IMG/VR virus record: IMGVR_UViG_3300042009_000026
Location: 1 to 64,000 of that record
Origin: a virus
Taxonomy: Duplodnaviria > Heunggongvirae > Uroviricota > Caudoviricetes
Reading direction: 5' to 3' (one strand)
Length of the DNA stretch: 64,000 nucleotides
Both the position numbers and the translations under genes were made by a program. Every line of letters begins with the position of its first letter. Positions within the stretch are counted from its first letter, which is position 1. Under the pieces are notes generated by a model. That model was not told the DNA's origin. It made no database searches and was given only the letters and a program-made list of their open reading frames with translations. Shown one piece after another: positions 1 through 64,000 of the stretch.

Positions 1-138
1 GAGAAGTTTCTGTGTCCTTGCTGTGATCAACGCATGTGTAACAAGAAGACTAATGGTTACAGAATACCCATTATAAAACAGTTCCAACTGGATTATGATG
101 TATTAACTGCCCAGATAGCTTCTGTACAATCCGAATAA
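1..138 (+). CDS. 3' end of an upstream ORF (C-terminal fragment, CxxC-containing) ending TAA at 136-138
   Basis: Open frame from window edge: EKFLCPCCDQRMCNKK...SVQSE*; followed by hairpin terminator. Confidence 0.35.
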   Translation, partial: EKFLCPCCDQRMCNKKTNGYRIPIIKQFQLDYDVLTAQIASVQSE

Positions 139-144
139 GCATAA

Positions 145-179
145 GCTCTCCCTTCGGGGAGAGCACTATGTCTTTTTTT
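145..179 (+). terminator. Intrinsic terminator: GCTCTCCC-TTCG-GGGAGAGC hairpin followed by TTTTTTT
   Basis: Perfect 8-bp GC stem, UUCG tetraloop, downstream T-run seen directly. Confidence 0.8.
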
Positions 180-190
180 GTCTACTCCAC

Positions 191-220
191 AAAATCTCAA
201 ATCTATATTACTGTAGTGAA
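191..220 (+). promoter_or_regulatory. Promoter-like motif A (AAAATCTCAAATCTATATTACTGTAGTGAA), copy 1 of 4 long copies
   Basis: Near-identical ~30-nt sequence recurs at 5997, 25205, 50372, always between a terminator and the first gene of a plus-strand gene run. Confidence 0.55.
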
Positions 221-244
221 CCTCCACCTCAAAAGGATTCCCTG

Positions 245-1159
245 ATGTTCGAAGCAATTCACCGTTGGTTGTCTAAACGTCGTCTAGATAAAATTTATAC
301 TGATGAACGCTTTATCGATGAGATCCCATCGATCAATATTGGTTGGGAAGGAAGGGCTTACTTTGATCTATCTCAGGATGGGGAACGTACCGCATTCATT
401 ATGCCGTCGATGCAGTTCGTAGCACCAGACAGCATTCACGTTAATCCGGACAGTGTTGGATGGACAGAACGAAGCAAACCTTACAACACGTACCATCTCG
501 AAGCAGCTGAGAAAATAGCTAACTTCTTGAAGCTACGTAAAGCTCAATTGTGGTATGGCGTTCCTTTCTGCCGCGTAGATAGCGTAACGTATTATCTGAA
601 CTCCGATAGTATCCGTCCAAACTACGTTGTTCTTTATACGAGTTGGACAAAAGAAGTTCGTGTACCGAAGGCTGCCTTCAGTAACTTACTACATGACAAA
701 ATGTTGAAGCCTGACATCTATACGATGCATCCAATTGATCTGTCGACTCGAAGGAAAGCAGATGACTGGAAACCAATCATTGAAATGTTGCCGGGTACAC
801 AAGGAGTCAATTCAGCTTACACCGCACTGACCGATGTACCAGGCTGTCCAGGAGTATTGGATTTCCTGTGTAATGATATCGTTATCAATATCAATTGTCT
901 GGATAACAGTGCTCTGCCGATTGTTGACCTGGAACATTTCATTGCTGCCATTCGTGATGGGTTCCCCCATGTCTCCAATCGCTGGACATTAAACATCGAG
1001 CAGATTCAACTACAGATCGGCATGAACCCTAAACCGATCCGTGTCATTGACCTGGCATCTGAACTGAAAGACCATCGTATCATCTTGTCGGAAACGCCGA
1101 TGATACAAGACTGTGAAGAATACAAGAATACTGGTAACCTCTCAACAACTTATCCTTAA
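245..1159 (+). CDS. hypothetical protein (304 aa)
   Basis: Long ORF downstream of motif A; no recognisable motif. Confidence 0.6.
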   Translation: MFEAIHRWLSKRRLDKIYTDERFIDEIPSINIGWEGRAYFDLSQDGERTAFIMPSMQFVAPDSIHVNPDSVGWTERSKPYNTYHLEAAEKIANFLKLRKAQLWYGVPFCRVDSVTYYLNSDSIRPNYVVLYTSWTKEVRVPKAAFSNLLHDKMLKPDIYTMHPIDLSTRRKADDWKPIIEMLPGTQGVNSAYTALTDVPGCPGVLDFLCNDIVININCLDNSALPIVDLEHFIAAIRDGFPHVSNRWTLNIEQIQLQIGMNPKPIRVIDLASELKDHRIILSETPMIQDCEEYKNTGNLSTTYP

Positions 1160-1191
1160 GGTGCCGATCTACTGATTCTAATCTTTTAAAC

Positions 1192-1216
1192 GGCTATATT
1201 ACAATCGTGATAAGCC
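1192..1216 (+). promoter_or_regulatory. Short promoter-like motif (GGCTATATTACAATCGTGATAAGCC), CTATATTAC core
   Basis: Shares CTATATTAC core with motif A; followed by GC/UUCG hairpin 1226-1243 without T-run. Confidence 0.4.
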
Positions 1217-1360
1217 TAAACCATAGGCCTCCCTTCGGGGAGGCATTATGTCCTTAGACTGAGGTACTAACCATGATGCATCCAGATGCAATTAATATCT
1301 GCAAGGCGCCTCTAATCTAAGGGGAGTCCTGCGAAATCTATCTTCCAGGAGGAACTCCCA

Positions 1361-1723
1361 ATGAAAGCAATGTATTTGACTCTTACCAACAACACTTTGA
1401 CTTTTGAAGACCTGTCTCCTATCGGACAGGAAGCAGAAGCACTCAAATTCACGTTGGTTGATCGTTTCACCCGTCAGCCAATAGATCGTCCTATGATCGT
1501 TGCTGCGACTGATACACGCCACGAAGGTGTTGTAGTGTCGTCTGTAGTAATGCATAGTGATGGCGAATCCACCTTCCAAGCTCTTTTCGACTGGTGGAAC
1601 AAATGTGAGATCCATGAGATCGAAATCGAATGGTACCACATCGATAGTGCTAAAGTGGATATCCGAGTAAAGGGTAATCCTAAGCACGTTGTAAACTATG
1701 CTCTTAAAGTAGAAAAAGCATAG
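1361..1723 (+). CDS. hypothetical protein (120 aa)
   Basis: ORF with GGAGGA RBS 8 nt upstream of ATG; antisense ORF 1292-1687 judged spurious. Confidence 0.5.
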   Translation: MKAMYLTLTNNTLTFEDLSPIGQEAEALKFTLVDRFTRQPIDRPMIVAATDTRHEGVVVSSVVMHSDGESTFQALFDWWNKCEIHEIEIEWYHIDSAKVDIRVKGNPKHVVNYALKVEKA

Positions 1724-1913
1724 TCTATCCTTTTGGATTGGACACCTCTGACCTTATGGGTTGGGGGTGTCCATCTATAGCTTTTCTTTTTTATACTCAG
1801 CTTCCTTCTAGTATAGGTGAATGACCATACTAAGAGCAAAGGAGGGGGCTTTTATTTTGTAACACTGGTTACGTTAGTAACATCCTTATTCCAACACCAA
1901 GAAGAGATCGTAA

Positions 1914-2258
1914 ATGTCCGCTTTCCGTATCGTAAAGATTCCAGTGATCTGCATGGGTGCAGAGACTCGTAAACTGTACGCCACATTGGAATCACCAATT
2001 AAAGTAGTTGGTTGCAGATTCCTGAACGTTGATGAGGAACACCTCAAAGAATACATTGCAGCAAACGAAGCACCAATCCCGAATGTTTATCAGCGTACCC
2101 TTTACAAAAAGGGACCTGAGACATCTGAGAAGATTGGTTGCTTGTTCGTTGACTTGCAAACTGGAGTTTATACTCTGAAGCTTAATGACCCGTTGGCACG
2201 TCCAGCTGGTGTTGATATTCACCTCACCATTCAAGAAACCCCTAAGGAAAGCCAATGA
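1914..2258 (+). CDS. hypothetical protein (114 aa)
   Basis: ORF in plus-strand coding run. Confidence 0.5.
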   Translation: MSAFRIVKIPVICMGAETRKLYATLESPIKVVGCRFLNVDEEHLKEYIAANEAPIPNVYQRTLYKKGPETSEKIGCLFVDLQTGVYTLKLNDPLARPAGVDIHLTIQETPKESQ

Positions 2259-2689
2259 CCGAAATGTCTATTCGCCGCATGCCTGTTGATGACAGTGCTG
2301 GTAGCCGTCAATGCATCGTGCAAGTTCCCATCAATAGTACGGAATGCTATCAGCTTCCTGATCTACTCCAGTTGAGCGACCCAGCGCAGATTCATTGGAT
2401 TACCCCAGTACAAGTGTCAGCACAGTACACTGGTATTCCATGCCCAGGCTTTACATTCGGTATTCGTCCTCATCGTGCCGAAGAAGGCAAAGGGCAATGG
2501 GTAGATATATTCTATCAGCTGAATAAAGTCGCAGTGATTTGTATTGGCGGACCACATGGCCGGATCGTAACCGGTAATGCTGTTGTAGGCGAAGAGGTAT
2601 CGGCTGAAGTAGCGAATGCAGTGGCACAGGCGACGGTGGCTTTCCTCGTGCAGTTCGAGGTCCCCCATGAAGACACGTTTGCTACTTGA
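2255..2689 (+). CDS. hypothetical protein (144 aa)
   Basis: ATGA overlap with upstream stop (translational coupling). Confidence 0.45.
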   Translation: MTEMSIRRMPVDDSAGSRQCIVQVPINSTECYQLPDLLQLSDPAQIHWITPVQVSAQYTGIPCPGFTFGIRPHRAEEGKGQWVDIFYQLNKVAVICIGGPHGRIVTGNAVVGEEVSAEVANAVAQATVAFLVQFEVPHEDTFAT

Positions 2690-3044
2690 CTATTCCAATC
2701 GCGGAGTAGTATCAGGCAGATCTAATAGTTTGGTACATCACGGATCTCCGGATCATCAGTTTACTGACGTGAATGTACTGTCGGTTACGCAAGGGCCACA
2801 GACATACGAATCTGAGTTGGGCTTCTATAAGGAGCCACAACTTGAGTTCCCCAATCGAGTAGTGTTTACTTTCTTTGATAAGATTCAGAATCAACTGATA
2901 GCTGAACTGGAGGTAGAACTCCAATTGAAAAGAATGCGTTGGATCAAATCCGTGACTATGTTTCGGATAACTCCTTTCCAAGTTGAACTAGAGCTTATAC
3001 AGAACCCTGCTGTTCCAAGCCATCTTTGGAGTATTGCAGTTTGA
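2667..3044 (+). CDS. hypothetical protein (start trimmed to internal ATG after GAGG RBS)
   Basis: ORF-track ORF 2616-3044 overlaps previous gene by 74 nt; ATG at 2667 preceded by GAGGTCCCCC gives plausible coupled start. Confidence 0.4.
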   Translation: MKTRLLLDYSNRGVVSGRSNSLVHHGSPDHQFTDVNVLSVTQGPQTYESELGFYKEPQLEFPNRVVFTFFDKIQNQLIAELEVELQLKRMRWIKSVTMFRITPFQVELELIQNPAVPSHLWSIAV

Positions 3045-3457
3045 TAGAAGTCACTGTAGCTTTATATAACGAACGGGAAGGTGATCTAGGGGATTGTGTT
3101 AGAGGCACTGAAGATAAGACCTTAGGTAAACCCTTTTGGATAACTCCAGGCCTAACCTTCGAAACAGATGGACAACCGATCCATGCCTTTAAGACTGTCC
3201 CCACGCTACACTCTTACGAGGGTGTAAAGACATTCCAGATCTGGGACAAGCGCAGTCAGTCCAAGCGAAAGCTTGTGGCAACGATAACGATTAACACCGA
3301 AACTAATCGCTACCACGTGGCATTAGAGGATTACTATCAACGTCGTCGGTTGAATACGACTTTCCATGTTCATGGGAATTACGTTAGACCACCTGCACCT
3401 GTGGCATTCCATAACAAGACCCATCACGGTGATTGGGTTTTCGATAATACGATCTAA
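3026..3457 (+). CDS. hypothetical protein (143 aa)
   Basis: ORF in plus-strand coding run. Confidence 0.45.
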   Translation: MEYCSLIEVTVALYNEREGDLGDCVRGTEDKTLGKPFWITPGLTFETDGQPIHAFKTVPTLHSYEGVKTFQIWDKRSQSKRKLVATITINTETNRYHVALEDYYQRRRLNTTFHVHGNYVRPPAPVAFHNKTHHGDWVFDNTI

Positions 3458-3459
3458 CC

Positions 3460-3633
3460 ATGAAGACTAAAACTGAAATGATCCATGAACTGCAATCGCA
3501 GATGGAAACGCTTATCGAGGATAACCTGAAGTTGGTTAAACAGGTAAGCGGGTTAGTCAAGAAGCACGGTGAACTCATCGATCGTGTAGAAGCATTAGAA
3601 AAGAAGAAGGGTAAAGCATGCAGCATCCGGTAG
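3460..3633 (+). CDS. small coiled-coil protein (57 aa, below ORF-track cutoff)
   Basis: ATG 3460, heptad-like MKTKTEMIHELQSQMETLIEDNLKLVKQV...; fills gap between genes. Confidence 0.35.
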   Translation: MKTKTEMIHELQSQMETLIEDNLKLVKQVSGLVKKHGELIDRVEALEKKKGKACSIR

Positions 3634-4082
3634 TAGCTAAACAGGTATTCATTGACATGGGATTGCCCGTCGATGGTAAGACTTATTATCCAGAAGGCTC
3701 TCTCAATGCGACCTTAATAGAACAAGTGTTGAAACGTGAAGCTCGCTGGTTGACCTACAACAAAGCGGGTGTACTAGCAGGTTATAATGCCGAAGATGAT
3801 CTGATGCTGGGTACTCGTTTGGTACTGAACCATAATGGAAAAGTATTAGATTCGGATATTTTCTGGGTACCTTTCGCTGGTGACCAAGATACGGCACTTC
3901 ATCAGCTTTATACCGAAGGGCTAGAAGCTGTTACTAATAAGTCCACAGAAACACATGCTTACCTCATGCAATCCATGACTAAACGTGGTTGGACTCCCGC
4001 ATTCGATGACGCAGGTAATGTTGTAAGCCTGTGCCGTAATCATGTTGCTGATGTGACACAAATCAATCGCCGTAATATCTAA
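3618..4082 (+). CDS. hypothetical protein (154 aa)
   Basis: ORF; GGGTAAAGC upstream. Confidence 0.55.
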   Translation: MQHPVVAKQVFIDMGLPVDGKTYYPEGSLNATLIEQVLKREARWLTYNKAGVLAGYNAEDDLMLGTRLVLNHNGKVLDSDIFWVPFAGDQDTALHQLYTEGLEAVTNKSTETHAYLMQSMTKRGWTPAFDDAGNVVSLCRNHVADVTQINRRNI

Positions 4083-4090
4083 GGATAACT

Positions 4091-4537
4091 ATGTCAGCTG
4101 TTTTCTATTTGCTGGATAACAAACATCTCCCCGAACTGAAAGCCATGATGCGAAAGCATGGCGATAACGATCTCTGGATCTGGCGTGAAGGCGGTGGTGA
4201 TGAAGATGCCATGGATGCTTTGATTAATAAATCAGTCCCAACGGTAACAGACCAAGATCTTCATGTTGAGCAACTAGTTGTACCTGAAGGCATGTTCATT
4301 GTAGGAGTAGGTATCGCTTGGCATGAGGACGGAAAGATCATTAGTCGTAATAGTGATATGTTCCGCCGCCACACCAGTGAACATGATTCATTAACCAGTT
4401 TGCTTTGCTTACGACGCGATATAGCTGAAGCATTAGTTCCCAAAGTGAATCGGCCAAAGGGTACTCAACGGATTGGTTTTTCGTTAGATTCCTCCGATGG
4501 TTATTACGCGCTTCGAATAAATGGGCTTTATGAATAA
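4091..4537 (+). CDS. hypothetical protein (148 aa)
   Basis: ORF with AAGGATAACT RBS. Confidence 0.55.
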   Translation: MSAVFYLLDNKHLPELKAMMRKHGDNDLWIWREGGGDEDAMDALINKSVPTVTDQDLHVEQLVVPEGMFIVGVGIAWHEDGKIISRNSDMFRRHTSEHDSLTSLLCLRRDIAEALVPKVNRPKGTQRIGFSLDSSDGYYALRINGLYE

Positions 4538-4581
4538 ACACTTCGGTGTATTAATATTCTGACCCATCAACTAGAGGCAAC

Positions 4582-4953
4582 GTGATGCAATGTTTAACAC
4601 ACGTACTGAGGTCGTTGGTTCTTGTAACCGCATTAGCGGCTGCAACGAATACAATGGCAACAGAGGTGATGGCGGATGGCGCTTATTGTGACAGCTTGGC
4701 CACCATGGCTAAAGCTGGAGCAGAAGCTAAATCCCGAGGTGAGTCTAAGCAACAATGGCGCACCAATCTCCTCTCCCTAAAGGGATACGTTGTGAAGAAT
4801 AAAGATAACGTTCTTTACAGCATTCTTCCTAAAGCGGTATCGGAAGTAGATACAGTCTATAAGAATCGTGAGACTCCTATGGAAACGTATCAAACTTCCT
4901 ACGTCAGCTGCATGACGAATGATTACGGCACATCAGTCGTACTCAATTATTGA
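4582..4953 (+). CDS. secreted/periplasmic small protein (N-terminal signal peptide)
   Basis: MMQCLTHVLRSLVLVTALAAATNTMA hydrophobic leader. Confidence 0.5.
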   Translation: MMQCLTHVLRSLVLVTALAAATNTMATEVMADGAYCDSLATMAKAGAEAKSRGESKQQWRTNLLSLKGYVVKNKDNVLYSILPKAVSEVDTVYKNRETPMETYQTSYVSCMTNDYGTSVVLNY

Positions 4954-4963
4954 CAAAACATAT

Positions 4964-4990
4964 AGTCTCCCTTCCGGGAGGCTTTTATGC
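4964..4990 (+). terminator. Hairpin (GTCTCCC-TTCC-GGGAGGC) + TTTTATG
   Basis: GC stem-loop then U-rich tract. Confidence 0.55.
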
Positions 4991-5008
4991 CCACTAATAA
5001 GGATTTAT

Positions 5009-5575
5009 ATGAATGGAGCATACATCTTAACTGATAGAAAAAGCGGTGTCTTTTACATCGGTAGTTCTAATGATTTCTTTACCCGCCTGAGTCGACACAT
5101 GGGAGAATTGGCTGAAGGAATACATCACGCAACCTTACTGCAAGAAGCATTCAATGCAGGTGCACAGATATCGCATTCCTTTCAGGGCGTCCCGACAAGA
5201 GAGGATGCTTATAAGTTAGAACGCATGTTAATTGAACAGCATGCTGGTAACAAACTACTGGCGAATAAAACGTATAATGGTTATTCACCTGTTATTACCG
5301 AAGAAACAAAGAGAAAGCTTTCTATCTTAAACAAAGGTAAGAAACATACTCCTGAAGTTGTTGCTAAAATGACAGAGTTTCAAAGGGGCCGAGTTAGGAC
5401 ACCAGAACAGATTGCACAACTGGTAAATAGTATTCCACGAACACCAGTATCAATTAATGGCGTGAAGTTTGATAGTGCTACTGATGCATCACGACATTTT
5501 AACATCGGTCTTTCAACAGTAAGGCAACGTGTACACAGTAAAAGTGAACAGTTTAAGGACTGGATACTTCTGTAA
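5009..5575 (+). mobile_element. GIY-YIG homing endonuclease with NUMOD3-like repeats (free-standing HEG)
   Basis: GVFYIGSSNDFFTRLSRH (GIY-YIG), later NKGKKHTPEVVAKM / RGRVRTPEQIAQ NUMOD3-like motifs; ATG 5009 with AAGGA RBS chosen over ORF-track start 4919. Confidence 0.75.
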
Positions 5576-5594
5576 CATTAGCATATTGATATTC

Positions 5595-5614
5595 GGCCTT
5601 CCTTCGGGAAGGCC
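5595..5614 (+). promoter_or_regulatory. GC stem/UUCG hairpin (GGCCTTCC-TTCG-GGAAGGCC) followed by TTATGTCC, no T-run
   Basis: Member of conserved hairpin+YUUAUGY family. Confidence 0.5.
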
Positions 5615-5648
5615 TTATGTCCCAATTGATCAAAAAGGAAAAGTAATA

Positions 5649-5786
5649 ATGGGTGGTCCGCTAATCACGTTGGGTGTTTTTGCACTCTTGTTTGGCCACA
5701 GTAAAAAACATGGTTGGGATAGAGACTGCCTTATTGGTGGTGTAGTGGCGATTGTAGCTGGTGTAGTTATCAATCTGATTAACTAG
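5649..5786 (+). CDS. small membrane protein (45 aa)
   Basis: ATG after GGAAAAGTAATA; hydrophobic GGPLITLGVFALLFG... Confidence 0.4.
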   Translation: MGGPLITLGVFALLFGHSKKHGWDRDCLIGGVVAIVAGVVINLIN

Positions 5787-5795
5787 GAGGTTTCT

Positions 5796-5993
5796 ATGGA
5801 ACTAGTCGTTGCAGTAATGATTATCCTGATGGTACTCAGTCTTGCTGGTCTTGCCATAATTGGCGTCTGCTTGCTTTGGTGGGGAGAGAAAATGCCAGTT
5901 AAGAAGATAAACCAATTCCTATGGTTGATAGGTGGACTGTTTATCTTCGCCCTCGCTAATATGGCAGGGGTCGTTTGGGTTATGCAACACTAA
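5796..5993 (+). CDS. small membrane protein (65 aa, two hydrophobic helices)
   Basis: TAGGAGGT RBS; MELVVAVMIILMVLSLAGLAIIGVCLLWW. Confidence 0.5.
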   Translation: MELVVAVMIILMVLSLAGLAIIGVCLLWWGEKMPVKKINQFLWLIGGLFIFALANMAGVVWVMQH

Positions 5994-5996
5994 CAC

Positions 5997-6028
5997 AAAA
6001 AATCTGAAATCTATATTACTGTAGTGAA
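5997..6028 (+). promoter_or_regulatory. Promoter-like motif A copy 2
   Basis: AAAAATCTGAAATCTATATTACTGTAGTGAA upstream of 4-gene AAA operon. Confidence 0.55.
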
Positions 6029-6054
6029 TATTAATAGACCATTAGGGGTTTCAA

Positions 6055-6795
6055 ATGCAAATCGAACAACGCGATACCAACATGACCCGCACTATGATGA
6101 ACGCTTTCTTCAGTTGGTTCGCGGCAAATGATCTTGGCCGTATTCACGTTATCGTGGACGGCACTCTTTTTGATAGCAAAGCTTTCGTAGACGACATGAA
6201 TGGTCTATACCAGATTCGTCTGTCAATCGGTGCTTCTGCTGTCCGTGGTTTCGGTTATCATGACCACGGCTTCTCATATGGCTGCATGCGTCAAGGCGTT
6301 CATATCGACATGGACATCCCCTATGAAGCTGTTCTAGGGTTTGTTATTCCTACCGGTGAGAACACCGAAGTCATTTTTGAGGTTCCTAATCTGGAACGTC
6401 ACATGCTGAAGCTCGAACAACAGAAAGGTCTGTTGCCTCAACTGGGTAACTTCGCATTCGTAGATCATGAAGGCAAAGCACTGCCTGAAGAAATGATCCA
6501 TGAGATCATGCGTCAACTAGTTCCGGCTAATGTAGCCAAAGCAATCGAACCAGCTCCTTATGCTGTTCATGGTATCGAACCAGAGACCCATGACGACGAA
6601 GGTAATCAACTACCGACCATCACTGGCCTGATGACCCGTAAGCCTCTGGCGCAACGTCCTGCGAAGCCACAGCCTAAAGATGAACCAACTCCACTACTGA
6701 ACTTTGGTAATGTAAGTGGCACTGCCCTGCCAGCATCTAAAGTCAAACGTACTATGCCTGAAAGCTGGTCCGTAATCCAAGGAGGTAAAGCATGA
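6055..6795 (+). CDS. hypothetical protein (246 aa), first gene of AAA-ATPase operon
   Basis: ORF; stop overlaps next start. Confidence 0.6.
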   Translation: MQIEQRDTNMTRTMMNAFFSWFAANDLGRIHVIVDGTLFDSKAFVDDMNGLYQIRLSIGASAVRGFGYHDHGFSYGCMRQGVHIDMDIPYEAVLGFVIPTGENTEVIFEVPNLERHMLKLEQQKGLLPQLGNFAFVDHEGKALPEEMIHEIMRQLVPANVAKAIEPAPYAVHGIEPETHDDEGNQLPTITGLMTRKPLAQRPAKPQPKDEPTPLLNFGNVSGTALPASKVKRTMPESWSVIQGGKA

Positions 6796-7505
6796 ACCCG
6801 TGTGATCTGAAAGCACATATCACGTGCCGCCGCAAATCTCCCCGCTTGGCCGAGATCTTCAAAAAGATGGATGGCAATTCCCATTTCCAGCAATTCGATA
6901 TGTATGAACTGAACGATCTGTTGTTCAAAGAACTTGCCTGGATGCCTTCGTCTCTTTCGATGGATTCTGAAGAACTGTATCAAGTCAACATCCGTACTGT
7001 CCCAATGGTTCGTTTGGAGAATGGTAACCTGCGTGTGTTGTCAATGGATACCGCCGACTATTGGCCTAACCTGAATGACATCACGAATGAACACGGTGTG
7101 TTGACCTCGATGGTTGAAGCAGCGATGATCCGACATGTAATGAGCTGGGGTCTTCGTATTAAAGAACCAGAACTGCGCATGCCTGTGCATTTCACCTTTG
7201 ACCAATTGCGTCAGAACTTTGATGCTGTGGTTGTAGGGGCTGGATTACATTCCTTGGTGGATAACGATCGTCGTGTTCCGCGTACCACGAATCACCTTAC
7301 GATTACCGTGGTTCTTATGATTACACCATCACTGATGTATCAAGTCCGTGATCAGGCTAAAGCACAAATTTTCCTTACCGACAATAGTCTTGGACAACAT
7401 CAGAACTTTGACGAAGTCGTAGACAATGGTAATGAAAGCTTTTTCAACTTCTTGCGTGAACAGAGTTTCGATGGCACAGTAATGTTAATGCCAGGTCTGG
7501 AGTAA
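6792..7505 (+). CDS. hypothetical protein (237 aa)
   Basis: ATGA-coupled ORF. Confidence 0.6.
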   Translation: MNPCDLKAHITCRRKSPRLAEIFKKMDGNSHFQQFDMYELNDLLFKELAWMPSSLSMDSEELYQVNIRTVPMVRLENGNLRVLSMDTADYWPNLNDITNEHGVLTSMVEAAMIRHVMSWGLRIKEPELRMPVHFTFDQLRQNFDAVVVGAGLHSLVDNDRRVPRTTNHLTITVVLMITPSLMYQVRDQAKAQIFLTDNSLGQHQNFDEVVDNGNESFFNFLREQSFDGTVMLMPGLE

Positions 7506-7508
7506 CAG

Positions 7509-8891
7509 ATGCTTATCCAAGAGATACTTAGTCTTTACCACACCACGTTGGAAATGCTTAGTTCCGGGGACTCTACTGTCAAGGGCTTCATGACGTTGGG
7601 TCTTATGGGTGTCTTGGGTTATTTGGGGCGCACCATACCCCAAACAATCTGGGCGTTCATCAAACGCAATACAATCTCATCGATGACGTTTACTCGTGCT
7701 GGTTCATATTCCATGGACATGCAGAACTACGTAGAATTCATGCGTTGGTTCTCGCAATCTAAATGGGCCAAATACGATCGTAACCGTCGTGTTACATTTG
7801 ATCGAGATAACCCAGCCTTCGGACCAGGTACCGGTTTCCATTGGTTTATTTGGAAAGGTCGTTACTTCTGGTTTAATGTAGTACGTTTGAATTCTTCCGG
7901 TACCGATATCGAGAAAGAAGAATTCACGCTGTATACATTCGGTCGTACTACTGCTCCATTCGAAGAGCTGGTGGAAGAGTTCCGTATTAAGCCGTGCAAG
8001 AAGTCGATCCGTATCTTTGCTCCGTCTAATGACGGTTGGAACTATCAGGGTCGGTTACGCCTGGATGCCGATGAAACATTGATCATTGACCCACAAGTAG
8101 AGAAAGAGTTCTTTGGCTCTATTGACTGGTATCTGGCGAATGAACCCTGGTACCGTAAACGTGGGTTGGCTTATAAGCACACCATCGTATTGCATGGCCC
8201 ACCTGGTACCGGCAAGACGTCATTGCTTAAACGGGCTGCACGTAAGTACAAGCGGGATATCCATTTCTTGAACTTGGCTACTCATGGGCGACAGCTAGTT
8301 GATCTGATGGGTAAGCTTTCTCCAGGTGATATTCTGGTCATTGAAGACTTCGATGATGTTAAGTCATTGCATCGACGCACTGGTCCGAAGAAAATGGAAG
8401 TGGGTGAACTGGACATCGGCGACAAGAAACCAGAAGCATTGTTGATGGACTGTGAGATCCAACTCAGTACGTTCCTCAATGTGTTGCAAGGTGTGGTAGA
8501 ACTGGATGACATCATTATTGTCCTGACTACTAACCATCTGGAACTGATCGACCCAGCAGTTTACCGTCCATCCCGTGTGAACAAGTTGATCGAAGTACTG
8601 CCCCTGAAAGATCCGGAAATCAAGCGTTATATCGACACGATGTATGATAATCCTACTTACGATCGTAATGTAATGTATCCAGATATACCAGCTTCTACAT
8701 TGGCCGGTATCTTCATGGAGTATCCAAGCGATCATCTGGCTTTCATTAATAAGCTAAATACGTTGGATGACAAATACGTCGCGGAGAACTACGCTCTACA
8801 GCCAGAGCCCCCGCGCCCTCCTATAAACAAGTCAGGCAAAGATGCCGCCCCAGCAGGGGAACGGGTCCTGGAACCACTAGAGGCAGCGTAA
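7509..8891 (+). CDS. AAA+ ATPase (BCS1-like architecture: N-terminal domain + single AAA module)
   Basis: Walker A GPPGTGKTS, Walker B ILVIEDFDD, sensor region TTNHLELIDPAVYRPSR. Confidence 0.8.
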   Translation: MLIQEILSLYHTTLEMLSSGDSTVKGFMTLGLMGVLGYLGRTIPQTIWAFIKRNTISSMTFTRAGSYSMDMQNYVEFMRWFSQSKWAKYDRNRRVTFDRDNPAFGPGTGFHWFIWKGRYFWFNVVRLNSSGTDIEKEEFTLYTFGRTTAPFEELVEEFRIKPCKKSIRIFAPSNDGWNYQGRLRLDADETLIIDPQVEKEFFGSIDWYLANEPWYRKRGLAYKHTIVLHGPPGTGKTSLLKRAARKYKRDIHFLNLATHGRQLVDLMGKLSPGDILVIEDFDDVKSLHRRTGPKKMEVGELDIGDKKPEALLMDCEIQLSTFLNVLQGVVELDDIIIVLTTNHLELIDPAVYRPSRVNKLIEVLPLKDPEIKRYIDTMYDNPTYDRNVMYPDIPASTLAGIFMEYPSDHLAFINKLNTLDDKYVAENYALQPEPPRPPINKSGKDAAPAGERVLEPLEAA

Positions 8892-8892
8892 C

Positions 8893-9234
8893 ATGGAAAC
8901 TTTTGCACGTCACGATTTCAATGTTTATCCCGAAGAAATGACCTACCACAAAGATCGCTTCTTGCAAAAGGAAGCTGGTTGTGCGGTAGTTACATTTGTT
9001 GGAGCTTTTCATGGCGATACCATTCTGACAAATGAAATCGAAGTAATTTCTCGTGGCGTTGAGCCAGGTAAGATTGCTCGATTCATGGTACGTTGTGGTG
9101 ATCAGGTAACCCATCTGGACATGGATCTAGTTACTTGCCGGTATGAAGCCGAGAGTAACATCAAAACAAAACTGGGTGACGTCGTATTGGTGTTCACCGC
9201 GCATTACACAAACGAAGAAAAGGAAGCTGCATGA
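8893..9234 (+). CDS. hypothetical protein (113 aa)
   Basis: ORF coupled to flanking genes. Confidence 0.55.
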   Translation: METFARHDFNVYPEEMTYHKDRFLQKEAGCAVVTFVGAFHGDTILTNEIEVISRGVEPGKIARFMVRCGDQVTHLDMDLVTCRYEAESNIKTKLGDVVLVFTAHYTNEEKEAA

Positions 9235-10169
9235 TTCGCGTACGCTATGGCTACAGTCATTGTTCTTCGACTATGCCTGTTGAAATGAAACACATGCCAG
9301 GTGGTGAACTCCACCCAACGATTGACAAAGATCACTTGGATGCCAGCGAGTACACAATCTACGCTGATACCAAGAACTCCGATGATCTGTTCGCTATTGC
9401 TCTAGTAGCTAATGCGATCCGTCGCAATGCTGAAGTACCAATCAGAGCACTCTCGCTGGTAATTGGTTATGTACCTTACGCGCGCCAAGATCGTATTGTT
9501 AGTGGCGAAGGTGAAGCTCTGTCGATCGAAGTGATGGCCGATTTTATCAACATGCTGAACTTCAATGCAGTGATCATCGTAGATCCTCACAGTGATACAA
9601 CTCCGGCATTGATCCGTAATGCTAAGGTCATGTCTCAGGAAATGATCTTCAGTGAATTCTTGATCCGTGGTACGGCGGACTATGATACACGGTACGTTGC
9701 TTATAATCCATCCGAGTACATCCTGGTTTCCCCAGATGCTGGTGCAATAAAGAAGACCGAGAAACTAGCTCAGAAGTTTGGCTTTAAAGGTGTGGCGTAT
9801 GCTAACAAAACGCGTAACACACGTACCGGTAAACTCAGTGGTTGCACAGTAGACCGTGTGACTATTGATGGTGAACCAGCTAACCTAGATGCCCTGACTG
9901 GTTCGAAGCTGTTGGTAGTAGACGATATCTGTGATGGTGGCTATACATTCATCCAACTGGCCGAGGTATTGAACACCTTTACCCCAACTAGTCTGGAACT
10001 GTATGTTACACACGGCATATTCTCCAAGGGTCTCGATCCGTTGTATGAAGCAGGTTACACCCGTGTAGTTACTACCAATGCTTATGGCATGGAAGGTAGC
10101 ACGGCGTTGTATGGTTTGGAGAAAGACGAAATCGCAGCACTCAAATTCATAAAAATCGATATTGCCTAA
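9231..10169 (+). CDS. Ribose-phosphate pyrophosphokinase (Prs)-family protein; candidate NARP1 Adps (ADP-ribose pyrophosphate synthetase)
   Basis: PRPP-binding loop LLVVDDICDGGYTF; Prs-like fold order; immediately upstream of NAMPT homolog. Confidence 0.8.
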   Translation: MIRVRYGYSHCSSTMPVEMKHMPGGELHPTIDKDHLDASEYTIYADTKNSDDLFAIALVANAIRRNAEVPIRALSLVIGYVPYARQDRIVSGEGEALSIEVMADFINMLNFNAVIIVDPHSDTTPALIRNAKVMSQEMIFSEFLIRGTADYDTRYVAYNPSEYILVSPDAGAIKKTEKLAQKFGFKGVAYANKTRNTRTGKLSGCTVDRVTIDGEPANLDALTGSKLLVVDDICDGGYTFIQLAEVLNTFTPTSLELYVTHGIFSKGLDPLYEAGYTRVVTTNAYGMEGSTALYGLEKDEIAALKFIKIDIA

Positions 10170-10178
10170 GGATTCCAA

Positions 10179-11990
10179 ATGTCAATGTTTCTCAATGGCG
10201 GCACTGCTACTGACTTCTACAAACCTGGCCACGGTCCACTGTATCCAGAAGGCACTACTCGTAAGTATTCCAACTTCACCCCTCGCTCAGCGAAGAACTT
10301 CCTGCGTTCCAAAAGCTGCTCGGCTTACTACGATAACAAAGTAGTAAACTTCGGCCTGTATGGTACCTGGCAAGAACTGGTTGATCTGTGGGACAAAACT
10401 TTCTTCCAAGTATCGAAGAAGAAAGCAATCCAAGCGATCAAACGCCGTTTCGACAATGCGACTGGTCTGGATGTTATCTCCACCAAACAAATCGCAGCAT
10501 TGCACGATGTAGGCTTCCTGCCTGTGACCGTGTTGTCGATCGAAGAAGGCAACCGTGTCGACATCGGTATTCCATTGTGGGTTATCTACAACTCCGAAGA
10601 ATATCCAGAACACTACTGGCTGGTTAACTACCTGGAAACCATTACCAGTTCGTACAACTGGCAGTGCATTACCAATGCAACCATCGCTTATGAATATCGC
10701 CGTCTGTGTGAGATCTGGGCAGAGAAGACTTGCGATAATAACGATCACGTCAAGATCCAAGGTCATGACTTTTCGTTCCGTGGTATGCCTGGTCCAGAAG
10801 CAGCTGGTCGTTCGAACGCTGGCCACTTGGCTTCGTTCTGGGGTACTGATACTATCCCAGCGATCGATTATATCGAACGTTTGTACAATGCCAACTCGGA
10901 CAAAGAAATCCTGGGTGTATCGGTTACTGCTACTGAACACGCTGTAGCAACTGCAAACATCCTGTCCCGTCTGAAGCACAAGATCCGTGCGCTGCCTGAA
11001 GACACCGTCATTTCTGGTGAAATGATCGACCTGCTTAAGCTCGAATGTGAGCGTGAGTATATCCTGGAAATCATCCTGGTTAAAGTGAGCAAGGGTATTA
11101 TCTCCCTGGTTTGTGATAGCTTTGACTTCTGGGGTGTTATCGAATCTGTATTGCCTTCGCTGCGTGCAGAAATCGAAAGCCGTATCAAGAATGAACTCGG
11201 TCTGGCTAAGGTCGTTGTTCGTCCTGATTCGGGGAATCCAGTTCACGTGATCTGTGGTTTCAAACTGGTCGAATATGAGTCGATGAAAGCATTCGAAGAT
11301 GCATTGCAAGCGTATGGCCTGTGTGCAGTTGAAGGTGAAGCAATTCGTATCGGCGATAAGTACTACGAGTTGAATGCGTTCAATCCTGGTGCTTATGTGG
11401 AGACTCAAGACTTCCTTGGTCGTGAGATGAAACGTGTTGAAGCACTGGGTGCTATCGAATCCCTGTGGGAATCTTTCGGCGGTCACGTAAACGGTAAGGG
11501 CTATAAAGTCCTGAACGAATACATCGGTCTGATCTATGGTGACTCGATCACTGTGGAACGTACCGAACAGATCTTCGAACGCCTGGCTGAGAAAGGCTTC
11601 GCTTCGTCGAACGTCGTTCTGGGTATCGGTTCGTTCACTTACCAGTACAACACTCGCGATACCTTCGGCATGGCTATGAAGGCAACTGCGTGTGAAGTGC
11701 AGGATGAACTGATCGAACTGTACAAAGATCCAAAAACTGCTGCATCCAAGAAGTCTGCTAAAGGCTTCCTGCGTGTACTGAAAGATGCTGATGGGAACTA
11801 TAGCCTCGAACAAGAAGTAGAAATGGATTGGAAAGATCTGTTCTATGGTTCGGGTGAACTGAAGCCTCTGTTCCATAATGGCAAGTTCCAGCGTCAAGAG
11901 TTCTTCGGTGATGTACGTAACCGTATCGATGCTACTTTCGTAGTAGCGAATGACGATGATGGTTTCGACCCTATTGAAGAAGCGGCATAA
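10179..11990 (+). CDS. Nicotinamide phosphoribosyltransferase (NAMPT/NadV)-family protein, 603 aa; candidate NARP1 Namat
   Basis: N-terminal TDFYKPGHGPLYPEGT resembles NAMPT TDSYK...YP start; GTDTIPAIDYIERL region; length extended vs canonical NAMPT; antisense 536-aa ORF is artefact. Confidence 0.8.
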   Translation: MSMFLNGGTATDFYKPGHGPLYPEGTTRKYSNFTPRSAKNFLRSKSCSAYYDNKVVNFGLYGTWQELVDLWDKTFFQVSKKKAIQAIKRRFDNATGLDVISTKQIAALHDVGFLPVTVLSIEEGNRVDIGIPLWVIYNSEEYPEHYWLVNYLETITSSYNWQCITNATIAYEYRRLCEIWAEKTCDNNDHVKIQGHDFSFRGMPGPEAAGRSNAGHLASFWGTDTIPAIDYIERLYNANSDKEILGVSVTATEHAVATANILSRLKHKIRALPEDTVISGEMIDLLKLECEREYILEIILVKVSKGIISLVCDSFDFWGVIESVLPSLRAEIESRIKNELGLAKVVVRPDSGNPVHVICGFKLVEYESMKAFEDALQAYGLCAVEGEAIRIGDKYYELNAFNPGAYVETQDFLGREMKRVEALGAIESLWESFGGHVNGKGYKVLNEYIGLIYGDSITVERTEQIFERLAEKGFASSNVVLGIGSFTYQYNTRDTFGMAMKATACEVQDELIELYKDPKTAASKKSAKGFLRVLKDADGNYSLEQEVEMDWKDLFYGSGELKPLFHNGKFQRQEFFGDVRNRIDATFVVANDDDGFDPIEEAA

Positions 11991-11996
11991 TCGGAC

Positions 11997-12031
11997 GGGG
12001 ACCTTCGGGTCCCCATCCTATTTTCTTTTTT
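11997..12031 (+). terminator. Intrinsic terminator GGGGACC-TTCG-GGTCCCC + TTTTCTTTTTT
   Basis: Seen directly. Confidence 0.8.
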
Positions 12032-12045
12032 GTTGGAGTATGTAA

Positions 12046-12654
12046 ATGAGTTGCTGTGCAGGTTGTGATGATAACAATGTTGAGCGCGAACAATTCCAAG
12101 TGACCTATAACTGGAATAATTTCGAAACCAACATCAAAGAACTAATCGGCAAGGATGTCAAGTTTGTAAATGGTTTGGTGATGACTGAAGACAATGCCTA
12201 TCCTAAAGGTAGCATTCGGACGGAGATGACCTCTGTGGGTGAAAACCATCGGGTGTCCATCTACCGTAACAAACTTCCTTTTGATGAACTCATGGTCACT
12301 ATTCAATTCAATGAGAAGAGTGGGGACGTCAAAACAAACATCTATTGCCTGACAGCCCCTTTCGTCAAAGTCGAGTTGACCCTTACCCGAGTCAAAGAAA
12401 AACAAGCATTGTTTACTCAGCTCGCAACTGGTATCTATCGTGTTACTTCAATAGGTGGTTTCTATGAGCTATTCGAGAAATACTTGGTAATGGGTCAAGA
12501 CCTGGCACATGCCGAAGGCCAGATCCCTAGCATCCATGACAAAGACCAATGGCCGGTAATGGCTATCTTCAATAATCATTCTCCTCTGTTGTCTACGCGT
12601 AATGCCACTGTCATCAATATCCCCAACTGGAAGAATGACGCAGTTTGGCAATAG
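12046..12654 (+). CDS. hypothetical protein (202 aa) with N-terminal Cys cluster MSCCAGCDD
   Basis: ORF; GGAGTATGTAA RBS. Confidence 0.55.
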   Translation: MSCCAGCDDNNVEREQFQVTYNWNNFETNIKELIGKDVKFVNGLVMTEDNAYPKGSIRTEMTSVGENHRVSIYRNKLPFDELMVTIQFNEKSGDVKTNIYCLTAPFVKVELTLTRVKEKQALFTQLATGIYRVTSIGGFYELFEKYLVMGQDLAHAEGQIPSIHDKDQWPVMAIFNNHSPLLSTRNATVINIPNWKNDAVWQ

Positions 12655-12678
12655 TGTGTAATTAATCGGAGAGCTTTA

Positions 12679-14094
12679 ATGAAAGAATATTTGTCGATGC
12701 AACGTGAAGTACTGGAACGTGGTGTTCCTAAGGGTGACCGGACTGGGACTGGTACTATCTCTGCACCTGGTGTTAGTCGTACTTATGACATCAGTGGTAA
12801 TAAGTTAGCTGCAACATCTACCAAAAAGATCCATATCAAAACTGGTCAAGTCGAAGAAGACTGGATGCTATCCGGTGACACGCGACTGAAGTTCTTGAAA
12901 GACAACAACTGCAATATCTGGGATGAGTGGGTTCTTAAAGGCACTGGTATTTATCGTACCCGTACCGTCAAAGAAATGCGGCGAGTTTATACCCGTAACC
13001 ATTTCGGTTGGGCTGTGCCGACCATTTTAGATCCTAGTGCTACACCTGGTGAAACTGATGTTTGGAAGTTGGTCTATGATGGAGAAGATCTTTCGATCTG
13101 GGAATACCCCGCTGCAGCTGATGTAAAAGCACATCATGGCATCCAAGATAAATCCAAAGACAGTAAAAACTGGATGAATTGGTTTGAAAGAGAAGATCCA
13201 ATTTGGATTCGGTTTTATTCCGCACTAGGGATTTCCGATCAAGAAGTTGTAGATGGTGAACTCGGGAAAGTCTATGGCGAGATGTTCCGTAACATCGAAG
13301 ACACTCGTTTAGTTAAACCAGAAGAAGTAGATAGTTTTCTTCTGCGTGGTTTCAAGAACTGCGGGCCATTAGTAAATAGTGATCAATATGTGGTTACTCG
13401 CAATATCGATCAGGTTGCTAACCTGCTACATGACTTGGAACATAATCCGGATTCACGTCGTTTGATTCTGTGTCCATGGAATCCTGCATATGTAGATGAA
13501 CAGGCTTTGCCCCCATGCCATTCATTCATCCAGTTCTGGACACGTGAACTGACACCAGAACAGCGTTACCATATCTACTGTGCGCAGTATAAACGCGAAC
13601 AGAAAGAACTGCTGGAAGACATCGCTAAACGTAGTCGTGCTGACATCTATACTGCACATGTACCGTACCCATTGTCGTGCTTTGTTGAAGCCACTGATCG
13701 GGATATCGACTTCGATGAGTTTAAGTTACATACTTACTTGGATGAGCTCGATGTACCTCGCCGCGGTTTGACTTGCATTGTCTACATGCGATCTAACGAT
13801 GTTTTCTTGGGTGCGCCTTACAACCTGACATTTTATTCTTCGTTGACTCACAAACTGGCACACCAGTTTAACATGTATGGTGAGAAGTTGGTTCACTTTG
13901 TTGGTGATGCCCATATCTACCAGAACCATTTGGAACAAGTTGCAGAACAGCAGACCCGTACACCAGATCGGGACATGCCACGTCTGAAGATTAATGTGCC
14001 TAAAGGTACTTCGATCCTTGATATGAAGTTCACTGACTTGGAAGTAATCGGTTACAACCCTCAGGCGGCTATTGAAGCACCTGTAGCTGTCTAA
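12679..14094 (+). CDS. Thymidylate synthase (ThyA) family enzyme, dUMP-type, with two large insertions (471 aa vs ~264 aa)
   Basis: MKEYLSMQREVLERGVPKGDRTGTGT (ThyA N-term), NIWDEW, LPPCHSF catalytic Cys, RSNDVFLGAPYNL (Asn retained = dUMP specificity), DAHIYQNH, C-term IGYNPQAAIEAPVAV. Confidence 0.85.
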   Translation: MKEYLSMQREVLERGVPKGDRTGTGTISAPGVSRTYDISGNKLAATSTKKIHIKTGQVEEDWMLSGDTRLKFLKDNNCNIWDEWVLKGTGIYRTRTVKEMRRVYTRNHFGWAVPTILDPSATPGETDVWKLVYDGEDLSIWEYPAAADVKAHHGIQDKSKDSKNWMNWFEREDPIWIRFYSALGISDQEVVDGELGKVYGEMFRNIEDTRLVKPEEVDSFLLRGFKNCGPLVNSDQYVVTRNIDQVANLLHDLEHNPDSRRLILCPWNPAYVDEQALPPCHSFIQFWTRELTPEQRYHIYCAQYKREQKELLEDIAKRSRADIYTAHVPYPLSCFVEATDRDIDFDEFKLHTYLDELDVPRRGLTCIVYMRSNDVFLGAPYNLTFYSSLTHKLAHQFNMYGEKLVHFVGDAHIYQNHLEQVAEQQTRTPDRDMPRLKINVPKGTSILDMKFTDLEVIGYNPQAAIEAPVAV

Positions 14095-14104
14095 CAACAT
14101 AATG

Positions 14105-14127
14105 CCTCCCTTTGGGGAGGTTTTTAT
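14105..14127 (+). terminator. Hairpin CCTCCC-TTTG-GGGAGG + TTTTTATT
   Basis: Seen directly. Confidence 0.6.
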
Positions 14128-14139
14128 TCCGGAGTTATT

Positions 14140-14397
14140 ATGCAACAGAATGTAATCATTGCTGTAAGCTTCCCGATCATGGGTCGAGATAGCGTAAAGT
14201 TCGTTCAAGAGATCAAGAATGATAAAGGAGCGGTTACTATCGTCTCTGTTAATACTGCTGACCAAGCACAACTTTTTGGCGGTGAGGTAGGGGCAGTTAC
14301 AGAGTTCTTAAACTACCACGTTAAGCCTACTATGGAGAATACCTGGAAGTTTAATTCTGTGGACACAACTAAAATAAAAGCTGAGGTACCAGCATGA
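14140..14397 (+). CDS. hypothetical protein (85 aa)
   Basis: ORF. Confidence 0.45.
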   Translation: MQQNVIIAVSFPIMGRDSVKFVQEIKNDKGAVTIVSVNTADQAQLFGGEVGAVTEFLNYHVKPTMENTWKFNSVDTTKIKAEVPA

Positions 14398-14903
14398 GTT
14401 TTCGTCGTGAGCTGTCTATTGAAGAACGTTGTGCATTCAGTAATTTGTTGGGTGATCAACGGCTAACCGATATTCCGTCGCGTTATACCCCTACAAGCAT
14501 TCGTTCACTTGGTGTGTTTACTAAAGAAGGCATGACCGTCGAAGCAATGCATACTCGACTGGATCAGGAAGAAGTTCCTCGTTATACGGATAACCCATAC
14601 CCAGAATTTGAAGTAGCTGACTTCATTCAAGCCGCCAATGGCCGATTGTATGCACTTCAATTGCAGGACAATGGTAGTATCAAATATACCCATCATGGCT
14701 ACGTTGAAACAATGCTGGCCAAGGCATTGCTAGGCCACCTGGTAAAAGATGGCAACAACTTGGTGTATCGTCGTGTAGATGATGATGTGCAAGTCCTATT
14801 GACGATTCGTCCCGGTGATTTCTTGATGCGGCGTATGGCTGATATGAACACTTATGCCTATTGGCTGGCTGAACGTGATGGTGAAACTGAGGAAGCAGAG
14901 TAA
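14394..14903 (+). CDS. hypothetical protein (169 aa)
   Basis: ATGA-coupled ORF. Confidence 0.55.
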   Translation: MSFRRELSIEERCAFSNLLGDQRLTDIPSRYTPTSIRSLGVFTKEGMTVEAMHTRLDQEEVPRYTDNPYPEFEVADFIQAANGRLYALQLQDNGSIKYTHHGYVETMLAKALLGHLVKDGNNLVYRRVDDDVQVLLTIRPGDFLMRRMADMNTYAYWLAERDGETEEAE

Positions 14904-15329
14904 ATGCATCAAATAAAAATTGAGCTGTCCAAGAAAGCAGAAGGCTTTAAAGAAGCTCTCGAAGTATATATCAAGCGTTATACCTCAACAGGTATGCAGG
15001 TAGAGTTCGGTACGCCTAATCTGGCGCCGTATAAGGACGCCAAACGTCGTCTGTGGCGTTTGCGCCAAGTGAATCCAGCGAATGTATGCGCTGTGCTTAA
15101 AAGCCCCGTATACAACGAATTAGACAACACGTATACCTTTACGGTTCATCCGGATGGTGGGCGGCGTGATGTACTGGATGCCTATAATGAAGAACTCATG
15201 ATAGGTACCCGACTGATGAAAGACAAAAATGGCAAGGTAATTGAAATCATGCAAATCGATTTCATCCTGGCTAATGATCACATTGATACTGAACATGAAG
15301 AGTTCGGTAAAGAGAAGAAAAAGAAATGA
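14904..15329 (+). CDS. hypothetical protein (141 aa)
   Basis: TAAATG-coupled ORF. Confidence 0.55.
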   Translation: MHQIKIELSKKAEGFKEALEVYIKRYTSTGMQVEFGTPNLAPYKDAKRRLWRLRQVNPANVCAVLKSPVYNELDNTYTFTVHPDGGRRDVLDAYNEELMIGTRLMKDKNGKVIEIMQIDFILANDHIDTEHEEFGKEKKKK

Positions 15330-15601
15330 ACACATTGCTTAAGGTCGCGCTCATTCTGTACTTTCAGGTGTCATGGCTGGTATGTTGGCCATTCATGAAA
15401 CGTACTCGCTATACCACAACAGCGGCTAAACTCAACCGTATTCCGAATATGGGTTATGGTTGTGGTGAAATCATCAAATTGTTGAATCGGGACTATGGGA
15501 GCGAAATGGAGGTCGAAGTACTCGGTGCACCTCGGTTCCGTTATGATCGCTTCCGTTGGACATTCCGTTATACTGACTGTACCATCGTTGTAACTGAATA
15601 A
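15326..15601 (+). CDS. hypothetical protein (91 aa)
   Basis: ATGA-coupled ORF. Confidence 0.45.
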   Translation: MNTLLKVALILYFQVSWLVCWPFMKRTRYTTTAAKLNRIPNMGYGCGEIIKLLNRDYGSEMEVEVLGAPRFRYDRFRWTFRYTDCTIVVTE

Positions 15602-15670
15602 AAATATACCCGTGTTGATTATTGATTGCAGTGAAGTCTGCTGCTTTCAATAATCCACGAGGTGTATTCA

Positions 15671-17035
15671 ATGACTCAAGAAGTTGCTATAGCTGTAACC
15701 CCTGAACCTATCGTTCAGAAAGAAATTAAAGAAGGTTTCGGTGTTGTCGAGAAAGACCGGAAACTTGCACGTATCGTTATTATCGATGACGTAATTAAAC
15801 ACCCTAATGCCGATGCACTGGAACTCGCTGTAATTGGTGGCTGGCAGCTCTGTGTTAAATTGGGCGAATACAAGAAAGGCGATCGGGCAGTCTACTGTGA
15901 AATCGATTCCCTTTTGCCACTATCGAACATTGAACTATTCGGTTTCCTGGAAGAACGACGTTCTGATAACCGTCGTGTAGATGGTGTGAACTATCACCGT
16001 CTGAAGACTATCAAACTGCGTAAAGAAATCTCGCAAGGTTTGCTGGTTCCTGTTCCGAATAAATTCAAAGATGCTCCAGTCGATACCAACCTGACTTTGG
16101 AACTCGGTATCCTCAAGTACGAAGCACGCGCCCCAATGGAACCAGGTTCGAAAGAAGCCCGTGGATCTGATTGGTACTCGCGTTTGGTCCGCCGTATCCT
16201 GGGGAACATTGGTGGTACACTGCTACCATGGCCTGCCCAATTGATGAAGTCTGACCAGGATCGTGTACAGAACAAAACTGTTGCTTTCGCTACAGCTCAG
16301 GAAGAAGGTGAAGAGTTCGAAGTCACCTACAAACTCGATGGCCAATCGATGACTGTTTTCTGTATCGATGACAACGGTATTCGTACTGGTGTCTGCTCCC
16401 GTAACTACGAACTGGGTATCGGTGGCGGCAAATGGACTTTCGCTGAACAGGTCCGTTACTGGGTTGGTACATTCCTGGTGCGTAACCGTAGGATTCTCTC
16501 TTGGAAGAAAACCAAGAATGAGGAAGGCGATGTCAAGTTTAAGATTCGCTGGAATGGTGTGATCATCCCTGAGTGGAAAGCCAAGACTGAAGGTGGCGAT
16601 AACAACTATACCCGTACTGTTGCTAAGTACGGCATCATCGAGAAGTTGAAAGCTTACCAAGCTCGTACTGGTGAATTCATCAGCCTGCAAGGCGAACAGA
16701 TCGGTCCAGATATCCAATCTGGTTTCGAAGGTGTAGAAGAGCACGAATACCATGTCTTCAACGTATACCGCAATGGTAACGAAGAAGTACTGCCAGAAGA
16801 AGCTCGCGCAATCGTGGCTGAACTCGGTCTGACATACGTTCCAGTAATGCACGAACGTTTCGTAATCCCGAAAGAATGGACTGTTAAAGATATCTTGGCT
16901 ATGGCTGAAGGTCAACGTGCTTTCAATCAGAAGAAAGGTACCTACCGTGAAGGTGTCGTATTCAAGTCGCTGAAACGAGTAATGTCGTGGAAAGCAATTT
17001 CTACGGCATATTTGCTTAAAGTCAAAGACGAGTAA
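15671..17035 (+). CDS. ATP-dependent RNA ligase with N-terminal tRNA-binding-like (Myf/EMAP-type OB) domain
   Basis: N-term VIKHPNADALELAVIGG...GDRAVYCEIDSLLP resembles tRNA_bind OB domain; nucleotidyltransferase motif I TYKLDGQSMTVF (KxDG); GAGGTG RBS before ATG 15671. Confidence 0.7.
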   Translation: MTQEVAIAVTPEPIVQKEIKEGFGVVEKDRKLARIVIIDDVIKHPNADALELAVIGGWQLCVKLGEYKKGDRAVYCEIDSLLPLSNIELFGFLEERRSDNRRVDGVNYHRLKTIKLRKEISQGLLVPVPNKFKDAPVDTNLTLELGILKYEARAPMEPGSKEARGSDWYSRLVRRILGNIGGTLLPWPAQLMKSDQDRVQNKTVAFATAQEEGEEFEVTYKLDGQSMTVFCIDDNGIRTGVCSRNYELGIGGGKWTFAEQVRYWVGTFLVRNRRILSWKKTKNEEGDVKFKIRWNGVIIPEWKAKTEGGDNNYTRTVAKYGIIEKLKAYQARTGEFISLQGEQIGPDIQSGFEGVEEHEYHVFNVYRNGNEEVLPEEARAIVAELGLTYVPVMHERFVIPKEWTVKDILAMAEGQRAFNQKKGTYREGVVFKSLKRVMSWKAISTAYLLKVKDE

Positions 17036-17087
17036 TCAAACATATCTGAAACCTGTATCACTAGTGGGTAATTGAAGGAGGGGTCTA

Positions 17088-17900
17088 ATGATAACCCTAT
17101 ACATCAAGACCCATCTAGTGACGGGTCTCAAATATTTTGGTAAGACCGAGAAACGGGATATCTACCGTTACAAAGGGTCTGGTAAAAGATGGTTACGCCA
17201 TCTGGCTGTACATGGTAATCACGTACACACTGAAATTGCAGCTCAATTTGAAGATATCGACAAAGCCACAGAATTTGGAATAAAATTCTCGATGGAGAAC
17301 AACATTGTGGAATCTCCAGAATGGGCCAACCTAATAGTGGAATGTGGCATAGGTGGAGCTAACTTCGGGTCTACTCTAAATGACCCATTGGGAATAGTTA
17401 GAGAAAAGATTTCTGATGCTTCTACAAAGATGTGGCAGAATGAAGAAAAACGTAACCGTATTGTGGCGACACATAAGAAGCGTTGGACTCCAGAGCTGAA
17501 AGAAAAGAATAGCGTTATGATGAAAGGCCTTTGGACGGATGAACGTAAACAGGCACAATCCCGACTATCTAAGCGTCTAGCAGCAGAGGGTAAAATCTCA
17601 GCAGCGCCTATTCTTATCCCTAAAACAGTTGCCCATAAGAAAGCCATTGCTGCCGCATTAAAAGGAAAAGAGAAGTCATTAGAGCATCGCCTAAATCTAA
17701 GTTGGATGAGGATAGGTGGGGCTGATGGGTTCACCAATTACTTGGATTATGCAAAGTACTGCTACGAAAGATACCATATCGGTATATCTGGCCCGATGAT
17801 TGCTAGAGATACCAATACCGGTAATACCGCGGTATATAAGGCTATCAAATGGTGGCCAGAGCTTTCTACGAGCTATCTGTTGAAGAAATCTGACGAATAA
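17088..17900 (+). mobile_element. GIY-YIG homing endonuclease (free-standing HEG, 270 aa)
   Basis: LYIKTHLVTGLKYFGKTEKRDIYRYKGSGKRW (GIY-YIG), C-terminal basic/helix-rich DNA-binding region. Confidence 0.75.
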
Positions 17901-17906
17901 TCCTAA

Positions 17907-17924
17907 ATGGGCCTTCGGGTCCAT
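17907..17924 (+). promoter_or_regulatory. GC/UUCG hairpin + TTATGCC
   Basis: Hairpin family member. Confidence 0.5.
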
Positions 17925-17942
17925 TTATGCCATGGTGACTAG

Positions 17943-18302
17943 ATGATCTACGACTTAATTGGTAATCAGGTTCACTCTGCACCAAAACCCCATCAAGTTA
18001 AATACACAGAAGGAAATAATGTGTCTCAGTTCTATACCAAAGGCAATGGTCGTGAAGTGACAGCTGTAATGAAAGCATTGGTTCCAGATACGTTTACCTG
18101 TATCCAAGAGATCCTTGCTAGCCTGTCCCAAAGTGTTTCAGATACATTCAAGGTATCTATCTGCCAGAAGAAACACTTCTTTAGTCGTCAGGTGTGGGAA
18201 TACGCCGATGTGCGTAACTACAGCGGAGATATTATTTTCGAATCGAAACGCCAGATAGTTCAAAAACCCAAACCGTTTAATATAGCCCAAGTTGTAGGCT
18301 AA
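17943..18302 (+). CDS. hypothetical protein (119 aa)
   Basis: ORF. Confidence 0.45.
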   Translation: MIYDLIGNQVHSAPKPHQVKYTEGNNVSQFYTKGNGREVTAVMKALVPDTFTCIQEILASLSQSVSDTFKVSICQKKHFFSRQVWEYADVRNYSGDIIFESKRQIVQKPKPFNIAQVVG

Positions 18303-18537
18303 TAATAAAGAGATCTAACCGTGAAACGTTTGCTAACTATTGCTTTCGCCGTGCTTATTGGTGCTATCCTGGTGGCTGGTACTTTCGTTCAAATGCAACT
18401 AACGGTTATCAAAACACATCAATTGGAATCGAAATGAAAAAGCTTTGTATACTCTGGATGGCATTGCTAATGTCGTCCTGTGTTGCTAGCCCGTCTTATG
18501 CGGCATGTGCAGCTAAAGCTACAATGGAGGAAAGTAA

Positions 18538-18960
18538 ATGATTGAACCAAAAGTAATTCGTAGGGTCACTACCCGTGCAGTGATCACTGATAAAACTGGC
18601 CGTAATTACGAAGGCCTCCAATTAGGTCATGCTGAACGTTGTGGTAATAATGAACTGGATGGTATTCCATTCTACCTAACCACAGATGCCAAGCTCTGGT
18701 CTGATGATCAAATGGCACTGTTTGGTAAGTATATACGTGGTGCTGATGCCGCTGTTGATTACGCAGTTTGGGAAGTGACCCATGGCGACAATGAACAATA
18801 CAAAACTGTGGTATATCCCGGTGACCTCATTCTTTTCGTTGATGGCAAAATTATACCAATCATTGGTGAACAAGTCAACCTTCTATTCGATGTTACCACC
18901 TATCAAGTCGAAATTCCTGTTGAACCAGATCCAGAACAACACGTGGATAAAGCTACATAA
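18538..18960 (+). CDS. hypothetical protein (140 aa)
   Basis: ORF with GGAGGAAAG RBS; two tiny hydrophobic ORFs (18321-18437 GTG start; 18434-18541 lipoprotein-like) precede it. Confidence 0.5.
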   Translation: MIEPKVIRRVTTRAVITDKTGRNYEGLQLGHAERCGNNELDGIPFYLTTDAKLWSDDQMALFGKYIRGADAAVDYAVWEVTHGDNEQYKTVVYPGDLILFVDGKIIPIIGEQVNLLFDVTTYQVEIPVEPDPEQHVDKAT

Positions 18961-19029
18961 CTCTGGTGGTGTTCGATTGGCTTTCCATTGGGCCTGAATA
19001 TAAACATTCTCTTTTCGAGGTAATCAAAA

Positions 19030-19278
19030 ATGGCTAAGGCTATCCGTTATAAAGATGGTACCTGGATGCAGGATGGTACAACAGGTCATGAATTGGCGAC
19101 CGCCAAGAAGACCAAAGAACTAGATAAGCATATGGATGATCTTGACAAAATTTGGCGTAAAGCTGAAGGTCGAGTCCCTGCCAAAGAACTGGATGAACGG
19201 GGACAGATGCTGGAAGGCAGAATCCCATGGGACCCTGTTCGTCTAAAAGAACTCACAGCCGAAAGGCTGGCGACATGA
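19030..19278 (+). CDS. hypothetical protein (82 aa)
   Basis: ORF. Confidence 0.45.
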   Translation: MAKAIRYKDGTWMQDGTTGHELATAKKTKELDKHMDDLDKIWRKAEGRVPAKELDERGQMLEGRIPWDPVRLKELTAERLAT

Positions 19279-19392
19279 GGTAGCAACATGAATGAAGAAT
19301 ACGAAGGCTTTATTACTAATGAAGAGTGGATCTAATGAAAGAGATCGATCTCGGATTCATGGACGAACGTCCTGACATCTAACGACATATTG

Positions 19393-19432
19393 GCTACCCT
19401 TCGGGGTAGCCTCTATTCCCTTTTCTTTTTTT
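19393..19432 (+). terminator. Intrinsic terminator GCTACCC-TTCG-GGGTAGC + long T tract
   Basis: Seen directly. Confidence 0.8.
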
Positions 19433-19453
19433 GTACATTCAAACTTTTTAAAA

Positions 19454-19479
19454 GCCTATATTACTTTTGTGATATTGCC
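19454..19479 (+). promoter_or_regulatory. Promoter-like motif (GCCTATATTACTTTTGTGATATTGCC); part of ~40-nt terminator-promoter cassette duplicated at 32971-33010
   Basis: AAACTTTTTAAAAGCCTATATTACTTTTGTG vs AAAAGTTTTAAACGCCTATATTACTTTTGTG. Confidence 0.5.
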
Positions 19480-19537
19480 AGAAAGAATTACCCTTTCTCG
19501 CAAGAGAAGGATTTCAATATTAAAAAGGAGTTAAGCT

Positions 19538-19783
19538 ATGTCATTTACAGCTGTGTTATTCTCCACCATGATCGGCTTGTCTGGTAGTGAACAATATCCC
19601 AACACACTAAGCCAAGAAAAGATTGAATTCCGTGGGTTGAATGCAATGGCACAATGTCGTTCATTCGAGAATTCACTTCACACTAAGGCGCCTGCTACTC
19701 AGGGCATACGTAAAGTATCGCGCGATAAAGTAGGGGTTAGTGAAATACAGCGTGAAACTTATTGCGTGCAAACAGAACCGTAA
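19538..19783 (+). CDS. hypothetical protein (81 aa)
   Basis: AAAGGAG RBS. Confidence 0.4.
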   Translation: MSFTAVLFSTMIGLSGSEQYPNTLSQEKIEFRGLNAMAQCRSFENSLHTKAPATQGIRKVSRDKVGVSEIQRETYCVQTEP

Positions 19784-19786
19784 GTG

Positions 19787-19815
19787 TTGACACGATAAAA
19801 GCCGTCACTTATAAT
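19787..19815 (+). promoter_or_regulatory. Consensus sigma70-type promoter TTGACA-N17-TATAAT
   Basis: ttgaca (19787-92), 17-nt spacer, tataat (19810-15), upstream of ORF 19848. Confidence 0.65.
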
Positions 19816-19847
19816 GATGGCTCACTCACAGTAAGTAGGGATGCAAA

Positions 19848-20054
19848 ATGAAATATGAAGATCTGTTACTTAACATCACCCAGTCCCGTGTACGGTATCT
19901 GGTAGATGTTCTTAGAGCAGCAGTGGCGGAAGGTCGTGAGACACATAAGCCACAAGGAATTGCGGTTACAGAAATTCTTGCAGCATTTAGCCTTAGTGAC
20001 GTAGAGCGCAAGGCACTTCAAAGAGAGGTGATTGAACGCCTTCGCAATACTTAA
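19848..20054 (+). CDS. hypothetical protein (68 aa)
   Basis: ORF downstream of sigma70-like promoter. Confidence 0.45.
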   Translation: MKYEDLLLNITQSRVRYLVDVLRAAVAEGRETHKPQGIAVTEILAAFSLSDVERKALQREVIERLRNT

Positions 20055-20113
20055 CGACTAACCGAGCCCTGAAAAGGGCTCATCTGTTTCTAAGGAAAAG
20101 AAAGAGGTTACAA

Positions 20114-20524
20114 TTGAGAGTGTTCAGAATTGAGAGAGCGAATGGGGAAGGACTGTATGGAATCTGTGAAGGTGCCGAATACAAAGATTCCCTAGCCGCA
20201 AGCTTACCCGAATACTTTGGATTCTATGGGCGAGCATGGCAACCACCGCCAAGTGAAGATGGTCTTACACGAGCAGACACCGTCGAAGGAATGTTGTACG
20301 GGTTTGCCGGTATAGGCCAAATGTGTAACTGGTTAGGCGATTGTCCGTTTGATGAACTCTATGCAAAAGGAGGACGTGTAATCGTACTGGATGTTAAAGA
20401 AGCGCAGTTTGGTTACAGCCAGTGTCGTTTCTATCCAGAGAGTGTTATTTTCCGTGAAACTCTAACCCTTCAAGAAATAGAACAGGAATTACCCTATGTC
20501 AATGTACAGCGGTTTGCAGCTTGA
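20114..20524 (+). CDS. hypothetical protein (136 aa)
   Basis: ORF. Confidence 0.5.
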   Translation: MRVFRIERANGEGLYGICEGAEYKDSLAASLPEYFGFYGRAWQPPPSEDGLTRADTVEGMLYGFAGIGQMCNWLGDCPFDELYAKGGRVIVLDVKEAQFGYSQCRFYPESVIFRETLTLQEIEQELPYVNVQRFAA

Positions 20525-21185
20525 TATCAAACTGCGTGATGATATCCCACCAGCTATCATCGTGTGGCTATCGAAACATACTCTTGGCGATGGTAACATC
20601 CCTGAGATCAACGATCTGTTCAGCTCGGGTGTTCCGTACTTCGAGAACTGGAAAGGTGGTTCGCTGGTCTTCAAAGAAGATCACTGGCATCTGAAATCGA
20701 ATGGCGTAGGTTCTCGTTATGATGATAACAAACTTGCGTTCTTCTTGCATGAACTCCAGCCTTGGATGGTTGTAGACGAAGGCCGTGTATTGGCTCGACT
20801 AGTGTACGAAGAATCTGAAACTACTGAAGAGATCTTTTGGATCGATCCAATTGATACTTTGGTACGTCGCCGCCGTGCCACCCGTTATGGTTGGGGTGGA
20901 TCTGATTCTATCCTGGGTGTTGATGCAGAACCAGAAGATCGTCCTGGTTTCTCCACCGACCATCCAAAGACCTGGGATGCGGAAGATCTTGCGAAGTCAC
21001 TTGGGCATGAGCACAATTATCCACAGCCAGCATTCTTAGACTGGAAAGTATTTAACTTCCCAGTTAATCCAAAGGTCAATGTAAAAGCAGAGACCAAACG
21101 TATTCTGGCAAAACAACATAATGACGGGCACGTAACTAACGTACTCGCGGAAATAGCTAAGATGGAAGGGAAAACAAAAGAATGA
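20496..21185 (+). CDS. hypothetical protein (229 aa)
   Basis: ORF. Confidence 0.55.
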   Translation: MSMYSGLQLDIKLRDDIPPAIIVWLSKHTLGDGNIPEINDLFSSGVPYFENWKGGSLVFKEDHWHLKSNGVGSRYDDNKLAFFLHELQPWMVVDEGRVLARLVYEESETTEEIFWIDPIDTLVRRRRATRYGWGGSDSILGVDAEPEDRPGFSTDHPKTWDAEDLAKSLGHEHNYPQPAFLDWKVFNFPVNPKVNVKAETKRILAKQHNDGHVTNVLAEIAKMEGKTKE

Positions 21186-21595
21186 ACATCGTAACTTGGC
21201 GTGATGCTCGGATCGTGTTGGTTAAGGATAGCCTGTTGTCAATAGCGGCGCGCCTTGGTTATATGGGTACTGAACAACTCAACGAAGTACCAGTCTGTCA
21301 AGCCGTTGATGGTTGGAACGTAAAGGTCTACGGTACCCAGGGTATCGGTCAACGCATCAAGCATGTAATGACTGTTGAGATCTGGCACACTGATCCTGGC
21401 ACTCGCCGCTGGAAATTCACAATCGATGTGTTGGGACAGAACCAATGCAAGAACTGTTATTTCCCTGATCTGCATGGTAGTGACCGCCCTATCGATCGGA
21501 TCGGTGCCAACGAGTGGGAGGATCTCTGCTTTCTGCCAGAGATCTTTGGCGACTTCGTTGCAACAGAATTGCTCAACCATTACAAACGGGGATAA
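21182..21595 (+). CDS. hypothetical protein (137 aa)
   Basis: ATGA-coupled. Confidence 0.5.
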   Translation: MNIVTWRDARIVLVKDSLLSIAARLGYMGTEQLNEVPVCQAVDGWNVKVYGTQGIGQRIKHVMTVEIWHTDPGTRRWKFTIDVLGQNQCKNCYFPDLHGSDRPIDRIGANEWEDLCFLPEIFGDFVATELLNHYKRG

Positions 21596-21597
21596 TA

Positions 21598-22014
21598 ATG
21601 CAGCAGCCATTGAACTGTGCAATCGGTAAAGAATTGGCCGAACACATGGTCAAGGGATTGGTCGATCGTTTCTTGGAATACGGTTACCTATCCCTGATTA
21701 AACGTTGGAGTAGAGAAGACAAAGCATTCTATACCTGGGTCACTCCAACCCATGAAGAGACTGTTAAAGTACATGTCATGCCAACTTGTTTCACCATCTA
21801 CCGTGATGGCTTTGAAGGTACGGCTGACGCGTATGAAGTGACCATCTCGTTGGACATGAATTTTAATGTGACTACCGTGGAGATCAAATCCGAGTCCCAT
21901 GCATTTCTCACTGTTGCCACTGATCTGCATCGCGTACTGACATCTACAATGAACAGTATCGATTCGTTCGGTAAACCAAAAAACCCACAACAACAAATTG
22001 ACTGCAGCTGCTAA
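21598..22014 (+). CDS. hypothetical protein (start trimmed to ATG 21598)
   Basis: GGGGATAATAATG; avoids overlap. Confidence 0.5.
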   Translation: MQQPLNCAIGKELAEHMVKGLVDRFLEYGYLSLIKRWSREDKAFYTWVTPTHEETVKVHVMPTCFTIYRDGFEGTADAYEVTISLDMNFNVTTVEIKSESHAFLTVATDLHRVLTSTMNSIDSFGKPKNPQQQIDCSC

Positions 22015-22023
22015 GGATTAGTA

Positions 22024-22506
22024 ATGAAGATGTCTACTACTGCAAAACGTATTGGTTTGGCTCAAATCGAAGTGGTTGTCAAGGACTTCATCGCTAGCGG
22101 TTTCCTGGCGATGTTCACTACGATTAATGCAATGCACACTTTCCGTGTGGCTGAGAACCAAACCCTGGAGCTGCGTTATGCAGATGCCGGTAAGGTTAAG
22201 CGTATCTATTTTACCCGCATCAATGAAATCTCTGGACGTAAAGATGTAATCGTCTATATGTTCAATCGTGGCGATCTGGCAGAAGTGACTGTTGAACCTA
22301 CTGTTGGTGGACAAGCCCAGAGTTACATAGCTCTGGCATATTGGTTGGCAGCAGCTATTACCACCATCCAAGATAGCCTTACCGTGGATGGGGAAGAACG
22401 TATTTATTATCCAGGCGGCACTGGGTATTCTGCAATCGATGGTGATAACGCTGCAGAGGCATTTGTTCGTATGCGCAACAATGGTACCCCAGGTGTAGCA
22501 AATTGA
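22024..22506 (+). CDS. hypothetical protein (160 aa)
   Basis: ORF. Confidence 0.55.
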   Translation: MKMSTTAKRIGLAQIEVVVKDFIASGFLAMFTTINAMHTFRVAENQTLELRYADAGKVKRIYFTRINEISGRKDVIVYMFNRGDLAEVTVEPTVGGQAQSYIALAYWLAAAITTIQDSLTVDGEERIYYPGGTGYSAIDGDNAAEAFVRMRNNGTPGVAN

Positions 22507-22781
22507 ACCAGCTTAGCTTGTGGAGCCTGTTAATGCCGTATCTGGGTATCTTTGGGATATCGGGTACATGGTTTACTTTTCGTGCCTTTGTAACAGGCTG
22601 CGAAGCACGTAACTTTGCTTTGCAGTTCAAGCCTGGTATTCATGGTAATGAATATCGTGCACGATATGAACGGATGTTCTACTACTTCACGATGATGTGT
22701 GTAGCTGCATCTCTCATGTGGATGGTTTTTACAGCTCTTCTATTAATAGCCTACTTCGGGAGCGCCAATGGATCATCTTGA
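22503..22781 (+). CDS. membrane protein (92 aa)
   Basis: Hydrophobic segments. Confidence 0.4.
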   Translation: MNQLSLWSLLMPYLGIFGISGTWFTFRAFVTGCEARNFALQFKPGIHGNEYRARYERMFYYFTMMCVAASLMWMVFTALLLIAYFGSANGSS

Positions 22782-23211
22782 ATTACCCTGTATTAAGATG
22801 CTGAACCAAATCTTTAAAGGGGTGCAGCTACAACGCTTCAAAATGGAAACTCAAGCAATCGGATACCTCACACAAGCGGAAGGTATGTGGTTGACCCAGA
22901 AGAATTCTCCGATGTTGTATTCGGCAGATGACTGGGTTGGCGAGAAGTTCGATATCCACGCTTATGGTCCAGACAGAGTAATTCATTCTCAAAAGGTGTA
23001 TGTAATCACCCATTATCATGATGAATGGAAACTAATTCTGTCTTCGCCAGAAACAACGATGGAAAACTTACCGCAGCTCATGCGTAATCTGCGTTTGGAT
23101 GAAGCACTTGTCCCAGATATGATCCTACTGAATCTGGATCTATACCCACCTCAAGGACGGAGACCAAAAAAGGGTTGGCTGTACGACCCTAAAAACTATT
23201 TCTGGAGTTAA
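22768..23211 (+). CDS. hypothetical protein (147 aa)
   Basis: ORF. Confidence 0.5.
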   Translation: MDHLELPCIKMLNQIFKGVQLQRFKMETQAIGYLTQAEGMWLTQKNSPMLYSADDWVGEKFDIHAYGPDRVIHSQKVYVITHYHDEWKLILSSPETTMENLPQLMRNLRLDEALVPDMILLNLDLYPPQGRRPKKGWLYDPKNYFWS

Positions 23212-23214
23212 GAC

Positions 23215-23604
23215 ATGAAGCTACTTAAAATCATGCTGGCTACAGTTATCGCATTCGGGATGGTATTAAGCCATCCCGTTATGGCGGTACCTGCACCGAC
23301 CCAAGAGACAGGAATCTCTACAGCAACATGCCAAACTGCAGGCCGTTATATCGCGGATGTAATTCGGATGATACAGGAAAGGCGTAGTAACTTCGAGATC
23401 ATGTCATGGCTTGATAGTGTTACGCCCAATGTCAAGGAAAACCCACACGCTTACTTAGGTATGGTGATGGTAAAACTAAATGTCGTATCCGTTAGGTCTG
23501 CTTTATCAAAAGCGTACAAGCCTGACGTGATACGGCAAAAACAAATTTCTGATTGCGTAGCCAATGAAGGCACGCAATTAATGGTGTATGGAAAATCCCA
23601 ATGA
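23215..23604 (+). CDS. secreted protein (signal peptide)
   Basis: MKLLKIMLATVIAFGMVLSHPVMA. Confidence 0.5.
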   Translation: MKLLKIMLATVIAFGMVLSHPVMAVPAPTQETGISTATCQTAGRYIADVIRMIQERRSNFEIMSWLDSVTPNVKENPHAYLGMVMVKLNVVSVRSALSKAYKPDVIRQKQISDCVANEGTQLMVYGKSQ

Positions 23605-24059
23605 AACTGGAAGTAATCAAACAACTGAATGAATTGTTCGGTGATCGTTACATGCCGTCGAATGATCTGTTTCGTAAATCCCTGAATACTGTGGCTACTC
23701 CAGTTATGGGGTGCAGGAAAGCAGTGCTGTGGATCATCGTTGATAATGGGCAACGTGGTGAAGATGTGACACGTCGTCATTATGAAACCATGTTGGCAGA
23801 AGATACCCTGCTAACTGGTAAAGAACAACTGATTGACCCGTATGGTGGTCCTCGTGAACTCGCTGTGCGGTTGCTGCAACAAGGTTACGAAATGAAGTTG
23901 ACTTTGATTCCACCTGGATTCGAAGAAACCCAGAAATACATCGCTCTTCAGTACTCGGCGATGCAAGCTGAATTCAAAGATGTCCAGGCAGTTTGCTATA
24001 ACCTCGACAACCGGGTAATGCCGGAAGATAAACTAAGCATAGAAGGAATTGATGAATGA
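23601..24059 (+). CDS. hypothetical protein (152 aa)
   Basis: ORF. Confidence 0.5.
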   Translation: MKLEVIKQLNELFGDRYMPSNDLFRKSLNTVATPVMGCRKAVLWIIVDNGQRGEDVTRRHYETMLAEDTLLTGKEQLIDPYGGPRELAVRLLQQGYEMKLTLIPPGFEETQKYIALQYSAMQAEFKDVQAVCYNLDNRVMPEDKLSIEGIDE

Positions 24060-24499
24060 GAGCTATCCTCGCTACATTCGCTTTGATCCTACTCGTTGTA
24101 GTGGGTGGACCAGTTAAAGCTGAACAAGTCTTCGGCAATTTTGCTGTAGAGAAGCTTCCGATTACTCCAGCTGTATGTATCGAAGTTGGGGGATTGACTA
24201 CGCTGGTAGTTGACCGGATGCAGCAAGGATCTACTGATCTCGTATTGGTGAACGATCTGTCTATGATGGCTCAACGTGATGCTGCTAATGATACCAAGTA
24301 TCAAGCAGATCTCATGGTCAGTACGGCTATTCCTTATATCCGTACACAGTTGAATTCACCTGAGACTCTTGCATTCCTCAAGAAGTATCCAGAGCAGAAT
24401 AAAAGCTCTGCGATTGCTTTAAGCATGAAGATTAAATGTTCCAAACTAGAAGGCACAACTTACGATGTGCCAAAACGTAATAAACAAGGAGTTAAATAA
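24056..24499 (+). CDS. secreted protein (signal peptide)
   Basis: MRAILATFALILLVVVGGPVKA. Confidence 0.5.
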   Translation: MRAILATFALILLVVVGGPVKAEQVFGNFAVEKLPITPAVCIEVGGLTTLVVDRMQQGSTDLVLVNDLSMMAQRDAANDTKYQADLMVSTAIPYIRTQLNSPETLAFLKKYPEQNKSSAIALSMKIKCSKLEGTTYDVPKRNKQGVK

Positions 24500-24500
24500 C

Positions 24501-24941
24501 ATGCATAAATTACTATTCGCTGTAATCTGGTTGATCGTGGGTTCGTTCGTAGCTTTCGCTGCAATGGCAACTCCAAACTATCCGATCGATTACAGTACCA
24601 AAGAGAAAATCCTGATCACACCTAAAGTGTGCAAGGTATACTACGACACCATGAATCTGGCATTGAAGAACTATGCCGTAAATGTTCCTTATCTGGAAAT
24701 TGCTGAAGCTCTAGATAAGGGCATTCTGGAGAACATGGTTGATGATGAAGAATACGCTGGCCGAGCTATGGCCAGTGAGAACCTGTCTGTAGCTACTGAT
24801 GTTGTGCGCAATGATTCATTATTTACAACCCCAACGATCGTCACGCGGATGGATGCAGCTGATCGTATCGTTGCTGACGTATATCAACATTGCCGACAAA
24901 TCGTCGGCGAAACCCGCGGTGTGTTTGCACGCCGCAAATAA
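24501..24941 (+). CDS. secreted protein (signal peptide; paralog-like of previous)
   Basis: MHKLLFAVIWLIVGSFVAFAAMA. Confidence 0.5.
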   Translation: MHKLLFAVIWLIVGSFVAFAAMATPNYPIDYSTKEKILITPKVCKVYYDTMNLALKNYAVNVPYLEIAEALDKGILENMVDDEEYAGRAMASENLSVATDVVRNDSLFTTPTIVTRMDAADRIVADVYQHCRQIVGETRGVFARRK

Positions 24942-24950
24942 GGAGGAAGT

Positions 24951-25152
24951 AATGTACAACAAGTACATACATAAACCATTATCTTACCTCATCGGATTTA
25001 CTGTAGCATGGGTATTACTGGGCGCTTTTGCCCCAGTAGTATCAAGGACATTTACCACTATCGGCAACGATACATTGGTTTGTAGTCAAGAATGGGAAAT
25101 CATTCGCTTTAAAACCAATTGCCGTGTAGATGTTTCTCATACCGGTCACTGA
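24951..25152 (+). CDS. small membrane protein (66 aa)
   Basis: AAGGAGGAAGTAATG RBS. Confidence 0.4.
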
Positions 25153-25158
25153 TATTGC

Positions 25159-25193
25159 GCTGCCCTTCGGGGCGGCTTTGTCTGTTTTTTTTT
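25159..25193 (+). terminator. Intrinsic terminator GCTGCCC-TTCG-GGGCGGC + T tract
   Basis: Seen directly. Confidence 0.8.
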
Positions 25194-25204
25194 GTCCCGA
25201 CTCG

Positions 25205-25236
25205 AAAAAATCTCAGATCTATATTACTGTATTGAA
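25205..25236 (+). promoter_or_regulatory. Promoter-like motif A copy 3
   Basis: AAAAAATCTCAGATCTATATTACTGTATTGAA. Confidence 0.55.
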
Positions 25237-25323
25237 TTAGTAATCAAAAGAATTCGTGAGGTAACACCATGTAACCTTCAGCCGGAAATAATAACTGTAG
25301 AACATTTGCTATAGGAGCAAACA

Positions 25324-25800
25324 ATGGCTTTTACTAAATTAGCTATTGTCCGTGGAGAATGGCAACTTGATCCAGATCAGGTATTCCGCCTCTATGTGCG
25401 CCCAACTCTCGAACTCATCGACCGTGCCGGAGAAACGCACCATGTACCAGCATTCGCAACAACTGCCCGAAGAACAAGTGATCCACGATCAACAACGTCG
25501 GGTACTCTCTTTTGCTCCTCCTCCGAAACCAGTGACTCGTTTGGGGGAAGACATGGGCAAGACTTCACCGCGTCCGACCAAAAGTGGTTGGAACCGTTAA
25601 GTCCTGATCAAAGCTTTCACATGCTTGGGGAATTGTCTAATGACAGTTCTCCGATTATGGCCGCTTTAATATCCCGCTCAGCTATTCAATGGCTAGCAAC
25701 CGATATGGAACCAGAACTCGTTTGCATCGATGATGCGATAGAGACTAATCAATTCGATGGACAACTCATCGAAATCCTCAAACGCTTCAAGGTAGGATAA
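25324..25800 (+). CDS. hypothetical protein (158 aa)
   Basis: ORF. Confidence 0.5.
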   Translation: MAFTKLAIVRGEWQLDPDQVFRLYVRPTLELIDRAGETHHVPAFATTARRTSDPRSTTSGTLFCSSSETSDSFGGRHGQDFTASDQKWLEPLSPDQSFHMLGELSNDSSPIMAALISRSAIQWLATDMEPELVCIDDAIETNQFDGQLIEILKRFKVG

Positions 25801-25808
25801 TAGTGGGC

Positions 25809-26135
25809 ATGTATAAAGACGAGTTAAAGAATATCCCGTCTAAGGAAGACCTTCTCCAAATTGGTCTTGTTAAAAAAACTCGCTTAGTTCTTGAGCATGT
25901 TAAGGAAGAGTTTTCTGAAGAAGGTGCATATGCCCCTTTTGCTAAAGCTCAGGATACTCCTTCTTGCTGGAAGTGGTATGTTGAACTTCCTTTTGCTGTG
26001 TCGGAAATTGAGCAGCATGCTGTTCGTGACGCACTGGCCGAGAAGTTATTTGACCACATCCATTTCAATGACCACCATGCGTTTGAAACGAACTTCACCC
26101 GTATGTCGATCACTATTAACAAGGGCGACAAGTAA
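25809..26135 (+). CDS. hypothetical protein
   Basis: ORF. Confidence 0.5.
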   Translation: MYKDELKNIPSKEDLLQIGLVKKTRLVLEHVKEEFSEEGAYAPFAKAQDTPSCWKWYVELPFAVSEIEQHAVRDALAEKLFDHIHFNDHHAFETNFTRMSITINKGDK

Positions 26136-26464
26136 TGTGTCATATCCACCATGATCCAGATGCAATCATCCAAGCATATACCGATGAACTCGTCGAACGA
26201 GTTATTAATGAAGTCATGAGTGTGCACCGGGAAGGACGTATGCCCGCTGTTGTACGTGTGACAGAAATAGGCCTTGGATTCCAACAATTCATCGCCGAAC
26301 ATATTCATCACAAGTCAGCTGCTGCTAAACGCATTGAGCAAGAAATGAATAGTCTTGGATTCGTAGAAGTTTACTTCGCCAACCAGGAAGTGGATGGACA
26401 TAGTACGTCCATGGAATACACCCTCACCACCCTCGATAAGTTCGAGGAAATGACAAATGTTTGA
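26135..26464 (+). CDS. hypothetical protein (109 aa)
   Basis: ORF. Confidence 0.5.
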   Translation: MCHIHHDPDAIIQAYTDELVERVINEVMSVHREGRMPAVVRVTEIGLGFQQFIAEHIHHKSAAAKRIEQEMNSLGFVEVYFANQEVDGHSTSMEYTLTTLDKFEEMTNV

Positions 26465-26732
26465 TCTGGCCAAGAGTGATGTCTTTAAGGAAGGTGATGT
26501 AATCGTTACCTTCAAAGAGGGTGACGATGAAACGAAAACCAAAATCATTCGCACAATGAGTGATTTGGGGTTACAACAGTGGGCTTACTCCAAACGTGTC
26601 GATGATGGCTGCGAACAATATCTGTTCGTAAGTGATTACGATCAACGTAAGGAAGATCATCTTCGTAGCTGTATGAATTCGTTGTTCCTACCTGATGACG
26701 TTAAAGCAAAGTTGTCGGAACTGGCGGTATGA
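26457..26732 (+). CDS. hypothetical protein (91 aa)
   Basis: ORF. Confidence 0.5.
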   Translation: MFDLAKSDVFKEGDVIVTFKEGDDETKTKIIRTMSDLGLQQWAYSKRVDDGCEQYLFVSDYDQRKEDHLRSCMNSLFLPDDVKAKLSELAV

Positions 26733-27067
26733 CACAGTACCCATGCGATACCCTGGCGGAACAGCTCCGTAAGATGCGTAATGAGTTCTGGTGGCTTACT
26801 CCTGAACATGTGGCACTACCAGGCGAGTACATCATCAATCAGTCTCACGGGCGATTCTACGAGTCTTCAGAAGAACTGGCTACTCGACGTCGTGAATGGC
26901 TAATTAACAATGCGGGTAAGACTGCGTATCGTTTCAACTTCGATGGGGACGCTGAAACTTTATACGTGGGTTCGCTAACAAATGAGGACGAAATCGTCTT
27001 CTCATGGTTACGCGGTGAGGATAACAAACATGGCAAAGGAACTATTCCCGGAGAACCTGTCATTTGA
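26729..27067 (+). CDS. hypothetical protein (112 aa)
   Basis: ORF. Confidence 0.5.
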   Translation: MTQYPCDTLAEQLRKMRNEFWWLTPEHVALPGEYIINQSHGRFYESSEELATRRREWLINNAGKTAYRFNFDGDAETLYVGSLTNEDEIVFSWLRGEDNKHGKGTIPGEPVI

Positions 27068-27208
27068 AGAAGTCTTAGCTAGTGTGGCGGGTGGAGCATT
27101 AGTGCGCAACCGTCATCTGCCTGAGACAAAAGAAATGCCAGAACCCATCCAACAGACGGACCGATTGGAACTCAAACCAAATCCAGAATACCTGGTGGAT
27201 GTACACGT

Positions 27209-27502
27209 ATGAATGCTCGCACCACAGGCATGATCAACGCGCGCGAAAAGCTGCTTGGTGATCTACTTGATGCAAATCAACAAGTCCAAGATAAACTCGA
27301 TGACCAAGATCTTGGTTTTACCATTGATCAAGCTGTCGCAGTTAAAGGTGCTATCCAAGACACCACACTGTTGACGCTTCAGGCCATCGAGTCGCAAGCT
27401 CAGATTTTCCCGCATCAACCACCTGGAGTAAAACTGGGTAACCAACCCTTCTTTGATGACGATGAGTTATCGGAAGCTTATATTACTGCAATCAACTCGT
27501 AA
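27209..27502 (+). CDS. INS-tail family small protein (ends ...EAYITAINS)
   Basis: C-terminal [aromatic]-A-x-x-I-N-S-stop shared with 8 other ORFs. Confidence 0.5.
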   Translation: MNARTTGMINAREKLLGDLLDANQQVQDKLDDQDLGFTIDQAVAVKGAIQDTTLLTLQAIESQAQIFPHQPPGVKLGNQPFFDDDELSEAYITAINS

Positions 27503-27510
27503 GGAACAAC

Positions 27511-27759
27511 ATGGATACTGAAGAACTCGTTGAATCCGTTGCAGAGGCTAATGACCTCAAGCAGAAAGAAATTCTAGATGGCCTGGTCGGTATTCGTATC
27601 GAAGCAGAAGCCATGCCTCAAGTAGAAGGCATTCATCATGCGATCTCTGAAACTGCCCGGTTGTATGAAGGTGCATTCGTTCTGGAAGTAACAGCTAATG
27701 GCTGCGCTACAGAATTCATGGGTGCTGCTGATCGTTACCTGGAGTACGTCAACTCGTGA
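27511..27759 (+). CDS. INS-tail family small protein (ends ...RYLEYVNS)
   Basis: Shared C-terminal tail. Confidence 0.5.
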   Translation: MDTEELVESVAEANDLKQKEILDGLVGIRIEAEAMPQVEGIHHAISETARLYEGAFVLEVTANGCATEFMGAADRYLEYVNS

Positions 27760-28025
27760 TGCATTCTGTTCCTGATGCCAAAGTCATGTCTGCAGCAAAG
27801 CTATTCGTTGACTGGTCACGTAGTGTCGATGAAGACGATTTCGATGCTACAGCACAAGGGCTGGAAGCAGTCATGGATATTCTGGCTAAAGCAGAGATTA
27901 TCCCTCTTGATACTAAAGAGCGTTTGATTGCAACTATCGGTCGTCTTAACGATGAGGAAGATAAGCTGTCACTAGCTGAGTTCTTCGGAGAGACCCATGC
28001 CACTACCGCTACCACCGGAAACTGA
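27756..28025 (+). CDS. hypothetical protein (89 aa)
   Basis: ORF in same tightly coupled array. Confidence 0.45.
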   Translation: MMHSVPDAKVMSAAKLFVDWSRSVDEDDFDATAQGLEAVMDILAKAEIIPLDTKERLIATIGRLNDEEDKLSLAEFFGETHATTATTGN

Positions 28026-28608
28026 CTGGCCAGAGGACAGCAGCCTCGATTATGATGTTGCTAAAGAACTGGCTGAGTTGGGTATTCCGCACCCACCACA
28101 TGGGGGCCAAGGGCCTTGGATGGCTTATGAAACACCATCCTGGGCACTGAAACCAATGCGTGCAGAAATGCATGAATGTTACACCGAACTAATGGGGCGT
28201 GTAAAAAATGACGTCCCCATGCAATACCATGCAGTAATCAGTGATGTCGTACAAGAGGCAATTATTGACACTGCGATTATTATCAACAACAACGTTGATA
28301 TGATCGATGAATCTCACAATCATGTCTGGGGTTTACATCTGAACCTCTTTGACCACCCAATAGGAAGCACTGCAATGACTGACAAAATCGTAGAAGCCAA
28401 CGTTGAATCCCGTGATGTGCTGATCGTAGCAATCAATGATGTTCGTTCCCAAGCCAATGGTGAAGTCACCATCTCTGCTGCTGTTGATCTGGCTATCACC
28501 GGTACTGTGATCGCTGTTGAACAAGCTGTTCTCACCGGTGGTGTTGGTTCCGTTGTTGATCTGAACGAAGAACTGAACAAGAACTGGGCTGAAGCGGTAA
28601 ACTCTTAA
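27997..28608 (+). CDS. INS-tail family protein (203 aa; ends ...NWAEAVNS)
   Basis: Shared tail. Confidence 0.5.
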   Translation: MPLPLPPETDWPEDSSLDYDVAKELAELGIPHPPHGGQGPWMAYETPSWALKPMRAEMHECYTELMGRVKNDVPMQYHAVISDVVQEAIIDTAIIINNNVDMIDESHNHVWGLHLNLFDHPIGSTAMTDKIVEANVESRDVLIVAINDVRSQANGEVTISAAVDLAITGTVIAVEQAVLTGGVGSVVDLNEELNKNWAEAVNS

Positions 28609-28865
28609 TGACAGCTGTATATCTGGAAGAAAGTGGTCTGGGTGTAACACTCAAAAGCGATCGTGACTTTACCGTTATGGAAACGCTAGCGAAGTTTGCT
28701 GATAAAGGTATATCTACAGAGACCTTGACAGAAGTAGCGACCTTCACCGCTAATCGCGCTATCGAACATACCCTGGCCACGATTGAAACAACATTGTTGG
28801 CTGGTCGTAACGGTGGTGAAGATCCGGTGCTCGCTGCTGAATGGGCGGAGGCTATTAACTCTTAA
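28608..28865 (+). CDS. INS-tail family protein (ends ...EWAEAINS); paralog of next gene
   Basis: N-term YLEESGLGV vs SLKESGLFH in next ORF. Confidence 0.5.
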   Translation: MTAVYLEESGLGVTLKSDRDFTVMETLAKFADKGISTETLTEVATFTANRAIEHTLATIETTLLAGRNGGEDPVLAAEWAEAINS

Positions 28866-29149
28866 TGGCGCTATCCCTTAAAGAATCGGGACTGTTCCAT
28901 CTGTTTGACCGTGATCGTGACCAATTGGTTTGCGATGCATTCAAAGACGCACGTGCCGAGACTGGTGCTCTAACCACCGCCTCGGTCGTTGCAGCAATGG
29001 ATCACCTGTACGACAGAACAGTCGGACAAACGTTGTCCGCTTTAGATAGTGTGGGCTTCTTCACGATTGCCGACGTTAAAGCTGGAACAATCACCGATAT
29101 CGTAGAACAAGACATGGCGGACCAGTGGTTCGCTGCAATCAATTCGTAA
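28865..29149 (+). CDS. INS-tail family protein (ends ...DQWFAAINS)
   Basis: Shared tail and N-term with 28608 ORF. Confidence 0.5.
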   Translation: MALSLKESGLFHLFDRDRDQLVCDAFKDARAETGALTTASVVAAMDHLYDRTVGQTLSALDSVGFFTIADVKAGTITDIVEQDMADQWFAAINS

Positions 29150-29158
29150 GGAAACAAG

Positions 29159-29506
29159 ATGCTCCCTGTATATTGGCAAGGTAGTGTAATTGGCGCAGTC
29201 ATGGGCCTCATCGTGATCGCTGTGTTTGTTACATGGTTGATCCGTTCCAAAGCTGAATGGCTGGTGTGGTTTACTAAACGTACCCGCTGGTTGACTGCAG
29301 TATCGCTCCCGTTGATCTGGCTGCTTACATTCGTGAACATCGGTATCCACAATGTGGAAGGTGATCGTGCTAGCTTTGACCAAGTAGGTAAGTTAGTAGA
29401 TAAAGATATCCCTAAGGTTACTCGGGATACACTTTCGCCAGAATCCGTAAAGAAAGCAGCTGAAGAATCTCGCAAAGAGATCGATGCTGGTAATCTGAAC
29501 AAGTAA
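29159..29506 (+). CDS. membrane protein (115 aa, 2 TM helices)
   Basis: MLPVYWQGSVIGAVMGLIVIAVFVTWLI... Confidence 0.5.
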   Translation: MLPVYWQGSVIGAVMGLIVIAVFVTWLIRSKAEWLVWFTKRTRWLTAVSLPLIWLLTFVNIGIHNVEGDRASFDQVGKLVDKDIPKVTRDTLSPESVKKAAEESRKEIDAGNLNK

Positions 29507-29548
29507 TCCCCACGCTGTACACCATTCGAATTCAAAAGGAAATGTTGC

Positions 29549-30412
29549 ATGAAATTGCTGTCTGTTATCAAGTCTGCTGCACTCGCTATGATCGCTGTCG
29601 TTGCTCTGCAAGGCTGTTCATTCGAAGTCATCCCACCTGCCTTCAAAGGTAAGATTCTGACTACCTCTGGTTACAACCCAGAGATCCTGGAACCGGGTAA
29701 AGAAACCCTGTGGGGTCGTGATGAACTGGTGCTGCTGGAAACTGGCACTCGCACCGTTGCTGAAACCATTACCGTGAAGATGGAAGACAAACTCGACTTG
29801 ACCTTCGACGTTCGTTTCCGTACTCGCATCGGTGGTGACAAGAAAGTCCTGAACCAAATGTTCAATGACATTCAAGTCAAAGAAAAGCGTGTGACCCTGC
29901 AGCAAGTCTACGGCGTGTATGGTCTTGACGTGGTACAATCGGTATCCCGTTCGGTTGTTGGTAAATACAAAACCGAAGACGTCGGTGCTAACTTCGACAA
30001 GATCACTGCTGACCTCGCTGATCGTCTCGTGAAAGCAATGGCTAACTCGCCACTGGAAGTATCGAACGTCACTCTGGGTAACCTGAAGTATCCGAAGGTT
30101 ATTACTGAAGCGATCGAGAAACAACAAGAGCGCCTGCTGGCAATCGAAACTGAAACTAACCAACAGGCTATCGAAACAGTTAAGCGTGATAACCAACTGC
30201 GATTGGCTCAACTGGACCGTGATATCGAACTGACCAAAGCCAAGACTCTGCGTGACGCGAACGCCATCACTGCTGACGGCCTGAGCCCTGCACTGTTGCA
30301 ATACCGTGCTCTTGACGTACAAGAGAGAATGGCTGAGAACGATGCTGCTGTATTCGTACCATACGAAGCTTTTGGTACCGCTGGCATGTCTAATCGCATG
30401 TTCAGCAAGTAA
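29549..30412 (+). CDS. SPFH/band-7 (stomatin/prohibitin-like) lipoprotein
   Basis: Lipobox ...VVALQGC; SPFH-like beta region then long coiled-coil QQERLLAIETETNQQAIETVKRDNQLRLAQLDRDIELTKAK; antisense 366-aa ORF rejected. Confidence 0.65.
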   Translation: MKLLSVIKSAALAMIAVVALQGCSFEVIPPAFKGKILTTSGYNPEILEPGKETLWGRDELVLLETGTRTVAETITVKMEDKLDLTFDVRFRTRIGGDKKVLNQMFNDIQVKEKRVTLQQVYGVYGLDVVQSVSRSVVGKYKTEDVGANFDKITADLADRLVKAMANSPLEVSNVTLGNLKYPKVITEAIEKQQERLLAIETETNQQAIETVKRDNQLRLAQLDRDIELTKAKTLRDANAITADGLSPALLQYRALDVQERMAENDAAVFVPYEAFGTAGMSNRMFSK

Positions 30413-30414
30413 TA

Positions 30415-30770
30415 TGAATGACACGATCCAAATGTCTGAGCGCTTACAGAAGGCACTTGGTAGTATCTCCGATGCACGTAAGCAAGCTGAATATGATCGT
30501 GTAGCCCATCGAAATATCTTCATGGGTGCGATCGTTGAAGGATTGGCTGAGAAAGGCAACAGTGGTACATTCTTCGAGGGTAACAAGGAGGCAGCTACTG
30601 CACACCGAGTTGGTCTACGTGAAGGTGCTGCTGTTGTTATGAGTGTTATCGATCGAATGGACGCAAGTCTTGAGATTGATGAACATTGTATTAACCTGCA
30701 AGCCAATGATGATTTCACTTATACAACGGTTTCAATGGAAGCAGCATTTGCTGCATCTATTAACTCCTAA
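30415..30770 (+). CDS. INS-tail family protein (ends ...AAFAASINS); paralog of 31972 ORF
   Basis: Start trimmed to ATG 30415; shared tail. Confidence 0.5.
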
Positions 30771-30775
30771 CAGAC

Positions 30776-30812
30776 GCCTCCCTTCGGGGAGGCTTTCTGC
30801 CATTTTCTTTTG
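30776..30812 (+). terminator. Hairpin GCCTCCC-TTCG-GGGAGGC + U-rich tract
   Basis: Seen directly. Confidence 0.65.
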
Positions 30813-31090
30813 TGAGCTTACAGATGAGCCAATACGAAAAAGCATTTGAAAATATTCATCGGGATATCTCTTGCGGAAGTTATGCACGTAACAGCCCATG
30901 TCCAATTGACCAGCGTTATGCAGATGGCTTGGATGAAGGCATGCGGCATGGTGTAAGAGTTACGCTAGATATCTTGGAACTCCATGGCCACTTGGTGAAC
31001 GAGGAAGCCGGTAAAGTATCGATCCAGAACCAATGGGATGGTTGGTACCACACTATGCTCGATGAACATGTCGACGTTATTAACGGATAA
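30812..31090 (+). CDS. hypothetical protein (92 aa)
   Basis: ORF. Confidence 0.45.
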   Translation: MSLQMSQYEKAFENIHRDISCGSYARNSPCPIDQRYADGLDEGMRHGVRVTLDILELHGHLVNEEAGKVSIQNQWDGWYHTMLDEHVDVING

Positions 31091-31095
31091 ACAAA

Positions 31096-31344
31096 ATGAT
31101 ACCCACCTCAAATGAATTCTTTGTTGGTTTAGTGGGACATATTGCTAAATTTACCAGTGATGATACTGAAGATGGTTTAGCGCTAATCCATGAAGGTGCG
31201 GCAATGACTCTGGACTACATCGCTCTGCAAACAATTCGTGATAACCCAACAGGTGATCACTCAGATGTTGTAACAATGTCTGAATGTTTTCTGCAACATG
31301 TAGAGATGTTCTATAAGAGCCCAGAAGAACTAGCCGCGGAATAA
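31096..31344 (+). CDS. hypothetical protein (82 aa)
   Basis: ORF. Confidence 0.45.
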   Translation: MIPTSNEFFVGLVGHIAKFTSDDTEDGLALIHEGAAMTLDYIALQTIRDNPTGDHSDVVTMSECFLQHVEMFYKSPEELAAE

Positions 31345-31518
31345 AACACGCATAGACATTCTCTATGTACTAACACCCTCGGAACACGGACACCATGAAA
31401 CAGAAAATCATTGCCTTCTTCTACGAATATCGTAAGCCTATCGGTCTTGCTCTCGTAGGTGGATGCTATATCGCTTTCGCAACTCTCTCTGGCCTCAGCT
31501 GACAAAAGGAAAACTGTA

Positions 31519-31977
31519 ATGTCTCCCGCTCTTATTCTCTCCCTCGCCGCTATCGTAATCATTCTACTCGTTGCCTACTATGCGTGGGTTGGTCTCATCA
31601 ATGCTACTGGTGGTAGCTTGAAAGAATGGGTAGATAGTGACTTTCCTGAAATCAAGCATACGCCGAAAGCGACATGGTTGACTGGATTTAAATATCGACA
31701 ACATGGCTTGTCTATTAAAGCTAAGTTGGATGTACCGATCTGCCTGGAGTATGATCAGCAAGAATACCTCGGTCGGTTCTCAGTGGTTGATACATTCGCC
31801 CGTTCAACTAGCCCATTGGATGGTGCAGACCAGAATCATGAAAAAGATCTAGTTGCCTATGACTACGGTCTGGAGCTGGAACTTATGAAAGGTGGTCAGA
31901 TCGCAATGCGTGTGGTCTATAACCGTATTAGTATTACTGACATCGAACCAATCATTGAGGACTCTGCCTGTGAGTGA
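31519..31977 (+). CDS. membrane-anchored protein (N-terminal TM)
   Basis: MSPALILSLAAIVIILLVAYYAWVGL; start trimmed from ORF-track 31459. Confidence 0.45.
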   Translation: MSPALILSLAAIVIILLVAYYAWVGLINATGGSLKEWVDSDFPEIKHTPKATWLTGFKYRQHGLSIKAKLDVPICLEYDQQEYLGRFSVVDTFARSTSPLDGADQNHEKDLVAYDYGLELELMKGGQIAMRVVYNRISITDIEPIIEDSACE

Positions 31978-32323
31978 CTATCCAAAAGCTACCAAAGTGG
32001 AACTTGAAAAAGCGTACGCCTTGGTTAATGAACTAGAAAAAGAACTTGTAGCTGATGCACAGATGGCTCGTGGGATATTGTTCGCAGAGATCCAAGCTAA
32101 CGTATTGGATCAGAACCCACCTAAGTTTGATAAAGGGGCAACCATGACTCAAGCTTTCCGGATGGGATTGGATCGTGGTGTAGACTGTGTATTGAATGCA
32201 GTAGACACACGGAGTATCCTGATGATCGATGGTAACGACCGAATGCTTAATGTGGACATCACCAGTGATGGTCCCGACATGTTGCCACTGGTAGACCTGT
32301 GGGCCTCCTACATTAATAGCTAG
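31972..32323 (+). CDS. INS-tail family protein (ends ...DLWASYINS); GTG start
   Basis: Paralogous to 30415 ORF (AQMARGILFAEIQANVLDQ vs RVAHRNIFMGAIVEGLAEK). Confidence 0.45.
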
Positions 32324-32385
32324 GCTTTGTGTGATCTTATGTATCTACGTTTGTAGATCTCATTCTGATCACAAAGGAGTCAATA

Positions 32386-32925
32386 ATGACTATTCTGAAC
32401 AAAGCCGGCGCTGTTGCTGCACGTGTAGCACAGGACATCACTCCACTGGAACTGTTTATCAATGAACACCTGACTACTCAGCGTGTCATCGATTACATCA
32501 GCAACACCGAGATTGAAAACCCGTCTATCCGTGTTAACATCGATGGCGCTACCCTGACCACTCCAGCCGTAGCTGCTCTGAAAGCATCTATTGAAGCCGC
32601 TGACTGGAAAGACGTTGAAGTCATCCAAGAAGCTAAGCGTGTAGTTGTAGCTTTCTCGGTTCTGCCTAAGATTGACGTTTACGTCGCCACTGTTAGCCCA
32701 GCATCTCCAACTGCTGCAGTAGCTGGTACTGTGCAACTGGTCGTTACTGTAACTAAGAACGGCGAAGCTTACACCGCTACTCCAACCTACACCTCTGGTA
32801 CTCCAGCCAATGCCACCGTCTCCTCGACTGGTCTGGTTACTGGTGTTGCAGCCGGTACTTCTGTTATCACTATTGCCGAAGCTGGCAAGTACAGTGTTAC
32901 CAAGACTGTTACCATCACTGCTTAA
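32386..32925 (+). CDS. Protein with C-terminal Ig-like (Big_2-type) domain; possible virion decoration/structural protein
   Basis: ATVSSTGLVTGVAAGTSVITIAEAGKYSVTKTVTITA. Confidence 0.5.
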   Translation: MTILNKAGAVAARVAQDITPLELFINEHLTTQRVIDYISNTEIENPSIRVNIDGATLTTPAVAALKASIEAADWKDVEVIQEAKRVVVAFSVLPKIDVYVATVSPASPTAAVAGTVQLVVTVTKNGEAYTATPTYTSGTPANATVSSTGLVTGVAAGTSVITIAEAGKYSVTKTVTITA

Positions 32926-32931
32926 TATATT

Positions 32932-32970
32932 GCCTCTCCTTCGGGAGAGGCTTTATGTTCTTTTTTTTTT
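32932..32970 (+). terminator. Intrinsic terminator GCCTCTCC-TTCG-GGAGAGGC + T10
   Basis: Seen directly. Confidence 0.85.
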
Positions 32971-32986
32971 ATTTAAAAGTTTTAAA

Positions 32987-33010
32987 CGCCTATATTACTT
33001 TTGTGGATTC
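32987..33010 (+). promoter_or_regulatory. Promoter-like motif (CGCCTATATTACTTTTGTGGATTC), duplicate cassette of 19454
   Basis: Sequence identity to 19441-19479. Confidence 0.5.
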
Positions 33011-33445
33011 ATTAGCTAAGGGGAAAAGGCCATGACTAAAATAAGACCGATCGCGAACGCACAGAAAAGCTGTCAGTGTTCAGCAAAGATCTCGTAAGAG
33101 ACCCGTTCACTGATCGATGCCTTATGTCCGTATGCACCATGAGCAAAGGAACTCACTGATAACCAGATGCCATGATCGTAACAGTACAAGTAACATTGTG
33201 TGACAACGGAAATAGTCTTTACTACTTAACCTTTACGGGCAGCGGTAAAGAACAAGAAGTCTTCGAGATGAAGACGGACATCATGTACTGAACGCCCTTA
33301 TGTTTTAATGAAACAATCCCTAGCATGTCAACTACAATGACTATGCTAAGATCTCCGTAGACGGAGTGATTATTGATCCTACATAAAAGGGTCTAACCAC
33401 TTTTGTCCACAGAGATACGTCCCTCACGGGACTCCATTTTTTCTT
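33011..33445 (+). ncRNA. Candidate ~430-nt non-coding transcript from promoter-like motif to hairpin terminator (GTCCC-TCAC-GGGAC + TTTTTTCTTTG at ~33418-33445)
   Basis: No ORF >25 aa; bounded by promoter motif and intrinsic terminator. Confidence 0.3.
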
Positions 33446-33484
33446 TGTCTGTTTTAAGAAACTGGAAAAGGTTATCGTAACATC

Positions 33485-33781
33485 ATGAGCGAATATGTAA
33501 TCGAAATTATCCGTGGGCGTGACAGAGTCTTCCTTTCTCGTAAAGAGAGTGGCCGAGCTAACGTTACTCCACAAGAACGCAATGCTGTTACCTTCACATC
33601 TCCAACAGATGCAAAGACGGTAATAGATGCACTGATGGAAAAATCCCCCGCCGACATTCGTAAACTGGTGAAGGTTGATGCTGGTTGGGAACAACCCATC
33701 CAATTGCTAGCACGTAAGAGACTGGGCAGTAGTCACATGACTACCAACGCACGTTTGTATCTATTTAAGGAAGCAGCATGA
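33485..33781 (+). CDS. hypothetical protein (98 aa)
   Basis: ORF. Confidence 0.45.
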   Translation: MSEYVIEIIRGRDRVFLSRKESGRANVTPQERNAVTFTSPTDAKTVIDALMEKSPADIRKLVKVDAGWEQPIQLLARKRLGSSHMTTNARLYLFKEAA

Positions 33782-33930
33782 TCTGGGAATTTACGGCGTA
33801 TAATGGTACTGTTTGGAAAGTACCCTATCAAATGGATCTGGTCGAAGCATTGGAACTGTTCTATGTTTCGACTAGCCTCACTGATTACGATATTAAAACA
33901 ATCGTTAACCTCCACTAAAAGGAATTAGTC

Positions 33931-34614
33931 ATGATCGAGATTAAAGTTAAGCCCCAGCATGGTAAAGGTCCTGGTATCAACATTCACGGCAAACACGTGA
34001 CTGAATCGGTACACCAGATCTTCTCTCGTGTGATGTGTGCCAATCACATGGATAGCCCTTTCTATAAGGCTCGGAAAAAGTGCTCTGCTTTCTTTCAGGG
34101 TGGCTATGACGAACCTAAAGGCGAATGGCTATTCATCGAGTTCTGGGGTAGTGATTACCTGGACTTCGTTCAGATCATTCGTAAGCTGATTAATCATCTC
34201 GATAACGAGGGTAATCCGCTGCCGATTACTTATCACTTCCCTGAAGAAAAACGGGAACGCGCTGAGTTCATCCATCACGATACCCTACGTGGCAAGTACC
34301 AGAATAATGCTGACGGTACGAAGACACTGTTCCCTGTTGATGGGGATGATGTGATCGATCTTGTCTGGCATATCGAACACGAAGGTTTTGTAATCCGTCG
34401 GGAAGAGATCCATGTTGATCCATACGAGTGGGAAGAGAAAGGCTCCCTGGGTGTATTTCAAATGATCACCGAGGATACCACGGTTCCTTACATCTGGTTG
34501 CTCGGTGAGGACCTCCGCTTCCTGCCAACCAATGAAGAACAGCGTCGTCAAGTAGCTGATCTATTGGGTGAATTCAAAATCGCTTACACGCTGAAGAAGT
34601 TTGGTTATGAGTAA
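33931..34614 (+). CDS. hypothetical protein (227 aa), first gene of CCA-enzyme operon
   Basis: GGAATTAGTCATG RBS. Confidence 0.55.
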   Translation: MIEIKVKPQHGKGPGINIHGKHVTESVHQIFSRVMCANHMDSPFYKARKKCSAFFQGGYDEPKGEWLFIEFWGSDYLDFVQIIRKLINHLDNEGNPLPITYHFPEEKRERAEFIHHDTLRGKYQNNADGTKTLFPVDGDDVIDLVWHIEHEGFVIRREEIHVDPYEWEEKGSLGVFQMITEDTTVPYIWLLGEDLRFLPTNEEQRRQVADLLGEFKIAYTLKKFGYE

Positions 34615-34909
34615 AGCGTTACAGTGGGAACTCGACTGGGTTGATGCTAACCCAGATCGATATGAAGGCCCATGGCACCGTGAACTGGTGAAACGGAACA
34701 TAAAGGCTCGCTATGCAGCGAACCAATTATTCAAGGGTGAAGTGATTTACATCAAACGTCCTGAGACCCGTTACAAGTACTTGGGTCAGTCCATGGGTGC
34801 GGGGTGGCGACGTGATGAACGGCTATTCGTTTATTGGGATGCTGAAAAAGGTCAACTGTTCCATCGGGAACGAGAAGACTTCAAAGAACAAATGGGGCAT
34901 TGTAAATGA
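34601..34909 (+). CDS. hypothetical protein (102 aa)
   Basis: Coupled ORF. Confidence 0.5.
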
Positions 34910-36138
34910 AGACACTAGTTTATAAAGTAGGTGGAGCTGTACGAGATCGACTGCTGGGTATTCCTGTAACCGATGTAGACTGGGTAGTGGTTGGTTCTAC
35001 TGCCGAGGAAATGTTGGCGCAAGGCTATCGCTCAGTAGGTTCTGATTTTCCTGTATTCATACATCCAGAGTCGAATGAGGAATATGCTCTGGCTCGTACT
35101 GAGCGTAAAACAGGAGCTGGCTATGGTGGCTTCACATTTCATGCCAGCAATGAAGTCACTCTCGAAGAAGACTTGGCACGGCGTGATCTTACGATCAATG
35201 CAATAGCTGAAGATGCTGAATTGAATCTGACTGATCCTTACGGCGGACTACGCGATTTGGATGCACGCATCCTACGTCATGTTTCTCCGGCTTTTGCTGA
35301 AGATCCAGTTCGTGTCTTGCGGGTTGCACGCTTTGCAACTCGGTACGCTAAGAAGGGGTTCCAAGTTGCACCTGAGACCATGGCGCTCATGCGGGGACTC
35401 AGTGAGTCTGGTGAACTAAGTGCATTAACAGCTGAGCGGATCTGGAAAGAAGTTTCCCGTGCACTGATGGAAGATAAGCCACAAGTCTTCATTGAAGTAC
35501 TACGTGAATGCTCAGCCCTTAAGGTATTGCTACCTGAGGTTGATGCGTTGTTCGGTATACCTCAACCAGCAGTACATCATCCAGAAATCGATACCGGTAT
35601 CCATGTTCTGAGTGTATTGGAACAATCTGCTTTGTATAAACAGCCGTTAACTGTACGTTGGGCTTGTTTGATGCATGACTTAGGGAAAGGCTTAACTCCA
35701 TCTGAAGAATGGCCACGACATATCGGTCATGAAAAAGCTGGGGTTGCTTTGATCAAGAATGTTAACCAGCGATTCAAAGTACCAAAGGACTGTCAAGAGT
35801 TAGCAGTGTTTGTTGGCCAGTACCATACCAACAGCCATAAAGCATTTGAGCTTACTCCATCAAAACTGTTAGCACTCATGCATAGCTTTGATGTATACCG
35901 TCGTCCTCATCGGTTTGAAGAGTTTATTGCTGCTTGTGAGATGGACGCACGTGGCCGCCTAGGACTTGAAGATAGAGATTATCCTCAAGCAGATTACCTA
36001 CGTGGAGCGATGACAGCTGTACGTAATGTGTCTATCCAACATCTGTTGGAGAAAGGCCTGAAAGGTGCTGTTCTTGGCGATGCAATTCGACTGGAACGAC
36101 TTAATGCTTTGAAGGCACATAAGAAGGCAAACAAATGA
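34906..36138 (+). CDS. cca: tRNA nucleotidyltransferase (CCA-adding enzyme), class II with HD phosphohydrolase domain
   Basis: [30 protein letters not shown] (pol-beta head), HD motif LMHDLGKG; length 410 aa as E. coli Cca. Confidence 0.85.
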
Positions 36139-36359
36139 GAGAACTAGCGGATGGCGAGTATGATACTTGTCCAATGTATGGCCCTAAGGTTTATATGCCA
36201 GACCGTCTGGTAAGAGTTGAAAAGAATGTGGTTAGCTTTGTCATTGATGACACGGTTACCCCAGATCCAAAACCAATGGGTTGGCCGCGCCGTTTCTCGG
36301 TACCGGACTTCTTCAGCGTTAACGTAATCTTCGATAAAGAAAAGAATAAGGTAATTTGA
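36135..36359 (+). CDS. hypothetical protein (74 aa)
   Basis: Coupled ORF. Confidence 0.45.
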
Positions 36360-37078
36360 AAATGTCGAAATGTGTTATCTACACCGATACCCCTTCCCGT
36401 GGCGAAATGCCATACCGTGTATACCTGCAAGAAGCAGGTTCATTGGGTATGACCAAACCATTCTGGCTGGATGGTGAAGATCATGGGAAGTTGAATACCC
36501 TGGACTCGCGTTGTCTAATATTCCCAAACGCAAAAGAAGCTATCACATATGCTGAGATCTTCGCAAACGTACACACCCGATTCGGTGGTTGCCAAACTGT
36601 TGGTATCCATGGTATCACTGAAAACGGCAATGCCTGCCCTCCATTCAAAGTTGTTAAGCACGGCAATGATGAGATGGGCTGGACTAAAGAAAAACATGAA
36701 GCTTGGCAAGCCCGAGTAGACGCATGGAACAATATGTTAATCCCAGCACTGATCAGTCGCTCGGAGGTGGAAATCCCACGTCTTGGTGATGTAACTCCAA
36801 GTGAACTACTTGACCGTATCACTTACCTGACCGATAACTTAGTTGAAGAAGAACTCGATGAAGTTATCGGTACCCTGCAGAACATGGACCGCCTCGAGTT
36901 TCGATGCACCGATATCGATACTTATCCAGAATCGGCAACCATTCATTATACTCGTGATCATCTGCCTGCCATTGAACCTTACCATTGCTCGCTGACCATC
37001 TGTTCATTGAACTTGTTCGATGAGAAAGGTATCCAACAATTGAAAGACCTCGCAGCACGTGAGACAAGCGATGCATGA
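36356..37078 (+). CDS. hypothetical protein (240 aa)
   Basis: ORF. Confidence 0.55.
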   Translation: MKMSKCVIYTDTPSRGEMPYRVYLQEAGSLGMTKPFWLDGEDHGKLNTLDSRCLIFPNAKEAITYAEIFANVHTRFGGCQTVGIHGITENGNACPPFKVVKHGNDEMGWTKEKHEAWQARVDAWNNMLIPALISRSEVEIPRLGDVTPSELLDRITYLTDNLVEEELDEVIGTLQNMDRLEFRCTDIDTYPESATIHYTRDHLPAIEPYHCSLTICSLNLFDEKGIQQLKDLAARETSDA

Positions 37079-37508
37079 ACAAGGCTTTATGCGCCGATAT
37101 ACTACGGCACAGAGTTACAAGTTCCACGAGATCGATGCCGATACCACAATGGATCAGATATCTCTAGCATTCAGTTGCTCTTATAGTGATTTACTTAGAG
37201 TGTATCCTGATGACCTACACTGGGACAATTGCCAGCATATGGGTTTCGGTGGGTATGGTTTATTCGAAGTTGTAGTATGCGTTGCTAATACGTCATACTG
37301 GAACAGCAAAGGTCCATTCGTCTACCAGCCAGCCCATGTTGTTTTCTATGGTGGTTCTATTGAGAAGATTCATGCTGAGGCAGAGAAATGGTTTCTTGCT
37401 AATCGGGATCTGAAGAACGAACTATATACTCATCGCACTGGTCATGAAATCACACCGGTACTATTACCGATGCGTTGTTACGAACCGTACATACCCAAGG
37501 AAAAGTAA
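37059..37508 (+). CDS. hypothetical protein (149 aa)
   Basis: ORF. Confidence 0.5.
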   Translation: MRQAMHEQGFMRRYTTAQSYKFHEIDADTTMDQISLAFSCSYSDLLRVYPDDLHWDNCQHMGFGGYGLFEVVVCVANTSYWNSKGPFVYQPAHVVFYGGSIEKIHAEAEKWFLANRDLKNELYTHRTGHEITPVLLPMRCYEPYIPKEK

Positions 37509-37951
37509 TGATTAGTTTGATTGATTACACCGCTCCCCCTTTGGCAGACAGTAGTGATATCGTCACAATGCTCAAGAAGTTCAATGTGAACGTACCTCTG
37601 GCTATCCGTGCGCGACTTCGAGCTACTCCATTGGCGATGTCTACGGCCCGTATGCATATGCGTTTTCGTGCATTTATTGGGACTAGCCATGAACAGTTCC
37701 TAGCGATGGTTGAACAGCTAAATACGGCTATTGTAATTATCCAAGAAACAACATCTGTCGATAATTATGCGCTCGAACCGCTGCGCAGTCGCCGTGATCT
37801 CATCGTTAGTATTCAAGAGGATCTGTTGGCACTGGATACGCTCATGACCGAATTTGGTTTGGTTGATCCTATGGACAAAACAGCTGTGGTAATCGAAGAA
37901 CCGAAGTTTCCAGGAACTATCGGAGAAATCATGCGCCAAGCAATTAAATAA
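37508..37951 (+). CDS. hypothetical protein
   Basis: ATG 37508 (TAATG coupling). Confidence 0.5.
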   Translation: MISLIDYTAPPLADSSDIVTMLKKFNVNVPLAIRARLRATPLAMSTARMHMRFRAFIGTSHEQFLAMVEQLNTAIVIIQETTSVDNYALEPLRSRRDLIVSIQEDLLALDTLMTEFGLVDPMDKTAVVIEEPKFPGTIGEIMRQAIK

Positions 37952-37961
37952 GAGAATAGAG

Positions 37962-38243
37962 ATGAGCGTTAAGTTGATCAAGCGTGACAATGTGTGGGTT
38001 ACTGAATTCTTAGGGAAAGAGCGGCACTTCATCATTGATACTGATTTGGTGACTTGGCGCTCACTCGGTGTACATCCGTCCGGTGCAGTCGAATTCCAAA
38101 TCGATCTGGATGGTACTTTGGAGAACGTACGAAGTATCTTTACTGGGGAAGACATTGTGGAACTAGATATTCCTAAAGGTCACTCGGTAGCAGGAATGAT
38201 AAAAGCAACGAAACCGTACGTGCATGGGGGTAAACATGCTTGA
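37962..38243 (+). CDS. hypothetical protein (93 aa)
   Basis: ORF. Confidence 0.45.
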   Translation: MSVKLIKRDNVWVTEFLGKERHFIIDTDLVTWRSLGVHPSGAVEFQIDLDGTLENVRSIFTGEDIVELDIPKGHSVAGMIKATKPYVHGGKHA

Positions 38244-38646
38244 AGCAAATGCAGTAAACCTGGCTCTCCTTTTCACAGCGATAGTACTTTTCCTTTGGTG
38301 GCTAATCGTCTGGGTATCCAAGCCAGTAACATCTATCAAGTTCGATGCCGTTGAGCTTACGACTTTGTATGGCAATCAACGCATCATAGAGAGTACTAAG
38401 CTACAATCGCCATCAGGGGATAAGAAGCTTAGTACTGGACTGAATGACTTCTTTATCACGGTTACAGAAGGTGTGATCCGATATCACAATCATGGGGAAG
38501 CTGGTCTACTCAACCCAATCCTACGAAGCTCTGAGGACGTCTTGTTCTTCAGACTACAAATTCGTGTGGTCGGTGAACGGATCGTTAAGTTCGAACAGAC
38601 CAATCTTTCTAAGCCGAATGCTAAATTGCTCTGGAGCAAAGCGTAA
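38236..38646 (+). CDS. membrane protein
   Basis: MLEANAVNLALLFTAIVLFLWWLIVWVS. Confidence 0.45.
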   Translation: MLEANAVNLALLFTAIVLFLWWLIVWVSKPVTSIKFDAVELTTLYGNQRIIESTKLQSPSGDKKLSTGLNDFFITVTEGVIRYHNHGEAGLLNPILRSSEDVLFFRLQIRVVGERIVKFEQTNLSKPNAKLLWSKA

Positions 38647-38725
38647 GGGATAAACCATGCTACAATGGCGGAGTTGGTTTCCCTGTAGGTATCTTAGTAT
38701 CTTTAACAATCGTGAGGACTTAATA

Positions 38726-39187
38726 ATGACAGAACAGCTTAACGCTGGACAGTTCCCAGTACTACAACGCACTAGCAATGGTAAGTACTTTGTACAGCAC
38801 AAACAATCGCTACCTCAACGAGTAAGTCTCCCGAACGGTGAGACGGTTGAAACTGGTTTTGTAAAAGTTACCGGCACAGAATCCGTTAACTTGTATGCAC
38901 TGTGCCAGAATAATGGCCGTAGTCAATCCCTGTCGATTAAAGCGATTGCTTATATCGATGAAGGCGATAACCTACAAGTGCATGATGTCAAACGTATGGC
39001 TCCGGCTGTATTGAATGATCCGGCCTATGGTAGCAAAGGTGCAGCCAAGATCGAAATTGGACATGTGACTAAAATCTGTGGACTGCGTTGGGGTTTCAAT
39101 CTCAAGCTTGATCCAAAGACTGGTTACTGCACAATCGAAGTTGATCGGGAATCTCCGATTGTTGGTTTGAAATTGCAGTTCGATTAA
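38726..39187 (+). CDS. hypothetical protein
   Basis: ATG 38726; ORF to 39187. Confidence 0.5.
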   Translation: MTEQLNAGQFPVLQRTSNGKYFVQHKQSLPQRVSLPNGETVETGFVKVTGTESVNLYALCQNNGRSQSLSIKAIAYIDEGDNLQVHDVKRMAPAVLNDPAYGSKGAAKIEIGHVTKICGLRWGFNLKLDPKTGYCTIEVDRESPIVGLKLQFD

Positions 39188-39190
39188 ACG

Positions 39191-39208
39191 GGGTCCCTTC
39201 GGGGACTC
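39191..39208 (+). promoter_or_regulatory. GC/UUCG hairpin + CTTTATGTTG
   Basis: Hairpin family. Confidence 0.5.
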
Positions 39209-39230
39209 CTTTATGTTGTAAAAAATTATA

Positions 39231-39256
39231 GCCCTACATTACAATCTGGTGTAGGG
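39231..39256 (+). promoter_or_regulatory. Promoter-like motif embedded in hairpin (CCCTAC-ATTACAATCTGGT-GTAGGG)
   Basis: CTACATTAC core in loop of 6-bp stem. Confidence 0.4.
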
Positions 39257-39331
39257 AGAGATACATGCAACGACCATTAGTAAATACCATCCTCGACCAA
39301 TCCTGGCGCACGAATAGTAAGGCAACAAAGA

Positions 39332-39616
39332 ATGCTCAGCACGCTCCTAAAAATGACAGTCCGCGGAATCGCAGCATCCAAAGTAGAACCGGGTATGGTA
39401 TTAACTGCAGCACGTGATATATTCGTTACCATTCTTGATAGACGTGGGGCACACCACGATATCTTGTTTGCTAACGAAGGGGATCAGGTCCGAGTAGAAG
39501 CACCTGATTGTTGCCGACCAGGCGACTTGTTTGTTTGTTCTAATGTTGACAACTTTGATGAAGTTGCCTCCGTAAATCCACATGACCTCGAAGACATGCT
39601 CAAGGAATATACCTGA
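39332..39616 (+). CDS. hypothetical protein (94 aa)
   Basis: ORF. Confidence 0.45.
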   Translation: MLSTLLKMTVRGIAASKVEPGMVLTAARDIFVTILDRRGAHHDILFANEGDQVRVEAPDCCRPGDLFVCSNVDNFDEVASVNPHDLEDMLKEYT

Positions 39617-39954
39617 TGCAATTTAATAGCCTATATGAATACATCGACCAAACCTACGATGTACAACTGGATAAAGAATTTCTAAAGAAAGAAGCTCCCG
39701 GTCTGACTTATGTCAAACTGGTCCGAGTTCTTTCACAATTGAGGATCAGTGTGGTTGGTATGACTGCCGACCAACTGTTCTTTGAAGCAGTACGTTATGA
39801 ACGTAATCTAATCGGCCAAGAACAAAAACGTCTTGAGCTTATGTTCCAGCTCGCCGATCTACACGAAATCATCGAAACCCTTATTCGTAAGTCAGGAAAG
39901 AAAAGCAATGACCAATTCGACGACAATCTCTTCGCCCAAGACATTAATAGCTAA
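39616..39954 (+). CDS. INS-tail family protein (ends ...NLFAQDINS)
   Basis: Shared C-terminal tail. Confidence 0.5.
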   Translation: MQFNSLYEYIDQTYDVQLDKEFLKKEAPGLTYVKLVRVLSQLRISVVGMTADQLFFEAVRYERNLIGQEQKRLELMFQLADLHEIIETLIRKSGKKSNDQFDDNLFAQDINS

Positions 39955-40140
39955 AGAAGACTTGACCATGACTATTGGTGAGCATACTGGCACACTCGCC
40001 AAGAAAGGGGATAAGTTAACTCTGGTTGTACAGCATGACGGCTTCTTGGAAGTCATGGCATCTGATGGTACTAGCTTTTATACCAGTAATGATAAAGTAG
40101 TACCTGCCTCCTAAATCTAATGTGATTATAGGAGATAGCA

Positions 40141-40500
40141 ATGTTCCAAGTAGACGATAAATTTTATACATGGTCTTCCACTATACATGGCCGTGGTTTT
40201 CGAAAAGAACTGGTGACCACTGGGGCATATGTGATAGACCACATTAGTTCTGGATGGGTAATGATCGGTCATTCACGTACGGTAAGTGCTGAGGTAGACA
40301 AACAAATTGCGTTACTGAAGGCTGGTCGTCATCCTAACAAAAGATTCCAATCGCAGTTTTCCAGTTTGAACCATGAGAGTTCATCGGACATCAAGCTGAT
40401 GGAGTTTCCAGCTAAAACGGTAAAAGATGGCAAGCTGATTGAATCCAAGATCCGCGCTAGCTATACTGAGCAGGGCGGAACATTTTGCGTCACTAACTGA
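40141..40500 (+). CDS. hypothetical protein (119 aa)
   Basis: ORF. Confidence 0.5.
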   Translation: MFQVDDKFYTWSSTIHGRGFRKELVTTGAYVIDHISSGWVMIGHSRTVSAEVDKQIALLKAGRHPNKRFQSQFSSLNHESSSDIKLMEFPAKTVKDGKLIESKIRASYTEQGGTFCVTN

Positions 40501-40506
40501 GGGCAA

Positions 40507-41124
40507 ATGATGTTAGCGTATACCCAGATGCACAGCAAGACTGGTATTGAAGAAATTCGTCTGCTGGCTGTTGAAAATATCAGGGATGCTCTAGGCGATG
40601 CCCGCTGGGAATTCATGGTAACAGAACGCGATCCAGATGTTGCATCTGTATTAGCGACTGTTGGTAACAATCGCTTCGGTACTCCGGATATCATTCTGGG
40701 TTGTGGCGTAGCAGATCGTAGTCTTGGTGCAATGCGTGAATCCATGACTGATCTGATTGCTTACCTGGAATGGCATAAAGACTTCACCTCAGGTGATATC
40801 GATCTGGTTGATTATTATTCCTTCCTGCTGGAACATCGTGACTATAAAGAAGTCGCCCCCATCAGATCCACTGATCGCCTCCATCTGCGCCATGTAGATG
40901 CAGATCGTTGGATGTCTGGTATGGGATGGCAGCACGGTGCTTTCTATAATGCAGACGAACGCGAGAATGCTCGTTTCTTGCAATTTGTCTTGTCTGATGA
41001 GCAAGGGCGTTTGCCTTGGGATGAAGGTTACAGCTATATCAACCAACTGGTATTAGATTCGGAACCATTCGGTCGTAAACCTGTTGCCAAACCTGCACCT
41101 GCTCGTGCCCATTATTTGAACTGA
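40507..41124 (+). CDS. hypothetical protein (205 aa)
   Basis: ORF. Confidence 0.55.
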   Translation: MMLAYTQMHSKTGIEEIRLLAVENIRDALGDARWEFMVTERDPDVASVLATVGNNRFGTPDIILGCGVADRSLGAMRESMTDLIAYLEWHKDFTSGDIDLVDYYSFLLEHRDYKEVAPIRSTDRLHLRHVDADRWMSGMGWQHGAFYNADERENARFLQFVLSDEQGRLPWDEGYSYINQLVLDSEPFGRKPVAKPAPARAHYLN

Positions 41125-41131
41125 GGTAGCA

Positions 41132-41386
41132 ATGTCTGATCGTAAATTTGCTGTATGTGAATACGTCAAGTTAAACTGTGATGTCATGATTAACAAACCC
41201 GGTAGTGGTCAGGTGCTTTATGCATCTAAAGATACTGTGGTTCGTGTCATGTCGTTTGATCCAAGTCTGGATTCCCCTTATGGTGTCCGTGTTGATGGCG
41301 AACCTTATCGCAATGCTCCGGTTACCGAAGCTATGATGGATAAGATGCCAATGGGGTATGTACATGCCGAGTCCGTGGGACTATAG
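41132..41386 (+). CDS. hypothetical protein (84 aa)
   Basis: ORF. Confidence 0.45.
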   Translation: MSDRKFAVCEYVKLNCDVMINKPGSGQVLYASKDTVVRVMSFDPSLDSPYGVRVDGEPYRNAPVTEAMMDKMPMGYVHAESVGL

Positions 41387-41738
41387 GTCCGATCAACGGC
41401 AAGGAGTAAACTGGGAACGTAAGTATTACATCGTACTGGCTGATGAAGCAAGTCAGCCATTGTACGAGTATGCCCGCATGGTCGGTAAGATTTACTCCAA
41501 AACAAAATCTAGTCGACAGGCACACTTTGCCGTACCGCGTAAAGAGAATGAACGCATTTACTTTATCCAGTACACTGATGCTCGGAGTGCAATGATTCAA
41601 ATTGCAAAGACCGCTGTATCGAATGTGCCTGTTGGCCGTTACCACTTGTTGGTAATGCAAACCTATGAAAATGAACCTGTGGCTTGTTTGCCATACTACG
41701 TGAATAAAGAGATTACATATGACCCAAGTTCCGACTGA
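41358..41738 (+). CDS. hypothetical protein (126 aa)
   Basis: ORF. Confidence 0.5.
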   Translation: MYMPSPWDYRSDQRQGVNWERKYYIVLADEASQPLYEYARMVGKIYSKTKSSRQAHFAVPRKENERIYFIQYTDARSAMIQIAKTAVSNVPVGRYHLLVMQTYENEPVACLPYYVNKEITYDPSSD

Positions 41739-42129
41739 AGGCGATGCAAAACTTCTGGAAATGAAGTTGTTCAACAACTCGTTCCATCATTACACCCTGG
41801 ACATCAAAGGTTCCGACGTTAGTATTACGTCTAACCAAGAATCCCAAGACTTCAACGTGTATCGTCCTATCCATGGGGACACTACTCGGATGATTGGCGA
41901 TCAACCGATTACGGGCTTTGCTTGTTTCGGTAATCAGCACCCAGAAGCTGTTGTTCGTGACATGCTGAAGCTGAAACGCTGGGATGAACAAACTCTACGT
42001 GAGTATTCAATGTTCACTATCGGTGACTTCCTGATTCTTACCAAAGAGAATATTTACTTCTCGGTGAATGGTGACCTGACAGTCAAGACGACTGCTGAAG
42101 GTTTCCATACTGAAAAGGGCCAGAAATAA
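41719..42129 (+). CDS. hypothetical protein (136 aa)
   Basis: ORF. Confidence 0.5.
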   Translation: MTQVPTEGDAKLLEMKLFNNSFHHYTLDIKGSDVSITSNQESQDFNVYRPIHGDTTRMIGDQPITGFACFGNQHPEAVVRDMLKLKRWDEQTLREYSMFTIGDFLILTKENIYFSVNGDLTVKTTAEGFHTEKGQK

Positions 42130-42425
42130 TGCATGTCATTCGCGTAGCAACAGATCGGTTGGGCGCTAATCCCATTGGTCAAGTCTGTGAAGCATCTAAA
42201 GTAAAGAAGCTGATGTGGTGTCCTAAAAATACCACTAATGTCATTGCTGATACTGCAGACTACCATGTGGGTATGATGATTGCATCGGGTTACGTAAATG
42301 AACCTGAGCCACTCACCAAGTTCCTACAGAAACTTAAACAACCGGCTGGCGAGTATTACGTTCTATTGTGGAACGTTACTCGTGGTAACTCCGATGCTGT
42401 CTTCGAGTTTGACTTTGCTGGGTAA
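42129..42425 (+). CDS. hypothetical protein (98 aa)
   Basis: ORF. Confidence 0.45.
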   Translation: MHVIRVATDRLGANPIGQVCEASKVKKLMWCPKNTTNVIADTADYHVGMMIASGYVNEPEPLTKFLQKLKQPAGEYYVLLWNVTRGNSDAVFEFDFAG

Positions 42426-42446
42426 GCCTTCGGGCTTACCTTTATT
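42422..42446 (+). promoter_or_regulatory. Hairpin GTAAGCC-TTCG-GGCTTAC + CTTTATTCCG
   Basis: Hairpin family. Confidence 0.5.
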
Positions 42447-42464
42447 CCGTCTTAAGGAAACACA

Positions 42465-43001
42465 ATGCCTTTTCTACTATACATGGTTTGGATGTTCGCA
42501 AGTGCTTGGGGTAGTTTCAAAATCGCAACCGCTTCATTTGGACCAGGTGATGGGATAGAAAGATTACTGCTCTGGGTGATTATCTGGGTCATCTGTTTAG
42601 TGCTGGTTGGGGTACTGATGCTTAAAGTCTTCCCAGATAAGCCTCGGGGTAAGTTTACCTTGGACCAAGTGTCTCTCCGTTATTGGGCTGGTATGGGACA
42701 GTATACCGAGATATTGGATATTAGCCCATTGCACAAAATGTACGAGGTAGGTGTTGGGGTTAATACTTTCTATGCGATATTGGAAGATACCGATGATCCC
42801 ACTCCAGCTAGTTTCGGTAGTGTAATGGGCTGTCGGCCAGTATGGGTTCGTTCTCTACAAGAAGTAGCGATCAACGAACAAACAGATCTGTTGAAGATCA
42901 CGATTGACAAAGACTTCATGACTAAGGTTGAATACCTCGGTCCGACTGCATGTGTCACAGCTGAATGTAAGTGGTCCTTTGCCCCTGGAGAAAAGAAATG
43001 A
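42465..43001 (+). CDS. membrane protein (178 aa)
   Basis: Two N-terminal TM helices. Confidence 0.5.
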   Translation: MPFLLYMVWMFASAWGSFKIATASFGPGDGIERLLLWVIIWVICLVLVGVLMLKVFPDKPRGKFTLDQVSLRYWAGMGQYTEILDISPLHKMYEVGVGVNTFYAILEDTDDPTPASFGSVMGCRPVWVRSLQEVAINEQTDLLKITIDKDFMTKVEYLGPTACVTAECKWSFAPGEKK

Positions 43002-43417
43002 ATAATGAAACGTTCTATGTTGTCGAAGTAATACGTAAAGCCGACAACATGGCGTTTATGTTGTTCGGTAACCATTCATCGGATGTAGACGATAGCTGGT
43101 ACTTCGATCAGCGGCGTGCCAGCGAGTTGCATAATTGGGCTCGCTTAGGTTCTATCATCCGTATCGGTGACCATATCGATCACAATCAGTGGATCGTTGA
43201 TTTTGTTATACCGCAGATGCGGATGTTGCAAGATCGCTATCCTCTTAGTGACGATCATCACCAGGAAGGTGTAAAACATGCCACGCATAAACTTTGTATC
43301 TACAAGGTCGATATGCGAGCTAGTTTAAATTTACGTTTTAAACCAATGGTGTGTCAGACCTTCCATCTGGTAGGTGAACCATTCGTTGGCGCAATCAAGC
43401 AAGGATATATCAAATGA
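42998..43417 (+). CDS. hypothetical protein
   Basis: ATGA coupling at 42998. Confidence 0.5.
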   Translation: MNNETFYVVEVIRKADNMAFMLFGNHSSDVDDSWYFDQRRASELHNWARLGSIIRIGDHIDHNQWIVDFVIPQMRMLQDRYPLSDDHHQEGVKHATHKLCIYKVDMRASLNLRFKPMVCQTFHLVGEPFVGAIKQGYIK

Positions 43418-43770
43418 GTAAACAAACAGTACAGTCAGTAGTCGTTGAAACCAAAGAAGCCAAACTGCTCCGTTTGCGGAAAGAATACATTCTTGAGCAA
43501 TGGCCTAGTTTCTTGAAGCTTTTCCCAGGCATGCCTGAATTCCGAGGAGTAGGTCCTCTGGAACAGAAAGCAGTAGAGATGCTGGAACACAGTTATGCAG
43601 CTCATGTCACGATTACTGGTGTGCCAGTAGCTGATGAGGATCTACCTGCATTGTTGGTGCGTCCTACCAAAGACTTCATCAAGCATCTGAAGTCTGACTA
43701 TAACCGTGCTAACCTAGCTGATCAATGGCGTATTGTACGTGATCAGTTTATGATGGATCTCGAAGAATAA
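43414..43770 (+). CDS. hypothetical protein (118 aa)
   Basis: ORF. Confidence 0.5.
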   Translation: MSKQTVQSVVVETKEAKLLRLRKEYILEQWPSFLKLFPGMPEFRGVGPLEQKAVEMLEHSYAAHVTITGVPVADEDLPALLVRPTKDFIKHLKSDYNRANLADQWRIVRDQFMMDLEE

Positions 43771-43773
43771 GCA

Positions 43774-43798
43774 GTGTCCCTTCGGGGACACCTTTATT
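43774..43798 (+). promoter_or_regulatory. Hairpin GTGTCCC-TTCG-GGGACAC + CTTTATTACG
   Basis: Hairpin family. Confidence 0.5.
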
Positions 43799-43817
43799 AC
43801 GTTAAGTGGAGTTACGC

Positions 43818-44387
43818 ATGACAATGTCTAAAGCAGAAATTGTAATGAACACTAAATTTCCTACCGGTGGGCCAAGTTATCAGCCCTGGTATAAGGCGGC
43901 AAGTAATACACATGTTCGCACTGACGATATGTTTGATGTCGATCGTCAAGGCAATGGTTTCATTGTAACGGTATATGAATACCTGAACAAGAAGAAAGAA
44001 ACCTGTCGTGAAGTGATCCGTGTCAAACACATGGGTAAAGTAACTATCATTGATCTCGCCGATTACTATGGCTGCAAGCGAGTGCATCTCCGCGCCTTGG
44101 ACTCGGGTGATCTGGTCAGTACATATCGCCGCTTGTGCCGTGAAGCGCCACCTTCACGTACTTATGGACTGGATTCACGTGGCTACGCTATCAAGGGAAC
44201 TGGCCCGTTGTTGGATTCGCCAGATCTAAAACCTGTGTTCGTAGATGGCGTAGTTTTAGTCGATTCAAGTTTAGAACAAATTCGCTTTAAAGCTATTACC
44301 GCGGTTATGCCACGACACGACCCATCCCGTGTGATGATCGGTTGCTGCGATGGAATCCATCCTATTCGCACAATGGCTGTTTCCTGA
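43818..44387 (+). CDS. hypothetical protein
   Basis: ATG 43818 (alt GTG 43806). Confidence 0.5.
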   Translation: MTMSKAEIVMNTKFPTGGPSYQPWYKAASNTHVRTDDMFDVDRQGNGFIVTVYEYLNKKKETCREVIRVKHMGKVTIIDLADYYGCKRVHLRALDSGDLVSTYRRLCREAPPSRTYGLDSRGYAIKGTGPLLDSPDLKPVFVDGVVLVDSSLEQIRFKAITAVMPRHDPSRVMIGCCDGIHPIRTMAVS

Positions 44388-44798
44388 ATGACGTACGAAC
44401 GGTTTATGACTCAGGTCTATCCTAACTTCCAGTCGTATCTACCTGGTGGTATCAATTACGATTGGCACATGCCTATTCGTACACGGGTGATACTTCTTGA
44501 ACAAGCTGCTAAAGAACTATTAGCTGCAGCTACAGAACTTGGTTGTGATCACATTGGTTGCCTTGATACACCACGCAGATACGATAGCTTAATCTTTATT
44601 GCACGATTTATCAATAAAGGCTGTAATCGTAACGATCGGCACGCATGGCGTAAACTCTGCGCAGCTTCCGGTTTTGTGGCGTGTGATGATTGGCAGGCAC
44701 CTGTATTCTGGGGACCAATGAAAGGCTGGGCTGAGTTTCGTGAAGAGCTACAGAAGTATGTCAAGCTGCAGCAAAAAATAACTAGAGTCGTCTATTAA
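44388..44798 (+). CDS. hypothetical protein (136 aa)
   Basis: ORF. Confidence 0.5.
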   Translation: MTYERFMTQVYPNFQSYLPGGINYDWHMPIRTRVILLEQAAKELLAAATELGCDHIGCLDTPRRYDSLIFIARFINKGCNRNDRHAWRKLCAASGFVACDDWQAPVFWGPMKGWAEFREELQKYVKLQQKITRVVY

Positions 44799-44830
44799 AT
44801 GACCATCCAATCGCACAACAGGTAGTAACA

Positions 44831-45043
44831 ATGTTTAATAAGAGACAATCTGTCACCATGAAACAAACCCTCATTGTTCCAGCCCGTAAAGGTCGCTCGA
44901 ATATTGCACTGGGTTACGAAGGGGACAAGATGCGTATCATCGGTGCTTGCGAAGAAAGAGCTGGTTTTTACTATGTTCGTAACTTCAACACCGAGTGCCC
45001 ACCAATGATCCTGGCACACGCGTCTGAACTGAAAGCAGCATAA
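44831..45043 (+). CDS. hypothetical protein (70 aa)
   Basis: ORF. Confidence 0.45.
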   Translation: MFNKRQSVTMKQTLIVPARKGRSNIALGYEGDKMRIIGACEERAGFYYVRNFNTECPPMILAHASELKAA

Positions 45044-45085
45044 TTGCAGCCCTATGGGGCTGCGTTTATATCGTTAGGAGTTAAC

Positions 45086-45514
45086 ATGCGTTACAATAGC
45101 CCATCAAAGCAAAAGTTTACTTTACTCGGTTGGACCATGGGTTGGATAGAATGGCTGATCCTGGTCTGTGTGTTGGCATACGGTGCATATGACCACTTTG
45201 CGAGTAAACCAAAACCTATCTCAATGTCGGTTCCAATCGAAGAGGTTGCAGCAGTATTCGGTCCAAGCTTTGATAGTCAAGATAAGTCGGTTGATATCTG
45301 GGCAACAAAGTTTAAACTAGAGTTTGATGCAATAGACAACCGTTACCGAGCAGAACGTGAACTACGCTTCTTCGAACAGACCCTCCTCCAGCGTTGCCTG
45401 TTAAAGACTGCGTCTACCAATTCTGGTCGCTTGTCTGATAGTCAAGTCGCTGATTGCCAAACTTCTTCAGCCAAAGAAGCAGCTGAAGCCCAAGCATATT
45501 GGAATAAGAAATGA
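45086..45514 (+). CDS. membrane protein
   Basis: GGAGTTAACATG; TM segment. Confidence 0.45.
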   Translation: MRYNSPSKQKFTLLGWTMGWIEWLILVCVLAYGAYDHFASKPKPISMSVPIEEVAAVFGPSFDSQDKSVDIWATKFKLEFDAIDNRYRAERELRFFEQTLLQRCLLKTASTNSGRLSDSQVADCQTSSAKEAAEAQAYWNKK

Positions 45515-45804
45515 AAGAGAACGCAACCCGTTGTTTCCTTACTGCATGCTTGATTATTGCTCTCGCGGGTGTCGGGGCGAAAGTATGGAATCATTACTTT
45601 GTGGCACCTGCTGACAAAGTACTTGCAGAGATGGTTGCTGCGCAAGACAAACGAATTGAGGTCATGCGGAAACGGCTGCAATATGCCAAGACCTGTGTCC
45701 TCGAAGAAAAAGTGCTTGACCACCAATGGGGTCAGATGCGATATAATTGCGAAAAGATCGCTGCTCAAGTCTATCCATTCCCGGAAGAATTGAAAAAGAT
45801 CTAA
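45511..45804 (+). CDS. membrane protein (97 aa)
   Basis: N-terminal TM. Confidence 0.45.
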   Translation: MKENATRCFLTACLIIALAGVGAKVWNHYFVAPADKVLAEMVAAQDKRIEVMRKRLQYAKTCVLEEKVLDHQWGQMRYNCEKIAAQVYPFPEELKKI

Positions 45805-45805
45805 C

Positions 45806-45828
45806 CGCTATATTACAATAGTGCAATA
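45806..45828 (+). promoter_or_regulatory. Promoter-like motif CCGCTATATTACAATAGTGCAAT
   Basis: CTATATTAC core. Confidence 0.45.
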
Positions 45829-45847
45829 AGAACCTAAGGAGTTGTAA

Positions 45848-46525
45848 ATGGAACAAGTTAAGAGTAACTTTGAAATCGCACGTAGTATCGTTCGTCGCTA
45901 CATGGCTAACTTCACTGACACAGTGACTCCACCAAAAGCCGTCAAAGGTGGTTTCTTTGCTATGATCGCCTCGGATACTGGGGAGGTCTGGCTTGGGGAA
46001 GCTCAGTCTTTCGCAGCAACTATTACGCGCTTCAGAGCTACTTCTGGAAAGCAGATTGCTGACTGCATGGCACAAGCTAAACTGCGTGGTGCAAAACTGG
46101 AGTTGTGGTGTTTAACACAACCTACTCGGTTCTCTGCACAAGAGCTGGAAAATGAGTTGTATGAAGCAGACCTGTTGGCTGGACGGAAACGTCCTAACCG
46201 TGAAGGTGCAGGCAAGTTGTTGGTGGTTCGCCATCGTCGCTCGCTGAATTACTTCGTGGTATCCAATCGTCAGGACATTGCTCCAGAATCCGTTCTGAAC
46301 AGTTTCCTGTATCGTTTGGGTACAACTGGTGGGGATACGTACAATAAACGTTTGGCTGATTTCATTACCGAGTATGCTGAGGATGTATTGACTCAGCGTG
46401 GTTTTGATATTACGTTTATTGCTCACTTTGTGGACAATGAGGATCTTTGGTTAAAACGTCAACTTTACATCGATGAATGTAAATCGGGTGAATGCTTGAA
46501 CCATAAAAATGTGGATCTGGTTTAA
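45848..46525 (+). CDS. hypothetical protein (225 aa)
   Basis: AAGGAG RBS. Confidence 0.55.
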   Translation: MEQVKSNFEIARSIVRRYMANFTDTVTPPKAVKGGFFAMIASDTGEVWLGEAQSFAATITRFRATSGKQIADCMAQAKLRGAKLELWCLTQPTRFSAQELENELYEADLLAGRKRPNREGAGKLLVVRHRRSLNYFVVSNRQDIAPESVLNSFLYRLGTTGGDTYNKRLADFITEYAEDVLTQRGFDITFIAHFVDNEDLWLKRQLYIDECKSGECLNHKNVDLV

Positions 46526-46599
46526 TTCTACGTACGTTTATTATCTGGTGAAGTAAATGTTCCCAAAAGAATCTCAAATGTCCAAAAGGTTTAATCATC

Positions 46600-47250
46600 A
46601 TGTCAGCTCACATTGTAGAGATCCATGACCACATCAAAATCCTCTTAAAGAGGATTGACGGCTACACGATCAACAAGCAGTATGGTGAGGGGAATATTCC
46701 TCACCTGTGCATTAAAGTAAAACATAACAATGGATTCGCCTGGTTTGGTGTTCACATCCTGGAAGCACCAACCACTAACTGGCCTATAGAAGTACGGGAT
46801 CAGATAGAGAAAGAAATTCGCGAAGGTCTTGATAAGATCTGCGATGTCCAGGAACTGGTTACCGATATGCCACGTCTGATGGATTCTATTTCAGACGTGG
46901 TAAGCTCTCGCAAACGTCCTACCTTATTCGGTGGACAAGGCAATGATCTATTGCAACTCCACATGGACGGCAACGTTCAACTCGATATGTATCGAGAACA
47001 TCGTAATCCGGACACATTGTCTTACGGTGGATTCGAAGGTGAGATTCTGTTGAATGGTCGATGGTATCCATTCTTCATGTATCACCGTGGAGTTATCTTG
47101 TATAACTACATCGATGCATCTACTGCTACGGCAATGATCGTTCGTGCACTGACTCGTCAGTTCCCCGAGATCTTCGATGAAGACGAACCAGATTTCGTGC
47201 AAGTAGATCACAGTATCGATCGGACTCGGAATAAACGTAAGGAGCTCTGA
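46600..47250 (+). CDS. hypothetical protein (216 aa)
   Basis: ORF. Confidence 0.55.
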   Translation: MSAHIVEIHDHIKILLKRIDGYTINKQYGEGNIPHLCIKVKHNNGFAWFGVHILEAPTTNWPIEVRDQIEKEIREGLDKICDVQELVTDMPRLMDSISDVVSSRKRPTLFGGQGNDLLQLHMDGNVQLDMYREHRNPDTLSYGGFEGEILLNGRWYPFFMYHRGVILYNYIDASTATAMIVRALTRQFPEIFDEDEPDFVQVDHSIDRTRNKRKEL

Positions 47251-47684
47251 TGTCTCACCTGGTGCTGGTAGAAATCGCACCTGCTGGTGTGTCATTGGAC
47301 TTCCCACGTGTATCAGGAGAACCCTTGACGTGCCTTGCGTCCTACGCAGACAAAGTCACAGATCTATTTACAATTCGTCAGTATGGGTATCATCCTGAAT
47401 ACGGGGCAACTCTATTCGAGATCATTATTGACTGGGGACGTCCTGAGAACATACCAACTCGCCGAGAAGGTGGGCTTGGTGAAATCTTAGAACGTACCGA
47501 ACTCGATAAGGCGTTGATGAAACTGCAAAGGCAGTATGAGGTAATCTTAGAAGCGAACTGTCAGGTCGTGCGCCACGAGGGCCGGATAACTAGGTGTACA
47601 TTCAAACCGAAAGGTGAGTATCTAGAACCCCCGACCAATTTAGACTGGACGCTCGAAGACCCTCCATCACGAGAACTCATTTGA
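47250..47684 (+). CDS. hypothetical protein (144 aa)
   Basis: ORF. Confidence 0.5.
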   Translation: MSHLVLVEIAPAGVSLDFPRVSGEPLTCLASYADKVTDLFTIRQYGYHPEYGATLFEIIIDWGRPENIPTRREGGLGEILERTELDKALMKLQRQYEVILEANCQVVRHEGRITRCTFKPKGEYLEPPTNLDWTLEDPPSRELI

Positions 47685-47699
47685 CTGAGAATAGTGTAC

Positions 47700-47885
47700 A
47701 ACTATATATGTGGTGATACTGCATGTGTTGTTTCCTTTCTCTTGATCAGTTCTTTAACAACTTGTGTGTAACGACTAGCGGGGTTAGATTCCCTTGCACC
47801 TCCTCAGGCGTCTTTCATCGACCGACGCCGTGTCCTGGATTGCCAGGCGCAATAAATTGCCTATCCTTCGGGATAGGCTTTATGT
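47700..47885 (+). ncRNA. Candidate small RNA / structured leader ending in hairpin GCCTATCC-TTCG-GGATAGGC + TTTATG
   Basis: ORF-free; internal hairpins (GGCGTC...GACGCC, CCTGG...CCAGG); ORF-track ORF 47723-48016 runs through terminator and is rejected. Confidence 0.3.
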
Positions 47886-47921
47886 TGTCTAATACTAAAA
47901 AACTATCATTGGGGCCACATT

Positions 47922-48371
47922 ATGCATTACACTTTTGTACACAGAGAACTGCCCTTTCAGTTGAACACCTTATTGCGTTTCCTTTGCAAGTCAACTGTTA
48001 TGCGTCGCCAATTTGAAGGCGATGAACGCGTTTCATATACACCAATGACATCGGTAAGGATGGTTATTCCTACTTCCGGTGGGATTGATCCATATATCAC
48101 TGCTACCTGTCCCGTAACTGGTTGCAGCCTGCGTTTGACGGTCAAGCTAGTGCCTGAGCGTCCACTGGTGACACGTAATGATGCTGTGGCATACTTACGT
48201 CGTACTCTCTGCCGAGAAGCTATTATGGTGACTGAGCGAGATCTCCATAATGTGGAGAAGTATGGTGAGCGTAAGCACTATACTAAGAACTTCTTCAAAG
48301 AACTGATTGCAAAATATCAATATCGCATTGATACGTTCCATAACTACAATTACCATGCTGTCTACGATTAA
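47922..48371 (+). CDS. hypothetical protein (149 aa)
   Basis: ORF. Confidence 0.5.
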   Translation: MHYTFVHRELPFQLNTLLRFLCKSTVMRRQFEGDERVSYTPMTSVRMVIPTSGGIDPYITATCPVTGCSLRLTVKLVPERPLVTRNDAVAYLRRTLCREAIMVTERDLHNVEKYGERKHYTKNFFKELIAKYQYRIDTFHNYNYHAVYD

Positions 48372-48380
48372 GGATTTATC

Positions 48381-48599
48381 ATGTACGCTAAAGATAGGAT
48401 TGTTGCTGAACTTACTGCAATCTGTATTGCGGTGACTCTTGTGGGCTGTAGTATAGTTGCAGTGCTGTCGTTGTTCTCTGCAGTTATATTGTTCGACTCG
48501 TCCCCTGGTTGGGCGGCGCTGTGGTTTGTGGTAAGCATTGTGACCGGTAGTATCGCATCGTTTATCTGGCGTCGCATTATGAAGCGGTGGAAACGATGA
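48381..48599 (+). CDS. small membrane protein (72 aa)
   Basis: Two TM helices. Confidence 0.45.
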   Translation: MYAKDRIVAELTAICIAVTLVGCSIVAVLSLFSAVILFDSSPGWAALWFVVSIVTGSIASFIWRRIMKRWKR

Positions 48600-48937
48600 T
48601 TATACTATCTATTCCAACCGAAGAAGATCGCATTGCTAGCCTGTATGGTGAACAGATCAAACAGTATAGCGAAGCCATCAACCAAGCCATCCTAACCGGT
48701 GACTGGCAATGTGGTCGGTTTGATTACTTGTATGTTCCCGTTAACAATGGGGAATACATTCACAGTGAGATAACCAATTGGTTAAAGACGCAATACAAGA
48801 AAGCTGGCTGGTTGATCGAGGCTAACGGTTTTGATGATGAATATCACTATCGTTTGTTTCGTACTAAACCAACCGAAGAAACAAAACATGGTTCTAGTCG
48901 CCCGTCAGAAAACTCGGGTGAAGATATACCAGATTAG
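48587..48937 (+). CDS. hypothetical protein (116 aa)
   Basis: ORF. Confidence 0.5.
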   Translation: METMIILSIPTEEDRIASLYGEQIKQYSEAINQAILTGDWQCGRFDYLYVPVNNGEYIHSEITNWLKTQYKKAGWLIEANGFDDEYHYRLFRTKPTEETKHGSSRPSENSGEDIPD

Positions 48938-49048
48938 TACTCTGTATGCAATAGTATATAGACGAACTGGAATTCCGTAGAACATCTCCCAACTTAGCAC
49001 CTACCCGTCGGTGTGTTGGTGCTACGTGAATTCCACCTATTTAATACT

Positions 49049-49072
49049 GTCCACCTTCGGGTGGACTTTATG
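49049..49072 (+). promoter_or_regulatory. Hairpin GTCCACC-TTCG-GGTGGAC + TTTATGCCG
   Basis: Hairpin family. Confidence 0.5.
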
Positions 49073-49089
49073 CCGCTTTAGGAAATATA

Positions 49090-49265
49090 TGTCTTATATC
49101 AAATACGTCTGGCTGTTTGTGTTAGTGCAGTTGTTGTTTGGTGGTCTTGAATTGCGTTACGGGTTGAAGTTTGCAGATATGGACAGCTTTAACTATTGGG
49201 CTGGTACGGGCTGTATCTTCATGTTCGTATCTGGATTTGCTTGGTTGTTGGAGCCTAAGAAATGA
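49090..49265 (+). CDS. small membrane protein
   Basis: MSYIKYVWLFVLVQLLFGG. Confidence 0.4.
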
Positions 49266-49957
49266 CGTATGTTATTTACGATGGGAAAACTCTCATCGCT
49301 GATAAGCTCCTCAAGCAGTCTGTCGGTACGTACATGTGTACTCGTCGGGAACCTGATGAAGAAGGCTTCTATCGCCCTCATGGGTCGAGCAAAGCGGTAC
49401 CTGTCTACTATCGTGACGCATGCAAGATCATTCCTTTGCGTAATGGAAAGTTCTTGGGTAAAAAGATTAAGGTTCTAGCTGTCGCTGGTACGATCACCAA
49501 CTTAGAAGAGATGCTGAGTGCTCTGGAAGCTGGCTGCGATCTTGACGCCTACATGACCGTAGATGTGAACATTCAACCGGTCAGTGCTCGACGTATGTTC
49601 AGTGGTAAGACATCCATTATGGTTATCACTGACGATAACGTAGGGGCGATCTTTACGGCTCATGGTCGCAACATTAATAGGCACGATGAACTGCCATTGC
49701 ACATGGGTTGTGGTACGGATGTAGTCAATGGGGTTAACTACCACCTGAAAGAGAACATGACTGCATTGGAAGCCCACACAATGGCATCCACCCATGATCG
49801 TCAAGTTAGTCTGGAGTTCGACTACTATATTCCCGCTACGGGTAAACTGGTTCGTGATCAACTACTGACTACTCGTCAACGCGAAAGCATCTTGAAGAAG
49901 ATCCAGAGTCGGGTCAATGTGGTGGATGAGCCAATCGCTCGCACCTATATCAACTAA
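49262..49957 (+). CDS. hypothetical protein (231 aa); weak resemblance to Ntn-hydrolase/HslV-like N-terminus (Thr2)
   Basis: MTYVIYDGKTLIADKLL... Thr after initiator Met, G-rich loops; speculative. Confidence 0.5.
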   Translation: MTYVIYDGKTLIADKLLKQSVGTYMCTRREPDEEGFYRPHGSSKAVPVYYRDACKIIPLRNGKFLGKKIKVLAVAGTITNLEEMLSALEAGCDLDAYMTVDVNIQPVSARRMFSGKTSIMVITDDNVGAIFTAHGRNINRHDELPLHMGCGTDVVNGVNYHLKENMTALEAHTMASTHDRQVSLEFDYYIPATGKLVRDQLLTTRQRESILKKIQSRVNVVDEPIARTYIN

Positions 49958-50097
49958 CAAGGATGTCACATGCATAACCCAGTACAAGACAGGATGAAGC
50001 GTCGTCAGAATGCAATGCGGCTTGACACCGTCCAACGTTACGTAATGAAAGCATTCATCACAATCGTGGTGGTAATAGGACTTGTGGAATTGATAAC

Positions 50098-50370
50098 ATG
50101 AATACGGCAATACCTGGTTGGATAGCACTAGGCTTATTCGTTACTTGGTTAACCTGTCACATCTTGGCATTCTATCTCGCACTCAAAAGAACAGAGGCGA
50201 TGAATATTGACGATTGGCAATGTGGCGATAAAAGAGAATTTGTTAAGCAGCTTTTCTTCCACCACAATGATGCTATCCTAGCGGTGTGGTGGTTTAAAGC
50301 GATTCGAGCTATTGGTATCTACGGAAGCATTTCGTTCTTCTTTTTGTGGCTGCACTACGCTTCACTGTAA
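50098..50370 (+). CDS. membrane protein (90 aa)
   Basis: Two TM helices. Confidence 0.45.
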   Translation: MNTAIPGWIALGLFVTWLTCHILAFYLALKRTEAMNIDDWQCGDKREFVKQLFFHHNDAILAVWWFKAIRAIGIYGSISFFFLWLHYASL

Positions 50371-50371
50371 A

Positions 50372-50396
50372 CAATCTCAGATCTATATTACTGTTG
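50372..50396 (+). promoter_or_regulatory. Promoter-like motif A copy 4 (AATCTCAGATCTATATTACTGTTGG)
   Basis: Sequence identity with copies 1-3. Confidence 0.5.
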
Positions 50397-50606
50397 GGCA
50401 TATACCCCCAATAAAAGAAAAGGTAACTACAATGTTGAATCAAGCCGATATGTATACCCTCGAAATTAAAGACCTGAACGGCACTGAGGTAACTACTGTT
50501 ACTAAAGCCGGTTGGGAACTGAATGGCGAATACGATTTCTTGATCGTAGGCCAGACCGTGCGCGATTGGCGCATGTATATTGTGACACCCATGTTCGGAG
50601 CATAAA

Positions 50607-51123
50607 AATGTCGAAGCTAAAGCAGCTGTCCAAGCAGTATGCCGATGAAGACAAATCAATCCCCGTTGAATACTATTCCCCCACGGGCACTTTGTTACGG
50701 GGAGCAATTCAGCGCATCGATGATGATGTTGCCATCGTTGTATCGCGTGAAGCAACAGCCCCTATCCGTGTGAAGATTAATGTCACTGGAATGGCGGGAG
50801 TAGCTAATCCCCAAGAATGGTGTCTTACCCGTGATGCACGCGATCGTTATTGTGCCATCGGGGAAAATGGGGGCGATGAATTACGCCAAGCACGTTTGGT
50901 ACTGCTTACGAATGCGTTTGAGAAAATCAAACAACATGCCGATGATGTACATTATCACTTCATCGAGAAGTGGCCAGGCTTGTTTGCTTCAGATATTGCT
51001 GGCTTCGTATCGTTCAACATAAATACTACGGATGTTCCAATCTCGGGCTTCCTAGTATTTTTGGATGGACGAATGCGTTTCATCCACACTCTGCCTATCG
51101 CTGTTCAACTTCGAGTAGTATAA
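50607..51123 (+). CDS. hypothetical protein (172 aa), last plus-strand gene
   Basis: ATG 50607. Confidence 0.5.
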
Positions 51124-51137
51124 CAACACGGCATAAA

Positions 51138-51178
51138 GGCTACCCTTCGGGGTAGCCAATATACCTTATTTTTTTTTT
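51138..51178. terminator. Bidirectional intrinsic terminator at strand-switch (GGCTACCC-TTCG-GGGTAGCC flanked by A/T tracts)
   Basis: T11 downstream on plus strand; hairpin also directly follows stop (51180) of minus-strand 603-aa gene. Confidence 0.8.
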
Positions 51179-51179
51179 G

Positions 51180-52991
51180 TTAGAACTCGAAGGAATCAAT
51201 CCAACGAGCAATTGCGGTATCAGACTGAGCTTTGTACTTGATGTATTTCAAGAACAGTTCTTCCAACCGTGGATGCTCACGTACAACCATCAAGCCACCA
51301 CGAGTTACTTTGAGATAATCTTCCACCCCAATGACGATAGTCGGATCATCCAATTGCTTAGCGAGTTCTTCCAGACGGTCGATGTTCTGGAATGCACACC
51401 AGCAATCTTCGATCTCGTTGTAGATCGCTTTAGGGATACTACCTTGAGAAATGTTCCACAGACTGAATGGACCATCAATACGACGTTTGAGTGGAACAGT
51501 ACCATCACCGAACTCATTCAACCAACGTTTATTGTTTTCGAACAGTTCCAATGCATATTCTACAGCCGTAGGCAAATGGGCAGACAACAGATTTTCTAGT
51601 GCTGTGTAATCAGGCATTTGTAGAGGATAGAAACCTTCACCCACGAACGATTCAGGATCGAATCCTTCTACCTTAGTATCAGCATGCAGCACTGCTACCA
51701 TATTACCTTCACCCGTATCCTTCACGAAAACGTAAGCATTCTTACGGTTCTCTGGATTAGCTAGAGTAGGCTTTTCTTCAATAGTTACCATACCTGTGGA
51801 ATCTTGCCCATTGTCGTTATATGCTTCTTGGATGATAGCAATAGTAGTGCTTGGATCTGGATCATCCTTATCGATGTCAATATGGATAACTTTCTTTTCT
51901 TCCGGTACTTTTGCTAGCTTAGCAATCGCATCTGTCAGGATGAGATCTGGAGTGACATCTACGTTCAGGTCAGCTTTAGGATAGGCCGAACGGAAGTAGC
52001 CAATTGTGGTCAGAGGCGATAAGTCACTATTGTCTACTTTCAGATTGATTGTCATCTTACCAGTAGGTTCATCATCGTTATAGCTGCATGCGGCATCGCA
52101 ATCATCACCAAGGTCAATACCCCATTCATCCGGGTCTACCTCACCACCGTTTAGATCGGTATCTGGGATTTCTGGATCAGTCAGAGCACTTACGCGATCG
52201 GTATGGTAACGAGATTCAACACCAGTAATGTGGATCACGCTGTGCAGCAGTGAAGGCAGTGCCAAGTTACGTTGTGCATCTGACAAAGTAGTATCAGCGA
52301 TATTTAGTTTGGTTTCATAACGACCACTACCACCCAGTATGTGATCTAGATGACGTGCCAATGCCTCGGCACCTGAGTTACTATCGAAGCCTGTCACGGT
52401 TACATGGATCGTATTGACTCCAGGATCGTCGGCAGATGTATCAGGCAATACAACCTCTTTCGATGTTCGTGCCAGGATGTCTTTGTACTCGGCCATCTCG
52501 GTAACATCCACTTGGAACAGATGTGCTAGTACACGAGCAGCAGCTTTATTCGCTTGGCCATGCTCTATACCAGAATCCATGATAGGGCATGCGGTATTGC
52601 AAACCCATGACCACAAGTAACCAGGATCGGTAGCCATCGCAGTTTTCAGTGTATCGAAAGCTTTGGCGATATCATTCTTTTCTTGTACTGGTTCTTCGGC
52701 TTTCTCCAGAGTTGCTTCTTCTGGATAATCAACTTCTACGAAGCCACCAGCACTATGCCATTTCACGTAGTAATGAACATCTTCAAAATCGATGAACATG
52801 ATGTACTTGTCATCACCTTCATGTTTACCAGCAGTAGTGACTTCTGGCCAATACTTTTTCAGCTTTTCTTCAGTGCCACGAACTACCTTCAACGAATACA
52901 TACCTGGTTCAACAATAGCCGACCAATGAATACCGAGTTCTTTGATAGTGTCGCGAATTAGATCTATACGTAGTACGACTGTTTGTTCCAT
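51180..52991 (-). CDS. hypothetical protein (603 aa, acidic)
   Basis: Long minus ORF. Confidence 0.6.
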   Translation of the reverse strand: MEQTVVLRIDLIRDTIKELGIHWSAIVEPGMYSLKVVRGTEEKLKKYWPEVTTAGKHEGDDKYIMFIDFEDVHYYVKWHSAGGFVEVDYPEEATLEKAEEPVQEKNDIAKAFDTLKTAMATDPGYLWSWVCNTACPIMDSGIEHGQANKAAARVLAHLFQVDVTEMAEYKDILARTSKEVVLPDTSADDPGVNTIHVTVTGFDSNSGAEALARHLDHILGGSGRYETKLNIADTTLSDAQRNLALPSLLHSVIHITGVESRYHTDRVSALTDPEIPDTDLNGGEVDPDEWGIDLGDDCDAACSYNDDEPTGKMTINLKVDNSDLSPLTTIGYFRSAYPKADLNVDVTPDLILTDAIAKLAKVPEEKKVIHIDIDKDDPDPSTTIAIIQEAYNDNGQDSTGMVTIEEKPTLANPENRKNAYVFVKDTGEGNMVAVLHADTKVEGFDPESFVGEGFYPLQMPDYTALENLLSAHLPTAVEYALELFENNKRWLNEFGDGTVPLKRRIDGPFSLWNISQGSIPKAIYNEIEDCWCAFQNIDRLEELAKQLDDPTIVIGVEDYLKVTRGGLMVVREHPRLEELFLKYIKYKAQSDTAIARWIDSFEF

Positions 52992-53000
52992 GGGATCACC

Positions 53001-53411
53001 TTAAAGGGCTTGATAAGAACCATCGGCCATTTTGGCAACGCCGATGTTAGAATGTTGTTCGATTGGAGTTTCGGTAACTTTAGTTACCATCTGTTTGGTA
53101 CCGTCATTGAGACTAACCAACAATGTACAGTTGTAGACTTTGCTGCCAGAGGCGCCGTATGCAGCCCCACCAAGCGCACCACCGATTGCACCTATTGAAC
53201 GACCCTTCTTGCCAAACAAACTACCTACAAGCGCACCACCGGCGCCCCCAAGGGCACCGCCTACCAATCCACCACTCATGGATTCGTTACGGGTAACCAA
53301 TACGCAATTAGCTGACTCTACGTAACCAGTAGTATTGTTTACGACTTGTGAAGCATGGGCAGGCAAGGTCATTGCCAACAACAGTGCTACAGCTGAAACA
53401 ATCTTTTTCAT
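53001..53411 (-). CDS. secreted glycine-zipper protein (Rick_17kDa_Anti/Gly-zipper-like)
   Basis: Signal peptide MKKIVSAVALLLAMTLPAHA; GGALGGAGGALVGSLFGKKGRSIGAIGGALGGAAYGASGS. Confidence 0.55.
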   Translation of the reverse strand: MKKIVSAVALLLAMTLPAHASQVVNNTTGYVESANCVLVTRNESMSGGLVGGALGGAGGALVGSLFGKKGRSIGAIGGALGGAAYGASGSKVYNCTLLVSLNDGTKQMVTKVTETPIEQHSNIGVAKMADGSYQAL

Positions 53412-54328
53412 ACAGGAGTAACCTCAGTTTTAGCGCGGTGCCCACGCAGGCGGATTTTAGTAACACCAGGGGCTTCTACCCAAACGGTTGCTACCATGTC
53501 TTCAGTACATTCGGCACGAACAGAATAATCATCAGCAGGGAATTCTTCTCCGAGTTGCTTCAATACCGCAATGCGGATATTCTTTGCGAACTCCTCAGCA
53601 GAACGATCTTGTTCATGTTCTAGGAATGCATTGGTAAAAGCACGGTTAACTGCCGCTGTTAGCGCTAGTGTCTTTTCAGCGCGCCCACGTTGTGCTGGGG
53701 TAATAGATGCAGGCTCGATGACTTCTGGTACGCTCGGTTGTAGGGGTTCGGTTTGTTCTTCGTAATTCTCGTAGGTAATTGTGTACTCATGAACTTGACC
53801 CATGCGAACATCTTCTACGTTAATACGGAACGATAGGTCTTTACCTATACCAGCGGTGACGGACACTTCGAAATCTTCTTCCAGTCCTTCGTAGTGTACG
53901 GCCAATGCTTTCTTGATGAGTTCTTCGCCACGCAGAATCATTTCATGCGTCGAGGGTGTAACTGCATCTATCAAATCTTTGAATGTCTTATCTGCAACTG
54001 TTTTCACGACTTCAGCAAATGCAGAGTCTTGTTTATTTCCAGAAGTAAGACGAAGTTCTGCATGAGCGGTTGACGTGTATTTAACACCATCGTGTTCGAT
54101 GATAGCGTTCACTTCGAATGTTGGCTTTACACCTTTCCAGCGAATGCAAGTACTGATACCTACATTCTTACCTGGATATTCTTTTTGCATTAATGCTTGG
54201 ACGTCATCCGCTACCTTTTCTCTGAGGGCATTGGCATCAGCCATGCGGTCTTCCTGAACACTTGTAACTACAGTATTCGTGAACTCTTGTAGGTTAGCAT
54301 CGAACAAAGTTGTTTCTAATCCACCCAT
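53408..54328 (-). CDS. hypothetical protein (306 aa) immediately downstream of RtcB; possible RtcB accessory factor
   Basis: Coupled to RtcB gene (TAA/ATG 54328-54332); no archease signature recognised. Confidence 0.5.
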   Translation of the reverse strand: MGGLETTLFDANLQEFTNTVVTSVQEDRMADANALREKVADDVQALMQKEYPGKNVGISTCIRWKGVKPTFEVNAIIEHDGVKYTSTAHAELRLTSGNKQDSAFAEVVKTVADKTFKDLIDAVTPSTHEMILRGEELIKKALAVHYEGLEEDFEVSVTAGIGKDLSFRINVEDVRMGQVHEYTITYENYEEQTEPLQPSVPEVIEPASITPAQRGRAEKTLALTAAVNRAFTNAFLEHEQDRSAEEFAKNIRIAVLKQLGEEFPADDYSVRAECTEDMVATVWVEAPGVTKIRLRGHRAKTEVTPV

Positions 54329-54331
54329 GAC

Positions 54332-55660
54332 TTAACCTTTTACGCAGAGAATTTGTTTGAGGGTATGGACAACGTCCACAAGTTCGGCTTGAGCTGACAT
54401 TACGTCATCGATGTTCTTGTAAGCCTTTGGTGTTTCATCGAGTACGCCAATATCTTTACGGCATTCCACACCAGCGGTATCACGGATGTGATCTTCCAGA
54501 GTGAACACTTTCTCAGCTTGAGTACGGGACATTACACGACCTGCTCCATGCGAACACGAGCAGAACGATTCACGTTGACCTTTACCACGAACGATGAAAG
54601 ACTTAGCGCCCATCGAACCAGGGATGATCCCGAGAGTACCTTTGTCGGCGTTTACTGCACCCTTACGCGTTACCAGGACGTTCTGACCGAAGTGACGTTC
54701 TTCTGATACGTAGTTGTGGTGACAGTTGATTGCAGACATGTCCGAATCGATTGGCAGACCCAAGGTCTTGTGGATAGCACCCAGAGTAGCATGCATCATG
54801 ATTGAGCGATTGAGTGCAGCAAACCGTTGTGCCCAGGACACTGCTTCGATGTAATCATTGTAATACACGGAACCTTCTGGTAGATAAGCAAGATCACCAT
54901 CTGGTAGGTGAATGAAGAAACGTTTCATTTCTTCTTTTGCTTTCGCGATGAAGTACGTACCGATGGCATTACCGATACCACGAGAACCGGAGTGCAACAT
55001 TACCCAAACCTGATCGGTTTCATCCAGACAGATTTCGATGAAGTGGTTCCCTGTACCGAGCGTACCTACGTGGTTCCATGCCCGAGCTGCTGCTTTCGAC
55101 AGCTTAGGATGACGCTCTACAATCGAGGACAAATGCTTACGTAGCTTCTCTGCTTCGTCACGGATCTCTTTGACCTGGTGATCGAATACGTTTACTTTAC
55201 CAAATGCACCACGGTCGTTAGGGCCACCGTTGTCAGTGCGGCCATGAGGCACTGAGGCTTCGATAGCGGCGCGCAAATGACCCAGAGACTCAGGTAGTGC
55301 TGTGGACTTAAAAGTAAGGCGCTGTGCAGCCATACCGCATCCGATATCAACACCTACTGCGGATGGAATGATCGCACCTTTGGTGGCAACCACAGAACCA
55401 ATGGTGGCACCTTTGCCCAAGTGTACATCAGGCATCACAGCGATGTGTGAGTAGATGAATGGAAGAGCGGCAATGTTCTTCAATTGCTGGATTGCTTCTT
55501 TTTCGACTGGTACGCCGACGGTCCAGCCTTTGATTGGTTTCGAACCTTCTTCTACGGTATCACCAATCAGTTCAAATGTTTTCTGTTTCATAAAAGCCTC
55601 ACGCGGATGGAAAGAGGAATTGTTACATACACTGACTTTGCCAGTATTATTAAACGGCAT
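54332..55660 (-). CDS. rtcB: RNA-splicing ligase RtcB (3'-phosphate/2',3'-cyclic phosphate RNA ligase)
   Basis: MHSGSRGIGNAIG (GTP-binding), metal-binding His/Cys-rich segments, CHHNY; 442 aa. Confidence 0.85.
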   Translation of the reverse strand: MPFNNTGKVSVCNNSSFHPREAFMKQKTFELIGDTVEEGSKPIKGWTVGVPVEKEAIQQLKNIAALPFIYSHIAVMPDVHLGKGATIGSVVATKGAIIPSAVGVDIGCGMAAQRLTFKSTALPESLGHLRAAIEASVPHGRTDNGGPNDRGAFGKVNVFDHQVKEIRDEAEKLRKHLSSIVERHPKLSKAAARAWNHVGTLGTGNHFIEICLDETDQVWVMLHSGSRGIGNAIGTYFIAKAKEEMKRFFIHLPDGDLAYLPEGSVYYNDYIEAVSWAQRFAALNRSIMMHATLGAIHKTLGLPIDSDMSAINCHHNYVSEERHFGQNVLVTRKGAVNADKGTLGIIPGSMGAKSFIVRGKGQRESFCSCSHGAGRVMSRTQAEKVFTLEDHIRDTAGVECRKDIGVLDETPKAYKNIDDVMSAQAELVDVVHTLKQILCVKG

Positions 55661-55662
55661 AA

Positions 55663-55682
55663 GAGTTCCCCGGAGGGAACTC
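55663..55682 (-). promoter_or_regulatory. Minus-strand GC hairpin GAGTTCCC-TCCG-GGGAACTC + TTATGCCG (same family, reverse orientation)
   Basis: Reverse complement reproduces hairpin+UUAUGCC consensus. Confidence 0.5.
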
Positions 55683-55703
55683 GAATACTTACAGGACTAC
55701 AGT

Positions 55704-56039
55704 TCATTCGCCTATATAAGCACGAAGGTCTTCAATTAGGTCTGTATCAGTATCACGTCGTTTTAACATTGCTGTTAGTTCTTCGTAAGTACATTCTTCA
55801 GGTTCCCATTGATCTTCTAATCCCATACAGGAGCAGTGCGATCCATGGACTTCATAATACTTATCACCTTTCGCGAAGAGTACGTATGCGTCGCCGCAAT
55901 AGTTCTCCCCATCGTCATTGTAATAAGCGTGAATGATTGTTACACCCTCCAAATCCTTTTCACAGATTCGGAAATCAGACATCATGCCTTCGATACCACT
56001 TTCGGACCATTCTTTGTAAAACATGTTTATACCTTTCAA
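55704..56039 (-). CDS. hypothetical protein (111 aa)
   Basis: ORF. Confidence 0.5.
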   Translation of the reverse strand: MKGINMFYKEWSESGIEGMMSDFRICEKDLEGVTIIHAYYNDDGENYCGDAYVLFAKGDKYYEVHGSHCSCMGLEDQWEPEECTYEELTAMLKRRDTDTDLIEDLRAYIGE

Positions 56040-56432
56040 GCGTTAATTACGAGCATCGTAATCTTTCAGTGCTTGAACGTATAGTCCTGTACATTATATC
56101 GACAGCAGTATTTCTTTATTTTGATAAGGCAGCATAAAGGAAAGCCGAAGCCCCCCTCAATACTTAAGTAATCTACAATACCAATGGCCGGCCTGCTCTA
56201 TCGCCCACCTATAGGGAGCGATCATTGGTAAATGTAGCGCCACGAATTCGTAGTATCCTTCCAGTCCTGATGGCTATGTCATACCGCATGGGACTGTCTA
56301 GATAGTTGAACGTATGACTCGGCATCAGAGAGATTGTCACATCCCTAAGTACCATTCGGGTTGAAGCTTGACAGGCTTCGTTTTGTAGGTGTCTTCCCCG
56401 TGTGTGTAGAAACCGCGCAACCTACACTCTGG

Positions 56433-56446
56433 TCGTATACTATTAC
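56433..56446 (-). promoter_or_regulatory. Motif B (TCGTATACTATTAC on plus; GTAATAGTATACGA on minus), copy 1 of 3; candidate minus-strand promoter
   Basis: Identical 14-mer at 60127 and 63742, each at the upstream (high-coordinate) side of a minus-strand transcription unit. Confidence 0.4.
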
Positions 56447-56461
56447 GGGGTCAGTATTTTA

Positions 56462-57382
56462 TTACTTCAAGAAAGTACCACAGCTAGCTTGAACATCTGT
56501 ACCCACACGTGGGATAACCTTCACTCGTGTCTCTGGCAAACGATTACGGATATAACCAGCCAGATAATGAATCTGTCCTTCCACTGTTTCTTTCGACCAG
56601 TGGCCTGCCGGTGGGTTATATCGAACGACGTTCCAGTTTACACGTAGACCTATTTCTTCTATTTCGTCAATGATCGCCTTAACGTCTCCTAAAGAATCGT
56701 TTTGGTCATTAATGAAAGCATAATGGATCTTTGGTGTTTTACCGGTAACCTCTTGCCAACGCTTGAGTTCATCCAAAGCAGTAATAGGTGAACTGGCTTT
56801 AGGTAGCCACTGTTTACGAAACTGTGGATTCATACTGTACGCCGAATAGTACAGCTCAGGATACACGTCTGAGTCAGTGAAGACATCAGTTAGACGAGTA
56901 TAGCCAAAGTCCTTAGGCCAGATGGTGGAGATCAAGAACTTTGCCTCAAGCCCCCATTCTGCAGCCATTCGTTTAAGACCCCTGAGGATCTCATCGGCAT
57001 TCTCGATGAAGTGTTTGTTAGCCAGTGGTTCGCCACGTGCCATGAAGTTAAAATGAACACGCTTAGCTGGACCGTGGACAGGATCATTGCGAATGACTTC
57101 GGTGTAATGATCGAATACTCGCTCAGCTTGTTCGAAGTATTCTTTCATGGTTACATCACGTGTATCTGTTTGGCCAGTGGCCGTCAGCCAACACATCCGG
57201 CAAGCTTGTTTACAGCCTGTTTGAGACGACAAATAAACAATGAAGTAATCTTCTACCCGTCTAACAAAACGTGCCTCTAGCATCCCTGCGTGATCTTCAA
57301 AGCGGTGTTCGAAGTTAACTGATTGGTCGAGTTGAGAAACGTGTTGCTTAAAGATGAGTTCTGGCATTACCGTACTCCGCAA
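56462..57382 (-). CDS. Radical SAM enzyme, RlmN/Cfr-like (RNA adenine C2/C8 methylating family), N-terminally truncated relative to RlmN
   Basis: SSQTGCKQACRMCWLTATG (CxxxCxxC), C-terminal ...TDVQASCGTFLK matching RlmN second Cys motif. Confidence 0.7.
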   Translation of the reverse strand: MRSTVMPELIFKQHVSQLDQSVNFEHRFEDHAGMLEARFVRRVEDYFIVYLSSQTGCKQACRMCWLTATGQTDTRDVTMKEYFEQAERVFDHYTEVIRNDPVHGPAKRVHFNFMARGEPLANKHFIENADEILRGLKRMAAEWGLEAKFLISTIWPKDFGYTRLTDVFTDSDVYPELYYSAYSMNPQFRKQWLPKASSPITALDELKRWQEVTGKTPKIHYAFINDQNDSLGDVKAIIDEIEEIGLRVNWNVVRYNPPAGHWSKETVEGQIHYLAGYIRNRLPETRVKVIPRVGTDVQASCGTFLK

Positions 57383-57683
57383 TTTGGAAATCTCCTAAGT
57401 TAACAACAAAACCTTCGGAGGTAACTATTACTTCTGGTTTTACTTTGCTGTAAGGTCCATGCTGGTCACGCCAATATTCATGCAATGTTGCCTCCAACAT
57501 AGCAATGGTTTTGGCCCCCATTAATTCACCCCACTGTGAATCCAGTGCTTTTTCTATCTGGTATTGATAGCTTTTAATAATGTGGCGTGGTGGATTAGTT
57601 TCTGGTCCATGGTGTTCTTGTTTCATGAAAGCTAGGCGCGCATGACATGCTTCACGAAAAGCCTGTGTAGTTCTTTCGCTCAT
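57348..57683 (-). CDS. hypothetical protein (111 aa)
   Basis: ORF; overlaps rSAM start by 35 nt. Confidence 0.4.
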   Translation of the reverse strand: MSERTTQAFREACHARLAFMKQEHHGPETNPPRHIIKSYQYQIEKALDSQWGELMGAKTIAMLEATLHEYWRDQHGPYSKVKPEVIVTSEGFVVNLGDFQIAEYGNARTHL

Positions 57684-57716
57684 TTGTGTGTCCTATTGAT
57701 TGATTGCGGGCATAAA

Positions 57717-57736
57717 GGCTATCCCGAAGGATAACC
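57717..57736 (-). terminator. Minus-strand hairpin GGTTATCC-TTCG-GGATAGCC + TTTATGCCC after tRNA cluster
   Basis: Reverse complement matches family. Confidence 0.55.
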
Positions 57737-57762
57737 CAATGCGAGGGGCTCTAAGGCCAATA

Positions 57763-57840
57763 TGGTGCCGACATTCGGAATCGAACCGAAGACCTACCGC
57801 TTACAAGGCGGTTGCTCTGACCTAGCTGAGCTATGTCGGC
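57763..57840 (-). tRNA. tRNA-Thr (anticodon UGU), CCA encoded
   Basis: Manual cloverleaf: acceptor GCCGACA/UGUCGGC, loop CUUGUAA, T-loop UUCGAUU. Confidence 0.8.
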
Positions 57841-57841
57841 A

Positions 57842-57928
57842 TGGAGCTAAGAGAGGGATTTGAACCCCCGATGATCTTTCGAAACAGGATTTGCAATCCC
57901 GTGCATTCGTCCACTCTGCCATCTCAGC
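57842..57928 (-). tRNA. Type-II (long variable arm) tRNA with anticodon GCA (Cys codons) - atypical
   Basis: Manual fold: acceptor GCUGAGA, 3-bp D stem, anticodon stem CGGGA/UCCUG loop UUGCAAA, 15-nt variable arm, T-loop UUCAAAU, U73, CCA. Confidence 0.55.
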
Positions 57929-57935
57929 TTTAATT

Positions 57936-58023
57936 TGGCGGAAGCATAGAGATTCGAACTCTAGGGGCTGTTACACCCGACGGTTTTCAAGACCGTTGCC
58001 TTAAGCCACTCGGCCATGCTTCC
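57936..58023 (-). tRNA. tRNA-Ser (anticodon UGA), type II, CCA encoded
   Basis: Loop CUUGAAA, D-arm GCC-GAGUGGCUUAA-GGC, long variable arm, G73. Confidence 0.8.
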
Positions 58024-58038
58024 TGTGTTGCTTTTGTT

Positions 58039-58124
58039 TGGTGCGGACAGAGAGACTCGAACTCTCACGCCCTAAGGGCGCTGGAACCTAAATCCAGTGC
58101 GTCTACCAATTCCGCCATGTCCGC
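58039..58124 (-). tRNA. tRNA-Leu (anticodon UAG), type II
   Basis: Loop UUUAGGU, D-loop AAUUGGUAGAC, A73 CCA. Confidence 0.75.
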
Positions 58125-58130
58125 TGTGTA

Positions 58131-58215
58131 TGGTGCCCGAAGCGAGATTCGAACTCGCGATCCTGAAAGGCGGGAGATTTTAAGTCTCCAGTGTATGCCG
58201 CTCCACCATTCGGGC
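58131..58215 (-). tRNA. tRNA-Leu (anticodon UAA), type II
   Basis: Loop CUUAAAA, stem GGAGA/UCUCC, long variable arm, CCA. Confidence 0.7.
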
Positions 58216-59164
58216 GTGTAACTAAATTCATTCCCAGCATCCAGGATTCATGCCCTGGTTATCTGCTTATGCAGTGTAGATCGCCGCTGGGCGAGCTTTT
58301 CATCCTAGTACATAGCCTCGACTAAAATCGAAACCGGCGAGCTAGGTCTATCTACGTACTTGCCTACAACGCTTCAGTGTGATGGAGGGCAAGTAAAAGA
58401 ATCGAGGGAACCCGCTACACGCTTTGCTTAGATGGTGTTTAAACCAAATGCCGAGTAGCTCATTCCATGGGTGTATTCTAGTATACACGCAACTGCCTTT
58501 CAGCCGTCTCGTCGATTACCAGTCGCAACTGGTTCTCTGTGTATGGCCCAGTAGCCTCTTTACGGGAGTCATCTACTGGGAAGGTTACCACTACAGGACT
58601 TTCACCTTCTGTGGCCTGGCATTCCAACCAGTTCATGTAACCAAGACGGAATTGACTAATCCGTTGTAGCCGAGTCATCACGCTTCTTCGGTATGGGCGC
58701 CTTAATAATCAGGACTATCCGATCTTTGGGGTATTTGGGGTACGGGCATCGAGTTTCCCTGTTATTCCACTATTCTAGTCTTTTGTGGAACGTCATTGGG
58801 TATTATTCGTAGATCCATACAAGTGCAACTCTGCGCCCTAGTCTGAGGATTAATCAGACACCTGTATAGATCCGAGCCTATCCCTTTCAGGCTAGGACTT
58901 CACCAAGTCAATGGACTCAGTGTATGTGGAAGTTTGATGGAACGATCCTCTACCTTCATCTATTCGGACTCAGGCGACCTTTTCAGCACAGTGGGGTGGA
59001 GTGCACTTACCCAACATCCTGCCATGTCTTTCACATGCTTGTTGAAAAAGATGTAACGATCTAACCTCTTAACGCTAGTCGGCAGCTTTCCCGATTCACG
59101 CAACCTTTACCGAACACTGGAGGCAACTACCTTACCCAATATCCGAACATCTTATTCATACGCT

Positions 59165-59839
59165 TTATTCGTGCGTAGTAGACAACTCAGAGATGATGCA
59201 GATCGAACCATCTTCAACCAGTGTGGTATCGGAGTAATCAATCTGATTGTAAACACCACCATGGAATTGGAAAGTTCTATCTTTCCATGTGCTATCTAGT
59301 TTCAGCACTGGGCAGACCGACTTACGTCCATCACAAAGTACTGATACCGAAACGGAACCAGCAGCTGTGACATGTAAGCTAATCTTGAATGGTACACCTA
59401 ATGGAACGTCTTCCAGCAGCGTAAAGTTATTTATGATTGCGTCAATGAAGTTACTACGGAAACCAGCTGTGATTCTTCCTTTATTCCAGAAGACTTTCAG
59501 TGGCGGAGTAGTTGCATTCTTGACATGGACTTGTGCAATCACCACTTTCTGTGCCGAGTTAACTTTAGTAACAGTCATCGACTGGCGAGACCAGTGGTGT
59601 GGTGCGCTAGTAAGAGACCAATAGGCTGGTTCTTTCCATTCGCATCGTGTGCGGTGTGTACTTTTGCTGGACGCCCCTAATGTGGGCGCAGAGAGTTGAA
59701 TAGATCCATCTTCTAGTTGACTAACCACTTCTGGGCATTGAATCAAGGCTTCCGAACCCATGAGTTCCAATGCAACCGGGTTCTCTTCAGATACCGGCAA
59801 TGGTGTAGCGATCAAATAGTTACTGATGTCAACGAACAT
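59165..59839 (-). CDS. hypothetical protein (224 aa)
   Basis: ORF. Confidence 0.55.
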   Translation of the reverse strand: MFVDISNYLIATPLPVSEENPVALELMGSEALIQCPEVVSQLEDGSIQLSAPTLGASSKSTHRTRCEWKEPAYWSLTSAPHHWSRQSMTVTKVNSAQKVVIAQVHVKNATTPPLKVFWNKGRITAGFRSNFIDAIINNFTLLEDVPLGVPFKISLHVTAAGSVSVSVLCDGRKSVCPVLKLDSTWKDRTFQFHGGVYNQIDYSDTTLVEDGSICIISELSTTHE

Positions 59840-59861
59840 TGTTACTCTCTTTTAAATAAGC

Positions 59862-59930
59862 GAGGGTGTCCTAGGCCACTAGACGAACTGCCCCGAAGGA
59901 CAGTACCGGGGTCGAACCGATGTTTCCCTC
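59862..59930 (-). ncRNA. Non-canonical tRNA-like cloverleaf element between tRNA-Trp and ORF 59839
   Basis: On minus strand: outer stem GAGGG/CCCUC enclosing T-arm-like hairpin (AUCGG-UUCGACC-CCGGU), 7-bp hairpin ACUGUCC-UUCG-GGGCAGU, and D-arm-like hairpin (CUAG-UGGC-CUAG). Confidence 0.3.
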
Positions 59931-59936
59931 TATCAC

Positions 59937-60012
59937 TGGCGGGCATGACAGGACTTGAACCTATAACATCTGGCTTTGGAGGCCAGCGTTCTGCCAATTG
60001 AACTACACACCC
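59937..60012 (-). tRNA. tRNA-Trp (anticodon CCA)
   Basis: Stem CUGGC/GCCAG loop CUCCAAA, T-loop UUCAAGU, CCA encoded. Confidence 0.7.
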
Positions 60013-60126
60013 TAAAACTTGGTCGGGTTTTTGTTAAACCAGGCTAACCGATATCCCTGGTCCCTATCGAGTAAGCTCTAGGGGAGTCTTACTCTTACGC
60101 TCGTTTGGAGACTTAACGACAGTCTC

Positions 60127-60140
60127 TCGTATACTATTAC
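60127..60140 (-). promoter_or_regulatory. Motif B copy 2
   Basis: TCGTATACTATTAC between minus ORF 60154 and tRNA-Trp. Confidence 0.4.
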
Positions 60141-60153
60141 ACTCCCAGTAATT

Positions 60154-60348
60154 TTATCCGTAGAGTGTTCCCCAGTTAACGACTTTGTTTAGTTGTTCCT
60201 GAGTAGGGATTCTACGACGAGCTTCTTCTTCAATCTGCTTGTCATATGCTGCCATTTTTATCCGTGCTTCTTTAAGACGTTCTTTTTGTTCTTCAGTAAG
60301 CGGTTCCAGTGCATTGCGTGACAAAGCGATCAGTTTAGCTAGACTCAT
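60154..60348 (-). CDS. small hypothetical protein (64 aa)
   Basis: ORF in minus-strand small-gene run. Confidence 0.4.
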   Translation of the reverse strand: MSLAKLIALSRNALEPLTEEQKERLKEARIKMAAYDKQIEEEARRRIPTQEQLNKVVNWGTLYG

Positions 60349-60539
60349 AGAGAAATTACCTTGTTCAATAAAGCCTCAGAAGGAATAGAGTCTTGGAATA
60401 TTTTGTGGCATCGTTTATCCATTTCTGCTAATCTTTCTACTTGTTTACGCAAGCGCGCTGCTTTCTCTTCAGGTGGTTCTTGTGAACGACGGTATTCAAT
60501 CAGTTCTTCTATGGTGGCATGCGTTCTCACAATGTGCAT
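60345..60539 (-). CDS. small hypothetical protein (64 aa)
   Basis: Coupled ORF. Confidence 0.4.
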   Translation of the reverse strand: MHIVRTHATIEELIEYRRSQEPPEEKAARLRKQVERLAEMDKRCHKIFQDSIPSEALLNKVISL

Positions 60540-61044
60540 CTCTTGGCTAATAGTTCAGGAGTAACTTTCTGATTCTCTAAGTCTGTAGCGCATCGTTCAT
60601 TGAATACCCGTGAACGTTCCTGCGCGTCAGCTAATCTGGCAGCACGAGTTGGACCCATTCTTTTACGGGTTTCCCTTATCAAGTTCTCTAGGCTCATATC
60701 GTGCATCTCCGTGCTAACATTTCAGGCGTTACTTCTTGAGTTTTGGCTTGGGCTCTTAAGATACGGGTCATAACTACAGTGCGTGCACGTGCCTTGCGTA
60801 AGAACTCCTCATGGCTGGCATAGCCCATTATGACCCAACATGGTTTACGGGTTGGTTCTGTCATAACGTACACCTTTTGTTCAAGATTTCAGGAGTCATT
60901 CGTTGGCTATCTAATTGTTCATTCAGTTCTTGATTGAGTTTAGCCATACGTGCATGTTGGTGTTGTCGATATTCCATAGGGGTCATTCCCATAGCAGCAG
61001 CGGCACGATTTAATATGCGTTCAATTAGTCCTGGTGACATCATA

Positions 61045-61311
61045 TCAATCTACCTGTACTTGTACATAGACCCTAGTTGTGCCATGCATGAAGTCATAGT
61101 TGCTTACGTACTGTGCTTCATTCAAAGGCTTAGCACTGATCCATACTTGGATGATATCCTGTCCACACTTCCGTAGGATCTTAGATACGCGGTTCTGGAT
61201 ACGCCTTCGACCCACTGCAGCTATCTTAGGGAACTCACGCTTCAGCATAACTACCATTCGCTCGTGACATTCCTTACCACGTTGGATTTCATCTGGAGTT
61301 CTATACATCAC
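61045..61311 (-). CDS. small hypothetical protein (88 aa)
   Basis: ORF. Confidence 0.4.
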   Translation of the reverse strand: MMYRTPDEIQRGKECHERMVVMLKREFPKIAAVGRRRIQNRVSKILRKCGQDIIQVWISAKPLNEAQYVSNYDFMHGTTRVYVQVQVD

Positions 61312-61504
61312 TAAACGTCCTTAGAAATATGCTCTCTGCAATTGTCCACATGGTGTATGCTGGGGCATCTTTTGTTGGTTCTAGATTTGTATATACGACC
61401 ATAGGCCAACTGCAGTCTTGGGCATGACGGGCCAGATATAGAACTCTGAATGGTTTACCGGTAGGTGACTTATAAACTTTTTGTTCTTCAATTGATTCGA
61501 GCAT
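61301..61504 (-). CDS. small hypothetical protein (67 aa)
   Basis: ORF. Confidence 0.4.
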   Translation of the reverse strand: MLESIEEQKVYKSPTGKPFRVLYLARHAQDCSWPMVVYTNLEPTKDAPAYTMWTIAESIFLRTFSDV

Positions 61505-61763
61505 TGACGGTAGCCACTTCCGAGTTTATGTTAATCCATATCTGTTTGCCATTATGGATATCATCTTTCAATATCATTCCACATTCGCAGTTGTAGAGAT
61601 TATAACAGTAGTCTGGTTGGGGTTGTTGATTACGATCATCACATGTGACTAGATGCATTTGTTTACAACACATACATTTCATCATTGGCAACTCCCCTGC
61701 ACTTTTAGTCCACATTGTAGGCAGATCTCCCGCCAACCATTTTCTTTTGACTCTGGTTCCCAC
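61488..61763 (-). CDS. Cys-rich small protein (putative zinc finger)
   Basis: CMCCKQMHLVTCDD...CYNLYNCECG. Confidence 0.4.
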   Translation of the reverse strand: MGTRVKRKWLAGDLPTMWTKSAGELPMMKCMCCKQMHLVTCDDRNQQPQPDYCYNLYNCECGMILKDDIHNGKQIWININSEVATVNARIN

Positions 61764-61839
61764 TCTGGGTGAGTGCAGTCTTTTTGCTGTATCTTAGGAA
61801 CTAACTTACGTTCTTTAAATAGCCATCTGAATAGTCGCA

Positions 61840-62097
61840 TTAGTGCATCACCATTGAGCCTTCATTATGACATGCGCAAGTACACAGTTTAAGTGGTGTG
61901 CCGCACATGGTTACGATTGTGTTTATTGGATAAAATCCTCTTTTCGCAAAGACGTATTTTCCCCAATCAGTATCACGCTCTTCTTCTTCATGAATGGTAG
62001 CATCCTCACCAAACATTGCTTTCATGGATTCTGGCTTAGGATTACCTTCTTTATCCAGGTATTGACGTTCAGTATTATCGCAGCATTGTACACACAT
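61840..62097 (-). CDS. Cys-rich small protein (putative zinc ribbon); start trimmed to avoid HNH overlap
   Basis: CVQCCDNTERQY...CGTPLKLCTCACHNEG. Confidence 0.4.
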   Translation of the reverse strand: MCVQCCDNTERQYLDKEGNPKPESMKAMFGEDATIHEEEERDTDWGKYVFAKRGFYPINTIVTMCGTPLKLCTCACHNEGSMVMH

Positions 62098-62110
62098 TGT
62101 AAGTTCCTCT

Positions 62111-62527
62111 TTATGAATTAATTGCATTGATGTAGAACATGTCAAATCGTTCTGTACCCATTGGACTAATCGAATAGAACCCTGCTTCAATACGGTCGTG
62201 TTCTTCTCTGTGGCAGTTCGCACAGAGTAATAGACATTTGTCTAATTCTACTTTTATTCGATCAAAAGATTTTGTTCCACCCGATGTACTGATACCGAAT
62301 TCCTTTTCATCTGGATCAGCATGATGGAATTCAAGAGCACTTGGATTAGAACAGTATCCGCAATCGTTGCACGCGCCGCCTTTATATTCAATCGATAGAA
62401 CTTTTAATTTCCTGCGTCTATCGCTTACGGCTATGGACATGCATTTCATACAACGCCATTTAATTTGATTACCTGCACGGAAAGATCTGTATGTTACCAT
62501 TCCGTGGACTTTACATTCTTTCTGCAT
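62111..62527 (-). mobile_element. HNH homing endonuclease carrying the INS C-terminal tail (ends ...MFYINAINS)
   Basis: CNDCGYCSNPSALEFHHADP...LLCANCHREEH (HNH); C-terminal AINS. Confidence 0.65.
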
Positions 62528-62579
62528 TGTAAATTCCTATTGCGACATAAAGGAGATCTTTCGACCTCCTTTATTAAAT

Positions 62580-62664
62580 TGGCTCCGAGAACTGGGTTCG
62601 AACCAGTAGTGACTATGTCGCACGGTTAACAGCCGTGTGCCTTACCAATTCGGCGCATCTCGGA
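62580..62664 (-). tRNA. Type-II (long variable arm, Ser-like D-arm, G73) tRNA with anticodon GUU (Asn codons) - atypical
   Basis: Manual fold: acceptor UCCGAGA, D-arm GCC-GAAUUGGUAA-GGC, stem CACGG/CCGUG loop CUGUUAA, 13-nt variable arm with GAC/GUC stem, T-loop UUCGAAC, CCA. Confidence 0.55.
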
Positions 62665-62670
62665 ATGAAG

Positions 62671-62706
62671 CAGTACTTGGTCTATATTATTACATACCAA
62701 GTACTA
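62671..62706. promoter_or_regulatory. Hairpin AGTACTTGGT / ACCAAGTACT with CTATATTATTACAT in loop
   Basis: Promoter-core-like sequence presented in a hairpin loop. Confidence 0.3.
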
Positions 62707-62986
62707 TTTAAACTGTACTGGGATACCGGGCTTCCTCCGGATAATCGTTTTATCTAGACTCCCTCTCATGTCTAGCGATGCTTGAAATTATCCCAAAGAT
62801 CTCCGGTACCACAGCATTCACGGTTACCCGTTATGTGTAATATACTTCCGGCGTCATCGATGGAAATTCTTTACCTAAACAGTTCCCTAATAACTGATTA
62901 CCCTGCGCGTCAGGTCGTTCGTCTATTAGGTAGGCGTGTATGCGACGCCTCGTTTTAGTTCTGCACCTAAGTGCCTTCTGTCTAGC

Positions 62987-63060
62987 ACGCCCCTACCGGA
63001 TTTGAACCGATGACCAATGGATTATTAGTTCACTGCTCTACCAGACTGAGCTAAGGGGCG
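62987..63060 (-). tRNA. tRNA, anticodon uncertain (apparent AAU, Ile-reading if A34 modified); no encoded CCA
   Basis: Acceptor CGCCCCU/AGGGGCG, D-arm GCUC-AGUCUGGUAG-AGC, loop CUAAUAA with one A-C mismatch in anticodon stem, T-loop UUCAAAU. Confidence 0.5.
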
Positions 63061-63064
63061 ACAA

Positions 63065-63148
63065 TGGTGGATGAAGGAAGGAATTGAACCTCTAGGAGAA
63101 CCGGCGGGGTTACAGGCCGCTGACGGTAGCCATCCGTCTCTACATCAT
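63065..63148 (-). tRNA. tRNA-Tyr (anticodon GUA), type II, A73, CCA encoded
   Basis: Stem GCGGC/CCCGC loop CUGUAAC, long variable region, T-loop UUCAAUU. Confidence 0.65.
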
Positions 63149-63375
63149 CCGTATCAGCAGCAGCCGGTCCACCCGGTCATGAGGTTTTAACTCTTCTGTG
63201 CTGATAGTAAAACATTTGAAATTAACTTTGGAGAAAGGCGACTCGTTTTATCTCCTGACTTGTACCCATGCACCCATTATTGGATTGTCTAATAGACTTT
63301 CCAATGATCCACCGGGCGGCTCCTTTAATGTGGACCGGGCTGTACCTTACCGTCGTTGTAAGTTAATTTCAAAAC

Positions 63376-63452
63376 TGGCGCAACCAGCGGGACTCGAACC
63401 CGCGACCTCCTGCGTGACAGGCAGGCATTCTAACCAACTGAACTATGGCTGC
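63376..63452 (-). tRNA. tRNA-Asp (anticodon GUC)
   Basis: Near-identical to E. coli tRNA-Asp core (UAGUUCAGUUGGUUAGAAU...CCUGCCUGUCACGCAGG...GUCGCGGGUUCGAGUCCCG). Confidence 0.85.
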
Positions 63453-63640
63453 GTTATGCTGCTTGCTGTTCTCTTTTACTGACTGCGTAGTCAGCATCAT
63501 TAACAGCTTCTCGAAGTACCTGCTTATCAAGTTTCAAGTTCTTCCAACTAAGCTTGCTGCAACAGCGGCAATCAGCTGGACCGAAATCATCCAAGGGACG
63601 AGGCTTTATCTTGACTTTCATAACTACTCCAAGAGAAAAT

Positions 63641-63718
63641 TGGGGTGGACTACGGGGTTCGAACCCGTGACCCCCAGGGTCACATCCTGGTACTCTAACC
63701 AACTGAGCTAAGTCCAAC
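63641..63718 (-). tRNA. tRNA-His (anticodon GUG) with extra G-1 and C73
   Basis: Stem CCAGG/CCUGG loop AUGUGAC; acceptor 3' AGUCCAC-C-CCA; G-1 present. Confidence 0.7.
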
Positions 63719-63741
63719 ATCAAGCATCGAGGGCATTGCTC

Positions 63742-63755
63742 TCGTATACTATTAC
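63742..63755 (-). promoter_or_regulatory. Motif B copy 3, upstream (minus sense) of tRNA-His
   Basis: TCGTATACTATTAC; 24 nt from tRNA-His 5' end. Confidence 0.4.
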
Positions 63756-64000
63756 ATTCAAAGTATTATTTTACTTTGGGGCAAAGACAACTGCGATTGG
63801 GCTGCACTATTGCGCTGACCCAACCACATATAGTTGTATACAATTCAACCACTTAGTAAACGAACGACCCAGTAGTTACATCGTAATATGATTCAGCAAT
63901 CCATTTCCAATCAGGCCAACGCTTACGGAAAGCAATTCGGGCTGTTTCCATCTCTTCTGCATTCAACACGATGTCAGTATGGATATCTTTATTCCATGGC

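Follow-up and report, generated by a model that had tools for sequence, protein, structure and literature searches.

The window, by which we mean the whole 64-kb stretch of DNA analysed here from a contig of about 317 kb, carries two adjacent genes on the plus strand, adps and namat (Table 1). In profile searches the first ORF matches Pribosyltran/Pribosyltran_N and phrog_619 (247 bits), and the second matches NAPRTase, phrog_448 (562 bits) and NCBIfam PRK09198 (440 bits; cut-off 405), and the assignment of both to these families is far beyond chance. The original prediction had placed a Prs-like protein of 312 aa and a NAMPT-like protein of 603 aa at these coordinates, and both ORFs are there, separated by a spacer that we measure at 9 nt (10170-10178). 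The JGI source begins namat two codons downstream of position 10179, giving 601 aa; SD spacing favours the start at 10179. The ATG of adps (9231) overlaps, in the sequence ATGA (9231-9234), the TGA that ends the 113-aa ORF upstream, and the stop of adps is overlapped in turn by the putative SD of namat. A hairpin followed by a T-rich tract lies directly 3' of the namat stop and is likely to mark the 3' end of the transcription unit. From these signals adps and namat are translationally coupled and lie at the end of this hairpin-terminated unit.

Table 1. Coordinates of the genes and features discussed in the text, by position in the window.
Feature	Position	Strand	Description	Evidence
Upstream context ORFs	6055..9234	+	Four ORFs (246 aa, 237 aa, 460-aa AAA+, 113 aa); not part of NARP1	
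BCS1_N + AAA ATPase	7509..8891	+	460 aa	Profile match
113-aa ORF	8893..9234	+	All-beta sandwich; fold uninformative	
adps translational coupling signal	9220..9234	+	SD-like AAGGAAG (9220-9226)	Sequence read
adps	9231..10169	+	312 aa, Prs-like, putative ADP-ribose pyrophosphokinase	ORF, profiles, residue map against SPbetaL1/ICP1 Adps, tree
adps stop / namat SD	10167..10181	+	TAA overlapped by SD-like AAGGA (10168-10172), 6 nt before namat ATG	
namat	10179..11990	+	603 aa, NAMPT-like, putative nicotinamide ADP-ribose transferase	ORF, PDB match, AF2, Foldseek, residues
Selectivity-clamp loop (SCL, beta1-beta2 loop)	10287..10337	+	aa 37-53	Alignments
Insertion A	10962..11066	+	aa ~262-296; helical hairpin with flanks (H254-270, H280-302), pLDDT 94-97	
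Insertion B	11265..11444	+	aa ~363-422; small alpha/beta subdomain after RPDSG strand	
Selectivity-clamp helix (SCH)	11628..11660	+	GSFTYQYNTRD, aa 484-494	Alignment to SPbetaL1, FADO, KVP40, RB16
Intrinsic-terminator-like element	11997..12031	+	GGGGACC-TTCG-GGTCCCC hairpin, then T-rich tract	
Downstream 202-aa ORF	12046..12654		Beyond terminator	

The first protein shares its fold and core catalytic residues with E. coli Prs, as the second does with NadV of Haemophilus ducreyi (HdNadV). Identity to E. coli Prs is 22%; phmmer gives 42 bits to that protein, compared with 120 to the Adps of Bas63, 79 to that of FADO and 69 to that of SPbetaL1. All NCBIfam Prs thresholds are missed, the score being 101.3 bits against TIGR01251 (cut-off 113) and 37-95 bits against the Prs equivalogs (cut-offs 296-536). 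Two of the checks named in the original prediction, a phylogeny against bona fide Prs and a search for Adps-specific residues, both point to Adps. In an NJ tree built from 18 phage Adps together with eight Prs, with gammaproteobacterial Prs as the sole outgroup, the phage Adps clade is split from Prs with 100% bootstrap support, and the window protein is placed within the MRCA of the verified Adps of SPbetaL1, FADO and Bas63. Its putative catalytic lysine, K193, aligns with K162 of SPbetaL1 and K185 of ICP1, and the acceptor-site residues R85, H120, D169, D231 and D232 correspond to R87, H121, D161, D212 and D213 of ICP1.

The PP loop is likewise of the Adps type, reading C234-D235-G236-G237-Y238-T239 and then F240; among Adps the diagnostic columns hold C (16/21), G (17/21) and F (21/21), and in Prs they hold I, T and L (8/8). 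The complete Prs loop is I-D-T-G-G-T-L, and its counterpart in ICP1 Adps is C215-S220, followed by F221. At the sequence level, the window protein also lacks the Prs C-terminal alpha11-alpha12 module, its alignment stopping before the Prs AEAIRRISNEESISAMF segment, and has lost the RF-loop arginines (E. coli R102/R105 are S91/G94 here). Two of the three adenine contacts of ICP1 Adps are changed (F18 to M22 and F92 to V90); neither position discriminates, because residue 92 is variable among Adps and E. coli Prs likewise has Phe at position 18. The protein is strongly diverged, being less than 52% identical to every deposited phage protein.

The second protein retains the core residues D12, Y14, F198, R201, D224, H254, R348 and D350, which, H254 apart, align in turn with D13, Y15, F189, R192, D215, R306 and D308 of SPbetaL1 Namat; H254, at the place of the catalytic His, is invariant across 51 homologues. 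Contacts to NAM, ribose-phosphate and adenine are kept, or conservatively substituted as in FADO. Its phmmer scores are 363 bits with SPbetaL1 Namat and 345 with that of FADO, but 138 with KVP40 NadV (28% identity) and 93 with the Nampt of RB16. Its best PDB sequence matches are 9W5X/9W5W (362.6 bits), and an AF2 model (pLDDT 92.1) superposes on 9W5X with a Foldseek TM of 0.95. HdNadV (9KE8; deposited as NadV, with NMN and NAM complexes) nevertheless reaches 312 bits, and since overall similarity is therefore indecisive, the assignment as Namat rests on the clamp motif.

The SCH signature of Namat proteins reads GSX-phi1-X-phi2-X-phi3-TRD, and its third and seventh residues are aromatic (PMC12774641). 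The window helix is identical, letter for letter, to those of FADO and the crystallised SPbetaL1 Namat, and its motif predicts F486 and Y490 to be the residues stacking on adenine. At the same position the NARP2-type Nampt of KVP40 and RB16 have GGGLLQQLDRD and GGGLLQEVTRD respectively, while HdNadV has GAQTYQRNTRD, in which Q and R take the place of the two aromatics F and Y. The third residue of the SCL, K39, aligns with R40 of SPbetaL1, and is also K in FADO. The rule for this position is Arg, Lys or Tyr, supplying or standing just before a residue that stacks on adenine; K39 agrees with it in kind, but the loop is about eight residues longer than in crystallised Namat, and any stacking role of K39 is tentative.

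We consider it very probable, judging from these sequence comparisons, that the two genes form a NARP1 module (Adps plus Namat) belonging to an uncultivated Pseudomonas-type jumbo phage of approximately 317 kb, close to Psa21, D6 and RVTF4. NARP1 rebuilds NAD+ from ADP-ribose and nicotinamide and so defeats bacterial defences that deplete NAD+ (10.1101/2024.02.11.579819); its enzymology and its anti-defence role, which extends to Thoeris I, DSR1/2, SIR2-HerA and SEFIR, have been described (10.1101/2024.02.11.579819, PMC12774641, PMC13586617). In the case of Bas63, anti-defence activity has been shown to hold up in a pncC nadR deletion host, which is devoid of NMN-to-NAD+ enzymes. The original prediction had proposed this pathway, and its reading is sustained by the clamp, the features of the Adps, the tree, the lack of an Nmnat in the window and the prior cataloguing of relatives. 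Osterman et al. recognise NARP1 where Prs-like and Nampt-like genes lie within 10 genes of each other; here they are adjacent and co-oriented.

By homology to the characterised enzymes, the pathway would begin when a host SIR2, TIR or SEFIR NADase splits NAD+ into ADP-ribose and nicotinamide. Adps would then move the beta,gamma-pyrophosphate group from ATP onto ADP-ribose at its 1'' hydroxyl, forming ADPR-PP, with K193 as the catalytic residue, and Namat, presumably a dimer like that of SPbetaL1, would replace the pyrophosphate with nicotinamide to give NAD+ directly. The clamp helix (F486/Y490) and the K39 loop may grip the adenine, so that ADPR-PP would be preferred over PRPP. The phage is accordingly predicted to resist NAD+ depletion of the SIR2, TIR and SEFIR types. 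It is predicted not to resist aRES (ADPR-1P) defence, because a Macro phosphatase is lacking in the window.

The principal alternative is classical salvage, in which the Prs-like protein would make PRPP out of ribose-5-phosphate, the NAMPT-like protein would combine it with nicotinamide into NMN, and an NMN adenylyltransferase from the host or from a distant part of the phage genome would complete NAD+, as in the NARP2 pathway of KVP40. Pfam, NCBIfam and database names all suggest salvage: PRK09198 is above its cut-off, and source annotations call the second protein a nicotinamide phosphoribosyltransferase. HdNadV is also fairly close to this protein. SPbetaL1 Namat moreover keeps PRPP-to-NMN activity in vitro, which makes a secondary salvage role possible. 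However, the clamp helix is Namat-type rather than GGGLLQ, and the first protein falls under every curated Prs threshold, has the Adps PP loop and is without the Prs regulatory elements; SPbetaL1 Adps is itself reported to give no measurable product in a Prs-type assay. The original prediction saw no NMNAT or NatV in the window, and indeed none of the 95 ORFs in these 64 kb matches CTP_transf_like or Nudix, and tblastn with KVP40 NatV finds no match in the window (best E = 2.8), a result that applies to the window and leaves about 253 kb of the phage genome outside it. Across phages, NatV homologues track the host range of NARP2, with Pseudomonas phages outside the top 10 host genera, and Adps is carried by 195 Pseudomonas phage records; NARP1 and NARP2 are also mutually exclusive, no phage with both pathways having been found (Osterman et al., 10.1101/2024.02.11.579819). 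We regard salvage as highly improbable.

The NARP1 reading agrees with what is known of the closest relatives of the pair, which are Pseudomonas jumbo phages. The same predicted gene pair occurs in Psa21 (genes 303/304), D6, RVTF4 and PS119XW, and their Namat has the insertions and the extended clamp loop seen in the window; tblastn identity to the window Namat is 79%, 74%, 69% and 63% respectively, and to the window Adps 48%, 42%, 51% and 43%. Psa21, D6 and, as far as its record allows, RVTF4 also share the gene order AAA+, 113-aa ORF, adps, namat, ORF of about 200 aa, thyA. In Tables S1/S2 of Osterman et al. (10.1101/2024.02.11.579819) the Namat genes of Psa21 and PS119XW bear the label 'Adps-associated', that of Psa21 thus not being classed with Nmnat, and Psa21 gene 303 appears in their Prs/Adps table. 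The window phage is distinct from these four, being an uncultivated phage represented by a 317-kb JGI contig.

Among characterised systems, SPbetaL1 and FADO have the same adps-then-namat order. The catalytic and NAD+-contact residues of SPbetaL1 NARP1 (Adps K162, Namat R306; 9W5X/9W5W) are kept in the window, although identity is only 43% for Namat and about 29% for Adps. The window Namat exceeds that of SPbetaL1 by 112 aa and, like FADO, has Lys (K39) where SPbetaL1 has R40; the hosts of SPbetaL1 and FADO are Gram-positive, not Pseudomonas-type. Structures of ICP1 Adps, from a Vibrio phage, cover the apo, ADPR/ATP and ADPR-PP/AMP states (PMC13586617). That enzyme resembles the window Adps in its catalytic Lys, acceptor residues, C-D-G loop with invariant Phe and lack of the alpha11-alpha12 module, and differs in having A218-A219-S220 where the window has G-Y-T, besides the changes at the adenine-stacking F18 and F92. 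NARP2 (KVP40 NadV with the Nmnat-Nudix protein NatV) shares with the window the NAMPT fold and the restoration of NAD+ under NADase attack, but requires an Nmnat, which the window lacks, and has no Prs-like partner. This locus is one further case, from an uncultivated Pseudomonas-type jumbo phage, among the roughly 4% of phages with NARP1; the gene pair is a slightly decorated example of a known pathway and not a new system.

The upstream ORFs were suggested to form a tightly coupled operon that might be functionally linked to the pair. The coupling is plain, with overlaps or gaps of 1-3 nt, and they are probably co-transcribed with adps and namat; the functional link, however, found no support. 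Such a link would imply an extended NARP1, in which the 113-aa ORF, the 202-aa ORF or the AAA+ operon feeds or regulates the pathway through an accessory activity, comparable to the Macro phosphatase Adpp of NARP1-AP or the RyR-domain glycosidase RyDEP. Accessory genes are indeed known inside NARP1 operons, and here the ATGA overlap, the conserved gene order in Psa21, D6 and (within its record) RVTF4, and the lack between 6055 and 11990 on the plus strand of any terminator-like site whose stem is comparably rich in G-C pairs (the best has 6 of 7) would all be consistent with one. Yet AAA+ homologues are found in 162 jumbo-phage records, and in the four records with both AAA+ and adps, representing three phage types, the genes lie 23-37 kb apart; a role for the AAA+ protein is unsupported because it is widespread in jumbo phages and distant from adps elsewhere. 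The small upstream ORFs are found only in the Psa21/D6/RVTF4 lineage, and the neighbouring ORFs do not accompany NARP1 in PS119XW or Centimanus. Profile searches detect no Macro or RyR domain in the neighbours, and the 202-aa protein, which lies past the terminator, has no profile match and just 15 relatives among 1.84 billion representatives. An extended NARP1 is thus hardly credible.

NARP1-AP (Adps-Adpp-Namat, Vibrio phage Gary) and RyDEP NARP1 (mycobacteriophage DyoEdafos) share the Adps plus Namat core with the window, and together with NARP3 of Bas30, which pairs a nicotinamide riboside transporter (PnuC-like) with a NadR-like kinase/adenylyltransferase (PMC13464706), they are phage NAD+-restoring counter-defences like the pair described here. 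Nmnat, Nudix, Macro, RyR, PnuC and NadR domains were not found in any of the 95 ORFs of the window; the first two systems, with no PF01661 or PF02026 match in the flanking or other ORFs, and NARP3 were rejected accordingly. NARP2, with its PRPP-preferring Nampt and bifunctional Nmnat-Nudix, was rejected on the Namat-type clamp, the presence of Adps and the absence of a NatV-like gene in the window, and a housekeeping Prs on the TIGR01251 score and the Adps-type PP loop and C-terminus. Three published structural signatures, namely the clamp helix of Namat, the PP loop of Adps and the loss of the C-terminal module of Prs, suffice to tell NARP1 from Prs/NadV salvage in raw sequence, where automatic annotation remains 'ribose-phosphate pyrophosphokinase / nicotinamide phosphoribosyltransferase'.

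The one mildly new element is the length of the Namat, which places it in a well-populated long-form subfamily that the structural papers cited here do not discuss. The original prediction put the NAMPT homologue about 120 aa above canonical enzymes; it is longer, but by approximately 106-112 aa (603 aa, compared with 491 in SPbetaL1 and 497 in KVP40 NadV). The excess lies mainly in the longer beta1-beta2 loop and insertions A and B, with a six-residue insertion and a C-terminal tail besides. Insertion A is not found in the alignment of SPbetaL1, FADO, KVP40 and RB16; insertion B is modelled as E363-366, H369-384, E388-391, E394-398, H409-412 and E413-417, with pLDDT mostly 92-96. Long-form Namat form more than 100 clusters, mostly from contigs of 200-325 kb, and among 50 homologues sampled the long clamp loop is present in all, insertion A in 49 and insertion B in 44. 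These additions are lineage-typical decorations on an otherwise canonical core, the long clamp loop and insertions A and B being common to a large jumbo-phage subfamily. The insertions might confer something that the characterised enzymes of 490 aa lack, such as docking onto the Adps hexamer so as to channel the hydrolysis-prone ADPR-PP, a change in oligomerisation, regulation, or evasion of a host inhibitor, but that the long forms are a functionally distinct subfamily we think unlikely. Mean identity among long-form homologues is 21% in insertion B, against about 60% in the core, and the short C-terminal tail is variable. The insertions are, then, ordered and retained, yet fast-evolving.

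The Prs-like and NAMPT-like genes of the window, adps and namat, very probably constitute a NARP1 module, as judged from their sequences. In NARP1 the Prs-like Adps pyrophosphorylates ADP-ribose (ADPR), and the Nampt-like Namat converts the resulting ADPR-PP, with nicotinamide, to NAD+ (Osterman et al., 10.1101/2024.02.11.579819). The same study describes Adps as a phage clade, 97% of whose genes adjoin a Namat, and a distinct KVP40-type Nampt clade that pairs with an Nmnat instead (NARP2); NARP1 and NARP2 occur together in no phage of its data. In infected hosts that carry SIR2, TIR or SEFIR NADases, the predicted role of the pair is to restore NAD+ from ADPR and nicotinamide. The original prediction of NARP1 is supported by a Namat-type clamp motif, by placement in the Adps clade, by Adps residues and by the lack of an Nmnat in the window; the pair adds another example of an already known system, not a novel one.

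ORFs, coordinates and family matches all agree with the description of a two-gene, Prs-like plus NAMPT-like arrangement. A spacer of 9 nt separates the genes, both start codons are preceded by an SD-like AAGGA motif, and the adps start codon overlaps the stop of the preceding ORF (ATGA). A sigma-70 promoter scan of positions 5400-14600 found fewer sites than in shuffled sequence (6 vs 14.7), a result that is uninformative because a jumbo phage may use its own RNA polymerase. In profile searches the window Adps matches Pribosyltran, Pribosyltran_N and the phage family phrog_619 (247 bits), and falls below all curated Prs thresholds (TIGR01251, 101.3 vs 113; equivalogs, 37-95 vs 296-536), while Namat matches NAPRTase, phrog_448 (562 bits) and NCBIfam PRK09198 (440 bits vs a cut-off of 405).

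Features of the window discussed in the text
Feature	Position	Strand	Remarks
GIY-YIG / I-TevI-like homing endonuclease	4919-5575	+	just 5' of AAA+ operon
BCS1_N/AAA ATPase	7509-8891		460 aa; upstream of adps
adps, Prs-like	9231-10169	+	312 aa; ORF call
namat, NAMPT-like	10179-11990	+	603 aa; ORF call
Hairpin GGGGACC-TTCG-GGTCCCC + T tract	11997-12031		terminator-like; 3' of namat stop
202-aa ORF	12046-12654	+	beyond terminator
Thymidylate synthase	12679-14094	+	471 aa
RNA-repair gene	15662-17035	+	
RNA-repair gene	34906-36138	+	
RNA-repair gene	54332-55660	-	
ORF batch	25949-42129		weak PhiKZ major-capsid (PF25620, E = 6.8e-5) and Big_2 matches
ORF batch	42129-63723		alginate lyase match (PF08787, E = 2e-38)

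The Prs-like protein groups with verified Adps, as had been proposed, and apart from the eight gammaproteobacterial Prs used for comparison. In phmmer searches it scored 120, 79 and 69 bits against the verified Adps of phages Bas63, FADO and SPbetaL1, and 42 bits against E. coli Prs. Our neighbour-joining tree, bootstrapped in numpy, comprised 18 phage Adps (11 from Osterman Table S1) and these eight Prs, which came from a contig search with E. coli Prs and form a purely gammaproteobacterial outgroup (at least 80% identity) without Gram-positive or archaeal Prs. Against that outgroup the split between phage Adps and Prs has 100% bootstrap support, and the window protein lies inside a clade bracketed by verified Adps, beside those of the Pseudomonas jumbo phages RVTF4 and Psa21. 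The solved ICP1 Adps has a catalytic Lys185 and acceptor residues R87, H121, D161, D212 and D213; as family features, its pyrophosphate-site (PP) loop (C215-S220) is remodelled, and the alpha11-alpha12 module and the allosteric sites of Prs are missing (PMC13586617). The expected Adps-specific substitutions are likewise present: the catalytic lysine is K193, aligned with K162 of SPbetaL1 and K185 of ICP1; the acceptor site is kept (R85, H120, D169, D231, D232); and the PP loop is of Adps type (C234-D235-G236-G237-Y238-T239), followed by F240 in a column where all 21 Adps have Phe and all 8 Prs have Leu. In the sequence alignment the Prs C-terminal helices have no equivalent, and the RF-loop arginines are replaced by S and G. 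ICP1 F18 and F92 differ, being M22 and V90 here, although neither position separates Adps from Prs.

Among solved structures, the window Namat is closest to that of SPbetaL1 (9W5X/9W5W, 362.6 bits), followed by NadV of H. ducreyi, HdNadV (312), and the animal NAMPTs (about 158). Since HdNadV is so close, overall similarity alone is not decisive, and it is the clamp motif that decides. The selectivity clamp, defined from the SPbetaL1 structures, combines a variable beta1-beta2 loop (SCL) with a conserved helix of signature GSX-phi-X-phi-X-phi-TRD (PMC12774641). We aligned the window protein with Namat or Nampt from SPbetaL1, FADO, Psa21, RVTF4, Centimanus, KVP40 and RB16. Its clamp helix, GSFTYQYNTRD, is the same as in SPbetaL1 and FADO, whereas the NARP2-type enzymes have GGGLLQQLDRD (KVP40) and GGGLLQEVTRD (RB16), and HdNadV, unlike the window protein, has Q and R at the two aromatic positions. 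The published contact residues all map (D12, Y14, F198, S199, R201, D224, A251, R348, D350, G454, D455, G484, S485, F486, Y490, T492, R493 and D494); SPbetaL1 A362 becomes S456, the same change as in FADO, and R40 becomes K39, which, like FADO, fits the rule that the third SCL residue is R/K/Y; the loop is about 8 residues longer, however, which leaves the position of its stacking residue ambiguous. HdNadV itself (PDB 9KE8/9KEO) is far nearer to phage Namat than to animal NAMPT and its clamp helix, GAQTYQRNTRD, is still half of the Namat type, a hint of descent from the Namat branch.

Other NAD+ pathways left no trace in the window. The expectation that it holds no NMNAT/NatV was borne out twice, since Pfam scans of its 95 ORFs detected no CTP_transf_like, Nudix, Macro, RyR, PnuC or NadR-type domain, and tblastn with KVP40 NatV found no match within the 64 kb. 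The KVP40 NARP2 genes were located by tblastn and a published primer, NatV via the primer. The 480 phage homologues of NatV share the host range of NARP2 (Klebsiella, Vibrio, Aeromonas, Caulobacter); Pseudomonas is outside their top ten host genera, and Adps occurs in 195 Pseudomonas phage records. NARP3, a PnuC-like plus NadR-like pair (PMC13464706), was also absent among the 95 ORFs in the Pfam scans.

The window comes from an uncultivated jumbo phage whose host is most likely a Pseudomonas. Its DNA reaches at most 77-80% identity to deposited phages, over part of namat only, the best match being Psa21, and a 317,367-bp JGI contig has a record of an identical protein. The gene order AAA+, 113-aa ORF, adps, namat, ~200-aa ORF, thyA and, further on, RNA ligase is common to Psa21 and D6, and to RVTF4 as far as its record reaches. 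In the supplementary tables of Osterman et al. (10.1101/2024.02.11.579819), Psa21 gene 304 and the PS119XW Namat carry the label 'Adps-associated' and Psa21 gene 303 appears among the Prs/Adps entries, so this lineage has already been catalogued, from sequence, as NARP1. The partners differ in this lineage, Adps being far less conserved (48%, 42%, 51% and 43% identity to Psa21, D6, RVTF4 and PS119XW) than Namat (79%, 74%, 69% and 63%).

Namat is indeed longer than canonical enzymes, by about 110 aa rather than the ~120 aa first estimated. Aligned with SPbetaL1, it has 8 more residues in the SCL, insertions A (aa ~262-296) and B (aa ~363-422), a shorter one of 6 residues between them, near aa 338, and an added C-terminal tail. 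An AF2 model from 51 sequences (pLDDT 92.1, pTM 0.90) renders insertion A as a helical hairpin and insertion B as a small alpha/beta subdomain, on a core that superposes on 9W5X with a TM of 0.95. Such long forms (about 570-690 aa) fill more than 100 database clusters, many from contigs of 200-325 kb. Among 50 sampled homologues, insertion A is found in 49 and insertion B in 44; identities of 34% and 21% respectively, against ~60% for the core, indicate that the insertions evolve faster, and clamp position 3 is F or Y throughout. The Namat structure paper mentions neither the insertions nor jumbo phages (PMC12774641), and this insertion-bearing long form of jumbo phages is the sole feature with some novelty. 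Some of these homologues (P0030, P0064, P0102) measure about 890-900 aa and have their NAPRTase match in two pieces, one having a weak Hint-domain match at residues 352-455, which suggests that related jumbo phages may have intein-containing Namat genes.

Four ORFs lie upstream of adps in tight coupling with it, probably on one transcript. A functional link between NARP1 and this operon, with its AAA+ ATPase, had been suggested, and is not supported: homologues of the ATPase occur in 162 jumbo-phage records by tblastn, phiKZ-like phages included, 23-37 kb separate it from adps in PS119XW, PA1C, KpLz_1_41 and FBKp24, and it is missing from the Centimanus NARP1 neighbourhood. We therefore reject it as a NARP1 component. 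In PS119XW the 246-, 237-, 113- and 202-aa ORFs have no counterpart beside either the ATPase or NARP1, and an accessory function of the neighbouring ORFs in NARP1 finds no support. The 113-aa product is a beta-sandwich with generic matches only. The 202-aa product appeared an orphan by word-indexed search and yielded 15 clusters in 1.84 billion representatives by exhaustive HMMER; its family profile has no match in PDB or Pfam. Across this family the N-terminal MSCCxxC motif hardly varies, and W195 and W201 are conserved. The homing endonuclease has GIY-YIG, NUMOD3 and I-TevI DNA-binding domains (phrog_314); among the products annotated in the flank covered 5' of the AAA+ operon in Psa21 and D6, none suggests a counterpart.

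Elsewhere in the window, the thymidylate synthase exceeds the ~265-aa Pfam/NCBIfam models by ~200 aa, its match falling into 2-3 separate stretches; Psa21, D6 and RVTF4 have this long form too (68%, 52% and 50% identity). The dispersed RNA-repair set has three members: an RNA ligase (PHA02142 OB domain), an HD-domain enzyme resembling CCA-adding enzymes and poly(A) polymerases, and an RtcB ligase (E = 1.9e-127); an RtcB-type ligase lies immediately 5' of adps in PS119XW. The alginate lyase match fits a Pseudomonas-type host.

Follow-up and report, generated by a model that had tools for sequence, protein, structure and literature searches.

A conserved C-terminal element, referred to below as the tail, was identified on nine proteins encoded in the window (the whole stretch of 64,000 nucleotides that was analysed), and the bodies of these proteins are, as judged by sequence comparison, mostly unrelated to one another. 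The window derives from a jumbo Pseudomonas phage that forms a nucleus, a chimallivirus of the Psa21/D6-like type. The tail marks a small and specific client set of about 10 proteins in this source phage and is not a general feature of the proteome. It is probably a modular docking peptide, which would use its free C-terminus to attach the carriers to one common putative partner.

Tail-bearing genes of the window

The genes of families A to F belong to an operon on the plus strand, which is headed by a TATATTAC motif (25220..25227, plus strand) resembling the early promoters of phiKZ and is closed by a terminator-like hairpin (32932..32951, plus strand). Another terminator-like hairpin (25159-25176) lies before this motif, and the next TATATTAC motif (32991-32998) follows the closing hairpin. 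The window and the phages D6, PhiPA3 and phiKZ all show enrichment and strand bias of the TATATTAC motif.

Family A (27209..27502, plus strand) encodes a protein of 97 aa with a pI of 4.1 that ends in DDDELSEAYITAINS (AYITAINS). It has no Pfam or PHROG match, and orthologs that have kept the tail are present in D6, Psa21 and five IMG/VR phages. Family B (27511..27759, plus strand; 82 aa, pI 4.2) ends in AADRYLEYVNS, a tail retained in 7 phages and also in RVTF4. Family C (27997..28608, plus strand; 203 aa, pI 4.3) ends in NKNWAEAVNS; only the C-terminal ~75 aa and the tail are conserved, the N-terminal part being variable, and the homolog in Pawinskivirus HPP-Temi has 79 aa and ends in SWYEDVNS. 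Family D is represented by two paralogous copies on the plus strand, D1 (28608..28865; 85 aa, ending in AAEWAEAINS) and D2 (28865..29149; 94 aa, ending in ADQWFAAINS). Family E (30414..30770, plus strand) encodes 118 aa ending in MEAAFAASINS, and a GC-rich hairpin followed by TTT is located directly downstream of the gene. Family F (31970..32323, plus strand) encodes 117 aa ending in LVDLWASYINS from a GTG start preceded by GAGGA; database protein P0002 (117 aa) has the identical sequence. Family H (39616..39954, plus strand) encodes 112 aa ending in SGKKSNDQFDDNLFAQDINS (LFAQDINS), and its orthologs in 7 phages retain the INS end. The tail carriers are acidic, with pI values of 4.1-5.0 against a window median of 6.7.

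The ninth gene (62111..62527, minus strand) is located within a tRNA gene cluster and encodes a protein of 138 aa ending in ERFDMFYINAINS (FYINAINS). Profile matches identify this protein as an HNH endonuclease of the homing type (PF01844, 24.6 bits against a cutoff of 21.4; PHROG 2255, E = 3e-29), and the CxxC…HH…N…CH residues are invariant in an alignment with the Muenster and WPEC5 proteins. The tail is carried on a C-terminal extension of 25 aa. HNH homologs in other phages stop at most 6 aa after NCHREEHD, and the tail-bearing extension occurs elsewhere only in the copy of the Psa21-like phage L029 (93% identity). The endonuclease thus gained the tail as an add-on, and the tail is modular.

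All nine open reading frames listed in the initial annotation exist and end as given there; seven of the starts also stood, whereas those placed at 30415 and 31972 were moved to 30414 and 31970. A link between the tail set and the neighbouring SPFH/band-7 lipoprotein gene, proposed at the same time, was dropped, as this gene is common to many unrelated phages without tail proteins. That the tail proteins form an effector or anti-defence set is plausible and is hinted at by their small size and acidity, by their place in early-type operons and by a related family member, Psa21 gp352, with a Fic-antitoxin (YhfG) motif.

Occurrence and sequence form of the tail

Nine [IV]NS ends were found in the six-frame set of the window (688 open reading frames), where ~0.2 are expected. 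The expectation based on composition is 0.22 for all open reading frames and 0.04 for the ~123 genes, and the Poisson probability of at least nine such ends is ~6e-19. Beyond these nine, no open reading frame of at least 30 aa in the six frames of the window (686-688 open reading frames) has an [IV]NS end. The 7-residue motif was observed once within proteins against 0.57 expected, which is the chance level, and the enrichment is therefore confined to the C-terminus. The possibility that the INS ends occur at chance frequency is thereby set aside.

The tail consensus is W/Y/F-x-x-x-I/V-N-S at the end of a predicted acidic amphipathic helix of ~12 residues. The preferred residues are L/M at position -11, D/E at -9, W/Y/F at -7, I/V at -3, N at -2 and S/T at -1. 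Among 64 distinct tails, acidic residues occupy positions -9 and -5, and all 64 finish in N-S or N-T. Segments containing Gly or Pro are present 12-20 residues before the C-terminus of the tail proteins. The tail is kept in every ortholog group. In 8/8 families the identity of the last 3 residues is 0.83-1.00 compared with 0.34-0.74 for the bodies, and the last 3-7 residues are better conserved than the body in all eight groups, as expected where purifying selection is stronger on the peptide than on the rest of the protein.

A DNA-level origin of the shared ends (ribosome-binding site, translational coupling, terminator, repeat or wrong gene calls) could be suspected because several tail genes adjoin or run into the start codon that follows, as in TAATG at 28606-28610 and 28863-28867. 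The codons used in the tails speak against it. The terminal Ser is encoded by TCG, TCT, TCC, TCA and AGC, Ile by ATC or ATT, Val by GTC or GTA and Asn by AAC or AAT; the third-position identity over the last three codons is 0.33, and the DNA contexts downstream of the tail genes are unlike one another. The signal therefore lies in the protein and not in the DNA, with selection acting at the protein level, and it is not an artefact of stop/start overlap. Tails are also kept in orthologs from phages whose DNA can barely be aligned, and independently called database proteins have the same ends. A DNA signal or a calling artefact is accordingly refuted, with a negligible probability left to it, and the INS ends reported initially are genuine.

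Relations between the protein bodies

All-against-all BLASTP was used for ortholog grouping and placed the proteins in 8 separate ortholog groups, with D1 and D2 clustering together. Remote relations were assessed by hhalign comparison of profiles from which the last 12 aa had been removed. Only families E, F and G were related under these conditions (probability 33-62%), and all other pairs, K included, scored at most 13.5%; these alignments are shallow (7-16 sequences), and a very remote common fold is possible. The bodies of families A, B, C, D, H and K showed no mutual relation by hhalign without the last 12 residues. Families E and F gave a probability of 69%, or 33% without the tail, and are also related by alignment. 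The body lengths of the tail proteins range from 82 to 203 aa.

The two sub-pairs recognised earlier (28608/28865 and 30414/31970) are thus both real, and the description of a shared C-terminus on otherwise diverse proteins holds. The designation of the whole set as a paralogous family does not, as only D1/D2 and E/F(/G) are paralogs and the other bodies have no detectable homology.

Family K and covariation of the tail across phages

Family K (phiKZ gp186/PhiPA3 gp222) is a widely conserved small uncharacterised protein with the same tail at its end. The family K tail is SFFEDVNS in phiKZ, LGDEFANINS in D6 and the source phage, and LFEEVNT in PS119XW; the source-phage member (P0016) is encoded outside the window. 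In phiKZ, gp186 is the sole tail bearer. An antisense screen reported gp186 to be necessary for plaque formation, and the protein was detected in infected cells (phiKZ SEC-MS supplement). In AF2 models of K and F, the terminal tail helix follows a segment of lower confidence. In K, the helix comprises residues 122-138 with a pLDDT of ~85 and follows a lower-pLDDT segment at 105-121. The F model consists of two long helices, with a tail helix of low confidence at residues 102-116 (pLDDT ~50). Remote K homologs lack the last two residues (LFDDL, MFDEI), so N-S-COOH is not strictly required throughout.

In whole-genome censuses, tail proteins numbered 7 in D6 (annotated genes, out of 424 annotated features in its record), one in phiKZ and 7 in PhiPA3. 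Family K ends in FANINS in the Psa21-like phages, whose accessory tails mostly end in INS. In Pawinskivirus, K ends in LFEEVNT and the accessory tails of the HPP-Temi locus end in VN[ST] in 5/5 cases. In PhiPA3, K ends in LFDEISN and the 6 accessory open reading frames, which form a cluster, end in [IV]S[NSG]. For K and the accessory proteins alike, position -2 is occupied by N in Psa21-like phages, Pawinskivirus and phiKZ but by S in PhiPA3; at -3, every Pawinskivirus tail found has V (I versus V, Fisher P = 0.007). PhiPA3 gp306 and gp313 are orthologous to Pawinskivirus proteins ending in VNS and VNT (E 4e-24 and 2e-17), and this switch of tail type indicates that the tail follows the genome and not the protein family. 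The covariation could partly reflect recombination that spreads a 3' gene segment within a genome, but recent transfer of this kind is disfavoured because the tail codons differ.

Proposed function and alternative explanations

Because the tails of unrelated proteins change together from one related phage to another, they are most likely a common docking handle, and the initial suggestion of a docking or targeting peptide gained support from this coordinated change and from the conservation of the tail above that of the bodies. The tail would form an acidic amphipathic helix of three turns whose hydrophobic stripe runs through -11, -7/-6 and -3, with N-S/T-COOH closing it, and in most cases the linker containing Gly or Pro would connect it to the body. 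Many unrelated small acidic early proteins and one homing endonuclease would then share one putative partner, to which the free carboxyl end may contribute binding. Family K may be the prototype tail bearer, and accessory early proteins of the Psa21-like, Pawinskivirus-like and PhiPA3-like phages would have acquired or kept a K-like tail that reaches the same binding site. The single putative hub might be encoded by the host or by the phage, or it might be the family K body itself. Candidate readers of the tail are an ATPase, a clamp, the capsid, a protease and the import machinery.

Alternatively, the tail could be an intramolecular helix C-cap that packs on the body, its carriers being highly diverged paralogs with a single small helical fold and no common partner. 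The confident terminal helix of the K model (residues 122-138), the true paralogy of E/F/G and of D1/D2 and the shallow profiles are compatible with such a cap, and Asn is a frequent helix C-cap residue. It is nevertheless improbable, given that the bodies of A, B, C, D, H and K lack detectable homology once the tail is removed and differ so widely in length, that the HNH homologs do without the add-on, and that the F tail helix is not confidently packed. Covariation within genomes across unrelated families would also be unexpected for independent intramolecular caps. A degron or adaptor handle, whose free C-terminus would be read by an AAA+ protease or unfoldase from the host or the phage, is a further reading; the early proteins would be removed after use, or host proteins bound by them would be destroyed in the manner of SspB. 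This reading, and either of these outcomes, is likewise doubtful. The layout of body, linker and short C-terminal peptide resembles that of SspB with its ClpX-binding tail, the genes lie in operons headed by the early-type motif, the phage encodes a BCS1-like AAA ATPase (7509-8891), and the YhfG motif of Psa21 gp352 suggests bodies that bind host proteins. Known C-terminal degrons, however, end in non-polar residues (LAA in ssrA), whereas the tail is acidic with a polar N-S end, and a degron of the ssrA/ClpX type was rejected because none of the 64 distinct tails ends as it requires. Many jumbo phages without the tail set, among them phages that form no nucleus, also encode the BCS1-like ATPase, and the detection of gp186 in infected cells and its need for plaques would be unexpected of a protein made only for degradation. 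A sliding-clamp-binding motif (QL[SD]LF) was also rejected, as the position-specific composition of the last 20 residues contains no Q-L-x-L-F pattern.

The tail could also be a sorting signal that gives proteins access to the phage nucleus, either by import or by association with the shell, or to a different compartment made by the phage. In favour of this, the phage is a chimallivirus, and an HNH endonuclease, which must reach phage DNA, acquired the tail. Three of the seven PhiPA3 tail proteins (gp222, gp308 and gp313) are among the 42 top proximity-labelling matches obtained with nuclear ChmA and RecA as baits (hypergeometric P = 0.03). In published localisations, GFP-gp308, in which the tail end is free, forms puncta, whereas gp222-GFP and gp313-GFP, which according to the published primers carry GFP at the C-terminus and so mask the tail, are diffuse. 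The GFP-gp308 puncta are cytoplasmic and not nuclear, however, and the two diffuse fusions are cytoplasmic as well, although with a masked tail. Core nuclear proteins, among them DNA polymerase, RNA polymerase and RecA, have no tail in the censuses of D6, phiKZ and PhiPA3, and published import is read from folded surfaces via PicA/Imp1 and not from a terminal signal; a sorting signal of this kind is therefore considered unlikely. A broader variant, with the tail as a linear, transferable address label that requires a free C-terminus and is read by a phage-encoded machine, has a similarly small chance of being correct. The candidate readers would be an adaptor of the PicA/Imp nuclear import complex, a receptor associated with the shell or with vesicles, or the BCS1-like AAA translocase, and ~12 residues would suffice to license a foreign HNH endonuclease and changing early effectors. 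If this variant were true, a terminal sorting signal would have come to light for the first time in a bacterial organelle system built by a virus, having been missed by localisation screens in which C-terminal GFP masked it.

For the docking peptide, several consequences would follow. Chimalliviruses contain hundreds of orphan genes and few ways of grouping them by function, and a tail that covaries by genome defines a concrete client set. The finding points to a single putative hub that includes or binds phiKZ gp186, and it would explain the adaptation of a mobile endonuclease to this phage lineage. The C-terminal tags of published localisation screens probably inactivate tail proteins. Should a host factor serve as the hub, the tail would offer a ready handle for studying or blocking early host takeover.

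Comparison with known systems

Sorting signals of eukaryotic organelles such as PTS1 (-SKL) and KDEL are likewise conserved peptides at the very C-terminus of diverse proteins, and the phage makes a nucleus-like compartment with selective import. Chimallivirus import differs from these systems in that the literature describes cargo recognition via folded surfaces (PicA/Imp1) with no terminal signal, and the known nuclear proteins are without the tail in the three censuses. The SspB/ssrA system shares the arrangement of body, linker and short C-terminal peptide for one machine, and the use of one tag by many proteins; its peptides end in non-polar or basic residues (LAA, LRVVK), unlike the phage tail, for which the analysis revealed no connection with a protease or an unfoldase.

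A further likeness is to the bacterial SSB tip (DDDIPF-COOH) and to the acidic C-terminal tails of T7 gp2.5 and gp4, which are interchangeable. These tails end in an aromatic residue, are unstructured and belong to replication proteins, whereas the phage tail ends in N-S, is predicted to be helical and occurs on small orphan early proteins with a putative partner. Both kinds are acidic peptides of short length at the C-terminus in which hydrophobic residues are key; a flexible linker tethers the SSB and T7 tails and may also tether the phage tail. The SSB and T7 tails dock onto a shared partner, and in T7 two different proteins carry equivalent tails. The variants of the phage motif appear to co-evolve with a common putative partner, as a hub peptide similar to the SSB tip would.

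Tail-bearing proteins of the window

Nine open reading frames of the window encode proteins that share the C-terminal tail [W/Y/F]-x-x-x-[I/V]-N-S. Families A (27209-27502), B (27511-27759), C (27997-28608), D1 (28608-28865), D2 (28865-29149), E (30414-30770), F (31970-32323) and H (39616-39954) are encoded on the plus strand and an HNH endonuclease (62111-62527) on the minus strand. All nine had been named in the initial annotation, and each has an [IV]NS end in the translated window. Seven of the starts were retained, and two were corrected (30415 to 30414, and 31972 to 31970, the latter a GTG after GAGGA). No further [IV]NS ending was found among the 686-688 six-frame open reading frames of at least 30 aa in the window. 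About 0.22 such endings are expected from composition against the nine seen (Poisson P(≥9) roughly 6e-19, taking ~123 genes); the shared tail is thus borne out at a count far beyond chance. The internal motif [WYF]xxx[IV]NS was present once in the window proteins (0.57 expected), which is the chance level, so the enrichment is bound to the C-terminus. One near-miss of 92 aa (30812-31090, plus strand) lies in the cluster and ends in …EHVDVING, with G in place of S/T. It was not counted, and endings of this type are absent from the related loci examined. Of these nine proteins and the near-miss, only the HNH endonuclease had matches in Pfam and PHROG scans.

Tail-bearing open reading frames from seven genomes were clustered by BLASTP into eight ortholog groups (A-H), the HNH endonuclease and one further protein; group G is missing from the window, and group D is duplicated there. 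When the last 12 residues were cut off, only E, F and G were still related in profile-profile comparison (all other pairs ≤13.5% probability), and alignment of E, F and G confirmed a common core. The description of the proteins as a paralogous family therefore applies to D1/D2 and E/F(/G), whereas the remaining families share the tail only. In each of the eight groups, conservation over the final three to seven residues exceeds that of the body.

Members of the HNH endonuclease's family are encoded by hundreds of phages. Homologs in Klebsiella phage Muenster, Escherichia phage WPEC5 and five IMG/VR phages end at most six residues past NCHREEHD. The window enzyme and a copy with 93% identity from a further Psa21-like phage run on for 25 extra residues, ending …ERFDMFYINAINS; the tail is thus an addition to a pre-existing enzyme.

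Anatomy of the tail

The tail pattern was derived from 64 distinct tails, collected in the window and in eight related genomes or loci. Counted from the last residue (-1), it consists of L/M/I at -11, A at -10, D/E at -9, W/Y/F at -7, A/I/V/F at -6, E/A at -5, I/V at -3, N at -2 (64/64 tails) and S/T at -1. These residues describe a predicted three-turn acidic amphipathic helix with hydrophobics at i, i+4 and i+8 and acidic residues between them. Segments containing Gly or Pro are found mostly 12-20 residues before the tail end. The eight small carriers all have a pI of 4.1-5.0 (window median 6.7). In AF2 models, the terminal helix of family F is the tail (residues 102-116, pLDDT ~50), and that of the phiKZ gp186-like family covers residues 122-138 (pLDDT ~85) and is preceded by a loop of lower confidence.

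Serine in the tails is encoded by TCG, TCT, TCC, TCA or AGC, isoleucine by ATC or ATT, valine by GTC or GTA, and asparagine by AAC or AAT, and third-position identity across the last three codons is 0.33. Because the codons differ, the conserved object is the peptide and not a DNA signal, which rules out a ribosome-binding site, coupling signal or repeat as the cause.

Source phage and distribution of the tail

Nucleotide matches of the window to the Pseudomonas phages Psa21, D6 and RVTF4 are patchy only. Genes for PhuZ tubulin, split multisubunit RNA polymerases and internal head proteins are present in D6. Psa21, which is placed in Tepukevirus, Chimalliviridae, by NCBI taxonomy, has homologs of chimallin (gp105) and PhuZ. 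A database protein identical to protein F is located on a 317-kb JGI contig. Taken together, this places the window in the genome of a nucleus-forming jumbo phage of ~315 kb. All orthologs from D6, Psa21, RVTF4 and five IMG/VR relatives retain the tail. Seven annotated tail genes are present among the 424 annotated features of the D6 record; six of them are syntenic with the window and the seventh is WDS62196.

WDS62196 is an ortholog of phiKZ gp186 (30% identity, E 1e-17), the only tail-bearing gene found in a census of the phiKZ genome. This family, which includes PhiPA3 gp222 and is termed family K here, comprises 46 cluster representatives in a full HMM search. Its members have ~140 aa and, in Psa21-like phages, the near-invariant end …LGDEFANINS. 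The 317-kb contig that encodes protein F also carries a member (P0016), which gives the source phage at least ten tail proteins. Family K ends follow L-F-[DAE]-[DE]-[IVL]-[NS]-[STNG] and are decayed in the remotest members. Named members are found in PS119XW, PA1C and BRkr (all …LFEEVNT) and PhiPA3 (gp222, …LFDEISN), and a structure search adds members in KTN4, Phabio and Noxifer, all uncharacterised.

The phiKZ gene 186 has been termed an "early expressed transcript" in a preprint. Knock-down of gp186 in a published antisense screen gave the strongest class of plaque loss; the ChmA read-out of that screen does not date the block because the assay is multi-round. The protein has been detected in phiKZ-infected cells by SEC-MS. 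The gp186 literature searched yielded only the screen and this detection; a ribosome-targeting paper and a transposon preprint are silent on it.

Covariation of tails within genomes

Five adjacent accessory genes (tail-bearing, outside family K) of Pawinskivirus HPP-Temi encode VN[ST] ends, with V as in the Pawinskivirus K tail. The K protein of PhiPA3 ends in …ISN, and the products of the clustered genes gp306, gp308, gp311, gp312 and gp313 and of one unannotated open reading frame end in [WF]xx[IV]S[NSG] (chance expectation in PhiPA3 ~0.24); a genome census found no [IV]N[ST] tails in this phage. For gp306 and gp313, HPP-Temi has full-length orthologs, which end in …LVNS and …SVNT, respectively (E 4e-24 and 2e-17). 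As these orthologs carry VN[ST] in HPP-Temi and PhiPA3-type ends in PhiPA3, the tail variant, judged from these sequences, tracks the genome and not the protein family. Such a pattern is expected if all tails fit the same partner or mimic the K tail. The unannotated 62-aa open reading frame (NC_028999 228581-228769, plus strand, within the related locus L040) lies between gp241 and gp242, ends in …NTNFADISN and may be a missed gene.

The 42 top proximity-labelling hits published for ChmA and/or RecA baits include three of the seven PhiPA3 tail proteins, gp222, gp308 and gp313 (hypergeometric P = 0.03). GFP fusions of gp222 and gp313 were diffuse in the cytoplasm, and gp308 formed cytoplasmic puncta (PMC10643120). 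According to the primer table, GFP directly follows …ISN in gp222 and gp313, masking the tail, and is located at the N-terminus of gp308, leaving the tail free (PMC10643120, Supplementary Tables 3 and 7). These localisation data are therefore no argument against a function that depends on an unblocked C-terminus.

Proposed function of the tail

The best-supported reading is that the tail is a candidate modular C-terminal docking helix. The earlier proposal of a shared docking or targeting peptide gains support from its modularity, conservation and covariation. Through such a helix, a variable set of acidic early proteins, most of them orphans, would attach to a single partner together with a mobile endonuclease, and the helix would co-evolve with this partner. 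Candidates for the partner are a host hub, a protein of the phage and the family K body; in the last case, the accessory tails would compete with or add to K's own helix. A weaker explanation is an intramolecular cap in very remote paralogs; independent structural caps would hardly account for the covariation of tails within genomes. Sorting to the phage nucleus is also a weaker reading: in published work on these phages, no terminal signal for import is reported, and genome censuses show core nuclear proteins without the tail. Recognition of the tail by an AAA+ machine, as a degron or as an adaptor handle, is graded the same way. The BCS1-like AAA ATPase of the window (7509-8891, plus strand; 460 aa, BCS1_N and AAA domains) is unsupported as a clade-specific receptor, with homologs in many jumbo phages, including phiKZ gp285/286, PhiPA3 gp347 and non-chimalliviruses that form no nucleus. 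BCS1 is the mitochondrial AAA translocase of a folded protein, and the window gene is annotated as "cell division protein" in D6 and Psa21.

We infer that the tail is not a membrane-targeting amphipathic helix, as it is acidic; known bacterial helices of this kind are cationic. A type I or type IV secretion signal was dropped, as the tail distribution tracks the phage lineage and host sets differ.

Two tail-bearing G proteins from related loci (L011:13104-13472 and L015:12385-12828) contain an N-terminal YhfG-type motif …FERNKLRNFQASSKLEGIDL…. The first, Psa21 gp352, matches the Fic-antitoxin family PF10832 (25.3 bits, cutoff 22.6). This match hints at host Fic enzymes as targets of inhibition by some tail proteins and suggests that some bodies at least may bind and inhibit host enzymes. 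No description of the tail motif was found in the literature searched. C-terminal docking peptides are already known as a mechanism class; the motif, its clients and its connection with the phiKZ gp186 family seem to be new.

Promoter-like octamer and neighbouring genes

Ceyssens et al. reportedly described the octamer TATATTAC in 2014 as the core of phiKZ early promoters. A full-text literature search for it returned no phage paper. The window contains 10 copies (2 expected), nine of them on the plus strand (204, 1195, 6012, 19457, 25220, 27479, 32991, 45809 and 50384) and one on the minus strand (62837), following the coding strand. Enrichment and strand bias of this kind also mark D6 (23 copies on one strand, 5.8 expected), PhiPA3 (19, 5.9 expected) and phiKZ (33, 15 expected). 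The copies at 25220 and 32991, together with terminator-like hairpins, flank the A-F cluster, and in other phages the octamer is also found upstream of operons with K and with tail clusters. It is likely a conserved early-promoter core, a tie that combines the 2014 work with the enrichment and strand bias counted in these genomes. Within gene A, the copy at 27479 falls in the tail codons for AYIT.

An SPFH/band-7 lipoprotein (29549-30412, plus strand; lipobox LQGC) is encoded among the tail genes. It is 60-88% identical to gene products of PAK_P3-like ~88-kb phages, Erwinia phages Joad and RisingSun and Klebsiella phage Miami. The link drawn initially between this gene and the tail proteins was rejected, since it is common to many unrelated phages without tail proteins (PAK_P3-like, Joad-like, Miami-like and two ~90-kb IMG/VR phages). 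This distribution suggests an accessory gene that phages share horizontally and that is not connected with the surrounding tail proteins.

The window contains many small plus-strand genes together with genes for NAMPT, thymidylate synthase, RNA ligase (15662-17035), CCA-adding enzyme (34906-36138) and RtcB (54332-55660). The HNH gene is inserted in a cluster of ten tRNA genes (57763-63717, minus strand), which with RtcB, the RNA ligase and the CCA-adding enzyme looks like a tRNA repair and maintenance set. The thymidylate synthase (12679-14094, plus strand) has 471 aa and covers only ~275 PHROG profile positions, pointing to a large insertion when compared with ordinary ThyA; the gene is of similar length in the D6 and phiKZ annotations.

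Follow-up and report, generated by a model that had tools for sequence, protein, structure and literature searches.

In jumbo phages, tRNA genes, RtcB, ATP-dependent ligases and a CCA enzyme have been described together as an RNA-repair counter-defence; such systems occur more often in groups 2 and 3 than in group 1, where their scarcity has been ascribed to the nucleus-like compartment (Iyer et al. 2021, PMC7824862). The RtcB of the jumbo phage RAY is found in the cytoplasm. In the paper on phage D6, the phage tRNAs are read as related to codon usage (PMC11139720). For RlmN and Cfr, an N-terminal domain has been described; C118 of RlmN is regarded as indispensable and as the probable general base, and C118 and C105 are called indispensable for resolving the protein-RNA crosslink, which the C118A mutation traps (PMC9692996). 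Toxins of the MenT/AbiEii type append pyrimidines to the acceptor ends of tRNAs and favour class II tRNAs (PMC7450476; PMC10435456; bioRxiv 10.64898/2026.01.19.700257), and in P. syringae AbiEii is listed with the TA families that are less prevalent yet commonly present (PMC8790059).

The 64,000-nucleotide stretch of DNA analyzed here (the window) comes from a Pseudomonas jumbo phage similar to 201phi2-1, Psa21 and D6, and the region of interest is its tRNA island. It carries a repair kit of the known kind together with a radical SAM enzyme (rSAM), which is the interesting part. All the ORFs named in the original prediction are present in the ORF list, in place, those of the island on the minus strand. 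This minus-strand block meets a plus-strand block convergently near 51.1 kb. The final gene of the minus-strand block, at the junction, encodes a conserved 603-aa protein (51180..52991), which is 38-53% identical to its relatives and follows the rSAM gene directly in the related locus L005. Next to it lies a 136-aa protein of PHROG 15869 (53001..53411, minus strand) with a signal-peptide-like N-terminus and a glycine zipper, the Gly-zipper and TraT matches being weak. The start of this ORF overlaps the stop of the 306-aa ORF described below, and the protein is found in most RtcB-carrying loci; tblastn detects none in L007 or L009.

RtcB (419 aa, minus strand, 54332..55591) matches PF01139 over its full length with an E-value of 1.9e-127, as had been called, and RtcB structures in the PDB at 1e-31 to 1e-37. 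The ORF is open to 55660, but the alignment with D6 and the Shine-Dalgarno context point to 55591 as the likely true start. The metal-ligand and His-GMP motifs (PDVH, DIGCG, GTGNHF, HSGSRG, HHNY, SHGAGR) are complete, and the enzyme is thus predicted from its motifs to be catalytically intact. RtcB ligates 3'-phosphate or 2',3'-cyclic-phosphate ends onto 5'-OH ends. The protein is 78-92% identical among relatives. Its partner of 306 aa (53408..54328, minus strand), 3 nt downstream, is a clade-restricted orphan, predicted to fold into three units, each of two helices and a three-stranded sheet; archease, with which it had been proposed to be compared, was rejected as its identity. The block of RtcB and its partner is an indel cassette, present in eight of the 14 related loci and missing from the other six, 201phi2-1 among them. 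Between RtcB and the rSAM gene lies a 111-aa ORF of PHROG 8792 (55704..56039, minus strand), which is kept in the RtcB-carrying relatives; the similarity to D6 reaches upstream to 56117.

The island holds ten tRNA genes found by ARAGORN, all of which pass the Rfam tRNA gathering score and nine of which encode their own 3' CCA. Five of them, Thr(UGU), Cys(GCA), Ser(UGA), Leu(UAG) and Leu(UAA), form a cluster (57763..58215, minus strand) with Rfam scores of 53-72 bits (gathering score 29); all five encode the CCA, and the Cys(GCA) tRNA is 87 nt long with a variable region of 14 nt. The cluster is separated from the rSAM gene by a second 111-aa ORF (57348..57683, minus strand), which overlaps the rSAM start, is confined to close relatives (58% identity in L009) and has no match in Pfam, NCBIfam, PHROG or PADLOC. 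Farther along the minus strand, ARAGORN and Rfam place tRNA-Trp(CCA) at 59937..60012 and four more tRNAs within 62580..63717: Asn(GUU), 85 nt with a long variable region (62580-62664), 'Ile(AAU)', which has a mismatched anticodon stem and no encoded CCA (62987-63060), Asp(GUC) (63376-63452) and His(GUG) (63641-63717). Other genes are interspersed on the same strand. An alginate lyase (59165..59839; PF08787, 2e-38, full length), with copies 76-91% identical in L009 and L007, is not RNA-related. Five small paralogous ORFs of 59-64 aa are arranged in an overlapping tandem (60154..61043), and this family is multi-copy in all relatives of the clade. The ORF list also shows Cys-rich small ORFs at 61488-62223, and an HNH homing-type endonuclease (62111..62527; PF01844, 2.8e-5, above cutoff) has a 93% identical copy in L010.

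Two more RNA enzymes are encoded on the opposite strand. The predicted class II CCA enzyme (34906..36138, plus strand) is borne out by its Pfam domains (PolyA_pol, PolyA_pol_RNAbd and HD) and by a score of 645.7 bits, above the cutoff of 451, against NF008137, the 'multifunctional CCA addition/repair protein'; it is a repair enzyme of the host type, and its gene ends about 17 kb short of the island. The RNA ligase (15671..17035, plus strand), a nick-sealing enzyme whose gene ends about 36 kb short of the island, has genes for thymidylate synthase and NAD-salvage-like functions upstream. It is indeed an ATP-dependent ligase (PF09414), but the tRNA-binding-like OB domain ascribed to it was rejected: there is no match to tRNA_bind PF01588, and the OB domain is the N-terminal one of Rnl5 (PF21189). 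The architecture of OB plus nucleotidyltransferase domain is that of the Rnl5 enzymes of Naegleria and Deinococcus, plus an inserted stretch of about 75 aa; the Naegleria Rnl5 structure 5cot is matched in two stretches at 3.6e-39, and TIGR02306 with 132 bits, under its cutoff of 151. Among the larger ORFs tested, there is no 5'-kinase or 3'-phosphatase that could heal RNA ends, which leaves the HD domain of the CCA enzyme as the sole obvious healing partner of the ligase.

The rSAM gene (56462..57367, minus strand) probably starts at ATG 57367, giving 301 aa; the longest ORF, from TTG 57382, has 306 aa, and residue numbers follow this version. The protein is RlmN/Cfr-like (class A-like) and belongs to PHROG 27142. 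Its top NCBIfam match is the RlmN model TIGR00048 (2.9e-15), followed by the Cfr models; the score of 56 bits over model positions 78-341 of 355 is far under the cutoff of 290. Profile comparison gives 5e-17 for Cfr and 1e-7 for RlmN. The AF2 model (pLDDT 90) is closest to the RlmN structures 3rfa and 5hr7 (E about 1e-14, TM 0.72-0.76), the next class by fold being the PFL-activating enzyme at 1.6e-7. The original assignment to an RlmN-like enzyme therefore stands in so far as RlmN and Cfr are the best matches by sequence and by fold, and no assignment to a non-RNA family such as QueE or NrdG emerged; a bona fide RlmN is not supported, the protein being only a distant relative.

The rSAM shares with RlmN and Cfr the fold, the [4Fe-4S]/SAM motif (C57-x3-C61-x2-C64) and the C-terminal methyl-carrier-type cysteine, Cys301, which sits in an ASCG motif (ASC301G aligned with AAC355G of RlmN). 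In contrast to both, it lacks the helical, RNA-binding domain at the N-terminus, and the position of the resolving cysteine, C118 in RlmN, is taken by Tyr50 (Y50-LSSQTG-C57 aligned with C118-VSSQVG-C125). As the protein has only four cysteines, no alternative cysteine is available. Tyr50 and the methyl-carrier cysteine are invariant in 120/120 database homologues and in 97/97 locus sequences. The loss of the resolving cysteine might abolish turnover; since C118 is the probable general base of RlmN (PMC9692996), the tyrosine could also serve as a base.

This branch of RlmN/Cfr-like enzymes is large (at least 1285 members), uncharacterised and without a curated profile, and it forms a separate clade, whose bacterial members have a gene context of their own. 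In every related locus of the chimallivirus type with enough flank, tRNA genes lie 0.4-8 kb from the rSAM gene. Phage 201phi2-1 keeps the rSAM; the 21 kb fetched around it hold one tRNA gene and no RtcB, which indicates that the rSAM is independent of adjacent phage tRNA genes. In jumbo phages unrelated to the Pseudomonas phage (Caulobacter phages CcrColossus and CcrPW and Brevundimonas phage Marchewka), the rSAM is 41-47% identical and is followed on its own strand, at a distance of 1.6-2.4 kb, by a CCA-type nucleotidyltransferase; in Marchewka, Thg1 follows as well, 6 kb downstream. Of 60 loci from bacterial genomes (Planctomycetota, Myxococcota), 40 have an AbiEii nucleotidyltransferase (PADLOC 8.8e-64, Pfam 1.9e-26) beside the rSAM, and in 37 of these 40 it directly adjoins it in divergent orientation and is followed by an LRR gene; AbiEii identity across the loci drops to 33%. 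The viral loci and the window have the rSAM without the AbiEii and LRR genes, consistent with the capture of one component. Three independent contexts, the tRNA island, CCA/Thg1 and AbiEii, thus support a tie of the family to tRNA biology. Adjacency in the Pseudomonas phage clade may reflect common ancestry rather than selection, the Dolichocephalovirinae context amounts in effect to a single lineage, in which adjacency by chance has a probability of about 4-5%, and the bacterial rSAM, divergent from AbiEii-LRR, may just as well act as a co-effector, an immunity factor or a regulator.

The original prediction of an integrated module holds for the gene identities and for the tRNA link of the rSAM family, but not for the integration, as the genes lie on both strands, span about 48 kb and include an indel cassette; nor is the combination of tRNAs, RtcB, ligases and CCA enzyme undescribed, as it is already published (Iyer et al. 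2021, PMC7824862). It is possible, although somewhat doubtful, that there is no functional integration at all and that a hypervariable region rich in homing endonucleases has collected unrelated cargo. The tRNAs would then tune codon supply late in infection, in line with the codon-usage reading of the D6 paper (PMC11139720), RtcB would be a general RNA-damage ligase, and the rSAM would be unrelated to tRNA defence, modifying 23S rRNA in a Cfr-like manner, which might retune or protect ribosomes, or another nucleic acid. The alginate lyase, the HNH endonuclease and the five paralogous ORFs scattered among the tRNAs, the variable presence of the RtcB cassette, the retention of the rSAM in 201phi2-1 with neither RtcB nor a tRNA cluster beside it, and the preference of the family profile for Cfr all fit this explanation. 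So do many distant viral loci, in which no tRNA-related gene lies within 10 kb of the rSAM and it is surrounded by genes for replication and nucleotide metabolism. Against it stand the three independent ties to tRNA-acting enzymes and the lack of the N-terminal domain found in RlmN and Cfr (PMC9692996).

An offensive role is improbable. Here the rSAM would be a suicide effector that stays crosslinked to its target and so disables particular host tRNAs or rRNA. In bacteria it would join AbiEii as a second effector in an abortive-infection system with an LRR sensor, and in phages it would be a means of host shut-off or superinfection exclusion. The C118A mutant of RlmN likewise remains covalently crosslinked to RNA, 5hr7 is among the best folds, C118 and C105 are indispensable for resolution (PMC9692996), the window rSAM has no cysteine to spare, and the bacterial genes adjoin a known toxin family. 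However, a suicide enzyme that acts stoichiometrically makes an inefficient toxin, the strict conservation of Tyr at the exact position (97/97) suggests catalytic replacement over simple loss, and the gene is kept, amid other accessory genes, by lytic jumbo phages of four host genera.

The Asp and His isoacceptors of E. coli bear m2A37. A functional RlmN orthologue that uses the canonical mechanism with two cysteines to make m2A37 on phage or host tRNAs, as originally proposed, or m2A2503 on rRNA is very unlikely and, given its missing defining residues, already disfavoured: homologues are labelled RlmN by GenBank and JGI, and A37 is present in the phage Asp and His tRNAs, but the score is far below the equivalog cutoff, the resolving cysteine is missing with no conserved alternative, the N-terminal domain is missing, and the family is a clade of its own with a distinct bacterial context.

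The best explanation, which as a whole has about an even chance of being right, is a loose tRNA-repair toolkit accompanied by an rSAM that acts on tRNA as a counter-defence. The phage tRNAs would substitute for host tRNAs damaged by host defences, RtcB would rejoin tRNAs cleaved by metal-independent anticodon nucleases, and the CCA enzyme would restore tRNA 3' ends; these genes would be gained and lost independently rather than as one operon-like module. The rSAM would modify an RNA adenine by radical C-methylation or by a related reaction that forms an adduct, and Tyr50 would stand in for the cysteine as the base. The adenine would most likely be one in tRNA; other candidate substrates are rRNA, a nucleotide, a protein and DNA. 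Because its bacterial orthologues seem hard-wired to AbiEii/MenT-type nucleotidyltransferase toxins, which lengthen tRNA 3' ends, and its homologues in other phages accompany CCA-adding enzymes and Thg1, the phage rSAM most plausibly pre-empts or neutralizes this type of attack on tRNA. The rSAM is thus best read as an enzyme of new chemistry that acts on tRNA in counter-defence, with tRNA as its putative substrate and AbiE as its putative opponent.

The tRNA repair functions of the window belong to a kit that is already known, and what is new is the nature of its RlmN-like gene. The plus-strand and minus-strand blocks of genes converge near 51.1 kb, and the minus-strand block, whose ORFs and tRNAs are found as listed in the original prediction, spans 51.2-64 kb. 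An ORF of 306 aa (53408-54328, minus strand) is separated by 3 nt from the end of the RtcB gene (54332-55660, minus strand). A 111-aa ORF call on the same strand lies between RtcB and the gene of the RlmN/Cfr-like radical SAM enzyme, rSAM (56462-57382, minus strand). The rSAM start is overlapped by a second minus-strand ORF call, also of 111 aa, and ARAGORN places a cluster of five tRNAs at 57763-58215 (minus strand). The alignment with phage D6 and the context of the ribosome-binding sites suggest that the true starts are at 55591 for RtcB (419 aa) and at 57367 for rSAM (301 aa); the residues of rSAM are numbered here on its 306-aa form. The block also holds five more tRNAs, small ORFs rich in Cys and an HNH endonuclease. 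All ten tRNAs found by ARAGORN are above the Rfam gathering score, and CCA is encoded by nine of the ten genes. Scans for operons, using sigma-70 promoters and intrinsic terminators, gave no excess over shuffled sequences. The closest relatives in GenBank are the jumbo Pseudomonas phages 201phi2-1, Viktualia, RVTF4, D6, Psa21 and Phabio, of which 201phi2-1 is the archetype of nucleus-forming phages. The gene order of D6 is matching: a 609-aa protein, proteins of 137 and 323 aa, RtcB, two small ORFs, 'RlmN', a 96-aa protein and tRNA-Thr/Cys/Ser.

Two of the tRNAs, tRNA-Cys(GCA) of 87 nt (57842-57928, minus strand) and tRNA-Asn(GUU) of 85 nt (62580-62664, minus strand), are long, with class II-like D arms and variable regions of 13-14 nt, and retain the expected discriminator bases, U73 and G73, respectively. 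In the loci compared (L001, L006, L009, L010 and L012), three relatives share the long tRNA-Cys and two the long tRNA-Asn, and a normal 76-nt tRNA-Asn is found in other relatives. Half of the ten tRNAs in the island belong to class II or resemble that class. Three reports describe tRNAs of class II as preferred by the toxins AbiEii and MenT3 (PMC7450476, PMC10435456, bioRxiv 10.64898/2026.01.19.700257). The 'Ile' tRNA at 62987-63060 (minus strand; Rfam 59 bits) has the unusual anticodon AAU, a mismatched anticodon stem and no encoded CCA, and may be degenerate or unconventional.

The island contains other sequences as well. A 55-nt segment (58585-58639, minus strand) matches positions 330-384 of bacterial 23S rRNA with 37.7 bits (E 1.4e-8), short of the gathering score of 50, and sits within the small ORF 58478-58681, for which conservation in L007, a related locus, is 86%. 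The products of five paralogous ORFs that overlap in tandem (59-64 aa; 60154-61043, minus strand) have similar C-terminal ends (...LNKRCTL, ...LAKRCTL, ...LNKVISL); this family is present in multiple copies in all relatives of the clade. A full-length alginate lyase (59165-59839, minus strand; PF08787, 2e-38), 76-91% conserved in two relatives, is also located inside the island and fits an alginate-producing Pseudomonas host.

The RtcB assignment made in the original prediction is upheld by a full-length match to PF01139 (profile positions 1-426, E 1.9e-127) with 426.5 bits against a cutoff of 27. The motifs PDVH, DIGCG, GTGNHF, HSGSRG, HHNY and SHGAGR are all present in alignment with solved RtcB structures, and the metal-binding Asp, Cys and His residues are conserved together with the His of the HGAGR motif that carries the GMP adduct. 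Nucleus-forming jumbo phages are known to encode homologues of RtcB, and that of phage RAY, gp048, is cytoplasmic. E. coli-type RtcB and RAY gp048 likewise consist of a full-length domain with every catalytic motif, whereas in the window RtcB is followed after 3 nt by the 306-aa protein, which is an orphan restricted to the clade. Searches of 5.8 billion clusters and of 1.84 billion representatives found six and eight homologues of this protein, respectively. Neither archease nor RtcA was found with RtcB in the window. The suggestion that the 306-aa neighbor might be an archease received no support from either sequence or fold: Pfam, NCBIfam and PHROG gave no archease match, and the model, whose fold is ambiguous, contains three units, each of two helices and a three-stranded sheet, with no sequence homology among one another. 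As the model is only of medium confidence (pLDDT 74, pTM 0.35), the rejection is not absolute.

RtcB and the 306-aa ORF, usually accompanied by a 136-aa protein, behave as an indel cassette. The cassette is present in eight of the 14 related loci and rSAM in all 14. The six loci that are devoid of the cassette include 201phi2-1 (L003) and L004, which carry the closest relatives of the window's rSAM. In L005, the rSAM gene is directly followed by a homolog of the window's minus-strand 603-aa gene (51180-52991). The 136-aa protein (53001-53411, minus strand), found in most loci with the RtcB cassette, begins with what looks like a signal peptide, contains a glycine-zipper motif and weakly resembles the surface-exclusion protein TraT (E 0.0056); it is possibly an envelope or exclusion factor and not an RNA-repair protein. 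PADLOC returned no match for rSAM, RtcB, the 306-aa ORF or the small ORFs.

The remaining repair genes are on the plus strand. The class II CCA-adding enzyme that had been proposed at 34906-36138 has the PolyA_pol, RNA-binding and HD domains and scores 645.7 bits against NF008137 ('multifunctional CCA addition/repair protein'), above its equivalog cutoff of 451. The RNA ligase at 15671-17035 (plus strand) is of the Rnl5 (Naegleria/Deinococcus) type. Its N-terminal OB domain (PF21189, 7.4e-24) is fused to a nucleotidyltransferase domain (PF09414, 1.2e-17), and the match to PDB 5cot covers both domains (3.6e-39), in two stretches that are separated by an inserted segment of about 75 aa; the score against TIGR02306, 132.2 bits, is below the equivalog cutoff of 151.15. 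The enzyme is thus a ligase with an OB domain as originally described, and the tRNA-binding character ascribed to that domain is not retained, since the Pfam scan gave PF21189 and PF09414 and no match to tRNA_bind (PF01588): the OB domain is Rnl5's own. No healing enzyme, whether kinase or phosphatase, was detected among the twenty larger plus-strand ORFs tested.

Several other genes of the plus-strand block can be described. At 9231-11990 (plus strand), the gene of a 312-aa protein similar to ribose-phosphate pyrophosphokinase is next to that of a 603-aa protein similar to nicotinamide/nicotinate phosphoribosyltransferase, the latter with an insertion. The pair resembles a NARP1-type phage pathway of NAD+ reconstitution, which would counter NAD-depleting defenses. 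The thymidylate synthase of 471 aa (12679-14094, plus strand) matches its Pfam profile in two separate parts. Positions 1-168 of the profile extend over residues 2-306, which implies that roughly 140 aa are inserted, perhaps as an intein, a homing-endonuclease remnant or an extra domain. The block also encodes a homing endonuclease of the GIY-YIG/I-TevI-like kind at 4919-5575 and a protein with BCS1-N and AAA ATPase domains at 7509-8891 (both plus strand).

The genes described above were originally proposed to form one integrated counter-defense module of a possibly undescribed composition. The CCA gene is 17 kb and the Rnl5 gene 36 kb distant, both on the opposite strand, and RtcB with its partner is retained in only eight of the 14 clade loci, all of which have rSAM. 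Being dispersed, placed on two strands and independently gained or lost, the genes do not support a single module. The combination itself has also been published, in a survey of jumbo phages where tRNA genes together with RtcB, ATP-dependent ligases and a CCA enzyme are interpreted as protection from host attack on tRNA (Iyer, Anantharaman, Krishnan, Burroughs and Aravind 2021, Viruses 13:63, PMC7824862). The toolkits of that survey contain tRNA arrays, RtcB and/or ligases and a CCA enzyme, as the window does. They differ in that most of their ligases are Rnl1 or Rnl2, that the survey names no radical SAM or RlmN-like component, and that neither a kinase nor a phosphatase for end healing occurs among the window ORFs tested. 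The window shares with T4, which uses Pnkp and Rnl1 against PrrC, the logic that the phage mends tRNA cleaved by the host (reviewed in PMC7824862), with the difference that RtcB, by analogy, would join 3'-phosphate or cyclic phosphate ends to 5'-OH directly; Pnkp was not detected in the window. An alternative explanation is an unintegrated set of accessory genes in which rSAM acts on rRNA or on some other target. This explanation is conceivable, if rather unlikely, and the genomic contexts that bear on it, some of which connect rSAM with tRNA, are described after the enzyme itself.

The best curated match of rSAM is RlmN TIGR00048 (2.9e-15), followed by the Cfr models. The scores are far below the cutoffs: 56.1 bits against 290 for TIGR00048, over profile positions 78-341 of 355 and starting from residue 18 of the protein, and 34-38 bits against 530-550 for Cfr. 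With a profile built from 35 sequences of the family, the E-value is 5e-17 for Cfr and about 1e-7 for RlmN. In the AlphaFold (AF2) model (pLDDT 90), the top 11 fold matches in the PDB are all RlmN, RlmN-like or Cfr (E ~1e-14, TM 0.72-0.76), and other radical SAM classes score well behind. The cysteines C57, C61 and C64 of the radical SAM cluster (CX3CX2C in an SSQxGC context) align with those of RlmN and Cfr and are invariant in the homologs. Cys301, in an ASCG motif, is aligned with the methyl-carrier cysteines C355 of RlmN and C338 of Cfr (AACGQ), and is found in all 121 aligned sequences (that of the window and the 120 best of at least 1285 homologs) and in 97 of 97 locus sequences. The cysteine that resolves the crosslink (C118 of RlmN, C105 of Cfr) is replaced by Tyr50 in an otherwise identical Y/C-x-S-S-Q-x-G-C context. 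This tyrosine, too, is invariant, both among the 119 residues present at its column in the 120 best database homologs and in the 97 locus sequences, which come from viral and bacterial loci including 201phi2-1 gp434, CcrColossus gp283, Brevundimonas phage Marchewka and one Gemmataceae genome. The residue alignments agree across four solved proteins. The window's rSAM has four cysteines in total, and there is no further conserved cysteine.

Compared with the solved RlmN and Cfr structures (3rfa, 5hr7 and 9p0p), rSAM shares the fold, the SSQxGC-x3-C-x2-C motif, the beta-strand extension ahead of this motif and the C-terminal flexible loop with the methyl-carrier cysteine in D(V/I)xA(S/A)CG. However, it is only ~18-20% identical to them, lacks the N-terminal helical (nucleic-acid-binding) domain, being about 300 aa long against 349-404 aa for the solved chains, and belongs to a separate family with phage and AbiEii-linked contexts of its own. 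The description as RlmN/Cfr-like, accordingly, holds for the fold, the cluster motif and the methyl-carrier cysteine, and fails for the resolving cysteine, the N-terminal domain and the equivalog score. As the second cysteine and the N-terminal domain are missing, the family departs from RlmN and Cfr in two defining features while keeping the fold and the methyl carrier. It is a distinct, large branch with altered catalytic residues, class A-like and yet outside the definition of the class. Slr0320 of Synechocystis, considered as a cellular relative, is an unrelated, B12-dependent class B enzyme.

The defining feature of class A methylases is a pair of conserved cysteines, of which C118/C105 is indispensable for resolving the protein-RNA adduct and is probably the general base (PMC9692996). 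The rSAM family breaks this rule, which implies either a new chemistry, with tyrosine as the base, or a different product. Loss of the indispensable residue could mean that rSAM does not resolve its adduct at all and is a crosslinking effector used offensively, a function that we regard as improbable. A tyrosine at this position would be chemically plausible as a base. That rSAM is a canonical m2A37 RlmN is highly improbable, for the residues that define that enzyme are missing.

At least 1285 proteins, each about 300 aa long, make up the rSAM family, which is without a dedicated Pfam or NCBIfam model and is covered only by PHROG 27142 ('Fe-S-cluster redox domain-containing'). No description of it was found in open-access papers and bioRxiv, an absence that is not proof of novelty; in the paper on Tenacibaculum phage Larrie, rlmN is merely an MLST marker. 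Among GenBank phages the family occurs in 22 records, every genome being at least 207 kb long, with Pseudomonas, Caulobacter, Brevundimonas and Tunturiibacter as hosts. In the Pseudomonas phage clade, rSAM is 0.4-8 kb from tRNA genes in all loci with enough flanking sequence. In the unrelated Dolichocephalovirinae, rSAM is 41-47% identical to that of the window, and a CCA-type nucleotidyltransferase, verified with Pfam, is encoded 1.6-2.4 kb downstream on the same strand. Marchewka has a Pfam-verified Thg1 tRNA-His guanylyltransferase 6 kb downstream of rSAM. In 201phi2-1, rSAM lies among hypothetical proteins with no adjoining tRNA cluster. Most other distant viral loci have only replication and nucleotide-metabolism genes as rSAM neighbors, and a neighbor census of the distant viral and non-AbiEii bacterial loci gave no consistent partner. 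Two metagenome-assembled genomes (MAGs) in that census have a phoH-ybeY-corC-lnt housekeeping cluster at rSAM. In the alphaproteobacterial MAG loci L041 and L054, the rSAM homolog is directly downstream of a ybeY-corC-lnt housekeeping string, YbeY being an rRNA-maturation endoribonuclease; this cellular context differs from the AbiEii-linked one.

In 40 of 60 bacterial loci, from Planctomycetota and Myxococcota, rSAM adjoins an AbiEii-family nucleotidyltransferase. In 37 bacterial loci, the AbiEii gene is directly adjacent and divergent and is followed by a gene for a leucine-rich repeat (LRR) protein of ~500 aa; a single locus has all three colinear. Within the bacterial set, the AbiEii proteins are as little as 33% identical. 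The neighbor in locus L098 is assigned to AbiEii by both PADLOC (8.8e-64) and PF08843 (1.9e-26), and this locus (4646-7897) has AbiEii and then an overlapping LRR gene, with rSAM divergent across a gap of ~60 bp; the triad is also in L039-L084, L096 and L100. PADLOC does not list the triad as a system and has no match for its rSAM and LRR proteins. The neighbors are clear relatives of the AbiE/MenAT nucleotidyltransferases, but the partners in the Pfam-labeled bacterial loci are the LRR protein and rSAM, and no AbiEi/MenA antitoxin label was present among the called neighbors of the two Pfam-labeled loci of L098-L100. AbiEii was found neither in the window nor in any viral locus, and the phages carry the rSAM component alone. 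In a neighbor-joining tree, the AbiEii-linked bacterial clade is apart from the clade of the viral and other bacterial proteins. The triad is an undescribed bacterial gene arrangement, in which the cellular rSAMs of the AbiEii-linked clade are locked to a tRNA-directed toxin family. According to the three reports mentioned above, AbiEii/MenT toxins modify the acceptor ends of tRNA (PMC7450476, PMC10435456, bioRxiv 10.64898/2026.01.19.700257). In P. syringae genomes, AbiEii is among the less prevalent yet commonly found toxin-antitoxin families (PMC8790059). The three contexts, in Pseudomonas phages, in Dolichocephalovirinae and in bacterial AbiEii loci, point to a link of the rSAM family with tRNA, although 201phi2-1 and most other distant viral loci caution against reading too much into it.

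By combining these observations, it is possible to propose a joint explanation of the island, which we consider as apt to be right as wrong. The island would supply tRNAs, and RtcB would reseal those that have been cleaved. The role of rSAM is inferred in its substrate, its product and its direction alike: the enzyme would act on an adenine of RNA, probably of tRNA, and its modification would pre-empt or neutralize attack of the AbiEii/MenT type. A wider reading, which is doubtful when taken as a whole, places the ~300-aa proteins with tyrosine for cysteine in a class that is mechanistically new among the radical SAM enzymes that modify RNA. In it, rSAM would be the third component, beside an LRR sensor and the AbiEii toxin, of an undescribed conflict system of Planctomycetota and Myxococcota, and jumbo phages of at least two unrelated lineages would have captured this component against AbiE/MenT. 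The enzyme would then chemically mark tRNA, possibly at or near the acceptor end, which would keep nucleotidyltransferase toxins from disabling it.

Cultured carriers of the gene exist (201phi2-1 gp434, Phabio, Psa21, D6 and CcrColossus gp283), and the question is thus directly testable. Nucleus-forming jumbo phages shield their DNA, which makes host attack on RNA, and on tRNA in particular, a main remaining threat. Knowledge of the counter-measures that these phages take at the RNA level would help to explain their host range and help in choosing phages for therapy. If the tight linkage to AbiEii in bacteria is functional, it would bring to light a new immune system of three genes and, for the first time, an enzyme with which phages answer nucleotidyltransferase toxins.
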